DNA of 64,000 bases from assembly GCA_021613535.1 (NCBI GenBank), contig CP075494.1, forward strand, positions 1,984,001-2,048,000, given 5' to 3'. The position numbers and the translations under genes are program-made. The notes under the pieces were generated by a model. That model saw nothing but the letters and a program-made list of their open reading frames with translations. It did no database searches and had not been told where the DNA came from. This stretch comes from Adineta vaga (lineage: Eukaryota; Animalia; Rotifera). This document shows positions 1 to 64,000 of this stretch, one piece after another (position 1 is the stretch's first letter; each line of letters starts with the position of its first letter).

Positions 1-803
1 TTTTGTCTCATAATGCTTTATCATTCTAATGTATTGACTTCAATCCGATTGCCCTTCGGTATCGATTTGATTTGAGGAAGTAGATATAAATTTGTTTGAT
101 AAATAAAATAAAGCAGCTTTTAGTACAAATGATGTTACACAGTTATGATGTATATTTTTGGACATAAAGGCATGTTATTCGATAGTATCGGAAGATTCTT
201 TATCAATAGACCCTTCAGATGTATTAAATGTATCAACAGAGAAGTGATGATAAAGATGAACATCTTGCTTATGAGTGATACGGGTGTGGATGTGAGTGTT
301 GAAACATATTAATACTTACACAGATACTCACCCAAGAGGGAAAAAGCAACTTGTGATTTATGTGGTTTAAACGATTTAAATCAGCTTTTCCCCCTTGTAC
401 TCACCCACACCCTTTTTCAGGTCAATATGCACCAGACGATAGAACAGAAACTTCGCTGATACTGCAATTGATGTCTAAGCGTTTCTTTTAAATTTAAATA
501 AAGAAAATCTACTAACTATTACATCTTTTGTTTCCCTGGATTTTTTTCCTATTGTTTTTGTATTAGAAATCAACTTTTCCGGTAAGTTTTCCGATTCATT
601 TAGTGTTTTCTTTTCTTTTTCTTTCGTCGTCCGTGATGCGCGTGTATGCATGTTGACAACGCAAAAAAAGAAATAACCATTTCACAATCCGTAGTGAGAC
701 GACGATAGCATTTTTTTTCAATATAAGTAGAGAGCACTATACTAAATCGTTACTTCTTCTTTCTTCATCATTCTTCGAGAAATTATTTCTCGTGCACATT
801 ACT

Positions 804-1421
804 ATGCCGACATACAAACTCTATTATTTCAATGGTCGTGGTCGTGCTGAAATAGCTCGTTTGATATTTGCTGCTGCTGGAGAGACATTTGAAGATATTC
901 GATATGAACGTGAAGAATGGCCATCACATAAATCCGAAATGCCATTAGGTCAAATGCCAGTTCTCGAAGTCGATGGTGTGAAATTACCTCAATCAATAGC
1001 AATTGCTCGTTTTCTTTCTAAACAATTTCAACTTGCTGGTAAAGACAATCTTGAACAAGCCAAAGTTGATGCCGTTGTTGACACAAGTATTGATTTAGCT
1101 ATGAAATATATACCAATTCATTCTCAACAAGACGAAAGCAAGAAAAAAGAAGAAACAACAAAATTTCTTGCTGATGAACTACCGAAACATATGAAAAACT
1201 TTGAAACTCTCGGAAAGTTATATGGCGAAGGTGGTCAATTTTTTGTTGGAAATCATTTGACTTTTGCTGACATAGAAGTCTATGATATGTTAGGATATGT
1301 TATTAAGATCGATGACAAGATTCTTCAACCTTATCCTTGGTTAGAACGTAATCGTCAAGAAGTTGAAAAAAATCCGAGAATTGCCAAATATCTTATGAAT
1401 CGAAAAGAAACACCATTTTGA
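804..1421 (+). CDS. Glutathione S-transferase, sigma class (intronless)
   Basis: [17 protein letters not shown]-terminus with catalytic Tyr, [12 protein letters not shown] and QSIAIARF motifs. True ATG is at 804; the ORF track starts at an upstream GTG. Confidence 0.95.
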
Positions 1422-1905
1422 AACAAATCGTTCAATAAAACTTAATAACTTTTTTTCTCTAGTTTGTAGACTTGACTTTTATATAGTTTCCTCGGCTGTA
1501 GGGACGATGTGGGTGTATATTTTATACTCTTATGAACACTACACGCCCACACCCATCCTTACACACACCCACCCTCAACTTGTATAAAGTAAAATTGCAT
1601 TCAACTAGAATGAAAATCTTTTAAAAGAATGTGTTATTAACTAAAACAATAGATAAAATATTTTTGTATCATATCTTTATCATCAAAACTATCCAACGAA
1701 CTGGAATACATAAGAAATAACTTTATGATATAACAAATAATTGAATGGATTATATTATTAGGGTAATGCATGGTATCTCAACCACTTTATTCGCGAACAT
1801 TTTCAAAGCGATAAATTCATTTTTAAATAAATGATTGAAAATGAAAAGAAAACAGAAAAAAATCTTTATCTTATAAGTTTTCCTTTGATCAAGTCCGGTC
1901 TGGAT

Positions 1906-4662
1906 CTACTCGGCGGGCTCAACCACATCCTTATCTTGAAGCTGTCTTAGATAATCGATAGTATCTTGAGTGTCTTTCCAGCGTGAATTATCTTCAGGGC
2001 TACAGATTTGCATCATATGTAAAGCAAGTTCGAAATAGTACAATGCTTTTGAATACTGATCCATTTTGAAATATACAATACCGATATTTTTGTAACAAAC
2101 CGCCGAATTCATATTATTTGAAGTATCCATTTTTTCGCTAACTTCGCATGTTTTTTCATAGAATAAAACTGCTTGAGAATAATTTTCATTTTTCTCATAT
2201 GATCTAGCGATTTTATCATAGCAAATAAACAATTTGTTATATTCTGAAGAAGAATATTTTTCAACAATGTCAAGAGCTTTGTGATAAAATAAAAGTGCAT
2301 TTGTATCTTCTCCGAGTTCGCCATATAATGAAGCAATCTCTCCATAATAATCAGCCAATCGAGGATCATCTAACGGAAACATTTGTTCTCGAATAGTAAG
2401 TGCTTTCATATAATATATAAGTGCTTCGGAATATTGTTTCATCTCGCGATGTATTTTTCCAACTTTTGTACAAGTAAACGTGTAATTTTTATCGTTGGTA
2501 AGAAGATTTTTTTCTATTATTGTAATATAATTTTTATAATAGAAAATTGCGTTAGAATAATCATCTAATTTTTCATATAACCGAGCAATGTTTAAGTAAA
2601 TAAAACTTAGATCGCGATGATATGGAGGAAGAGTCTTTTCGGCAATTTCAAGTGATTTTTTTATAAAGTCGAATGCTTTCGAATACTCACCGGTGTCTTT
2701 ATATGTCAGACCAATATTATGATAATAGAGTGGTAAAGTTGGATGCTTTGAGGGTAGAATTTTTTCGTAAATATGAATCGATTTTTCATAAAACGAACGT
2801 GCTTGATAAGGATCTTTCCTTTGATGATATAATGAAGCTAAATTACCATATGACTGGGCTATATCAGGATGATTTGGATGAAGATATTTTTGTCGAATTT
2901 CTAGGATTTTTCTTTGAAACCAAAGTGATGGACATGATTCTTTTAAATCATCATCAACTGAATCGATATGGTTACATGAAGTTGTTGAATAAGAATTATT
3001 TAAGCATAACTTTTTTTCGAAATCTTTAAGTGATTTCTCATAGAATAAAAGTGTGTCTGGAGATATCTCTTCGTCTTGAGAATATTCGATATGTTGAATA
3101 TTATATTTACGAATCTTTTCCAAATCAAATGTTAAATCATTCTTATAAGAGGCAATTGTTTTATTATCCTCGCTAAAATTTCTGTTTACCACAGTAATTT
3201 CATCATTGGAATCAGAATGATTCGAAGAATTTGTTGTTTTGTTGAGTTGTGTGATTATCAAATGATACCACATAGACATTTTTTTATCACCTTGATTAAA
3301 TTTGATAAATGCAAGTTGACCATAATAATGTATCATATCATCAACATCAGTTGTCTGTTTAAGTAATGTATTATAAAACTCTTCAGCTTTTTCAAATTGA
3401 CCAATTTTTATTAATAAATTACCTAATCGTTTCCATCCTAGTTCATCTGGAACATCTTTTGATAGCCAATCAGTCAATACAGAAAGTTCTTTATCATTAT
3501 CAGCAGTTAATTGAAGTTCTATTTCATAGAGTTGATTATTAATTTGTTTAAAATCTCCAATACGAAATACAGTATGCATAGAAAAGAGAATTTCTTTTTC
3601 GTCTTCAAAAAAACTATGTTTTTGAATAGATGCGAATGGTGTTGTTGAAATCGAAGGATCAATAGATATACTAAAGAGTATTCCAATTGTATCAGGAGCT
3701 GTAGATGCACTGAATGCAAATATGAACGAAACTTCTTTATCTTTACTAGTTGACAAGAAATTATTAAACGATATTAAACCATTTTTTGCTTTAATAATTT
3801 TTTCAAAATGTTCTTTAGATAATCCTTGTCCTCGATAAACCTTAAATGATGTTCCATTATAATTATCACGTTGTTCATTATATAATTGTTGAATTTGTTT
3901 ATGTAAATCATGGATAAAGAAACCCATTTTAATAATAATATCAGTTTCTAAAGTACGAAGACTATAATTAAGCATTGCATAGATAAAAGCTGGCCATGTA
4001 TACCACCAAATAGATGATCGATTATGATATTCTTTTTCGAATAAATTAATATTTGTTACTGATCCAAAATTATTATCTCGACAGAATTTAATAAACTCAT
4101 CAATTGAATTATTATTATAATTCATTTTCAAAAGAATATCTTTGAAAATCTGTGAATACATAAATGTAGGTTCTAATTCATTTAGATTTTTACTTTGATT
4201 AATTTCATTGAGCGAGATAACACTGGTAACGATAGAATCTTGATTGCTTTGCCTTATCATTTGTTCCAATGTAGTACATAGAGGTGTAATTGCAGAAAAA
4301 GTACTTTTTATCTTTGACCATTTTTTTATCCATTCATCAGACAAAATATTTGTAGGAGAAAATATATAAATTTGATAGAGTTGAGGTAGATCATGAATAA
4401 GAGGAATGATTTGTTGACCAGTTGTATCACTGACTATCAAAAGTGTTTTCATATCATTGAATTCAGTGAAAAAATCAACACATTCATCTGGATTGGTAAA
4501 AATATCGATCGTATCGACTATATTTCGTAAATGTTTCAATGTATTTTGATACTCTTCATTTGTTTCATCAATATCACTATTGAGCCAAATAATTAAATAG
4601 CCTTGAGCTATATATCGTCTCAAACGTCGACAATCAATTGAAGATGTTTTATGGTCATTCAT
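1906..4662 (-). CDS. ADP-ribosyltransferase-domain and TPR-repeat protein with N-terminal receiver-like domain
   Basis: R-S-E ART motifs VYRGQ, FLSTS and EDEKEILF, followed by many TPRs (e.g. HPDIAQSYGNLASLY). Single 918-aa ORF. Confidence 0.88.
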   Translation of the reverse strand: MNDHKTSSIDCRRLRRYIAQGYLIIWLNSDIDETNEEYQNTLKHLRNIVDTIDIFTNPDECVDFFTEFNDMKTLLIVSDTTGQQIIPLIHDLPQLYQIYIFSPTNILSDEWIKKWSKIKSTFSAITPLCTTLEQMIRQSNQDSIVTSVISLNEINQSKNLNELEPTFMYSQIFKDILLKMNYNNNSIDEFIKFCRDNNFGSVTNINLFEKEYHNRSSIWWYTWPAFIYAMLNYSLRTLETDIIIKMGFFIHDLHKQIQQLYNEQRDNYNGTSFKVYRGQGLSKEHFEKIIKAKNGLISFNNFLSTSKDKEVSFIFAFSASTAPDTIGILFSISIDPSISTTPFASIQKHSFFEDEKEILFSMHTVFRIGDFKQINNQLYEIELQLTADNDKELSVLTDWLSKDVPDELGWKRLGNLLIKIGQFEKAEEFYNTLLKQTTDVDDMIHYYGQLAFIKFNQGDKKMSMWYHLIITQLNKTTNSSNHSDSNDEITVVNRNFSEDNKTIASYKNDLTFDLEKIRKYNIQHIEYSQDEEISPDTLLFYEKSLKDFEKKLCLNNSYSTTSCNHIDSVDDDLKESCPSLWFQRKILEIRQKYLHPNHPDIAQSYGNLASLYHQRKDPYQARSFYEKSIHIYEKILPSKHPTLPLYYHNIGLTYKDTGEYSKAFDFIKKSLEIAEKTLPPYHRDLSFIYLNIARLYEKLDDYSNAIFYYKNYITIIEKNLLTNDKNYTFTCTKVGKIHREMKQYSEALIYYMKALTIREQMFPLDDPRLADYYGEIASLYGELGEDTNALLFYHKALDIVEKYSSSEYNKLFICYDKIARSYEKNENYSQAVLFYEKTCEVSEKMDTSNNMNSAVCYKNIGIVYFKMDQYSKALYYFELALHMMQICSPEDNSRWKDTQDTIDYLRQLQDKDVVEPAE

Positions 4663-5316
4663 ATTAATTATAATTTAGTTGATTTGAAACGATGAGATAT
4701 CAAAATTATTCTTGCTTTCTCCTTAAGTCAAGATGGAGAAATAGCTTTTTGTTTTTGATATATGCAAATCAGTCTTTTAGCGACCAGATTGTGTTCGTTT
4801 CTTTTTCTTTTTGCCTTCGTCAAATATATGAAAGAATCTTCTCGAATAACATTCTTTTTGCTTCTGCTCTCTTTTTAATGCAATACCTTTTCCACAAAGT
4901 ATTGTTGGATGAGGAGGAAAGAGAAATAATCATATGCATATCTTCAGATCCTCACATTTACACACGACGCCCTGTATCCCAATTGCTTACATGTTCTTTT
5001 CTAACGTGTAACCCATATTAAGTATATACACGAGAGACTAAAGGATCAGAGACTTTTTTACTTCGAGGGATGAAAAAAAAAGAATAGGAACGAAAAGAAT
5101 ATTATTACTGATAATATTCTTTAAGAGCGTGAGTAACAGAAGATATGAGTACCCATACCCTTAAATAATACATAAAAGACGTTCTTTTGTAAAAATATAT
5201 ATTATGCTCTTTCGACGTTGTTTTAAACTTGAGAAAAATTCGGAGTGATGAAAATAATGACAAGAAGAATCAACGATCAAAATTACATCATTCTAATCGT
5301 TTTTTTTAGAAAATGA

Positions 5317-5386
5317 TCAGTAACACAATTACAAGATTTATGAATTGAATTAATCTTTTATATATTCGATTATTTATACATGTTAA
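5317..5386 (+). pseudogene. F-box gene fragment
   Basis: Translates SVTQLQDL*IELIFYIFDYLY, close to PVTRLEDLSNETIYDIFDYLD in the F-box gene at 10295-12303. It carries a stop and ends at a telomere-like element. Confidence 0.7.
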
Positions 5387-5448
5387 ATCTTGAGGGTGAG
5401 TGTAGAGAAGAGAAAACGCAGCCCCACCCACACCCACACCCTCAAGAT
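5387..5448. repeat. Short palindromic telomere-like element (best-preserved copy)
   Basis: ATCTTGAGGGTG...CCCACACCCACACCCTCAAGAT with perfect 12-bp inverted termini. Confidence 0.85.
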
Positions 5449-7010
5449 CAAGAATTTTATGCTTATTATTGTAAATTAGTTTCACATTGGTCATCTTTTT
5501 TACCGCCATTATTTCAAGATTCTTCGAATAAATCTAATTTTACATTAATTACAAGATTTATTGTTCGAGATTTGTATAATTTTACATTGTATTCTAATAT
5601 ACTTGACTTTATGAAAACGATATCCTATTTGATACCGATGTTACTTAAATTAGCTGATGTGCAACAAGATGAAACTCAATTAAATGCTTATCGTTGTTTA
5701 GGAAAGATCATGATTGAAGAAGATATTAAAACAATGACCAATCCAAGTAAAATAGCGACAATCTACGTCAAATTTATCACTGATTCAATTGATGATCCAA
5801 AGAAGAAAACTCGATTATGTAGTTCATTAGATAGTTTAAAAAGTATCTAATGTTTTTTTTTCTGTTCTGTCATAAAATTCTAATCAATTTGTTTCTAGAT
5901 TGGGTTCAACACGATCAAGTCAAAGTTGATCTTATCAATCAAAACATTCTTCCTCTTCTCGTTCGTATCATCGTGGAAACAAAATTCGATCCTATCAATG
6001 TACAAAAACCAGCTCTAGAAATTCTTCTTGCACTTTCTTTCAATAATCATGCAGTTTCATATCTGAAAGATAATAGAAACTTTATGAAAAATATTCGAAA
6101 ATTATCTACGGATACGAATTCAAATCTTCAACGTGTTGCTGAAGGTCTTCTGTGGAAGTTGGAAAAAGAAACAGAAGCTGTTGCTAAATCACTGACAATA
6201 ACACGTTCCTATCAATATGATATAATGATTAGTTATTCGCATAGTGATAAACAATTATGTCATTCAATACATGAAAGACTTTCCCGAGATGGATTTCGTG
6301 TTTGGATTGATCGAGATCAAATGCATGGATCTACAATGGTGGCTATGGCAGATGCAATTGAAAACTCAGAAATCATTCTCATTTGTATGTCCGATGCATA
6401 TAAACAGAGTGTTTATTGTCGATCAGAAGCTCATTATGCCTTTGAAAAGCAATGTTATCTCATTCCATTAGTTATGAAATCGCGTTATAAGCCAGATGGA
6501 TGGCTAGGAATTATTGTTAGTGGTAAAATTTATATTGATTTTGCGAAGAATGAATTTAGTTTAGGATATGAAAAATTAAAAACTGAAATTAAACAATATC
6601 GTCCAAATAAATCATCTGTGGTTAAGCCAGAAAAAGAAATTTCACCGTTGACTGACAATTTTCTTTGTGCAATAAATCTACCACATTGCATCCTTCAATG
6701 GACGAATGAACATGTTAAATCATTTTTCATCTCTATTGGACTCAGAAATACTTTATTTATAATCTGTATGAAATTAAATGGTCATCGTCTTCTTCAATTG
6801 TACGAAATGTGTATGATGAATCGAGAATCGATGTTTCAAACATTGAAAAGTGAACTGAATGAACAACATCATACATCATTTCCAATTGCTGATTATCTTA
6901 CGTTTCTTGATGAAATTAAAAAATATGTACCATTACATACTATCAGAGTACAAACAGCAACAACAACACAATCAGATTCTATTTCATCCGTTGTTTGTAG
7001 CGTTATGTAA
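5449..7010 (+). CDS. ARM-repeat, TIR (TIR_2-type) and SAM-like protein, SARM1-like; 5' end missing or replaced
   Basis: ARM-like helices, TIR box YDIMISYSHSD...FRVWID...YCRSEAHYA with the catalytic Glu, C-terminal SAM-like region, ends CSVM. Intron at about 5843-5898. Confidence 0.85.
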
Positions 7011-7012
7011 TC

Positions 7013-7071
7013 ATCTTGAGGGTGTGGGTCTTCTTATGATTTATACTTCCATCCTCACCCATATCCTCTAG
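7013..7071. repeat. Telomere-like palindromic element
   Basis: ATCTTGAGGGTGTGGG...CCTCACCCATATCCTCTAG, starting 2 nt after the TIR gene stop codon. Confidence 0.7.
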
Positions 7072-7922
7072 TTTTCTGATGAAAAACATGAAATGAAGAT
7101 TGGAAGCGAATCAGAGAGAAAAAATCCAGTTTGATTGTGTTTTGTAAAAAGAAGAATATGATTACACCACAAACGTGTGTTGCGTGACGAGGTTAAAAAT
7201 ATTGTTTTTTCTACCCTATACTCAACTCTTTCTTTTTGCCTATCAGCCATTCACGAGCAAAACAAGTTGACTTACACGTCTTTTTCCCTTCATAACAGAA
7301 TAAACGCAAGGAGAAAAAATTGATATTTTTATCTGAAAATTGTCAAATCCAACTGTTTTTTATCAATTAAAGTTATCCTCTGTCAATATCAGCAAAACAC
7401 TATAGCTACATCTCTGAACCTTTTTTACAAAAACTGAATACTGAAACGTGAGGAGGGCCATTGCTATTATACAGTATGAATAAGATAAGATTATGAAATA
7501 ATTGAAACGTTTAAAATAAATCAGTTTCTATAAAGAACAATAATTATATGCGAGATGCTCTCAGTATGAAATCTATTTACGTTCTATTAAAAACATTTTC
7601 TAATAATAATAATAATAATAACTCATAGAATTGTTTGCCTGATTCGTAACTGGTTCTCGTACATGTATGTACAGTAGAAAGAAAAATAAGATTATTCATT
7701 TTTTTGTCAAAACTCAGAATTAAACCGGCTTGTTTACCGGTACTGACTTTTTTGCACTGCTAGAAGTAATAATATGTTCTATACAAACAGAAAGCGAACA
7801 GTATAAAAGTATTTCTCAATTTGTTTTACTTTCATGACCTTGAAAGCACTTTATGAGTGTAATAAGAACTCTATTATAACAGAATATATTGAGACGATTT
7901 AATCAATATCTACTGCAAGAAC

Positions 7923-10152
7923 ATGATGAATCGGTCAAATGATGATCTAACTTTTTCGACTATTAACGTCGATGGAATTGATGATCAAGCTCCAATAGTG
8001 TCGAATATACCATCATTTGTTATCTATAGAATGGCTTGTAATACACTAAATTCTGAATCCAATGACAATCAACAACAAAATCAATCGAATAAGATTGGAT
8101 CTTTTGAACGACAATTATCGCTACTTGATCCATCATCTGATCGTGTTAGTACAATTCTTGTTTGGCAACATTTAACTGTAACATCTCGTGAACCAAGTCA
8201 TAGAGAATTTTTCAAAAAAGTCAAATCTTGTAATAGATATGTTTCGAAACGAAAATGTTTACTTAACAATGTTAGTGGAGCTATAACTGGTGGATTATGG
8301 GCAGTTATGGGTAAGTTATTTTGACTTTGATTATGAAAAATATTAAAAAATAAATAAATATAGGTCCATCTGGTTCTGGAAAATCTACTTTATTAAATAC
8401 ATTAGCATGTCGTTTGGATGTGCATACAATCGTACAAGGTGAAATGCGTCTCAATGGAGCACCCTATGATAATGCTGAATTAAAACGTATTGCTGGATAT
8501 GTTATGCAAGATGATTTACTCAATGGATCATTGACTGTAGAAGAAACATTAATGTATACTGCTGAACTTCGTTTACCACGTGAATTTACATATAAACAAC
8601 GATGTGCAAGAGTTGAAGATGTTATGGCTGATATGGGTTTGACACATGTTCGAGATGTTATTGTTGGTACACCAATGAAAAAAGGTATTTCAGGAGGTGA
8701 ACGTAAACGTTTATGTGTTGGTATGCAATTGCTCAATCGTCCACAATTACTTTTTCTTGATGAACCAACATCTGGTTTAGATTCAGTAACAGCACTCGAT
8801 CTTCTTCGAACATTTCATTCACTTGCTCATGGTAAACTACCAGAAAATGCTGTAACAATTGTTTGTTCAATACATCAACCTCAATCAAAAATATTCAATC
8901 TATTTGATTCATTGATTCTATTAAAAGCTGGTAATATTATCTACCAAGGTCCTAGAGCACAAGCCATGGTAAGAAAGAAATCTTTCTCAAATATTTCCTT
9001 TTCGAATTTGTTTTTCTTCTTGTAGGAAACATTTCTAGAAGCTGGTTTTCCATGTCCATTATATACAAATCCAGCTGATCATCTTCTTGGTGTGATTACA
9101 CCTTCTAAGAAAAATTCATCAATCGAAAATGACAAAATCCCTGCTTCTGAAGAAGAACAAGCTGCGATTGATAGGTTGATTATTAATACACAATCACCGA
9201 TTACAATTGATTTAAATATGGGTGCGCATAAACGTATTGGTCAAATGAGTAATTTACCACGTAATCCAGTATGGCATAAACAAGTACGTATACTTCTGCG
9301 ACGTAATTTTCAAGAATATTTACGTGAATCTCAAGTTATGATAACATCACTTATTCAAACAGTAATTATTGCTGTTTTAATCGGAACTGCTTATTTACAA
9401 ATTGGTCAAACACAAAAGAGTACTGTTCGTCGTCAACCAGTTCTTTTCTTTTGTGTTGTTAATCAAGGTATATTTGGTGCATTAATGGTTATTAATTCAT
9501 TTCCAGTAGAACGTGCATTAACATTACGTGAACGTGCATCAGGTACCTATCTTTCAAGTGCATATTTTACAGCAAAAATTCTTGCTGATACACTTGTTCA
9601 AATTCCAGTACCGATTATATTTGTAAGTTACATTGTCTAATATCTTTTTGTTTTTATTCGTTTCGTTGAAATTTTTAGTCATGCGTTGTTTATTTTATTG
9701 TTGGACTTCAAGCAATGCCTGGCAAATTTTTTCTTTTCATGCTTTTTATGATTCTTTGTTCTCTATCGGCAACTTCATTGGCACTGATGATCTCTGCTCT
9801 ATGTAAAACAACTGACATGAGTGTCACTATTCTACCAATGGCATTAGAAGTATCTCGTCTTTTTGGTGGCTTCTTCTTATCTCCAGCTAATTTACCAAAA
9901 TATTTTTCATGGCTCGATGCACTTTCTTATGCCAAGTATACATACGTTGGTATAAGTCTTAATGAATTACAAGGTCTTGTTTTATCTTGTGTTGATGCTG
10001 GAACGAGCACTTGTATACCGAATGGTGAAACAACAATCAAACAACTTGGTTTAGATTATATCAATATTGGTGGTTGTATCGGAGCATTATTAGCATTCAT
10101 AATTTTCTGTCGAGTTATTGCTTATCTCGGTGTTCGATTTCTCAAACATTAG
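7923..10152 (+). CDS. ABCG (white-like) half transporter, 4 exons
   Basis: Walker A MG/PSGSGKST split by an intron, signature ISGGERKR, Walker B LLFLDEPTSGLD, H-loop SIHQP, then an ABC2 membrane domain. Confidence 0.93.
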
Positions 10153-10294
10153 GAATGATTATCAAACAAACGTTTTATTTTTATTTTTTTTTATCTTAAT
10201 CGTGTGAGAGTTGTGAAAATTTTATGTCTATGTTTTTTTGTCAAAAATACAAAATAACAAAGTTGATTGATTCGTAATTTTCAACCTCAACATA

Positions 10295-12303
10295 CTATCG
10301 CCATAGATGTAGTCGATTCTCGTCAATGATTACAAGCCAGTCATTCAGTAATCTTTTTGCTTGAACCATGATATTCAATCTATACAAATAACCTCGATCA
10401 TCAATCACAATGTACAATGATATTAGATTTGGAGCAATATCACTGTTTTTTGCTGTTAATAATCGTACGATTGATGCAGGACGATTTGCACATTTGTCAA
10501 TTTCGCAACGTTGTATTCGAGGACATAAATTAAATAGTAATTGAACTTCTTCTAATTGATTTATTTGTTTAATTTCTGCATTTCTGATAATATTTGTCTT
10601 TGATACTGTTTGAAAACTTTCACTATTTTCAATTTCGTCAATTTCCCTTAAGTCGATTATAATCCGAGAAATTTTTACTGTAGAAATATTTGGTGTTAAT
10701 GATAATAATTGAATCACTTTTCTAAATGAATAGTATTCGGATAGAATATCAAGTGTAGAGAGATTTTGTAGAGAAATTATTTGTTTGAGAGTAGTTAGAA
10801 TCTGATTTGAGTTATTACAAGAAATATTTTGAAGAGTAAGATCAGTAGTATTAGGAAAATGATGAATCCAATTCTCAATCGATTTTGTACTTGAAATATG
10901 AAGATGACGAACCGAATTGAAATTGTTTTTCTGATCATCTAAATGAGTAAGTTTATCCATTTGCCATAGAAATTTATAGTCTTTTCGTCTTTAAGAAACA
11001 TATAAATGAATATTTTCTGTTATCAAAATAGACGTCTACATTACCTGTACGGATTTATTGAATAGAAAACCATCTGATGACGTTTCTGAGAGAAATGAAC
11101 TCGAAGAACAGTATATTGACTATGAAAAAAAAATGTGAGAAAAATATATTTTTTGGTTCAATCTTTTCGAAAACATACTTAGCAAAAAACCATTGTCGTT
11201 CAAGCCAAAATGAAGAATTAAATTCATAACAACGTGATGCATGTGATTGATCACTCAATCCATTAATATAGATATCAAAAATGCGTAAAAATGGCATAGA
11301 AGATAATATGAATTGTTCCCATCGATTAGCATTTATATACTCATCACCATTTCCTATTGTAATATGTAATACTTGAATTGAACGAAAATATCGTTTGATT
11401 AATAGTTCAAAATCATTGAAACTAACACCATTTAAATTGATAAATAAATGTGTAAGATGATTCAATGGAATGGGCTTGTCTAATTTTGTAATTGGAATCA
11501 TATTACCAACATCATTGAGTGATAAACGACGAAGTTTTGGAACATATGATAATATATTAAGTACATATTCAAAATGAATTTGATTTTCTATAACAAGTTG
11601 TTCAATTGGACTGAATTCAGTTGTAGCGAATGATATTTTATAACTTTCAGATAAGTTCATTTTAAGATATTTTAAGAAAGGTAGACGAAATATTTCAAGA
11701 AAATGATTTCGTTGATACGTCTGTACATCACAAAGAATAATAATTAATGTGGAGAGATTTGATAGGGAGGAAATTTCCTGAAAAATATTGTCTACAAATC
11801 GCAAATTGATATTTTCAAGGATAAGTGTTTCTAATCGAGTAAAACTTGATAAAATATTATATGGAGGAACATTAGGAGCAGGACTAGGATCATTTGTTAT
11901 ATTAAATGAAATGATTCGATCTGAACAAGGAATAACAATATCATTATAATAATGTTCAAGATTGGATCTTGAAATTGATGAATTTATATTGATTTTAATC
12001 GAAAGTTTCGAATAAATCAAAAGATTTCGAAATCGTATATTGAGGTTGAAGAAAGATTGATAAACATGAAAAAAATCAAGATAATCAAAAATATCATAAA
12101 TAGTTTCATTTGATAAATCTTCTAAACGTGTAACCGGTCCTTTAGCTATGTCACCAACCAAGTTAGGCTTGACTGTCTGTACTAAAACATATAAAAAAAA
12201 ATGAAAATAATGATCAAATATAACTTTTACTTGTTCGTTTTTTTCGTTTTGTGTCGTTAAAATTACGAACACTGGTATTCTGTGGTCTCTTTGTTGATTG
12301 CAT
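10295..12303 (-). CDS. F-box / LRR-like protein (rotifer-expanded type), multi-exon
   Basis: F-box-like LEDLSNETIYDIFDYL followed by LxxLxL repeats and ANRWEQFI...LRIFDI. ATG at 12303 splices in frame into the 11055-12272 ORF. Confidence 0.8.
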
Positions 12304-12621
12304 ATGACATTATCTTAAAACAACAAGAACACACGTGAATATATAGAACTGATAAAAATATATGATTACATGGTGATGGTGAAATAACAAGTTTATTGAG
12401 AAAATTTTAGAAAAATTAAATATTTTTTATTTTGAATTTAAAAAACACATTCAATTATTCCATATGAGTTCTCATTAAAAACACGGAATATTTTTTCATA
12501 CACTTGTGCAATTTTTATGAATCATCTCTCCTTTATAACGATGTGTTGAATCATTAAAATAGTTACATTTTGACTTTATAGAGGTTTATAAGTACGTCAA
12601 ATTTCCTTGTTTCAGTTTTGA

Positions 12622-13738
12622 ATGGCACATACTGCACTTGACGATGAAGAAATTATTGAATATTTTGATACACCAGGTATATTGTACATGTTTTTTTTCG
12701 ATTCTTCTTTATCATCGCGTTATATTCATAGATGAACTTGATCCGAAAATCAAAACTTTAGCAGATTTTATTCGAAATGCAAAACATTTTATTGTCTATA
12801 CTGGAGCAGGTAGGCGATACTTATTTCTTTGAAACAAAAGACATTTTTAATATAAATATGATAATTATAGGTATATCGACAGCAGCTGGTATCAATGACT
12901 TTCGTGGTCCTACAGGTGTTTGGACATCACGAGCAAAAGGTGTTGCCCCACCACCACGAACTGTTGTCAATCCAGAACCAACATTGACACATATGGCATT
13001 CGTTGAGTTAATGAGAAATGGTTATCTAAAATTCTTAGTTTCTCAAAATTGTGATGGTCTTCATCTAAAAAGTGGAATAACAACGAATAAAATTGCTGAA
13101 CTTCACGGAAATTCGAATTGTGAAGCTTGTGCAAAGTGTGGCAAAGTTTATTATAGACAAACACGTGTTAAATCGGTTGAGGGTAAAAGCCGACTAACTG
13201 GAAATATGTGCACAACACCAGATTGTAATGGACGTCTACGTCGAACTACTGTCGCATTTTCTCAATCAATGCCTGGCGTTTGTATCGATCGAGCAACTGA
13301 AGAATCAAAAAAGTGTGATTTAAGTTTATGTATGGGAACATCGATGCGAGTTTCACCTGCATGTGATCTTCCAACTATGAATTTAAAGTCTAGAAAGAAG
13401 AAATTGGTTATCGCTAGTAAGTAAAACTTTTTCTTTTACATAATATTTTCTCTATCATTGAACATATAGATTTACAGAAAACACCATATGATGATCAATG
13501 TGCATTGAGAATATTTGCACGATGCGATGAAGTGATGAAAATGGTTATGAAAGAATTAAATTTGATGATTCCATCTTATACAGATTTACAGTTATGGTCC
13601 AATGCACAATGGTTGACAGATTTCGAACAGAATTGGCCTTTTCGGTGAGCATAGTAAGGAAAAGTGTCAATATATAGTATATATTCTTTTCATTGTAGAA
13701 CTGCTGGTGATACAGATTGGTTTTCAGGAGATATTTAA
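12622..13738 (+). CDS. NAD-dependent sirtuin, class IV (SIRT6/7-like), 5 exons
   Basis: YTGA/GISTAAGINDFRGPTGVWT, SQNCDGLH, AELHGN, Zn-binding CAKC...C..PDC, and GTSMRVSPA. Confidence 0.9.
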
Positions 13739-15803
13739 GTCTATTTATTGCTTATATGCTAAATATTGTTTTATAATATATGATGTTCATTAAATATATC
13801 AGAAACAGATTAACGTGACAATCACTCCATTTCACTAAGATACTGAAGTCAATATACTGTAGTAAAGTACATTGAGGGTGTGAGTAAAAAAGAGACATTC
13901 CTATCCAAACAACATCATACTCAGGTACCTATCAGAGAATTGCGTTCGACGTAGATTTTGGATAAATAGGTTGAAAGATAAAAGTTACATTAAGTAATTT
14001 TAATGTATGTTCTCATCTATGTAATTGTTTTACTACTAATGATTGATTCATACTATTTACATATAAATTTTATCACTTACCGCATGCGTTTGTAAGTCTC
14101 TTGAAAGTATTAATTTCTGTCAATCATTCATTTTCATTATGTCATATTAAACAATTAATAAACGAAGGCAGTACACTTGCTTGTGCAAAATAATCGCTAA
14201 GTTGTAAGAACCATTTTTTAGTATACAAAAGAGAACTCGCACCAACACTACGTTGGATACATTAAGTCATTTGGTTTCATAAAGCGACCGGAAGTTGTTT
14301 ACTTATTAAAAATTGGCGCAACTATTTCTGTCCATATACAGGCGATAGATTGCTACTGTTGTCATGTGAAGGCGCAAACCTTAGGCTTTTGTTGTCCAAT
14401 GGAAAACAATTTTCTGTACAGATTCGTAGCAAAAAAAATGTTTTTACACAAAGCAACAGCAACGCCGTATTTACAAGACCGTCAATCTAGATTATCTTCT
14501 GACCGCACCCAACGAATACAATCAAAATGAAACTGTTCTTTTTTTATAGATGTAAAGTTAACTATTTTTGTACGATACTAGTTACTTATTACTTTATTTA
14601 TTTCTGTAAATTGGCGTGTACATTTATACACATATGTGTATCAATATTTTATTTAAGCTTAACATTTCTATTTTCCCATAAAACAAATAAATGCTAAACT
14701 TACCTCATATAGTTATAAAGTAAAATATTTATTAAAAAGTAGTACCTGTTATTAATTTTCTTATCTACTATCTGCCTATATAAATATGCTCTCGGTTGAT
14801 CAGCTCTGATATAGTTGACAGCTCTGTCAAATCAAGTTTTTGTTCTTTGGATGATATGAAATTTCGACAATAGTGCAAGGAGAATATGACTTAAGTATTT
14901 GCGAGAAGGATGTATAGCTTTGGCAATTCGTCTTTCTTCAATTGAGTACCTTATAGCGGTGTAGGATTAAGTATAAACGGAATATGAGTGGAGTAGGGTG
15001 GAGTAGTTTACCAACAAAAATGGAAAGATATAGAAGACAACAAAGAATTCTTTATATAGATATACCAAATCGAAGATTTGTTTGAGGGTGTGTTCTCGCA
15101 TCTTCATACATAGCTTTCGTTCTCTATTGTGAAACGTTCGTATAAAGAATCAAAGTTTATCAACTTAGGATCGTTTGAGTAGCTCATATCGAAAGGAAAA
15201 GGTAATAATCTATACATAGACTCTGTAAAGAAGCATCTTTTTTTATCAAAACAGTGAGTGATACAAAATGATGTTATTTTTTTCTAAACTTATTTTCTTT
15301 TCATGTTTTAATTCAATATTTTTTTACAGATCGTGTTCCACAATTAAAAGATTGATTGGTACTATGTTTTGTTTCTTTCGAAGACTGATCTATCCTTAAA
15401 CTATGAATTTCGATCTTTGAATAGCATTTCCGAAACAGCCTTTCGTATCTCTTTTTAATTTTTATGAATAGAGAATCAAAAACTGATGTTTTAATTATCC
15501 GATTGACTATTAATATTATTGTAGTTCTGTATAACTTCTATAATGGTACAATGAAAAAAATGTAATACCTAACAAAAACTTTTCCTCGGTAATCTGGCAG
15601 TACCAGGTCATTGATACGTCACTCATCCATACGCGCTCTATGTTACGATTAGCAATGTTTGGATAGAAAAGATATTTTATACTTATTTGCAAACGGTTAA
15701 ATAATAGTATGATAAGCATAAATGTGGCTATATGCCTCTGGCGTGATACCGATTTGATCATTTCATTATTCTTTTTGTGCTGATGAGAGGAAAAAGCGCG
15801 ATA

Positions 15804-18800
15804 ATGTATCTTTTCTTTAATACATTGGGTTTCATTCTGCCTCTGGTAACCCCATCATTTCTCATGTATTATACTGATTTGTCTACTGAAAGTTATTATT
15901 CGGATTGCTTATACTTCTATCGTTCTTATATGGAAAGATCAGATTCATGGGAACTGTTTCCTTATTGTACACGACATGAAAATGAACGACAATCAGAATG
16001 TTTTCATGGGCAATCAATTTCATACGGTCAACTGAAAGAAAAACAAATCTCCAGTATCACTCTAATTTCATGGAATATTCCAATCGAAGTGATCGATACT
16101 TATCTTTCGTCATATGCAGCATCGAACGACGAGTTTATCTGTAATTGCACCGATCAATACTTTGGTCCTCGTTGTGAATATTCGTACGATTATCCTGTCG
16201 AAGCAGAATTCAAGAATCTTGTTTATAGGCAACTGTCATCACGCACAAAAATGACATATTCCCAAGTAAATTCTACGAATGTAACGTGCTATCAAGGTTT
16301 AATTAGTCAGATATGTAATCAAACGGTTATATGTCTAGATTGGCGTCAGATTTGTGATGGAGTTATTGATTGTGCCAATGGAATTGATGAAAACGAATGT
16401 TTGTCATTGGAATCGAATCAATGTGATGATCAGACCAACGAATATCGCTGTATGGATGGTCGTTGTATTGCCCGTAATTTTCTCTTCGACAAACAGTTTG
16501 ACTGTATGGACAAAACCGATGAAAGTGAAAATGTTTACCTATTGGAACACGATTGCCTGTGGGAACCTTCGATTGTTTGTGAAGAGCTGTGGCATCCTCA
16601 GCGCTATGAATATCAATGCGGTGATGGTGGAGTACCGCAAATGGAAACCTGTGGCAATAACAGAGATGCCATATATTATAGAAATTTGTTCCAGTATCCT
16701 GGCGATGAAAGCACTAGACTTACTCCAAGTTGCTGGATTTATTTGCTCTGTATTTCGGGCATGCAGGATCTATTTGGCTATAACAGTTCATTTTGTGCCG
16801 ATTTGATGAATATTAAGCTTGATTCTTATCATGAAATGTATGCTCTTCCTACTACTCGGAAATATTTCAAAACTTTTTGTCCTTCAAATGTGTATATTAC
16901 TTTTCCGCCCAGGCCAATCGTAAGCACATTTGTTTACCTTGTTTATATTGAGAACTCCTTTACTGATTCTATCGCTAAGCAATATTGGACATATCCTGAT
17001 TATGTTTGCTTCGACTACAATGTCTGCTCATATGTATTTCCGTCATCACTACATTCAACAATGATAAGGATAAACAATTTAACTTGTCTGTTTACTCGTG
17101 ATTTAATGAATGAAAACAGAGTACCTAAAGGAGAAAAACTAAAATCATTCTATCGATATATTAGACAATTGTTCTCATCATGTACTAACTATCTTAACAT
17201 TCAAAACGATATACAAAATCTCTTCTATTGTCCTATATCTAAAAGATACATATCAACGTATCGTACGTTAGACTTCAAAGCTGATTGCTTCTTTCTTGAA
17301 GATAGAAAGATTGATGACACATGTGCATTGAATTTAACCGATGTATTTCAATGTGTTAATGAGCCAACAAGGTGTCTGACAAGGTATCTAGTGGCTTGGG
17401 AAGGTTGCAATTATCTTTCGAATGAGCTATATCCAGGTATATGCAATTTGCCGAGCGATTTCGGTTGTCGATTTCTGCGAGGTAACTCATTACCTCCCGT
17501 TTATTTTATTTTTCAAGAAATTTGTAATGGAAATACGAAAATGGAATACGAGATTGATGGCGAAACTGATGAAACAAACTGTAATGAATGGATTTCAACT
17601 TTCAATCTACAAAATAATTTATGCGATGGAATTTGGGACAACGAAAATGGATCGGATGAACTTGACTGTGAAAATACAATTGTATATGATATAAGCAAGC
17701 AATGTAGTATTCATGAGCATTATTGTGCTCATCAAAATAAATCCGAACTTGGCTGTTTACCCGTTGAAAAAGCCGGCGATGGAATAATCGACTGCCTAGG
17801 AGCAAGTGATGAGCGACATGTTTACTGTAAATCCGGCAGCAAGCATTACAAATGTCTAAGCGACACGCAATGCATTGCTATTACATATCTATGTGATGGT
17901 AAGCAAGACTGCCCAATGAATGATGATGAAGAACTGTGCCCTTGGTTGGCTAACATCAAAATAGCCAATAATAATATGTTTGTATGCCAAAACGGTATGC
18001 GACTTGACAGAATAGGTCAGAGATGTGATAGCATTATTGATTGTCCGCATGGGGAAGATGAATGGCTCTGTGATCTAATACGAACACAAACATCTGTTCC
18101 GTTTTCTTTCCACATTCGTATCGGTAACTATCCTCCTATTGATATTTCGTCTCCTTCATCAGTTTCGACATCGACTCTTTCGTCATCGACTATGAAATCA
18201 ATTACTACATCAACATCAATCATCAATTCTACATGGTACTGCCATCGTGGTATTGCTATTCATTATCTAGACGCTGTCGTTCGCTGTCTCTGTCCACCAG
18301 CCTATTACGGTCGAATGTGTGAATATCAAAGTGATCGTGTGACAGTTTTTCTTCGTCTAATCGTGCCTAGTAGTCTTGCTCGACGAGAGAACACAGTTAA
18401 TCAATTGCCTTCATTAATAAAAATTCTCATTCAGCTGATGGTTTACGAAACAACAGTTTATCACGAACAACTGAGTGATGTTCCTGGACATAGACATATC
18501 TTTTATTTGTTACTTCCTATGAATTCAACAAAAGTCGAGCGAAAAAACACTTTTATTCGTATCAATACTTTTCGGATTACGAGTCGCAATATCGAACATT
18601 TAACAGCAGCAAAATATTATCTCCCATTTCCGTTTCTGCCTGTCAATCGCTTGTCACTTGAACTTCTTCTATTAACAAATCGTGCATGTCAACAGACTCC
18701 CTGTGGTACACATGGTCACTGTAAAGTGTATCTGAACTCCAATGAGAGTTATTGTGTTTGTGATTTGAATTGGATGGGACCATATTGTAACATTAGTACA

Positions 18801-20621
18801 ACTGACTGTCATCGTGATGCCAAGTGTATTCAGTCAACTGACACGAATCATATCTGTGTATGTCCACTTGGCCGATTTGGCTCTCGATGTTTTGCGTCGT
18901 TCAATCCTTGCAGAGTAGACAGCTGTTCTTCCCGTGGACAATGCTATCCTACTGATCAACGAACAACAAAATACGCGTGTCAGTGTCATTCTGGCTATTT
19001 TGGTGAAAAGTGCGAGTTTCAAGAAGCAAAACTCCAAGTTTCCTTTGAATTACAGGAAGAAATTCAAGCGGGTATAATAATATTTGCTGATTTGCATTCA
19101 TCTCAAACGGGTCTTCTCTTTATTAATCATCGTGTACTTCTCAGTAGTGTTCACATGTACGATCAAATGGTGATAAGTAATGAGAATGAAGCAGCCGTCT
19201 CTCGTTTTGTTCTACTAGACACATTTGGAGTTGATATGAGCGATCACCATCTATATGTTCTTGTAGTTCGCAAAAAGCAGACTCACAAATTCTTGAGTAC
19301 TAGAGCGGTCGATTCAAATCATTGTTCTTATGTTGATTCTCTTTTTTTGAACAAGACATTGTCTACTCTAGCACCGTTAGCTAAAGTCAAATACTACGCA
19401 CGACTTTGCTGGTATAATCCGCAAGTCAAATGTTTCTATGACGATGCTTATTTATGCTTCTGTGATATTGTCAGTGCACCCGATTGTCTTGTCTTCATAC
19501 AGGAACCAACCATCTGCGACAAATTATCTACGAATCCTTGTGCTCATGGTGGACGTTGTATTCAAATTTCTAGCGAAAAGATCTGGGACTTTACATGTGC
19601 TTGTCCTAAATGTACTTATGGGGCACTTTGTCAGCTTAGTATTGAAAAATATACTCTTTCATTTGACGTTCTTTTCGGTAGACAGATTCGTCCTGGTCGT
19701 CCGCTTTCTGAATAATCCGAACTAGTGAAGATTTGTGTTGGTATCATAGCTTGTATGATATTCATTGGTTTAATTTTTAATTCACTATCATTTATTATAT
19801 TTATACAACCGCGTGCTCGCACTGTTGGTGTTGGATTTTATCTACTTATATTGACTATACTCAATCAATCTGGGCTATTCCTCTTCGGTGCCAAATTTTT
19901 ACTTGTTCTTCTTACTCATTTGAGTAATTCATCATCAATGAGTCATCAAGCTTTGTTTCGTAGTTGTGCCACAATTGAATATCTTCTCAGTATTGTGTTT
20001 AGTCTATCGGACTGGCTCGGCGTATGCGTTTCGTTTGAGAGAGTCATCAATGTAGTCAAAGGATCCAGCTTTTCTAAAGCGATGAGTCGTCGTTTAGTAA
20101 AATATGTTTGTTCCGGTCTTTTTGTTTTCATCGCAGCAAGTTTTATTCATCAACCTTTGAATGTAAATTTAATTACAGACCCGCGTTCCTCCACTGTTTG
20201 GTGTGTCAAAAGTATTCATTCAAGTTGGCTTCAAAAATATGAATCAATCGTATATCTCATTCATCTAATAGCTCCATTTACCTGCAATTTTCTCGCAGCA
20301 GTTTTTCTTCTGGTGCTTCTCACTCGTCTTAAAGCAAGAGTAAAGAGTCAAGTGATTATAAAAACATTTCGGCAACAATTGTATGATCACAAACGTCTGA
20401 TCATTAGTCCTATAATCTTAGTTCTTCTGGGACTACCTCGCCTCATCCTTTCTCTTATCAACGCTTGTACAAACCAATATTGGCTTAATGTTCTTTTTAT
20501 CAGCGCCTATCTTATTTCATATCTGCCTTCAATTGGCACATTTGTTATTTTTATTCTTCCTGCAAATTCTTACAAAAATTCGTTACGTGCAACATGGAGG
20601 AAACTATGTAAACAATGCTAA
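15804..20621 (+). CDS. LDLa/EGF-repeat ectodomain plus rhodopsin-like 7TM receptor, interrupted by one in-frame TAA at 19713-19715
   Basis: Signal peptide, multiple LDLa repeats (CDGVIDCANGIDE), EGF repeats, then 7TM (VSFERV) continuing in the same frame after the stop. No introns seen. Confidence 0.85.
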
Positions 20622-21541
20622 AGTGACTTGTAGATATTGTGTATTTCCTGATGCTAACATTGATTTGAGAGTGGAATAATGTGGATGAGAGGAAGTGCAA
20701 TCATTGGTTGCGGCCTCGGTCAAGGCTCTCATCACATGACTTAATTATTTAAAGTGACTTAAATATATTCAAGTTGATTTGTAAAACTTAGTGCCGATTT
20801 AAAAGGATTGAATGCAAAATATTTGTTTTTTTTAGAAAAGGAAAAAAGTATCTGTGTTTAGGGTCGGTGTGGTTATAGTCTTTCACTCATACATATTGCA
20901 CACACCCACCCAAAGGAATGAAACTGACACTGATAACATATAATAATCTTAACAGAATATTCTTTTTACACGTAGTAATACTAAAAAACCGGTTTATCTT
21001 TAATATTGACGTAAAGTCATGCTGAAAAAGACGAATAAAAGAATTTAAAAAAAAGATATACGACGCACAGGAATAAAATATTATTTTGAAAGAATTACTT
21101 GTGACAATCTCTCTGACATGCGCTGTACGCGTGATACGGTTTTTCTCATCTAATGGATTATCCTTATTTCTGTACATTCTGATGTACTTTGATAGAATAT
21201 TTTCTTGCGTTCTCTTCTGTAGGGACGAGTATATAAACACGTGTTTTGTATTAGAACGATGCGATTTTAGAGGAAGAAATAAATAAACGCGTAGTTCCAT
21301 CAGCGCATACATCTCTTCCATCAAAAATCGTCACATTACTGTTTCATTATATATTCAAAACACATAGTTTATTTGAAAATATTTGCTTTGCTTCACTCTA
21401 TACACAAACATCTAAGGTTTTTTTCAGTTGTTTCTTTTTTCTCTCGTGCTATAATTTATTTCAAGAGCAGCAACGAAAGAAAAACCCAGTAAATATTTGT
21501 GTTCTATAGAAGAAGAAGAGAAAAGCAAAGCTTCATTAAAA

Positions 21542-24500
21542 ATGTCTAATATTCGACATCATCAACCTATGAAACCACGACGTTTTCATTCTACAAATCG
21601 AACTAATTATAATGCACATCAACAAACTTCTCGATCAAACTCAGATGTCAATCGGTAATTTCTCTCAGTTAATGAATTGTACTATAATAAAACGATTTTT
21701 TTAGAAATCGAAATTGGAATTCTAAGAGTTTTCCCATTAAACGTCATTCTACAACAACATCTGATACTCCGTATGTTTTCATTTAAAATAAAAATATCCA
21801 TAAAATTGTTTTTCACTTTTTCTTAGCGCAACAAAACGACCATGTTTACCTGCAGTTTCATATCGGACCCTCACTAACCTATTGGATAAACCACCCGATG
21901 AGATTCTTACGGAAATGGTTCATTCAAATTTTCAATTAAATCAATTTTTAAATGATAAACGTATTCAAGAACGATATGATTGGATCTATTCAATGACAGT
22001 GCTACTTGAGAAAATAACCTACTGTAATCAATCACGAGAACGTATTGTAACGATTTTCGAACAATTACCAAATACACTTTATCTCGAAGGTGTTTATGAA
22101 GAAATTCGAAAAATTGATCCAGAAACTAAACAAATACGTTTTGAATTTATTAAATTATTTCTTAAAATTCTCAACAAATTTCTTTCAATGATGCCTCATT
22201 CAGCTGATGGTTTCACAAAAATTTCCGAACGTCTTGAATTACAATTTACTAAAATTCAATCAGATTCCCAAGTATAACGAATTTAAATTTAAAATTAGTC
22301 ATCATTCAATTTTCTTTCAGGAATTTATCGATGCGAAAGAAATCTTAAATGAAGTTCTTGAACGCAGACAAGAAATTGAGAAAAAAGAAGAAATTATTAT
22401 TAGTAATATTGGTCAACCACCGAATAATTATCGTCAATTATCCATCGTTCCGGATATACGAGAACTTTTATCTGATGAACGACCGTATCTTAGAAAGAAT
22501 ATCATCAATGGTGTTTATGAAAATGCTCAACAATATCTTGATGTAAGATTCGATCAATTTGTACATTTTAAATATGAAAATTTGTTGTTTTTTCAAGATT
22601 CATTTTCGTCTTTTACGCGAAGATTTTGTTGGACCATTACGCGATGGAATTCGAGACTATTTATCGAAAAGTGAACGAAAAAATCACAATATACGAATAT
22701 ATGAAAATGTTCATTTACGTGGTTCAAGATTAACTCAACGAAATGGACTTGTTTATGATTTAGTTTTAGATCACAAAATAGCATCGAGAATTTTCTGGAC
22801 AAATAGTCGCCGATTAATCTATGGAAATCTACTTCTTCTTACATTCAATAATTTCCAATCTTGTTCATTTGTTACTGTTGAAGATCGTTCACAAATTGAA
22901 AAGAATTTTATTATATCAGTAAATTGATCTTTTCATTTTGTCTTTTTCTTATTTCATTTAATCATAGGTTAAAACATTAGATGATGAACAAGTTCAAAAT
23001 GATTTGGATACAATTGATCCTTCATGTTCATTAACAATGATTGAAACAACAACATATTTTGAAGCATATCGACCAGTTTTAGATGCATTACAAAACATCC
23101 TCGCTGATCATCGATTTCCTCTTACTCCATTTCTTCTTAAATTAACTAATGAGAGAATATCACCGGATTATATCAAATCAACAACAACCTATGATTTTAC
23201 ACCACTTCTTGTTGGTCCCGATTCACATGTTCAGTCAAGTTTAACGAATCATAAACAATTTAAATTAAAATACCAACAAGAAGCTCAAATTGACAATAAA
23301 TATAAAACCGTTTCCGTTTTGAATCAAAACGGATGGCCAACAAGTGAACAGTTACATTTAAATCCAAAACAATACGAAGCATTAATTTTAGCTCTAACAA
23401 ATAAAGTCGCACTTATACAAGGACGTAAGTTTAACACTACATTTCGAAAGAAAGATTCGATTTTTCCTTGTTTATTTAGCACCAGGAACTGGAAAAACAT
23501 TTCTTGGTGTGCGAATAACAGAAATGCTTTTACATAATCGATCAGTTTGGTGTCCATCACAAGAACAAGCAACACCAATTCTGATGATTTGTTATACAAA
23601 TCATGCATTGGATCAATTTTTAGAATTAATTGTCGAACGATTAAATATACAGAAAGGTTTGAATGAAGACTATAGATTTTCTAGTTATACGTTTTATTCA
23701 TTTTTCTTATAGGTATTGTTCGTGTTGGAAGTCAATGTCAAAATCCTAAAATTCAACAATTTTCATTACAAAATGCCCGTCGCTCTGCTCGAGAATATCG
23801 TTCTCTACCTAACGATGTCTGTAAGCGAAGATGTGAGATATTCCAAGAAAAACTAGCAACTGAAGCAAAGTTAAAATCATTTCAACACGAAATGGAACTA
23901 TCCCAAACAACTATAGTACATCTTTCATCATTTAGTCAATATTCTATCATTAATAATAGACATTTATTCTCATTCACATCAATTGAGAATAATACGGATG
24001 CCGATAAGGCATTTTTTCAATGGCTTGGTTTTCAAAATATATTAGAATCAAAGAACTTCGAAATGAATGAGAATTTCAAAAGAAATAAACGAAATGATAT
24101 ATGCGAAGAAGAGGAAGAAGAAGAACAACGTCGACGAGATGAAATTAATATGGAAGAAGAGGAATATTCGTCTCCATTGGTTAGAGAAAATCGAGATGTA
24201 GAGAAAAAATCAAATGATATTGATCAATTAGTTCAACGTATCATTCAAAAGTCCACCACTTTGAATGATGAAACAATTCGATACATAAGTGATAATCTTT
24301 GGGAACTTAAGTGGGAACAACGTTATGATTTATATCGTTATTGGCTTTGGGAATATCAAAAACAATTACATAATTCTATCAGTAATCATAGTCGAGTCTA
24401 TAATCAAGTTTCATCAGCTCTTGCTGAACATCGTCAAGACGAAGATTATTATCTTTTAAAAGATAGTATTATCGTTGCTATGACAACCACATGTGCTGCA

Positions 24501-27500
24501 AAATATCATACAATATTAGAAAAACTTAGTAAGAAAATTCTTTTTTTTCAATTCGAATAAAAAATTTCATTCTAGAAAGTAAAATTGTGATTGTTGAAGA
24601 AGCAGCTGCGATATTCGAAGCACATGTTATAACTGCTTTAAATTCCAAATGTGAACATTTAATTTTAATTGGTGATCATGTTCAATTAAAACCCAATCCA
24701 AATGTATATCATCTTGGAACGAAATATCATCTTGATGTTTCTTTATTCGAACGTTTAATTAAAAATAAACTTCCCAATGTTCGATTAAATATTCAACATC
24801 GAATGCGACCGGAAATCTCTCGCCTTATGAAACATTTCTATGATGATTTAGAAGATCATCAGAGTGTTCAAACTGATCGCGAATCTATCAGTGGAATTGA
24901 TACAAATGTATTTTTTATTAATCATTCAAATATGGAAACAACTATTGATGATGGAAGTTCAAAACGAAATGAATATGAAGCAAAATATGTGATTGAATTA
25001 GCTCAATATTTAATTAAACAAGGTTATCAATCGAAACAAATCACGATTCTTGTAATGTATCTTGGTCAACGACAGTTCATTGCTAAACAAGCGAAATCGA
25101 TACGAAATCTACAGGGAGTTCGAATTCTGGTATTTTATATTTCTTGTTGAAGAAAATGTTTTGACGCTTTTTCTTTTCATAGGTGACGGATAACTATCAA
25201 GGTGAAGAAAATGATATTATTATCTTATCGTTAGTTCGTAGTAATGTAGAAAAACAAATTGGTTTTCTTAAAATTCATAATCGAATATGTGTGGCTTTAT
25301 CACGTGCACGTTGTGGATTATTTGTCATTGGAAATATGAATTTGTTGGGAGAAGTTGACGAAATGTGGAAGAAAATCATTTCATCTCTATTGGAAACAAA
25401 TCAAATTGGAAAAGGTTTAGTTGAGGAAAAAATTCAATCAATAAAAATGATCTTTTTCTATGTGAATAGGATTAACACTTTCTTGTCGACAACATCCACA
25501 AGATCGAATTCTTGCTGATAAACCTGAATCATTTGCACAACGTCCTGAAGGTGGTTGTCGAAAAACATGTGATACTCGACTTGAATGTGGTCATCGTTGC
25601 GAATTAACGTGTCATAATTATGATTTAGAGTAAAAGATAAAAAAAATGAATAATTTTCTTTCAAAAATATTCTTTTTCATTTCAGACATGGCAATATCGT
25701 TTGCCATAAAAAATGTTCTGAACGATTATCATGTGGTCATTTATGCACGAAAAAATGTCATTTTCAAACACCAGATCAACATAGTTCTTGTTATATTTCT
25801 GTTGAAAAGATCATTCCAGAATGTGGTCATAAGATTCAGATTGAATGTTGTGAAAATCCGACAAATCAAGATTGTAAAAAGGCAACATTAAAACAACTAC
25901 CTTGTAATCATATGGTCGAAGTTCCATGTCGAATTATTTCATCACTAAATGAATTAAAACGATTTTCTTGTCCAAAACCATGTGAAACAATACTTGAATG
26001 CACACATAAATGTGTTGGGAAGTGCGGACAATGTTATGCAGGACGATTACATGTTCCATGTGGAGAAAAATGTAAACGTGAATTGATATGTTCACATGTA
26101 AATTTATCGATTGAAGAAAGATTAAGTTCATGTTTAGATTTGTTTTTGTAGGTTTGTAAAGCATCTTGTACTATTGATTGTCCACCTTGTTCACGTGAAT
26201 GTCAAATACATTGTGTACATTCGCGATGTAAGAAGAAATGTGGAGAGATATGTTCACCATGCAAAGAGGTTTTATTTCATTCGTTTATATAAATTATCAT
26301 GAACGTTTTTGAATTTAGCAATGTGATTATCGATGTAAACATTTTCGATGTACTCGTCAATGTTCTGAACTATGTGATCGCGGGCCGTGTAATGAACCAT
26401 GTTACCGGAAATTAAGATGCGGTCATTCTTGTAAGTTTAAATTGCAAATCAAATCAAATCGAATCGAATATTTTTGAATAGGTATTGGCATGTGTGGTGA
26501 ACTATGTCCTCGAGAATGTCGTATATGTGATAAAGACAAAGTTGAAGAAACATTCTTTGGTACTGAAGATGAACCTGATGCACGATTTATTGTTCTACCT
26601 GATTGTAGACATATATGTAATGCATTTGAAATGTTTTGAAGGTTATTTCGTAATGAAATTTTATTTAGTTGAAGTTACTTCACTCGATAGATTTATGGAA
26701 GATTTTGTAAAGAAATCGGATGGACAAACAGCGATTCGTTTTCCTGAATGTCCACTTTGTCGACAAAAGGTATATGAATGTAAACGATATACGCCAATTA
26801 TTAATCAAGCATATGATTTAATCATTCAAGTGAAAAAGAAAATCTTAGGTAATAAATCTAAGGAAGAAATCAATAGTCGACGAAAACAATTAGTCGACAA
26901 ATATGAACGAATTAGAAAAAATTTCCAAGAAATTCAATTCAATGCATCGATGGAAAGATTTTTTTCAATTTTATACAAAGATAATCACTGCTTTTCGGAT
27001 GATAAGTTAAATTTAATAACAAATACGATGACATTTCTTCAAGAAATTTATAAAATTCGAATGGATGGAAGTGAGAAATTACAAAATCATTTATTTGAAG
27101 AACAAGTTAATGAACCATTAAATCAGATTATGAAATATTTCTTTAAACAAGAACGAAATTTTGCCGAACAACAATTAAACGATATTCAATCGGAATTGGA
27201 ACGTATTCGTCGAGTCATTTGTATTGAAACATTTATTTGTTCATTAAAACAAAATTTAGAAGAAAACGAAAAAGAAGGTTTGAAATCAATGCGAGATTTA
27301 ACACGAAAATCTGGTCGATTTACTGATCAAGATCAAGAAAAATTTGATGAATTAATGAAAAAATTTCAACATTTAACTCATTTACCTGGTTTAGGAATTA
27401 CTGACGACGAACGAATACAGATTGTTCGTGCTTTTAATATGGGAAAAGGTCATTGGTATACCTGCCCAAATGGTCATCCTTATATTATCACTGAAGTAAG

Positions 27501-27705
27501 ATCTTTAATTTCTTTCTGTTAAACTGACTTCAAATATATTCTTTAGTGTGGTGGAGCAAATCAAGAAAGTCAATGCCCACAATGCCAAGAACGAATTGGT
27601 GGCCAAAATCATCGTTTATTAGATACAAATCGACATTTTGGTGTAATGGATGGTTCACAACATTCAGCTTGGTCAAACGAAGCAAATTTAAACGTGCCGC
27701 GCTAA
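21542..27705 (+). CDS. ZNFX1: NFX1-type zinc finger-containing helicase, multi-exon
   Basis: HFRLLREDF, Walker A QG/PPGTGKT, TNHALDQ, IVEEAA, IGDHVQL, QHRMRPEI, NYQGEE, VALSRA, NF-X1 Cys/His fingers, and a C-terminal RZ finger GHWYTCPNGHPY..ECGG...CPQC..IGG. Confidence 0.93.
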
Positions 27706-27845
27706 TATTTTCTTTTGTTTGTCTCATTCCTTTCTATTTTATAAAAGCACGTACAGAAATAATCCAAGAGAAAAAAAAGAATCTTTTGTCATTTGCTCGT
27801 ATTAACAATAAACTTATCTTCTCGTTCAATGGTCAGCTGAAATTG

Positions 27846-28039
27846 ATCTAGTTGAAAGTTATGAAATATTTCCCATGACTTAGAAACAGCAAAATTTTAT
27901 AATTGTACTGAAGAATGGTTTGGTTCGTCTTGTCAATATACATTCAACGCATAAGATTTTACATTTGATGATATTGTTCTTATGACATTCGCAGAAAAGT
28001 CAAATGATATGTTCGATACAATATTATTGAATGATACTT
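27846..28039 (+). pseudogene. LDLa-7TM family gene fragment A
   Basis: FYNCTEEWFGSSCQYTFNA*DFTFDDIV...FDTILLNDT, homologous to CNCTDQYFGPRCEY in the 15804 gene; contains a stop. Confidence 0.7.
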
Positions 28040-29436
28040 CCCAGGGAGAAAAAAAAATGGTGTAATGCCATTAAAATGTCTCTGATTTTACATAATTATA
28101 ATGATGTAAAACAGTCACAAAAAATGCCCAAAAATGCTGCTCTTCATAATCATTAAAATGGTGTCTTTCAAACATGTGAAACTGATTTAACTGAGGAGCG
28201 TAATAATTGTAATTAAATCAACTATTATTTTGTGAATCTTTTACAGCATTATTCTCGTTATTTTGTGGTCGTAATAATTATTTAATTAATGTTCGTAAAA
28301 ACAATTTTTTTAAAACCATTTTCTTTCGTAAAAACCTTTTCAGCTACAAAATCCAAAAAATTCCTGACACACTCTAAAACTATAGTAAACGTCTTGTGAT
28401 AAAGTTGTTAATTCAAGTATGATACATTTTCTAAAGATTCTTATCGAACGAGAAACAAAGCTAGATACCTTAGCAATTCGACTTTTTCTACTGAGCTCTA
28501 CTGTACATATGCATTTTGTTTCAGTTTAAAACAGTAAATCAATATATAGTCGAATATAGTTCTATCTTTGAAATCTCACTTTTCTATTATGTAAAAGCAA
28601 CATAATATAAGCTTCTCAGTTTAGATACTTTAGTCGATGCATAATACGAAATATAATTGTTGAATTATTAATAATAATTAATAAAGCAATAGCACTAAAT
28701 GTGTCGTCTCAATCGTCAGGGAATTCTAAAGGTGTCACTGTTGCTAGAAATACGAATGTTATGCCAAGATTTTCTCTCTTTGGACTTAATCTTCCTTTTA
28801 AAATATCAATCACTGATAATGATGTTGAGGGTGTGTGTGTGGATATATAGGAGGGAGATCCATACTCACACCCACACCCTGCGGACGCATAAGCAAGCAA
28901 GTAGACAATTAAAGTTTGCAAGACTCTTCTCTGAGAGAAAGAGAATAGTTGCATTCATGTATGTTCTGTGAAATAAAATGATTTTATCTGGAGGAATGTC
29001 ATATTAACTGTTGAAGTCTATTTTCGATCTGTCTCGTGTTAGGGATAGAGATCGGTGAAAGATAAAAATTAATATAAACACAGCAAGAAACCATGGCAAT
29101 CATGAAACTCGAAATGACTAGAGTTGGTTGATCCATGTATAAGCAGAATACCTATGTACTGAATAATTTGAGTGTTATACTGAAGATTTAATTTGTGACA
29201 CTTACTATAATGTGTTTTAAAGCGATAGAGCTCCAGAATCTGATTCTTTTTTACGTCATAACTTATTGCGCGAGAATATCATATATTACGAATATTTGCG
29301 TGTTAGATGTCTTTTTAATATTCAAAAATAAAAGAAAAGTTAACATTCTTTTCAAAATTATCTCTTTAAGCACTTTAGCTATCTGCTATTTGTGACAACA
29401 ACACCACGTTTTGGATGACTACCATCTTACTTTCTA

Positions 29437-29685
29437 CTAGAGGGTGAGTAGGAAAAACCATGATCGTGATGTTGGAGTTCATGCTGAAAATGAATTACAA
29501 CATAATTCAAAACTGCTCCGTAATGTAGATACTTACTATATTATATATATTTCTATATGTATACATATACGCCTTTCGTTTAATCGTATATACTGATCAT
29601 GGTCTACCAGAGTGCACAAGGGTCTACGAGCATCGTCATAACCACAACCCCACCCACACCCACACCCACACCCACACCCTTCTAG
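29437..29685. repeat. Telomere-like palindromic element, long variant
   Basis: CTAGAGGGTG...(CCCACA)n CCCTTCTAG. Confidence 0.55.
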
Positions 29686-30187
29686 TCGATCTCAATCTCA
29701 GAAGAGTGAAAATTCGAAATGAATAATGATCGATCAATCGAATCTCTCGACAAAAATAGAATTGAATGTTGCTCTAAACCTACAATCTTGCGCAAAACGT
29801 CATTTCGTCATCGTCTGTCAGAGTGATGGGGAGTTAAAAATAAAATTAACTCGAAAGAGAAAATAAGACTAACGAATCTTCTTAAAAGATTATTTGCCAT
29901 CATATCACCTGTCCACATATGAAACCAATCTTCGGTAATCTCAAATCTAAAATTGATGAGAGACCACATTATTAGTATATGAGAGATAAGTGGTTGAAGG
30001 AAGAAACCCCATAGCGAAAAGAGAAAGTGATTATTATCCTCAATGCAAAGTGAAGAATAACAGCGGTAGTTTTCAATGATATTTTATTCAACGTTTCGAC
30101 TAACTACTCAGTCATCATTAGGAGAAAATCGAACAAATGAAGAAGAAATTCACCATCGAGCTTACACGTGATCGAGAGAAACGACTG

Positions 30188-30279
30188 ATCTTGAGAGTGG
30201 GTGTGGGTCGGTGTGGATGTTTATGTGTGCAAGTCAATATCTCTATTCACCCACATCCACACCCACGCACCATCAAGAT
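30188..30279. repeat. Telomere-like palindromic element
   Basis: ATCTTGAGAGTGGGTGTGGG...CACACCCACGCACCATCAAGAT. Confidence 0.75.
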
Positions 30280-30324
30280 GGAATGCTCAACCGAATCGCG
30301 GACTGTCTCTTAAATGACTTGTGA

Positions 30325-33300
30325 TTATTGTTTGCGACACAGTTGAAAAATCGATTCTTTGAATGTTTTTCGATATATACTCGAAGGAATTACAAATACC
30401 ACAAAGATCAATATCGATGGTGTAAATGATATAAAATAAGCTGATAAATAGACCCATGGATGACGAGAGACATCAATACATCCAGATAATAAAGAGATCA
30501 CCAAGCGCGGTATTGTTAAAAAGAGTATTATCAAAGGACTGATGATAAGTTGTTTATGTTCTTTCCATTGTTCTTGAATATGTTGTTTATAAGTTTGTCT
30601 ATTTTGTGCATTTGCTCGTCGGCGAGCACTTCCAATGATAATATATAAAGCAGAACAAAGATTTGCAATAAATGGACCAAGAAGATGAATAAATAAAATA
30701 GTTGTATTATAATTTTGAAAAGAACGAGAATAAGAAGTCGTACACCAAGACTGTTGATTTGTTACATAGAAATCTATACTAGGTGCCCCTGGTCTATGGA
30801 ATATGTACTCTTCTTTCTTAGTTTCATGAGTAAACACTTGACGATATATAGATTCATGAATAATCGTCGCCATGATACAAAACGGTAAAATGAATATTAT
30901 CCATCGAGCAGCACGTTTACTTTTCATTTTATCAAATTTGATACCTTTATAAACGCTGAATGCACGTTCAATAGCTACACATGTATTCAACCAAGCATCC
31001 CAATAGAAGAAAAATTTAAGAAAAGTTTCAATTAGTTTACAACCTCCTCGTAGAATTGAAAGACGAGTAGATACGTTCATTTGTGTAATAACAACAAACC
31101 AAAACTTAACTGTAAATATCGAAATAGTCAGAAGAGAAGTAATTGATGATGCAAAGAGATACATTCCACAACCAACATTTCGAACACTTTTGTTTTTAAA
31201 AGTTAATAAAGAGCAAATGCTGTTGATTAAACCAGCAACAAACATAATGATTGTAATAGTAGCACTCATTTTGATGGAGACAGGTTGATTACTGATTGTC
31301 ATATTTCGATTAATTTCATTAAATAAAATATCGTCGAGAGTCAGACCAATACTTTTAACTTGAATATTACAAGGACCACCGACATAGCAATAAGTAGAAT
31401 TATCGACTAAACAATTTGTATAGAAATAATAAAATAAATTAGGGAAAAATGTTTCATACTATAGAACTAAATATATCAATCCGTTTTATATTAGAAACTC
31501 CTCTAATCACTATTGATAAATTATATTTGATAATACTTACTAAAACGTTCAAGAGTAACATTCGCTGGACCGACTACCATGACTAAGAATGTTTCTGTCT
31601 CAGGTTTGTCCATACCTGTTACAAGTAATATATATGTAGCGTGAGCTTGAAGAATGAGTGAAAATTCGGGCACGTCGCGTAATTTACAATTGCGACGATA
31701 AACAGATATTAAATTTTCCAATGAGTTGAGTGGGTTGAAATAATTTTCGTAGAGAAAGTAATCAAGAAGTAATCCATCTTCTTTTAAAAAACTATAGTAT
31801 CCATCTGTAGTTACAGTAACCTTGATAGTTTCGTAATTAAAGTCGGAATTACCACAATTTTTAGAATATTTTTGGCTGTTGTTATTTAATTCTGATGCAT
31901 AAGGTGATTGAATAGCTGATGTAGTATCTATTCAAAGGAATCAATCACATGTTGTTGCGTGATGATAAATTAAAATGATATGACAATAGTATAAAATTGA
32001 GAACATATTTACTGATTTCGAAATATCTGAGCATAATCTTTATCTCACTACATCTGACTCATTATTCTTAAATATCATATATTTTAAATCTATTTTGGAC
32101 ATCTAATTAATACAGATATTGAATATTACTTACTAATGGATTGAATACTGATATTATTTGTACCAAATATTTTAATTGAGAGTGTTCTATTAGACAATTG
32201 ACCACATTCTGTCACAACTAATATGTAGGGAATATTGATTATAAGTTTAGCAGTCATTATAACTTTATTATTAGCTGCACAACCGTCAACGCTTTCTGCG
32301 ATCAAGTTTTGAGATGGAATAAACGGATAGAAATCATATGCATACATATGAATCGCTTTCTTACGATAGAAATTGTCAAGAAGAAAAGTATAGTAGCCAG
32401 TTTCATTTACAGTCAGTTGCACAGCTTTAAAATGATGTTCTCTATAGTCACAATTGAGAAGGAAATATGTTGCATCATCATCTGTAAATTTCGATAAATA
32501 GTTTGATTGGATACTTTGTTGAATATCTATATCGAATAGAAATTAAAATAATCAATATTTTGATTCAATAGTGCAGTACGTAAATACAGTCACTCACTTT
32601 TCCGTTCATAAATGACTTTGTTCGAACCAGATATTGTGATTGTGAATGGTCCTATGACTTTTGGATCATAAGTTGTAATAACTAATATGTATGTTGTGTA
32701 AACTAGAAGTTCAAGAGTGAATTTGAATTGTTCTTTCTTGCAACATTTACCATTCCATGCGATTAAATTGTAAGATGGATTGAGTGGATCAAAATAATTT
32801 TTATAAAAATGACCATATGTATCAATGCTACTGTTACAACTAATAATATAGAAAGCATTGTGATCTACTTTGATCTCTATAGCTTCATAATAGTAATCTA
32901 AATTATTGAATATAACACGAGAAAATATTGTATGATTTGTTGTTAATATTGATGAATAAGTCGCTTGAATGGTTGACGAGATATGCGCTAAATGAAGAAG
33001 AAATAACATCTGTTAGATGTTTTCAATACATAACTGTTTTTTTTTCTAGAAAAGTTCTTAATATTGATTTGAATAAACATCATAATGATGAATACTTTTC
33101 GTTGCTATTTTTTGATTAAATTAATTAAAACTACTTTGTTCTCAACGAAATATTTCACTTACGAGAGAACGTTCTGAAGTATTCCCTTCGATTTTTAAAA
33201 TTCGTTCATATTTTGATGCTAACTAGTGAGCTATTAAGAACCCTAAAGAGATGTGTTTATATTGAATTGAGACAAAACTCATCAACATATTAACCATTTT

Positions 33301-35216
33301 GAAAACTTCTGGGGAGACATCAAGCTCAGAAAAAACTTAAGTTTGGTTTTGTATCTTAAATTTTGCTTAAACAGAATTTAATTAGAATGATTTCTATATA
33401 ATATTTAAGAAAATATTCACTTTATGTAGCAAAAGATCAATGTCCACAATAACTTCTCTAAAACTTCTGATTTATTCTATATACATTATGCTAATTAAAT
33501 TCTCTATTTGGACAAATTCGAAATTCGAAATTCAAAATCAACCTTCCGTTTTTTCCGAGTCCGATGTATCCCGGAGAAATTTTCAAAAAGGTTTATAAGT
33601 TGACGACTTGATAGTTCTGTCTAAACTCAATAAGAATGCAAATCCCTTTAATTTAATTGATAGGTCATTATGTATTATCAAAATACGAGAAAACTTTCGA
33701 AATGAGAGAAAACATCTCAAGAACGTCCTTCCTTAGTTGTTTTATACTCGCCACTAGGGCGCTGCAAGTGGACCAGGACGGGTGTGGGCCCGGGCCCGGG
33801 TCTAATAATTTTTTTAACCTCGGGTCCGGGTCTGAGCCCGGGTCCAATAATATCTTTTTCTTCGGGTTCGGGTCCGGGTCCGGGTCTCAGTTAAAAAAGA
33901 TGGACCCGTAACTCCCTAGGGACTTCTTCAAAATTTGGTGAAAAAATTGAATTTTTCAAGCGTCGACTCGATTGATAGTGATTGTTGATATAATATGAAT
34001 GAACAACACGATTTTTGCACAGATCTTCCCCTTCTGGTAACCACTTAAAACTAGCTACGACTTCGTTCCTTTACATTTCTTATACTCAGAGGCTGCTGTA
34101 GATTGAAAAGGAACAACCAGATTTAGACCCGACCCGGTTGGGTCTGGATCTGATTCCATCGGATCTGAGCCTCACCGGGTCCAGAATATGTGGACCCGCA
34201 GCCCCCTACTCACCACAAGATTGTTCCAGTATATCAAATTTTTGAATACGATAATTGAAGTAATCAAGAACAAATATATTTCCATAGGTATCAAAACTAA
34301 AATCTAATGGATCATGTAGTTGGTTAGAAGGTGAACCCCAATCATAACATCCAAGTAAACATCGAAAACCATTCGGTCCTGATCCAATTATACGAAGACC
34401 ATTTTTAATCGAAATGAAAAGATATTTTTCAGCGTCTAATACAACTTCTGTTGGGCAATCAAGTTCAATTGTAATATCTTTCGAATTTTTTCCTACTACT
34501 GTTTTTCCAACTGTTTGTCCAAACGCAAATAGATGAATTCTATCAGCCAGACAATCTGCCACATATAAATCAAAATTTGTATCGACAAAGATTCCTTTGG
34601 GAGCACTTAATATATCATTGGGAAATTTTGCTTGACCTGGACCAACTACTACTGTCACTTTTGTCTCATCATAATTTAAAAGTACTATTAAACATTTCAT
34701 GTGCAAAGTCTTTAAACAATATAAAGCATTATTGATGTCAATAAACATAGCTTGACATGACCATTTGATGATTTTAGTAAAGGTATTCGAACTTGATATC
34801 CATTTAATAATTTGCCGATTAGTACTAATATAAATATCACCAATGTTGGTAACAAACATCGAATATATAAACGAATCCTCATAATCACTGATTGTAATCG
34901 TATCGAATCTATCCTTATACCATGTGAGAATTTTATCTTCATCCTTATGTACAATATAAACTGTGTTATTTTTATCGATAAAGAAAACTCCACGTCGGTA
35001 CCCAATTATTTTCTCATCAACAAAAGTCGTTGCATCCGAATTCCATTTTACATTTGGACAAAATTTTGGTTGATTCAATGAATAAACTATAATGAAATGA
35101 AAATATTCTAACAAAAACAATTTTCATAATAAAAAAATAATTGAATTACCTGATATTTTATTGATTACAATCACAAAGAAAGTAACAATAATATCGAAGT
35201 TCTTCTTTTTTAACAT
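30325..35216 (-). CDS. NHL-repeat plus three about-130-aa repeats plus rhodopsin-like 7TM receptor, 6 exons
   Basis: Signal exon from ATG 35216, NHL exon (LYVADCLADRI, FDTYGNIFVLDYFNYRIQKF), three paralogous exons (YYEAI...GY Y...FDPLNP..NLI...YILVIT), and a final 7TM exon (CVAIERA). Splice phases are compatible where checked. Confidence 0.78.
33755..34208. mobile_element. Non-autonomous hAT-type MITE in an intron
   Basis: Termini TAGGGCGCTGC / GCAGCCCCCTA; 8-bp flanking duplication CTCGCCAC / CTCACCAC (7 of 8); many subterminal GGGTCC/GGACCC motifs. Confidence 0.85.
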
Positions 35217-35940
35217 ATTGGATAAGATTTCTTACTTGATATGAACTATAATGCAACGGTATATATGGTAACTAAAAACTATGATTTATATCTCTCTTTC
35301 TACTTTTTATTGACACGCAAAACATTTCAGAACAACATGCTTTATTTTCTTGGAAAATATTATTAGATTTTTAAAAGATGAATTTGAAAATTAAGTCCTG
35401 ACATTGACCAAAGTCAAGAAAACTGTGTGATATGCAAATATGCTTTATATCAAAACAACAAAGTAATATCGATGCTTAATATGAATATAAAGATTTTTGA
35501 TAAAGCTAAAAGGCTGATTTTTACTTCGTATTTAGATATAATTAAGAGATAGAAGCAGAGAATGAGTGATTATAAAAATGTGTGTAGTTTTTATTAAATC
35601 TTTGAAAGTACTTTGTTCAAGTGAAAGTCATGAATATATAAAAATAAATATATCAACATTGTTTTACTGAATAAAAAACTAACTATACTGAATTATTTCA
35701 GTGGATGAAAAAAAAATAGATTGTAAGTTTTAATGGTAATTGTTTATAGAAATTTAATAAGATAATTTTGAATTTTATACTTTTATCAGCAGTTAAATGG
35801 TTAGAAAACATTAGTCGAATTTTGAATCGATGAATTCTTCATTTCAAACACCATTTTGGATTGAACATGAACAGTATAGTTATTCATCGTTGAATATTAT
35901 ATTAAGAAAGCTTCTGAAATTCGTCTGTGTTCAATTATGA

Positions 35941-36028
35941 ATCTTGAGGGTGGGTATGGGTGTGGTGTGTGTGTGAGTGTGGGTGAGCATGTGGGACTTG
36001 TTAATCAATACACCCACACCCACACCCA
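35941..36028. repeat. Telomere-like palindromic element
   Basis: ATCTTGAGGGTGGG...TGTGGG...CACCCACACCCACACCC. Confidence 0.75.
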
Positions 36029-36668
36029 AATGAGAAGTTTAGGGGTTTAGAACATTTTTGTTATGTACATAAATTTAATATTCCGATTGGAAAGGAAAGG
36101 GGATATATTTGAAAACGGTTAGATACGTTCAGTTCAGTTGTAGAAATATAATTTTCTCAAAATTAGTAACAGTTGCAGATGATTCGAATATTTCCTGTCT
36201 TCAATTGCTCTATATGAGCAGACCATGTATACGATAGATAGTCCTATAGTTTGGTCTCAGCTATATTTTTAAATTTATCCCTTGCGAGTAATAATTGTTA
36301 AACGATCTAGTCACTGTTCATCTGTCTTATCGATTTGTGTTCGTTTCAAATGAAACAATCAATACAATGGCAATCGTTGGTATAATTCGATTGGTTTTAT
36401 TTTGTGATAATTTGTTACATAAAAAAGTTACATAATTACTCATACCATTTATATTATCACTAAAATAGAAAAAAATTAATACATTGGGGATATGGGTATG
36501 AACATATGGTCAAATTATTGACAGCTAGTTGTCTCAGATAACACATTCGATTACAGGCTTATTATATTACTAATCGATGTGTAAAATCCAAATACTGAGA
36601 CTTCGACATAGATTTTATTCCTATTAGAGTAAATAATGTATATTTTACTTATTTTGGAGTTCTTCTTC

Positions 36669-37189
36669 GAAAGTCGAGTTTCGGGCATGAGAATAATTTC
36701 ATCTTCTGATTGATTCGCAGCATATTCACTTATATTTTTACCACGAATGACATTAATAGCAAATACAACTGCCAATTCTCCAACAAACATTTAGGTAACA
36801 TCGAGAGATCTTGTACATGAATTTATATCCAGCCAAACTACAACGTTATTATCAATATAGTCAAAACCAGGAGTATTTGAAATTTCTCTTCAAACAGTTG
36901 TTTGACATGATGGTAATTTCTCAAAAGCTGTGATAAATAATTTCAAATATAATAACCATGTTTTCAATGCATTACGATCCTATGACATCGAAGAATTTCA
37001 TTTAGACGAGAATAGAATGGTACCGGCATTGAATAAAGATAGATTGCTGCTGATTGATCCCATGTTAATGTGGACGTTCTCCAATGGAAGTTCACGCGAA
37101 TCTTGATAATCTTCGATTGAATCACAGTTTGCATCATGCAGTTCAGCTACAACATTATTCACGAAATGATTGTATCTCATAGATGTCAT
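36669..37189 (-). pseudogene. Degenerate ADP-ribosyltransferase gene
   Basis: Pieces RNALKPWLLYLKLFITAFEKLPS, TV*R, INSCTRSL and GKNISEYAANQSEDEIILMP spread over several frames with stops. Confidence 0.75.
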
Positions 37190-37575
37190 TTATTTGCTAA
37201 TTTGATTATCAAGTTCCTATTGATAAATATTCTTATATTTTCAGGTAGATTTAAAAAAACGATAGAAGTGAAACTAAATGAATTTTGATGATAGTATAGT
37301 AAACATATATTCGATGTAATTTTCGTCACCGTTCCAAGAATCAAATGCAGCAAACTTATGTTAAAACGAAACTTGGAAAGGTACAAAAAGACAAATTCTT
37401 CGTATATTTTCCGACTCCAACTAAATTTCCTTTTTTTATATAAAGCTGTAAGCTCCCTCTATAGAGATTAAATTTTGCTAAAGATCAATATCATCCACAC
37501 CGACACTCACGTTTATTGTATAGAAAGCGAATATTTGTACATACAACAAAGTTACAACATAAACAATAATTATGT

Positions 37576-40500
37576 TTAATAGTTTGTATGATCCATTGGA
37601 TGAACGTTGTTGTTGTTATTATTATTGACTTGTTTATATCGAAAAAAGATCCAATGAAAAAAAGCAATAATATAAGGTGAAAGTGTTTTTAAAGCAATCG
37701 TTAAACCTCCGTAAAGTCCTAGAAGAATGACAATAATCTCCAAGAAATTCTTACGTGGATTGAACGAATATGAACAACTTGCTGGTTGACATTGTTTAAA
37801 ATATTGAGCATAACTTGTATCTACTGACCATTGTTTATCAAAAACATTATCAACTAATTGTGATACTGTTCGATTTATTGAATATTTATTATTTAAAGGT
37901 GCAATTAATGGTGTAATTGGTATTTGATTAATATTAATTTGATTTAAACATGTTTGATTATAAAGACAAATAAGAGATGATTGAAAAAGAGAATTAATAG
38001 GTGCACAACCAACAACAAAACCAGGAATTATTTCTCCATTATGAATAACTGGTTCAGTACAATCGGCCGATATAGAACATGAACAATTTCCATGTGAAAT
38101 AGGTTGTAAAGAAATTCCTAATCCAATTAAATTCGGATCAAATTTAATCGATGAATAAATCCAATTTAATGAAAAAATCGTCATCAATTGATTACTATTC
38201 ATTAACTCTTTTGCAAATCCATAAAAAAAACTTTGATCTGATTGACTTGAACTTATTATATATTCAATTGTATCATTAATTTGTGTCATCAATTGTATTT
38301 CAGATAAAACTTGTGCACTAATCAAAGTACTAGAAAGAAAATGTGATACATAATTTGTAATATTTTCTTGAAAGAAATAACATAATGATTGAAGACTTTG
38401 AAAATAAAGTACACCACGTCCATAAAAATCAATTCGACTTAAATTTGTCCAATCACCATTTGCCGATATACTTTCAATCCATTTATGTTCAATAAATGAA
38501 CTTGAACATACTTCATGTAATGTTGTATTTACTTGAACAAATGTTCCATATGATATTGATACATGAGTACAAGGACATTGAAATGATGATATATCTTTTC
38601 TTTGTAAAAGTTCTTCATAAATATATTGTGTTGGATTCGATATTGTTATTGTTGTTGTTGTTGATTGAATAAATGTATTATAAAAAAGTAATGTTAACAT
38701 AGATAATGATAAAAGTATGATATATAATCGTGTAGAATGATATTCTTTTTAATAGTTAATTCAGATGATTTTTGTCGATGATAAAATAAATTTAAATGAA
38801 CAAATTTAGAAGGTAATTCTCGTGTATTATAACGAAATGCATTGAAACATCCTATATAAAAACCAAAAGCTATTAGCACAATTCCTGTCGGATTGAGGAT
38901 GTGGGTGAATAGAAAAACGACTTTTATTTTGATATTAACCTTTTCGATGTGTAATAAACCAATTTCCTAATTGAACAATTAGTGGAATACTTAGTTTTAA
39001 TACAACATTTAAACCACCAAAAAGACCAATTAAAATAGTTATAACAATAAGAATATTTCTTCGTTCAGTAATTGAATAAGTACAATATTGAGGAATACAT
39101 TCTGTGTAATATGAATTAAATGAAATATTTTTCGACCAATTATCAAGCATTAAATGTTCAATAATAGTTGATAATGATGTTGAAGATTCAAATCGACTAG
39201 ATATTGAATTATTTAGTAAAGTTGGTAATCCAGAAAGAAAATAAGTTCGATTTTGCCAATATTTAATAACCTAAAAATAAATTCTATTATTACATTGTTT
39301 TTCTCTAAATTTCATACCGTTTGATAACAATCTGATGAATACCAACAAGCAAGATTTGATTGAAAAAGTGTTTCCATTGAACTACATGCAATATGTATAC
39401 CTTCAATTTTAAAATCTATATCAAATGATTGAGTTAGTGAATTGTATAAATAGAAAGCTGCATCATCTGAACATGATGTTGGATTAGATAAACATGAACA
39501 ATTTGAAAAGAATTGAAGAGGTAAAACTTGTATTTGACTACCAGATATTGTTTGTCTAATGGGTAATTTATATGTTAGAGTTGATGTTGCTGACATAAGT
39601 TGAGTTATACCGATCATTTCACGCATTTGTTTAATACCACGAGCAAAATAAAGTTGAACATCATTTATAAAGAAATCAGCTAATTGTGTTGCTTGAATTT
39701 CGAATGTGTCACGAGTAAGAAGTTTATTATTAATAAAAAGATTTGTTTGAAATGCTAATAATTGATTATAAAAGACAAGTTGAGAAAGTCGACAAAATGT
39801 TGTTAACCATTGAAAATATTCAACACTTAATAATATAAAATCAGCTGAATAATAAATATCATTTCTTATAAATGCTAATTGTGAAAAAAATGTTGGATCA
39901 ACAAATGAACTTGTACATATTTGATGATAACTTGCTTGAAAAGAGATAATTTTCGAATATGGTATTGATATTTTAGTACAAATACATTGAAGTGTATCTG
40001 AATATGTTTGATAAAGTTTTTCATAAGTTTCTAAAGATGGATTTTGAACTGTATAAACAATTGTTTCTTCCGTAATAACAGTATAACAAAGAAGTGCTAT
40101 AAAAGTAATTATAATTACGAAAATATATAGACGAGTTGTATGACGTTCATATTTTTGTTTGATAATATCATTGGATTTTGAATCAAATAAGTTAAGCATT
40201 TTTATTTTTAACCAAAACCAAAGAAATTTCTTTTTTATTTTATTCATTTTCGATCTTTCTTCATAACAAATAACAACAGGACGTTGATGAGAAACTTGAT
40301 TTCGTACAATTAATTGATCAATTAGTCGAACTATGGATGGAATAAATATTCTTAATCCAGTATTTAAACCACCAATTAAAGCAATAATTGTTGTTAAAAT
40401 AATCAAGATATGATTTCGTTGATTATATGAATATTCACATGTTAATGGAGCACATTCAGTAAAATACTTCTCATACGAACTATTTACTAACCATTGTTCT

Positions 40501-41599
40501 ACCATTAATTCATTGAGAAGAGTTTCAATAGTTGTTGATTGAAGAAAACGAGTTGTTAATATTGTTGATAAAGGTTGAAATGATTGATTAGTTGATATAA
40601 GAAGTTCAATACAAGTTAAATTATAATAACATTCTAATGTTGAACCAAGAACACTTTCTAAAGGATAACAACCTGGTTGAATACCTTGAATTGGAATGGA
40701 ATAACTTGTAAGACTTTCTAAATTATAATAACCAAATGTTGGAAGTCGTGGAATTGTATATATTGCACCTGGCATTGCACAATTATCCATTGTTACACAA
40801 TAACAAGGACTTGTCGAACTATTTAATTGATAAATATTAATACCAATATTTGCTGTTAAAGAATCATTGGATTTTATCATTAAATAACTATTTGTACCAA
40901 GACCATTCATTAGACGACTACCTGTCAAGACAAGACGAAGAAAACTAATTAAAACAGATAAATGCCATTGGCCTGCTGATCGTACAGATTCGTATTGAAT
41001 ATTAACTTGTAATTGTACTAAAGCTCGAGAAAGAATTTCTGCACTAACTAATGATGAAGAAAGAACATTGGATAATGCATAATCAATTCCTTTTTGAGCA
41101 TTTTTACAAAATGACCGAAGAAATTGTGCATGAGCACTAAGAATTCTTCGAACATCCATTGGCCACAAATTAAATATATCAGTTGGAAATGTTGATGAAA
41201 TCCAATCATCATTAATAAATACACTTGAACATATCTATTAAATGATTTTTTTTTAAATTGTTACTATATGATCCTTATTACCTGATGATAGATCGGTTGC
41301 ATATGAATAAAACGTTCATATTTAACAGCAATTTGTGAACAAGGACATTTTAATACATTTGCATAATTCATTTGAAGTTTTTCAAATGTTTCTACTGAAG
41401 GTGATTTGATAGTAACATGAATTGTTTCTATTTGAAAAGCTGTATATATAACTAATATGAAAATAGCTATAATAAGTAAAACGAGATAAATACGAGTTGA
41501 CCAACGTTCTTGTCTGAGAATTTTCGTTTCAGTTAATCCACTTTTAAAAAGATTTAAATTGATCAAACCATCTCGTATTTGAGAACATAATGATCCCAT
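37576..41599 (-). CDS. Large membrane protein of three tandem TM / Cys-rich ectodomain / TM units; 1-nt frameshift near 38748
   Basis: Three repeats of LNLF..TRxY-TM1-NPS..CxC..H..C.S.F...GC..ES...L.C.Y...C...W...Y...C.P..C.Y-TM2(LxGGL). Confidence 0.8.
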
Positions 41600-42214
41600 T
41601 ATACAAAAATATCTTCAGCCGATAACAGTCTTGTTTATCAATTATTGTATGATAGAATTACTATTAGAAATACAACATTTATATAGAAGAAGATGAGGCG
41701 GAGGCGGCTCATGGAAAGTTCTCAAATGAATAGTAACGTTTGAATTTATTTCGGTCATACTTTGTTGACAGTGCGTGATATTTAATATAGTTAATAGTAC
41801 TTTTTTTTTCTGAAAAGCGCTCTATACTATATATAAAGAAAGTGTATTGAACAACGTCAGATTTCATCATTGTTGTGTAATTTACTTTAGAAATCCAAGT
41901 AGCAAGTTAAATTTAATCTTGATTAAACTGTAAATGTACAAATATGAATCTTTGGTTTATAACATAAATCATTTTACAGTGAAGAAAATAACAAATGTAT
42001 ATCCTACGTCTTGAATGAGAAGTCAGGAAAGAGAAATAATTTACGAAAAAGTCAGGTTTGAAACAGACTGTGACGAGTGATGGAAGTTAGTAAAATCATA
42101 CAACAATAACTTTCAACAACTATATTGAATGTTTGTTTATCAACAAAGAACAGAACAGTGACAATAACTATTCTAATCAGCAACCGTTATGTCAGGAACA
42201 TATTTAAATAGACC

Positions 42215-42321
42215 ATCTTGAGAGTATAGGTACTACTGACACTAGGGTATGGGTGCGGATGAGAGTCAAGAGAATATAGTCTCACCGATGCCGACGCCGA
42301 CACCCACACCCACACCCACCC
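42215..42321. repeat. Telomere-like palindromic element
   Basis: ATCTTGAGAGT...GGGTATGGGTG...CACCCACACCCACACCCACCC. Confidence 0.7.
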
Positions 42322-42456
42322 TTCGATACAATATTATTGAATGATACTTATTGTTATGTTCATTTATCCACATGTAATCGTGGACCATCACCATACTGTC
42401 TTGATTGGCGTGAGGTTTGTGATGGAAAAACACATTGTATTAATGGTGATATTGAT
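42322..42456 (+). pseudogene. LDLa-7TM family gene fragment B
   Basis: Open FDTILLNDTYCYVHLSTCNRGPSPYCLDWREVCDGKTHCINGDID, compare CLDWRQICDGVIDCANG in the 15804 gene. Bounded by telomere-like tracts on both sides. Confidence 0.8.
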
Positions 42457-42764
42457 GGGTGTGGGTGTGAATACTAGATCTATCTAACACCCACACCCGA
42501 GCTTACAAATGTAGCTATTAACTAGTCTTAGAACTTTACTAATTCTTTAACTAAAGTATCAAATTAAGTCAAATGTAAATTAAAAAGATCGAGAGAGCAG
42601 TCAATACTCTATTCAACCATATACGTAAAAATAAAAATTTTACTAAAGCTTTGTAAAAATACAGCTAATGAAAGAAAATGAATAAAAGTAGATCCATCGA
42701 CCTGTATAGAATTATTGATAAGTAGACTTGATCGTAAAGGAAACTCATAGCAATTAAAAATAGT

Positions 42765-43070
42765 TCACATGATTTCACAAACTATAGATTCATTGTGTGA
42801 AGTATTTGGTATCAGTTTCTTTAATTCTTCTTGAAATCGTTCCAAATCATCTGCAGGCATCGTTATCGTTTGAGATGAGTTCAACATACCTCTCAACTTA
42901 TCTAGTGATTCTGTAGATTTTGGATTAATAACTGAATATAATTCTTGCAACCGTTTGCCATCGATTTCATCGTTTCCAAACAATTGTAACACACTAGTCA
43001 GTTTCTTTTCCAAAAGAAATTTTAGTATTTCTCGTTGCAACCACTGATCGACCGTTTTCTTTTGATAACA
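42765..43070 (-). pseudogene. Orphan C-terminal SAM-like fragment of a TIR-family gene
   Basis: TVDQWLQREILKFL...IDGKRLQELY...VCEIM resembles ILQWTNEHVKSFF...LNGHRLLQLY...VCSVM of the 5449-7010 gene. Cut at its 5' end by the element at 43071. Confidence 0.65.
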
Positions 43071-43137
43071 TTCTTGAGGGTGTGTGAGTGGGTCTGATTG
43101 TGGCTCAGGCTAGACTCTTAACCCACACCCTCAAGAT
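43071..43137. repeat. Telomere-like palindromic element
   Basis: TCTTGAGGGTGTG...CCCACACCCTCAAGAT with 13-bp inverted termini (TCTTGAGGGTGTG / CACACCCTCAAGA). Confidence 0.8.
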
Positions 43138-44084
43138 TTGAAATTGCCAAACGACACCAATGACATTGTTGCAGTCTACGTGCCTCTGTCGTGTGTAGAA
43201 CGTTTGGCTGACTTAACGATTTTACGGCACTTCGATTACAAGGATTTATTGATAAAACCAGGTAAATCTCAACTTGCCAATATAGAAAGATTAAACAAAC
43301 TATATTCCGAAATACAGAAGCGTTTTTCGGACTTTTTTTGATGTCTTCTTTATATCATGTAAATTGTTCCTCACTATTGTTTGTTACTATAGCCTCGCCT
43401 ATGTAACATGTTAGAGTCGGTGTTTTTCTTTAGCCTTTTTTTATCCACTCACTTCACTGTAAATTTCACTTATTTTCCAATCGGTTTTGTTCTCTCATAA
43501 TACTAATTGTAGTTGCATATTCTACTCAATTCATCTTTTAAGTGCACGATACAATATTGTCTATCAAAGATTTTTCCTTTTTACTTATTCGTTCGTTCCT
43601 TGCAGCTAATAAATAGATTATGCTTGGGTGCACTACTTCCCACAAAAATTTCACCTTAAAACTTTTGTGAGCCTTATGCCGGGAGATACCGATCAAAATG
43701 TTGTCACACCTTACTATTTACGATAGTGAAACAGTTCCTTCGGTAGAGGCAATCTGCGTATAGATCGTCTGGCTTTCACAAAAAATGTCCGTCAAAAAGT
43801 GAAGCTTACTAACAATCTTTTTGCGGAATAATAGAATTACTGTTCGCGCACAAAGCTCAAGCAAACTTCTCGTCCCTGATTCGATGTAGAATCTACTGAT
43901 TCCCTTTCTCTGTGATCAGCATCAACTACAGCAAACGGCATTGTTCAGTTGACGGCTAAGCGAGTCTCAACGACGAGCGTTATATGAGTTTGTGTCAGGA
44001 TCAAAGGTAAACAAATCTTCCTTACGTATGGTGGTGGGGTACCATTGAGTCCTTATGTCCTATCACAAACACTGATGTCTCTCT

Positions 44085-44127
44085 CAGTCGAGGGTTAAGT
44101 GAGTCGTCTCGACGAACGTTACTTGTT
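44085..44127 (-). repeat. Dispersed 43-bp repeat (inverted copy at 52404-52446, partial copy at 57446-57467)
   Basis: CAGTCGAGGGTTAAGTGAGTCGTCTCGACGAACGTTACTTGTT versus the reverse complement of 52404-52446, CAGTCTAGGGTTAAGTGAGTCGAAATGACGAACGTTACTTGTT. Confidence 0.8.
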
Positions 44128-44128
44128 T

Positions 44129-45847
44129 TTATTCAAATCTACCTAAATATCCGAATGTAAATACAGTATAAGTAAATGCATTTAACATCAAATGTATACT
44201 AACAAGATATTGTTCATTCAGAAATGCGACATATGAAAATACAAAAATATACAAAGTCATAACTAAATATCCTTTATGAATTTGCAAATAGTTAAATTTG
44301 TGCCGAATCGTAAGAAAAATTGGAGTTTGTGATATGATAATATACTTAATTATATTCCATAGCAATAACGTATTTTTTGTGTATACAATCGAATGAATAC
44401 AATCTTTACAACATTGAACATTTGTATTGTCATTATGATAAGCATCAACTTGTATTTCTTCAATATTCAAACGTGTCTGAGTGCCAAATTTTGGAGTAAC
44501 AATCCATTTTTTAGCAGAATTCAAATTCAAAAAGCCTGCTATTGCAGAAATAGCATGATGAAATAACATGGCATTACAAAAAAGAGAATAGACGATCGTT
44601 AGATGAATTTTTTCCGATGTATAATACAGAATATTTGAAGTTAGAAGTATTGGAAAAAATGTAATAAACATATTCACATTAGATTTTTTTTGTAAACAAG
44701 CATTGATGGCGATATTCAACAGAAATATAATAAAACGAATAATATAAAGACATGGTCGAAAAAGCATCCATAAACAATGTAATTTTCGATAAATATTCAT
44801 GTGAGAAGTGGTACAAACTGTTTGAAATAATTTTCGAAATACTTGTGCAGGTCCACTGAACCATCGATATTGTTGTGAAAGATAGGCGGTAAATGTAGGT
44901 GGAAGTTCATTAAGACATTCAACATCGACTATATAAGCAGAATGCCAACCATTCATATGAGCTCGAACTGAAATATCTAAATCTTCTACTAATGTATCTG
45001 TATGCCAGCCTCCACATTGATAAATAGCTTTTGTTCGCCAAACACAGGCAGATCCATTAAATTGAAAGAAAGAAGACATACGATATTTGACCTCTTGTTC
45101 GCATTTATGATGATGATTGAGAACAATTTCTTGCATTTGTGTTAACAATGATTCTTTTCCATTAATAAATGTCCATCTTGCTTGCGCATAGGCTGCTTTT
45201 GGATCTTTTAAAAGAATAGGTATTGTTTTTAATAAAAAATTTTTCTTCGGCAAAAAATCAACATCAAATAATGCAATAAATTCACATTCTTGAATCTTTT
45301 CTAATCCATTTTTCAAGTTTCCCGCTTTAAAACCTTGCCTATTTTGACGTCGAATAACACTAATTCGATATCCTCGATCAAACCATTCTTGTACACATTG
45401 ATCAATCATTTTCATAACTATTTCATCAGTAGAATCATCCAATACTTGAATAATTAAACGATCTTTTGACCAATCTAAATTGCAAGCACATGTAATCATT
45501 GAAATACAAAATTCCTTTTCATTCATCATTGGTAATTGTACAGCAACCATAGGATATGCATTATCAGTTGATAACGATGATGGTGTTGGGTGTGATTTTG
45601 ATGGTAGACAAAATCGAAGAATAGTATAAATTATTTGTTCAATATCTTCGGAACTTTGAATAATAATAAATAATATTGATAAATTTTGAATTAAATTGTG
45701 AATTGTTATTGATGATCTTTGAACATGATTAACATTCATTGCTTGATAAGTAATATTGAGACAATCATTTGATATTGTTGTTCTCTCCAACAAACATTGG
45801 ATTGGTAGAAAAATAAGCACAGTTGTAACAATCATTATGTAACTCAT
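44129..45847 (-). CDS. Cellulose synthase-like (CslA-type) GT2 processive glycosyltransferase, intronless
   Basis: YPMVAVQLPM, IQVLDDSTD, GFKAGNL, FDVDF (DxD), FNGSACVWR, TLVEDLD, QQYRW (QxxRW), and C-terminal TM helices. Confidence 0.92.
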   Translation of the reverse strand: MSYIMIVTTVLIFLPIQCLLERTTISNDCLNITYQAMNVNHVQRSSITIHNLIQNLSILFIIIQSSEDIEQIIYTILRFCLPSKSHPTPSSLSTDNAYPMVAVQLPMMNEKEFCISMITCACNLDWSKDRLIIQVLDDSTDEIVMKMIDQCVQEWFDRGYRISVIRRQNRQGFKAGNLKNGLEKIQECEFIALFDVDFLPKKNFLLKTIPILLKDPKAAYAQARWTFINGKESLLTQMQEIVLNHHHKCEQEVKYRMSSFFQFNGSACVWRTKAIYQCGGWHTDTLVEDLDISVRAHMNGWHSAYIVDVECLNELPPTFTAYLSQQYRWFSGPAQVFRKLFQTVCTTSHMNIYRKLHCLWMLFRPCLYIIRFIIFLLNIAINACLQKKSNVNMFITFFPILLTSNILYYTSEKIHLTIVYSLFCNAMLFHHAISAIAGFLNLNSAKKWIVTPKFGTQTRLNIEEIQVDAYHNDNTNVQCCKDCIHSIVYTKNTLLLWNIIKYIIISQTPIFLTIRHKFNYLQIHKGYLVMTLYIFVFSYVAFLNEQYLVSIHLMLNAFTYTVFTFGYLGRFE

Positions 45848-46480
45848 AATTGAATTTTTAGAATATGATCTTCAATTGATAAAAATTCTATTAAATACTA
45901 TTTTTAACGATTAGCCATCTGAAGCTTAATAAATGAAAGGCATAAGGTATAAGTAAAAGTGAAACCCTCAACTATCTCAATATATTTACATCTTCATTCT
46001 TTCAAGCTCAATATAGTTTGCCGAGTTAATATATGAGAAGAAACACCATAACATATTGTATATGTATTAAATCACAAACGAGCTTTAAAAAACGAATCAA
46101 ATAGATAGCAGCAGCTAGAAAAGAGTATGGAATATGTCAAAATAATTGTAATGCTTTTATAGTGAACATAGTTCAGTGAGAAAATGTTGTCAAATGTGGA
46201 ATCCGACTTGAACTGGTGAGCCATAAGCGTATTTCACCACTAACGCGATCTGAATGATAAAAACTTGCGTTTATTTTGCTTCCGAATAAGATTACGCATC
46301 TTTTCAGAAAAGGTCTAAAAGTACACTATGGATCTACGCAGATACTGAAATGTCAGAGAGATAAAACGTATTACAATTATTTTGGCATATTCAGGACTTA
46401 GTTGTTATATTAAATCATGTAAAGATATTGGTTTTTGGATTGTTTATAGATGTCTGTACAGAATAGTTTTTGAATAAGCT

Positions 46481-48600
46481 TTACGGCCATGTTAATAATA
46501 CACCACCACTACTTGTGTCGGTGTGATTCAATGGTCCTTGATAGTATACTGTTGCATCTTCCGATACAATTGCATTGATTGCCACCGTAGCACAAACATA
46601 CACTGATGCTGATTTAGTTGCTATGACATTTGCAATAGTTGGACATTTTGTTCTTTCCATGTATATTGTAGAATTTGTAACATCAATATGGATTTCATTT
46701 AATGAACAAAGATCATAAACAGTCAATTCATCTGTACCTACGACAGTGGCAAACGTAGGACAGCTAGATGCGCTAACATTAATAGTTGAATTAGAACCTT
46801 GAATTTTCAATGACTCCTCTGCACAAATATTCACGACAGAACTATTTTTTGTAATATTAAGAACAGCTAATGTTGGACATTGCCACGCTGAGTTCAAAGC
46901 AACCATAGTATCTTGTAAGATCATATTAATTTTTTTACTCGCACAAATATCCGAAATATTCGTCGTTTGAATAGCATTAAGAACAACTGTTTCTGAACAA
47001 ACACTTGATGAATCAATAGAAACAGTACCTATACTAGCAACTATGATATTCATTTTTTCACTTGCACACAGATTGAAAATTCCACTTGTGTTGGCAGCAT
47101 TAAGGTGAACCGTTTTTGGGCATGCAGTTAATGAATCAATAATAAGAGGTTTTATATAAACAAGTGTTATATTCATTTCTTCACTTGCACATAGATTAGT
47201 AATTGTACCCATGAACTGAACATCGAGAACGACTCTTTTCGGGCATGCAGTTGCTGAATCAATAGAGATAGAATTTATCTCAAAAACTGTTATATTCATT
47301 TCTTCACTTGCACAAAGATTGGAAATCGTACTCATCTGATAAGCATCGAGAACGACTCTTTTTGGGCATGCAGTTGATGAATCAATAGTAAGAGGACTTA
47401 TATTCTTAACTGTTATATTCATTTCTTCACTTGCACATAGACTGGAAACGATACCGATCTGTTCAGCATCAAGAAGAACCGTTTTTGGGCATGTAGTTGA
47501 TGAATCAATAGTAAGAGGACCTGTATTTCTAACTGTTATATTCATTTCTTCGCTTGCACAAAGATTGAAAAATCCGTTCACGTCCTTAGCATCAAGAAGA
47601 ACCTTTTTCGGACATGCATTTGATGAATCAATAGTAAGAGGACTTATATTCTTAACTGTTATGTTCATTGCTTCACTTGCACATAGACTGGAAACGATAC
47701 TGATCTGTTCAGCATCAAGAAGAACCGTTTTTGGGCATGTAGTTGATGAATCAATAATAAGAGGACCTATATTTCTAACTGTTATATTCATTTTTTCGCT
47801 TGCACAAAGATTGGAAATTTCATCTATGCTTTGAGCATCAAGAAGAACCTTTTTTGGACATGCAGTTGCCGAATTAAGAGAAAAATTGCTCATGTAAGCA
47901 ATTGTTATGTTCATTTTTTCACTTGCACAAAGATTGGAAATTGTACCCGTGTCAGAAGCATGAAACTGAACCCTTTTTGGACATGTAGTTGATGAGTCTA
48001 TAGAAGTACGCCTTGACCTTGTGACTTTTATATTCATTTCTTCACTTGGACAAAGATCGGAAACGAAACCAACAAAGGCCATATCAAAAGTACTAACTTT
48101 TGCACATGATAAATCTGGATTAAATGTAATATTATTAGCCTGATATACCACTATATTCATTTGATCCATAGCACAAATATTTTGAACTTCAGAAGTGTTC
48201 ATAGCTGTGACAACAGTCATTTTAGGACATGTTGATGTTGAGTCAATAGTGACGATAGATTTATCCTCGGTTCGTATGTTCATAAAATCTATTGCACATA
48301 TCTCATTGACATGAGCTGCATCTGTAGCATGAACATTGATAGTTTTCGGACATGACAATGGTGTTGAAGTGACGTTTGCATTTTCATTGGCTTCAATATT
48401 CAGTTGATGAAGTGCGCAAGCATTGGTCACCGTAGAATTATCCGTAGCTGTTAAATTAAGTACAGACACCAAACACGTGTAACTATTGACTATGTCCACT
48501 GTATCAATATTCTCCACTAAGACAGTAACTGCTGGATTCAATGTTGAAACAGAATAATAGAGAATCAGAATAGAAATATGGACAATGTTAAAGATCCTAA
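46481..48600 (-). CDS. Secreted Cys-containing beta-solenoid repeat protein, GIN (DUF2807)-like
   Basis: 41-aa tandem repeats CPKxVxLDA...LCASEEMNIT; C-terminus AINAIVSEDATVYYQG resembles the GIN end. The frame extends upstream into signal-like IFNIVHISILILYYSVS. Exact start uncertain. Confidence 0.7.
47030..48065 (-). repeat. 123-bp coding tandem repeat with an alternating 246-bp higher-order unit
   Basis: TTC(A/G)CTTG(C/G)ACA recurs about every 123 bp (about 47057 to 48041); KNISPL and RN(I/T)GPL units alternate. Confidence 0.85.
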
Positions 48601-49925
48601 TATTACAAAATATTATACAAATACACCCTCTTCTGCTTTCTATTAGTATATGCGCGTATAGTTTTAATGATACATGTGAACATGACTCCTATTTACTCAT
48701 AGTCATCGTGAACAGTTCTGCAAAGAACGTCCGTGGTATCGTGTAAAAAATCTTTCTGTGATTTGATGTATACATCTAAAAATTCGTAAGTAGAATCAAT
48801 AGTAAAATGTAACTTTTTAGTTCATCTGAAGATACTGCTGCAATAAATGCGGAAACTTCGAATTTTATCTGAAAGTTATGTGTACTGCAAAAAGTGTATG
48901 AGATAGGTGACGGGGAAGTCATAGAGGAATATCAGTATTTTTAATAACTCAATAAAATGGCTCCTCTAATCAGACTCATCATGGAACTCGAACGAGATAT
49001 TCATATGACAATATTCTCCAGAAAACCTCATCACAATCGGATTAGTCTTTCAGTAATTATCTTGTAAACAAATGAATGGACGGTCGCTTTATTCATTAGA
49101 CTACTTCGTTCACGTTTTCAATGTATCAGAAAAAGTTAGAAGTTTCACACCTCTATTGTCCATAACATTTTATCGGTGCGCTCACTATATTCAACTGCAC
49201 CCTGCTAGTTAAATAATGAATAAGTATTCAGCAATAGGGAAAAAAAGAATCTGTGGAACTAACTCCTCGCAACGTCCTATGGGACAAAAAGACGCCATTC
49301 ATAGAGCATAAGAAGCAGTTCCGTAGCGTGCTTCAGGACGAATTTCACAGACGGTTTGATAAAAACCCATCCGTAGTCAGTTTCATTCTTTGAAGTAAAC
49401 ATAATATTCTGATTCAAGTTGGAGATTATCGCCTTTACTTATTGAATGTATTCGACCAATTACATATAAGCGAATTGGTATATACAAATATTAAATCAGT
49501 TCTCGTAGTAGAGAGCTTGAAGCAGCGATGTCTTCAGAGTATAGGGCTTGAGGACGTATGGTACTTCCACTAAACTGTCTAATGTTACTGCATCTGTAGG
49601 TAAACAGTTTAATGCGAAAATTTTTTTCCACGAATCGCTGTACCCTCCCTCAGGACTAGGTTGGTCATTTTTCAGTATTTTTAGGATAACTCGGCTATTT
49701 CTGAAGCGATCCTTCTCATCTTCGAACTCGACTGAGATAATGATGCGACAACTCTGCGCAACAAAACTCCCGGGCAATCGCTTGTATTTTTGATGAATTA
49801 TCGTGTAAACGGACGGCCGGACACACTGACCGATTCTATAGTGTTCTCACTTTTTCAGTACACAAAAAGGTTGAGACATGACGGTTCTCTGAACCTGACA
49901 TATTTATGGTATCCAAAACAAACTG

Positions 49926-51884
49926 TTAGGAAACTTTTGACTCACTCGATATTGTACTTGAATATCTGGTTGTCTTATATGGTTTTTTGGTATTTCTATA
50001 TGAATTGTATGGACGTCGATAACGGTTTGGTTTTCTTTCTTCTTCCTCATAACTATCATCATCATCTCTTTCATATGAATGATCAATATTTGATGGTGAT
50101 TCATAATCTCGAGTTCTTCGAAATGAACCAAAATTACCATACATACCACCGGTAAAACCACCTTTTAAAGGATTGATCACAGGAATACCTGGACCAAGTA
50201 CTAATTGATACAGTAACAAAGTATCTCACAATAATCATTAATAAAGATAATAAAAACTTACAAGGCTGCGGTTGAAAATAACGAAGCATATCAATGTTTC
50301 CATTCAATGTTGTTCCACTACTTACTAAACTAGCATAACCTGAAGCAATAAGTTGAGCTACTGAAAATAATTGACCGTAGATATTGATCAATGGTGGAAG
50401 AATATAAACTAAAAATAAAGTAACAGAATTATTACTACAATTCATTAAAAACATTTAATACCGCCTGATGATGAAAATATAATTGTTTGTTTAGTTAATC
50501 GATCAGCAAATATAGGAACTCGTGGCATAAAACTGAGATATGGACCACGTAATGCTAGAAAATAGAAATAAAAATGAGATTTATCTAATGAAGACAACAA
50601 ATAAAATAAAACGAACGCATGCGACGTCGATCATATCGAGCAACTGGAAAACGATGTGGATAATATTTGTCTCGATTATATCTGTCTATATAAATATTCA
50701 TATGGCCAAGTCTATCTGGTAATCGACGTCTCTATCAAATAAATGTATGATAAATGAATTATACAGGGTTGAAAATAATATTATTCCAGGGGAGCACTGC
50801 CACAATCCTGAATATCAACCCTAATGAATGTTATTCCAAACGAAAGCCCGTGAAAAGCTGAATTCATGGATGTGATTAACAGATCGTTCAGCAAGTATTG
50901 GCTGTTAGAATTATTGAAATGTCTTGAGAAAGATGTCAAAATGAGGTTGTATTTGGCGATTTCCATTCCTGACGTGGATATGTTAATAAAAATAATAGCA
51001 GATTTGTAATCTCCGTCAAGAACTACATCTACAGACACGTTATTCGTATACCTTTGAGCTCAACAAATTTTTCGGAACAATCCAGTGGGGAGTGTCCAAG
51101 ACAAAAAATATCAAAAATACATTTTTGTCAAAAAATTTGTTGAGCTCAAAGGTATACGAATAACGTGTCTGTAGATGTAGTTCTTGACGGAGATTACAAA
51201 TCTGCTATTATTTTTATTAACATATCCACGTCAGGAATGGAAATCGCCAAATACAACCTCATTTTGACATCTTTCTCAAGACATTTCAATAATTCTAACA
51301 GCCAATACTTGCTGAACGATCTGTTAATCACATCCATGAATCCAGCTTTTCACGGGCTTTCGTTTGGAATAACATTCATTAGGGTTGATATTCAGGATTG
51401 TGGCAGTGCTCCCCTGGAATAATATTATTTCCAACCCTGTAAATATATATAAAATAATTTACTTCACGTTTTGAATATGATCGTAATTGAAGAATTGTAT
51501 CTATTATAAAAAATTATTCATTATCTATAGATTATAGAGTGATAAATCATAACTTTGAAATATTCATTACTTTGATCATTTTCTATAGAAATATTTTTAG
51601 ATAATGATGATCGAGACGAATTAAAGAATATTATCACACTAATCACAAGAAAAATAAGCGTCAGAAATGTGCAAATGATTTTGATTCGATTTTGTGAGAA
51701 AGTGATTGACCATAATGATCTAAAGACAATATAAAAATATACTTAACTTTATTTGTAATGTATATATCTAAAATACTCACTGTTTCTTTGATCGATGTTC
51801 TTTTTGAGTTACTGCCGAAATGAAATCTGCTCGTTCATCATTTGTAGTTACTTCACTATATTTTGTTTTATCAATCGATGCCAT
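49926..51884 (-). CDS. Uncharacterised single-pass membrane protein, multi-exon
   Basis: ATG 51884 (MASIDKTKY), a TM exon (IICTFLTLIFLVISVIIFF), then short exons joined by GT-AG introns, ending in an R/Y/E-rich tail. Confidence 0.55.
50764..51439. mobile_element. Tc1/mariner-type foldback MITE in an intron
   Basis: TA-CAGGGT...ACCCTG-TA; 309-bp inverted arms (50764-51072 and 51131-51439) with two mismatches seen, and a 58-bp spacer. Confidence 0.9.
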
Positions 51885-52623
51885 AGTGATATATCTAAAA
51901 CAGAAATAGATAAATCAAACATATGTAAAGATTTAATATAAAAAAACATGTTTTTTATTTTACTCTTACCTTATGAAATCTTTTCTTATATTTTCGTTTT
52001 TAATTGCACTATATATAATGTTCTAATCTTCTTTTTCTCTTTTATCTACCTTATGACTATTTTATCTGTAATGTCGAGCAAATTTAATGCAAACATCATG
52101 TAACTTGTTGCTTATACTGTTCTTTTTCTAATCATTCTATTATCTCTTAGATTAACAAATTCTCATCTATATTTTTATTGTCATATCATTCTATTTAATA
52201 AAATAGTTTGTAACATACACATACTTTATTAAATATACTGAGAAGACATTATATTTACCTTCATTCTCTCTCTGTCTTCGTCTTTTTTTACCTGTATCGT
52301 TATTCAGCAATTTTCTCGAACTTTTATCTCTATATTTATTTTGGTATAATTCTCTATACTTTAATATGGTAGTTCTCTCTCACTAACCTCGTCATTGTTA
52401 ACGAACAAGTAACGTTCGTCATTTCGACTCACTTAACCCTAGACTGTGGAAGGCAGAAGTATTTTTGCGTGTGTGAGTGGTAAGAAGATTTGACCTGACG
52501 ACTTCCTACAAAGATGCGGTTCAATTCTTTTTGCTTAACTTATAGCTTTCCAAAACAAAATGATCAATCTTCGCAGGACAATTATTCCAGTCGTTGGAAA
52601 CAGCGTCTCAAACGGTTATGAGC

Positions 52624-52710
52624 ATCTTGAGGGTGAGGGTAAGCATCCACAAGCACACTCACATTCACACCCACACCCACCCATTCACACCCACATCCAC
52701 ATTCACACCC
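52624..52710. repeat. Telomere-like element
   Basis: ATCTTGAGGGTGAGGG followed by a CACACC-rich tract. Confidence 0.7.
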
Positions 52711-53252
52711 TATATCTCTTGCCATAAAGAAGGCTGGTTCTTTTTCATTTCCGCACGTACTAATGATATCGTTGAGTATTTAAGGAGTGAATATTGTGAA
52801 GAGAAAGGAGTTCTTGTTTCATGAAAGAAGAGGAATAAAGAACGAACAGAAGTGATAACAGTTGTGTTTTGGACATTGTTTAACAGAAATGAGCACTGCA
52901 GATAAAATTATACAGCTTTTGACGAATAAAGCGTCTCAACAGCTATCCAACTGTTTACCTAGCTCAGTCGTTCATGAAGTGTGGGTGGGTGTGGTGTGGG
53001 TATTACATCTATCGAATACCTACATCCCTCATGATCATTACATTGAGAAACATATTTATTTTAAATTTTAATTAATCAGTATCATAAATTCTAGATGAAA
53101 GAGTTTTAGAATCAGAATGTTCTTTTTACTGTTACAACAAAGTCAAATAATTTATACTTCAATGTCATGACGATAACATGTCATCTTTTTATATAATGAT
53201 CTAACTCCAGATAAAACACTTAATTCTCCCATTTTAATAAATAAACACCGAA

Positions 53253-54298
53253 CTATACATTGTTAACTTTCTCTTCCTTCTCCTTGTATTTCGACTTGAT
53301 GAGGAATAATTCGATTTTTTCGACATTGATTTAAACAATTTTCATAAAAAACATATTTAGCTTGACGACGAAATCGTTTTGATACACAAATATAAGTGAA
53401 GCATGAATTCTAAAATAAAACGACGAGATTTTCATAAAATTTAATGAATAAAAAATCTTACTCCATTGCTTATAATCGAAATAATCAAAGAAATACCGAC
53501 AATAAGATTTATTTGTGCAAGATAAATTGGATCACGATTTGTATTAAATACTGAATATCCATTAAATATTAAAAATGGAATAGAAGCACAAACATAAATA
53601 CATATTTCCACAAGAACCATAATAGTTAATTGTTTATCTAATTCACGTCGAATTAATGGATTTGTTCGCGTTGTTAATGTTCGAGCATTTCGATAAGACA
53701 AGATACCAAATATGATTGCAATTGTTGGAAAAAATATTCCATAGGCTAGAAAATATCCATAAATATGATATTGAAGAAAAACAGGATTTATTGTAATGCA
53801 AGTAGCTGAACTTGTTAATGATAATCGATCGAAATAAATGAAATATAATATTACATGAGGAATCCAAATAATTGTAATGCTTATTATTACACGATGAGCA
53901 AATTTTATATTTGACAATTGTTGCCATCGTGGACGAGAACTAGTGGCAAAATATTGATCAATTACAGCTAAACATAAACATGTGCCTGCACCTACATAAC
54001 ATCCAGCCACAGTGGCACTTCGAATTCGACAATAGTAGAAATAAGCTGATGTCCAATTGATAGGAAATGCCATTGAAATAACAACCAATGATACACCAAA
54101 TATCGATCGAATTAAATTAAATATTGACATTGACATTAAATAAAATGCACAAGAATTTTGTCGAAATGTTTTGAGACTAAGAAAAATAATAATACTAAAT
54201 AATTCACTGACAATGCCTGTTATACAAATTGGTATACCAACATAAATTGCAAATTGTGATCGAGCATAAAATAGTGATGTAATATATTCTGCACTCAT
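53253..54298 (-). CDS. Rhodopsin-like GPCR, 2 exons
   Basis: 7 TM segments, FRQNSCAFYL, LAVIDQY, RRELDKQLT; last exon NSCFTYICVSKRFRRQ ends at TAG 53253. Confidence 0.88.
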
Positions 54299-55328
54299 TA
54301 TTCTTATTGAAATGTGATAAAAAATGCTTTTGTATTTATATAGATATAAGTTTTGAAGAGAAACAAAATCTAACTTTATCTCTACAATTATATTCTATAT
54401 ATTAAAGAATGAGCTAAGTGTCATGACACAATTATATTTTATTAAAAGATTCGTTTTTTTCTCGTTTAATGGTGCTTATAAAACCTAAATGAGAATATTT
54501 CAAAGATAAACTACGTCGTTTTTTTTTTAGATAGAAAAAAAACTCGTGTATGAGATGATAAAAAGCATTTTATTCTATTTTCATCCAACATTTTGTTAAA
54601 TCTAATGAATTATATTGTATAACGTAATTATCCTTTATTTGATTTTCTTCCTATGCCAAATGTAACGAAATTTAGATGAAGATCTTTCGCTATAACTGCA
54701 GTTTATATTTATATTTTATTCCACGAGCGTAGTTCTATGATTTTAAATAGTGATAATGGCATATTTTATATCAAATGAAAGCGCGTGAAAAAAGGAGTTT
54801 ATTGGTACCAAATAGTAAAGGTTATGATAAGTTTTCAACTGTTAATTTAAGACATTTCTTGAATATTTTTGCATGATTAGATAGAGTTCATCAGGGTAAC
54901 ACGAATTTTAGTCCAAATATTAATTCGTAATTTCGTAGTGCTGATCGGTATGAATATGAAGAGAATCATCTTGCTAAGCAGTGTGCTCTGAAGTTCAGTA
55001 AGAAATCATAGCTTTTAGTAGTAGAATTATTATTAAAAATATTTAAGCTCATTCTAGTGCTTTTGTTTATTTTTAACGCACACCCACACCCACACCCTTT
55101 TTTGAGATTATCATTTGAAATACTTTATAATACTGAATTAATTTCCTAGTCTTGTTTTCTTTATAGATGAATTCTGGCAGAAACACAAGCTTCGGCAAAA
55201 AACCGGACATTATCCATTAGCAAGCGTATTTCTCTTATATTTTCAACTAGCTTTTTTCTTTATTTATTCTTGAGGTGAAAAATATATCAACCTAATACAA
55301 ATCCAACTATTGTCTAAATAAAAGATAA

Positions 55329-55422
55329 ATCTTGAGGGTGTGGATGTGAGTTTTTCTCTCTTCACGTACAACCCTACCCTCATCCACACTCACATATGCA
55401 TCGAAAAGTATATTTTCAAGAT
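55329..55422. repeat. Telomere-like palindromic element
   Basis: ATCTTGAGGGTGTGG...CCCTCATCCACAC...TTCAAGAT. Confidence 0.7.
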
Positions 55423-55764
55423 CTTCAAACGGCGGCGAGTTACTGAGAGTAAAAGCATGTTACCCATTACAAGTCACTTATGACGCATTTCGAAGTGAAT
55501 TTTATTCCTTCTCTTTCTCTCTCTCAATAAAAAGAAACCTGTATGAATGAGTTGGCAACTCATTTATTCCATCTCTGACGGTGATGTCATGTGAATAAAT
55601 ATGTTAAAGGAACAAAAGAAAACAGCAGGTTTTTTCCATCGGTTCTCTTTATACAGGATTATTACTCATTATTCAAGTCTATATATACGTATGGAAAAAA
55701 ACACAAATGCGCTTCTATCTTAGTTCAATTCTTGATATATTCTAGTAGATTGTTACCAAAAAAC

Positions 55765-57423
55765 ATGCTTTTGCTTATAGTACCATTTATCTTGGGAATT
55801 ATTTCACATATAATTTACAGAAAAACTAAAGCATCAACAAGAGTATGTTTAGATGGTGCTCAATATGATCATGCTATTATTATTGGAGGTAGTATTGGTG
55901 GAATGGTAACTGCTGCTTACTTAACACAATATTTCTCTCGAATCACAATTATTGAATCTGATGATGTATTAAATGATAAATTAATGAAATGTACACCCGA
56001 AGAACTATTAGGTTATCGTTGTCATCTTGAAAGTCCAGCACCAATAGGACGATCAAGTGTTCCCCAAATGTATCAGATACATCTAATGGCAATTGGAGGA
56101 CGAATTATATTGCGGGAATTATTTCCTCAGCTTGACCAAAAACTGCTAAATGAATACAATGTTCGTTCTTATTCATTAAAAAATGAGTCAAGACTCGTTG
56201 TTAATGATGTGTTATTACATTCAAATTTAACCGAAGATTTTCGATGGCTCGGTATTGATCGTTTTACATTAGAAATAGCAATAAGAAAAGAATTATGTTC
56301 ACAATATGGACATAAAATTCAATGGATTTGTAATTCAAAAGTGAAACAACTTCTTGTTGATCAATCATTAAATATTGTAAAGGGTGTTAAATATCGTCAT
56401 AAACAAAGTAATCATGCATCAACAGTCGATCTGTATGGCGATTTCATTATTGATTGTAGTGGTCCATATTCATCAACAATGAAATGGTTAAAAGAAGGTT
56501 TGAATTTAATTATTCCAACTGAACAAATACATTTTGGTTGTGGTTATCTTACATTTGTTGGTGAAAGAATGAAGACTGGAAATTCGTTGTTAGATTCAAA
56601 GCCTGTTATTGGTTGTACAGTTAATACTCCTGAGAAAAATAATGGTTGGTTTATAATTCCAATACGTACAATAAAAGGAACAGATAAAAGATCTTTGGGA
56701 ACATTATCAACAGTTGCAATAAATTCTAATAATTCAGAATATCCACCATCTGATTCCTACGAGAATTTATTAGAATGGGCGAAAGATAATCTACATTCAG
56801 ACTTTTATACAATTTTAAAATCAACACAAGTCTGTAGTCCATTGATTTCATATAATCGTCCAATTGACTATTGGAAATATGTTGAATCATTAGGAGAAAA
56901 ATGGCCCGAAAATTTTATACTATTAGGTGATGCAATGTGCACAGTTAATCCTCAATTTGGTCAAGGTATGACACATGCATGTCGACAAGCAAGAGAACTA
57001 GGAAACATATTTGCAGAGAATCTTTATGAATTAAAAGATATATCTCATATTTATAATAATCGTGCTTCAGCAATTAGTGAAGAATGTTGGCGTGCTTCAA
57101 CGGCAAGCGATTGGAAAACACCAAAGTTAAAAGTTGTCAAAACTGATAAAAATGGTGAAACTAAAACTTGTCAACGCGACGGTAATTCTGATGCGACAAC
57201 AAGTGATCATTTACAAGCACCTCTTCTAATGAAGTTTATGCAATGGTATATGTTTTGGTTTCTGCAATGCGCAGGAAAATCTGGACAATTTTCTACAGAA
57301 TTTCAGTATGTTATGAATCAATGTAGTAGTCCGTTTCAATTGTTCAATCCATTAACAGTCTTAATCGTTTTTTATGCTGCATTAATGAATTACCTCAGTT
57401 TATTTATAAAAAGATCTTTTTAA
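55765..57423 (+). CDS. FAD-dependent oxidoreductase/monooxygenase of bacterial-fungal type with N-terminal membrane anchor, intronless
   Basis: Rossmann motif HAIIIGGSIGG...ITIIESD, DFIIDCSG, and LLGDAMCTVNPQFGQGMT. First in-frame ATG is at 55765. Confidence 0.88.
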   Translation: MLLLIVPFILGIISHIIYRKTKASTRVCLDGAQYDHAIIIGGSIGGMVTAAYLTQYFSRITIIESDDVLNDKLMKCTPEELLGYRCHLESPAPIGRSSVPQMYQIHLMAIGGRIILRELFPQLDQKLLNEYNVRSYSLKNESRLVVNDVLLHSNLTEDFRWLGIDRFTLEIAIRKELCSQYGHKIQWICNSKVKQLLVDQSLNIVKGVKYRHKQSNHASTVDLYGDFIIDCSGPYSSTMKWLKEGLNLIIPTEQIHFGCGYLTFVGERMKTGNSLLDSKPVIGCTVNTPEKNNGWFIIPIRTIKGTDKRSLGTLSTVAINSNNSEYPPSDSYENLLEWAKDNLHSDFYTILKSTQVCSPLISYNRPIDYWKYVESLGEKWPENFILLGDAMCTVNPQFGQGMTHACRQARELGNIFAENLYELKDISHIYNNRASAISEECWRASTASDWKTPKLKVVKTDKNGETKTCQRDGNSDATTSDHLQAPLLMKFMQWYMFWFLQCAGKSGQFSTEFQYVMNQCSSPFQLFNPLTVLIVFYAALMNYLSLFIKRSF

Positions 57424-57794
57424 TTTTTATACTAGAACTCCGATGCGACTCGCTTGACCCTCGACTGATTTTTATTCACATATTTGAGTGTTCTTTCGAA
57501 AAAATAGTCTAGCAATTACTTTTAAACAGCTTATCTTCTACAAAGTAAAATCTCTTCGCCGGTTGTCGTCGCTCTGGAGGGGTGTCACCAGGGATGTACA
57601 GCTCACACCCACACTCATCCTTATTTTCAAAACTATGAAATCCAAATCATTTTTATTTTATTATGAAATGAAAATTGCGTGAATATAAGAACTAAAAATG
57701 CAGAATAAAATATTTAAGCAAAACGTTTATTATTAATATATTGTCAAATTTTGAAATATAAAGCAAGATTTATTGAGCAATTGTTTAGAACAGT

Positions 57795-60700
57795 CTAAGG
57801 TGTCGAACATTGACATATATTGTAAAGAATAATTAAGATACGAGTTGTAAATTCAACAGTAATTATATCTTGACAAATATTATTATTGTGATTGTTCCAT
57901 GTTTGATTATCAGTAATTTCTCTTGAAGAAATATTTTGTGCTTGAAAAATCCCATTGTTATTTCCTAGAAGAATGTAGATTCTATCTGAGGAAGGTTTGC
58001 CTAATACAATATCTAGAGATTTATCATTATTTAAATCATATACAATTGCTGTATCCACATTCAATGAAGAAATTTTCATAAAAACTTGTTCATTAACATG
58101 AAAAGTACCATTTTCATATTGATAAAATGCGGATGCAAGTTTACTCGAAAGCTGAAGAAAAATTATATCCGATTGATGATTATTATCAAAGTCACCTATT
58201 CTAATTTGACCCCAATTGTTGTATGCGGTAAAAAATCGTTTCTGTGATTGAAAACTTCCATCAGTGTTCCTTAGAAATACATGAATATGAAGAGATGCAC
58301 GATTCATTACAGCTATATCTAGATAACTATCATTGTTAAAATCAGCAATACCCAATGTTCTAAGATCGCTACCATACTCTACAAATAATGTTGACGAAGT
58401 TGAATATGTTCCATTACTATCTCTATAAAGTATATAAATATTATTATCGATTGAAGTTACAAAAATAATATCTAATCGTTTATCATCATTAAGATCAATG
58501 ACATTCATATCATTCGGAGGTCTAATACCGGCTATTGATTGACTATTTTTTAAGTCAAACATTCCGCTTCCATTTCCATAGAATATGATGATACATCGTC
58601 CATCATAATTAGTAAATCCTACGATTAGATCGACTAAACCATCATTATCAACATCATTAACACGAATTACATATAAAGCTGCAATATTAAATGGAATTGG
58701 CATTACTTTACCGAATGAACCGTTCGAATTTGAAAGCAATACTTTAATCATGTAACCAGAACCACAACCAAAGATTAGATCAGTCAGATTATCACCATTT
58801 AAATCGGCAATTACATATGGACCAGAAAGCGAGCTTGAACATGTTGTATTAATTGTTAATTGTTTAATTTTCAATTGACACATTGATTCTATACATAAAA
58901 ATAAATACATGCTTTGTTGATTTTATGAACTGACCTGATACATTAGAAGATATTGACATTGTTGTGCTTATTGTAGTACTTAAATTAATACTGATTGGTA
59001 TATTTGTCGTCGTCGTCGTTGTTGTTGTTGTTAAATCTATTGAACAAAAATCAGAGAATTAACCACACCTTCAAATACTTGCCTATATGTTTCTCACCTG
59101 ATCGAACACTATAGATTGAGAATAAAATCACACCCGCTAATATGCATAGTAATAATCCAATTACAGATATCATCTTAACAAACGATCGACTACTGTCCAT
59201 AACATTATTCCTAAACAAAACAAATTTATATGACTAAGAAGAAAAAAAAACAGACAAATGATGTTTACTGAAGTATAACATTTGTTGATCTATTCTCATA
59301 ATTCCAATTTCTATTAGTAGTTAGATTGGGTAAAATCATTCGATGTTTTCGACGATAATAAATCTTCAATCCAATTCGAACAAGTTTTGGACAAATCCAT
59401 TTGAGAACAATCGTTAAACCACCTTGAAGACCAAGTATAAGAGTAATTGTGTAAAGAATATTAAATTTTTCAATACTGATATATGAACATATTGAAGGTA
59501 AACATTGTTGATAATAGGATGGATAATTTAGTTTTGTTATCCATTTTTCAATAAATAAATTAAGTCGAAGTTCATCAATTGTTGTATTTTGTAAATATTG
59601 ACTTGTTGTATTTGAAAGAGAAATTAAAGAACTATTGTAATTAGTATATTGTTGAATAAGATTAAGACATGATTGATTATAAAAACATTCAAGAGTCGAT
59701 GCAAGAAATGATTCACTTGGTGTACATCCCATTTTCAAACCTTTTACAGGAATTTCTGTCGAGGAATTTGTTTTGAAAAATACAGCTTGCGTTGTACAAT
59801 TTGGAAAGAATTTACAAGAACAATTATCATCATAAATTATAGGTTCTCCAGGTGCAACAGCATAAAAAATCTCGTTTTCATCTATCATAATAACATATTC
59901 AAAATTTGTTCCATAAGTTGTGACAAAAGCATTTCCATGAATCATACTTTGGATATAAAAAACAAGATTAGAAAAAAAATCGGGAGCATTTGATTTACTT
60001 TGTGTAATTAAAAGATTAAGACGATTGTTAAAATTGTTCTCAGTTAAAAGTTCATTAGTAACTAATAATGATGTAAGAAATTCATTAATCGATTTATTAA
60101 CTGTCTGTATTGAAAGTCGACATAAACCTTGAAGATATTGTAAATGAGATGAAAGAAATCGACGATAATCTCTTTGTTCATATATAGATAAATTAGAGAC
60201 AAGACCATTAATAAGACTATGTCGCCATTCTTCTGAAATAAATTGACTTGAACAAATCTAATTGAACATAGAACGATTTGTATTTGTTCATATTTTGAAA
60301 TTTTTATCTTACCGAATGAAATATTGGTTGAATACTGACAAATTGATTATATGTTGATGCTATTCTTGAACACGAACATTTCAATTCATCATTATATTTG
60401 TCTTTTAATTGATTATAATAAGTAAAAGATGGTTCATTAAATTTTTTTGTCAAAATCTGTGGTTTAATGATTGTATATAAGATGAGAATAGTGAGACTAC
60501 TGATAAATAAAATGAAATAAAGACGAGTTGCCCATTGACCATAACGCTTTACAGTCATTCGATCAAGATCACTTGCAAAATCACGTGATACAAATATATT
60601 TAAATCAATCAATGTTTCATATAACATTTTAATTATATTTTGTATCATCATTTTTAATCGATTGGACAAACTATGTTGAACTACAGATAAAAATTTATTG

Positions 60701-63700
60701 AAATAAAGAAACAACTAAATTAACTATACCTTGTTGAGTTTGTTCTGATTTGTTATTAAATTTTTTCAATGATTCCAAAAAGAATTTAACAAGATGAGGT
60801 GTTATTAAACGTAATGAAACAACAATTCCACCAATCATTGATACAAATATTGTAATTAATCCAAGAAAAGTTTGTTTACGAATATTTTCCGAATAAGAAC
60901 AATATATTGGTGCACATGAATCATAAAATTGTTTATATGATGAAATAGGATTCCATTTTTCAAGCATTATTTCTTGAATTATTGTTGAAATTAATGTATT
61001 AGGAGGATAATGACTCATTGTTGGATCATAAACGAGTGGTTGTAGACTTGTTGATGATAATGGAAGAGCCAATACATCATAGTTATTTTTTCTTACATAA
61101 CTTAAAAACAATGAAAAACAATCGGAATCTATATACAAACAAGAAAATGTTGAAAATAATACAGAATCAGTAGCAAGACAGCCTTGAATCCAACCAGGTA
61201 TATTATGAATAAAATTAGAATTATTATTCTTTTGATTAATAGCAGCAGCATCAGTAAGAACAACTGGTCTTTGACAATATGGATCTATAGCACAAATACA
61301 TTTAGTTAATCCAGTATTGATATCTTGAATACCATATAAAATAAATTTTATCTAACAAATTAAGGAAATATTTTATCATCTAAGACAAAATAACATACTT
61401 GTGTCATATTTAGTGTTAGAACAGGATCAGGAAATAATGTATTTGCTGAAAGTAATTGTTCATGAAATTGATCAACTTGTCGAATAATTTGTGTAATATC
61501 TTTCATCAAATCAAAATTATAAATTGTTGATTGATAAAATTGATTAATATCTGTATATAATTGTTGATTAAAATCATTTTCATTTAATACAGATGAACTA
61601 ATAAAGAATCGTAAAAGAAATCTTTCAATAGCTACATTAATTGTTTCATTAGCTAATAGACAAAGATCAGATAAGATTTGAAATTGTTTATATGCTTCTA
61701 AACGCCAATCATAAGTTATAAAAATCGCTATATTACTACGAAAAAGATCATAAATCCAATGATCACTAATAAAACCACTCGAACATATCTGATGAAATAT
61801 TGGTGAAAATGAGAGAAATGTTTTATAAGGTATTGTTTTATTTATACATGGACATTTAAGTGATGTGGAATTTTTCATTTCTAATAAATTATAAGTTGTT
61901 AATGATGGATTTGGTATAATTATTGTTACTGTTTCAGTGCTTAATGAAGTGAACATACAAAGAATAGATATTGTTCCTATTATTTTAAAGAAAAAAGATA
62001 TCTATATATATATATAAAGAAGAAAGTTTCTTTGACTTTCTGTATGTTCGCTATGTATTCAATCCCTATGTATTAGCTACAGTCATCAAAATTTACATGG
62101 TGCTTCGCTATAGACCCAGGGGAAGATCGACATACGATCGATTTTTCACATAGGGTTGTGAGGGGAGGGAATACCTTGGTGAAGTTTCATCCAAATCCAA
62201 TGACAGTGAAATTTTCGTCAATCTTTGAAAAATTAAGAGAATTTCTCACTATTCTAACATTTATTATACATATTAATATTTTTAATATGTAAACAAGATT
62301 AGTGTCATTTAGAGGGACACGAATGAGGGGAACATTTAGGTGAACTTGAAGTTGCAGCGCATGTGGATATGGTTAATGATTAGAGTAAAGGTGAAAGGAT
62401 AAGAATGCGGATGAGGATGCAATGCTGAGGGGAACCCCGATTAAGGAAACAAATGTTAGTGAATACTTTCGTAGAGCTAAATCCAAAGTAATGAATTTGA
62501 TAGTACTTCAGTTTTTGTTTTATTTTTACCTAATAATAGAATTAAATAGATACGAGTAATAATTCTTTGTTGTTTGATACTGTTTTCTGTTTTATCATTA
62601 ATATTCTTGAATAAATTTAATTTCTTCATTGATTCAATTGGTTTGAACATGTTTATATTTTCATAAACTATAAAATAAACAAATTTTATCTATAAAAAAA
62701 TCTGATATATTTTATTCAAAATTTACTTGAGATTTCATTTGAATAATTTGTAATTTTAAACCAAATAGAAATAACCCATGATGCAATTAAACGAAGTATA
62801 ATAATAAGACCACCATAAAGACTAATAAAAAGTGTAATTGTATAAGCTAAATTTGTTTTCTCTATTGTTGTATATGTGCATATTGACGGTGAACATTGAT
62901 CAAAATATGAAGAATAATTCATATTCGTTGACCAATTTGAAGTAAAAAATGTTTGTAAATAATCTCCTATGGAATTATTATCTTGTTTAGAAGATAAAAT
63001 CGAATTATTCCAATTAAAGTTTGTCTAAATAAAAGAATAAATATGCTGAAGATATAATAGGAAACTATTCAAACTTGTTCGAGATTTGGAAAATAGTTTT
63101 CTAATAATTGAATACATTCCGATTCGTACAAACAATCGAGTGTACTTGCAAGAAGTGCATCAAAAACAGTACATGCTACAAAGAAACCGTTTACGATTGT
63201 AGAATCAGGACGTGGTTCTGCAAAGATTTGCACTACAACATCACTAAGATTCATTGGTTGTGGAGAAAGGATAGCTGCATTTATTGGATCATTTCCTGAT
63301 GAGCTTACATCACATGCATCGAGAACGAAGGGAGTTGTGCTTATATATGATGCTGAAACTCCATATATCTCAGGGACATCACTAGAATAATCTACTACCA
63401 TCAAATAATTTGTACCAAGAGCTGAAATTAAATTATTTCTTTTAATTGTTATTTTCCAATAATTGAAGAATGATATCATTCGACCGAATGCATCATTCTT
63501 CTGAGATTCAATGGTACCATCTATTTCCAATTGAATTGCTATTTTAGGTAGAAGATTAATTGTTAGAAAGTCAGTATTATTAATATCAGTTTGTATTTGC
63601 GAAATAATCTCTCGAGAAAGTAAACAAAGTCTAGAGAGAAGTTCAAACTAAATGAAATAATCATTTGAAATATCTATACAAGTAAAATTTAATATTGACT

Positions 63701-64000
63701 TTCACCTGTGAATAAGCTACTTTTCGAAAATCCCATGTTTCATAATGAGTAGCATTTTCAATATTTAATCCTTCAATCCATTCTTTACTAATAAAAACAC
63801 TTGAACAAACAGGATGCATTATAATATTATTTGAAATAAAATTCTTATATGGTATTGTAATTGTTGAACATGGACATGAAAGAGTTTCAGCATGTTCAGC
63901 ATATAATTGATGAAAAATATTAGGTGTTATATTGTCGATAATCACTGTTTTAGATTCTGTTTTGATTAAAGTTCCATAAAACAATATATAAAGACTTACT
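57795..64000 (-). CDS. Large three-unit TM/Cys-rich/TM protein fused to an extra TM, a Thr-rich stalk and FG-GAP/VCBS repeats (5' partial)
   Basis: Three units ending SLYGGL, SMIGGI and GLQGGL. A phase-compatible splice leads to VIGLLLCILAGVILF, a T-rich exon, then DLNGDNLTD, DVDNDGLVD and DFNNDSYLD repeats. Confidence 0.75.
62001..62480 (+). mobile_element. Probable non-autonomous Helitron-like insertion in an intron
   Basis: Starts A|TCTATATATATATAAAG, is GC-richer than its flanks, and enlarges an intron to about 550 bp. The 3' CTRR end is not clearly identified. Confidence 0.4.

Follow-up and report, generated by a model that had tools for sequence, protein, structure and literature searches.

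Does a gene of the bdelloid rotifer Adineta vaga encode all three subunits of a trimeric ion channel in one polypeptide? The question is raised by a minus-strand gene in a 64,000-nucleotide stretch of contig CP075494.1 (positions 1,984,001 to 2,048,000, termed the window, whose own numbering is used here). The original prediction, made by reading the letters, described three diverged copies of a two-transmembrane (two-TM), Cys-rich unit and proposed a natively concatenated channel with the topology of DEG/ENaC/ASIC or P2X subunits. We know of no single-chain trimeric two-TM channels other than laboratory concatemers.

Gene structure and continuity of the chain

The gene comprises four exons separated by three GT..AG introns (Table 1). 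Database searches were run exon by exon, and the joined model, with an X at a single frame break, was used in local computations. The spliced model is 1280 amino acids long, contains six hydrophobic segments and carries the LNLF motif at residues 15, 453, and 875. Each of the three units consists of the predicted LNLF...TRxY motif, TM1, a Cys-rich loop, and TM2, and the Gly motifs ALIGGL, GLFGGL, and GLYGGL lie in the three TM2 segments as originally quoted. The units share 27-29% identity in pairwise comparisons, with BLASTP E values of 1e-53 to 2e-35, which is far beyond chance. The expected unit size of 430-450 amino acids holds for unit 1 (438 amino acids), whereas units 2 and 3 are shorter (422 and 406).

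Each unit has two TM helices, 12-14 Cys residues (12 of which are conserved in the family) and 5-7 N-glycan sequons. Because there is no signal peptide, and because the Cys residues and sequons fall within the loop, both ends of each unit are presumably cytosolic. The product is predicted to be a six-pass glycoprotein of ~1280 amino acids.

Table 1. Coordinates of the three-unit gene and of other features in the window
Feature	Position	Strand	Description
Exon 1	41282..41599	-	Start codon, cytosolic LNLF...STRIY, unit 1 TM1 and first part of ectodomain; profile columns 2-108
Intron 1	41235..41281	-	47 nt, GT..AG; within HQ-ICSS motif of unit 1 (column 108); position kept in all orthologs except L036
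Exon 2	39318..41234	-	Remainder of unit 1 including TM2 (ALIGGL), a cytosolic linker, then unit 2 with TM1 and the bulk of the ectodomain
Intron 2	39271..39317	-	47 nt, GT..AG; in unit 2 (column about 305); position identical in all orthologs
Exon 3	38940..39270	-	Unit 2: end of ectodomain and TM2 (GLFGGL)
Intron 3	38852..38939	-	~88 nt; in-frame alternative acceptors would give 55 or 70 nt; connects unit 2 with unit 3
Exon 4	37576..38851	-	Linker, unit 3 (LNLF, TM1, ectodomain, TM2 GLYGGL), stop codon
One-base frame break	38746..38750	-	A5 run in window gene, A6 in paralog L002
ADP-ribosyltransferase-like gene	1906-4662	-	ADP-ribosyltransferase-like domain and TPR repeats
Two plus-strand loci (by eye)	15777-20621 and 21882-27522	+	Cys-rich LDL-A/EGF-repeat protein, then 7-TM ORF; multi-exon ZNFX1-like helicase
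NHL-repeat-like ORF (by eye)	34206-35120	-	2.4 kb downstream of the three-unit gene; no Pfam match at 0.001; no evidence of fusion to that gene
Short element	42240-42500		GGGTGT/ACACCC repeats, present in both orientations; may be a small mobile element
Glycosyltransferase family 2 ORF	44129-45847	-	Intronless, 572 aa, C-terminal hydrophobic segments; looks cellulose-synthase-like; candidate foreign gene
Repeat ORF	46481-48541	-	686 aa; tandem ~42-aa Cys-containing repeats; no Pfam match
Flavin-dependent oxidoreductase-like ORF	55591-57423	+	Intronless, 610 aa; Trp_halogenase match; candidate foreign gene
Second family member	57795-59200 and 59265-64000	-	Multi-exon, three units; the window end truncates the first

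As assembled, the window gene is not one continuous frame. An A5 run in exon 4, located after LNLFY and before EYHSTRLY, shifts the frame, and the NCBI entry for unit 3 is a separate 374-amino-acid protein. A paralog on contig C3 (L002, G000:C3:16636538-16640704), which is 95% identical in DNA including the introns, has A6 at this site and remains in frame; the pair is a recent interchromosomal duplication. The two copies differ with a pN/pS of 0.42. When a distant ortholog is used as the outgroup, a rough estimate assigns 13 non-synonymous and 15 synonymous changes to the window lineage (over 1810 and 485 sites, respectively), which indicates purifying selection on the window copy. Thus, the frame break is probably a homopolymer slip of the assembly or a very recent event. 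We rejected an old pseudogene because the copy is free of stops and shows this ratio of changes. Two separate genes were likewise rejected, because the paralog has no start codon upstream of unit 3 and the joining intron is conserved.

Orthologous loci in Rotaria sp. Silwood1 and four further assemblies each have three units and mostly the same introns, and a frame-restoring GT..AG intron directly after unit 2 TM2 was found in all six related loci tested. Moreover, the homolog P0102 is an intronless, single 1235-amino-acid ORF, and at C2:1.013 Mb three units lie inside one intronless frame of 1260 codons. These intronless members establish a single chain from DNA alone. The proposal that one polypeptide carries all three units therefore stands for the orthologs, the L002 paralog and the intronless members, but not for the window gene as it is assembled.

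Unit number and history of the family

A phmmer search with one unit as the query returned 2720 relatives at E values up to 0.001. The phmmer score sums over repeats, so arrays longer than three would rank first. In a set of 240 proteins, array length never rises above 2.8 unit-equivalents; 46 of these proteins contain three complete units. The genome (100.8 Mb, six contigs) was also searched, with ~100 of 1034-1318 candidates scored per search; by eye, 22 clusters of three units can be counted among the scored matches and no cluster is larger, with the proviso that unscored units could be missing from these clusters. Family members that are longer than three units gain a seventh TM segment and extracellular FG-GAP or NHL propellers in place of a fourth unit. 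The expectation of three units per gene is thus borne out as a maximum across the 240 proteins and the scored clusters, and orthologs keep three.

Database entries with one or two units are common. All three one-unit entries that were traced (P0202, P0223, and P0270) are exons of three-unit genes, and one locus (L012) is without a neighboring unit within 1.5 kb. It is possible that genuine one- or two-unit genes exist. The family probably numbers hundreds of genes per genome.

The family matches lie mostly within ~5 Mb of a contig end; ~11 of 106 were counted by eye between 4.5 and 11 Mb. In the second family member of the window (57795-64000), an exon that probably encodes a seventh TM segment comes after the units, followed by a Thr-rich stretch and then an FG-GAP propeller; these parts are candidates for splicing together.

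A FastTree phylogeny of 147 units bears on how the count arose. Position labels require 25 changes on this tree, compared with 69.6 in shuffles, and for 125 of the 147 units the best match is the same position in another gene. However, in P0095, P0099, P0102, and P0103 the gene's own three units form one clade (support 97-100), and all units of one five-gene subfamily fall in a single clade (support 97). These within-gene clades reflect either recurrent triplication or homogenization of units by conversion. Because the units of one gene are mutually closest in several genes, three has been regained or maintained repeatedly, and under both routes the count stays at three.

One member already has a name. 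The Philodina roseola "telomere-associated protein" ARX11414.1 is a true three-unit protein, although its name appears to refer to location, and we found no function on record for it in the literature. Literature searches likewise recovered no published description of the three-unit family. A search for non-rotifer relatives, prompted by a possible resemblance to oomycete proteins, was word-limited and therefore weak; it returned only bdelloid names.

Predicted structure and comparison with known trimers

AlphaFold2 modeled window unit 3, by using 150 aligned units, with a pLDDT of 92.4 and a pTM of 0.79. In the model, TM1 leads into a strand and then two long helices; a Cys-rich region of strands follows, and a further strand connects it to TM2. 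The natural three-unit homolog P0102 (residues 22-1220, 1199 amino acids), whose units are relatively similar to one another, gave a pLDDT of 87.6 and a pTM of 0.78. Three freely placed units would be expected to yield a pTM of ~0.4, as estimated from the TM-score formula with a d0 of about 11 Å. Thus, AlphaFold places the units rigidly. This prediction and the family-wide limit of three make it quite likely that the three units pack into one rigid assembly.

It could instead be that the units fold independently, like beads on a string, and that three is the inherited count of an ancestral gene. A lone unit does fold confidently, and the grouping of most units by position fits descent from an old triple. 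We consider this explanation very improbable given the pTM of the whole chain and given that no array of four or more units was seen in a family of hundreds of genes whose units are evidently duplicated or homogenized.

Within the unit, coevolution couples the strand that follows TM1 to the one that precedes TM2 (columns 63 and 368), and couples TM1 to TM2. It also suggests three of six likely disulfides, with a signal that is noisy below the top pairs. The TM2 consensus is Y-I-I-T-T-L-I-[G/S/A]-L-x-G-G-L-T, in which T (79%), G/S/A (98%), G (89%), and G (97%) lie on one face; a basic residue and Pro occur at the end. This small and polar face fits three helices that cross tightly at an axis, and the three-unit chain may have three-fold symmetry and a pore. 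Short linkers bearing the conserved LNLF...STRxY make up the cytosolic parts. No cytosolic signaling domain is seen; the sole extras are the extracellular propellers after the seventh TM segment.

Deg/ENaC channels are trimeric (PMC10507113). The rotifer units share with the DEG/ENaC/ASIC family (PF00858) the two TM helices, cytosolic ends, large Cys-rich ectodomain, Gly-rich TM2 and number of units, but they differ in the pattern of 12 Cys residues, the two long ectodomain helices, and the joining of units in one chain. Neither the PF00858 profile nor solved ASIC/ENaC sequences matched the gene, although this profile has 69 exon matches elsewhere in the A. vaga genome. The palm/thumb/finger/knuckle/beta-ball fold was not found in the units, and the family column profiles lack the HG motif before TM1 and the GxS filter of TM2.

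P2X and PAC (TMEM206) proteins also have a trimeric two-TM topology, with strands that leave TM1 and enter TM2. The rotifer units share this layout, but their ectodomain is largely helical. The P2X profile PF00864 and the P2X fold were not matched, and true P2X genes reside elsewhere in the genome. The PAC ectodomain fold was not matched either; PAC aligns over only 68 residues of the helix hairpin.

More broadly, searches of Pfam, NCBIfam, and PDB sequences with the family returned only noise. Foldseek (PDB and viral libraries) and VIA-align matched the helix hairpin alone and recovered no ENaC/ASIC, P2X, or PAC fold. Neither kinship nor a fold match with DEG/ENaC/ASIC or P2X channels is therefore supported. 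By sequence, this is a large rotifer family of at most three modules per protein, with no known channel as a detectable relative.

An extremely diverged offshoot of ENaC/ASIC, P2X, or PAC channels, in which the TM scaffold was kept and the ectodomain replaced, would account for the common topology and for the coupled strands, one of which continues straight from TM1 while the other leads straight into TM2. The motif Y-x4-L-I-[GSA]-L-x-G-G presumably aligns with the ASIC degenerin-site region, which we treat as a lead only. Such an origin is unlikely, because a TM2 profile from 60 sequences matched no ASIC, ENaC, P2X, or PAC protein (PDB at E values up to 10, Pfam up to 1), the ectodomain is unmatched, and DEG/ENaC and P2X genes exist separately in the genome.

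The topology that had suggested a channel also fits a trimer of another kind. Erv41-Erv46 is a 1:2 heterotrimer of two-TM proteins with a disulfide-bonded luminal domain that retrieves cargo (PMC7001479). These proteins (ERGIC2-ERGIC3, PF07970) share with the rotifer units two TM helices, a disulfide-bonded domain and a three-unit assembly, but their genes are separate and of low copy number. COPII_ERV is the best non-rotifer row of the structure atlas, at a TM-score of only 0.31 over 197 residues, and no COPIIcoated_ERV Pfam match was found.

Possible functions of the three-unit proteins

We propose that the three homologous two-TM modules of one chain, which short cytosolic linkers connect, form a pseudo-trimer. 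Each module would comprise TM1, a beta-strand, a disulfide-locked ectodomain, a second beta-strand, and TM2. The three TM2 helices may meet on their small and polar face (T, G/S/A, G, G, T), the ectodomains may form a composite binding surface, and the single chain would fix the subunit combination of a channel gated by a stimulus or ligand. Such an ionotropic sensor, similar in outline to ENaC, P2X, and PAC but a separate family, is the simplest reading of a family that is very large, evolves fast, varies in its ectodomains and lacks a signaling tail, and we hold it tentatively.

A receptor that does not conduct ions is nearly as likely. Here the built-in trimer would be a binder at the surface or in the secretory pathway that acts in cargo handling, adhesion, or recognition of microbes, and the Gly motif would serve helix packing. 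The Erv precedent and its top rank among non-rotifer rows of the atlas, the absence of a channel filter motif, and the size, rapid evolution, and FG-GAP/NHL propeller fusions of the family are all consistent with this possibility. Propellers of these types are among the bdelloid expansions tied to defense and signaling (PMC3846280). However, the Erv TM-score falls short of similarity at the level of the fold, the sequences give no link, no sorting or signaling tail is seen, and hundreds of paralogs would suit sensing better than housekeeping retrieval.

Returning to the ionotropic sensor, its fuller form is slightly more tentative than the sensor itself: a large bdelloid family of ion channels, gated by ligands or stress, whose ectodomain fold is new to the PDB and whose members are natural single-chain pseudo-trimers, some of which carry an extracellular beta-propeller.

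The four-repeat Nav/Cav channels are natural single-chain oligomers, with position-specialized repeats of six TM segments each. Only this design principle is common to the rotifer proteins, and the fold is unrelated; Foldseek rows to Nav were rejected as noise (E values of 0.44 or worse, TM-score about 0.05). If the channel reading is true, the family would be the trimeric counterpart of Nav/Cav channels, and a single open reading frame would give access to asymmetric subunit roles. The intronless members make direct testing possible. The confidently modeled ectodomain has no PDB match in searches with models that include the TM helices. The family would constitute a new sensory or receptor system of bdelloids, and if it conducts no ions, it would still be a large undescribed receptor family of the A. 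vaga genome.
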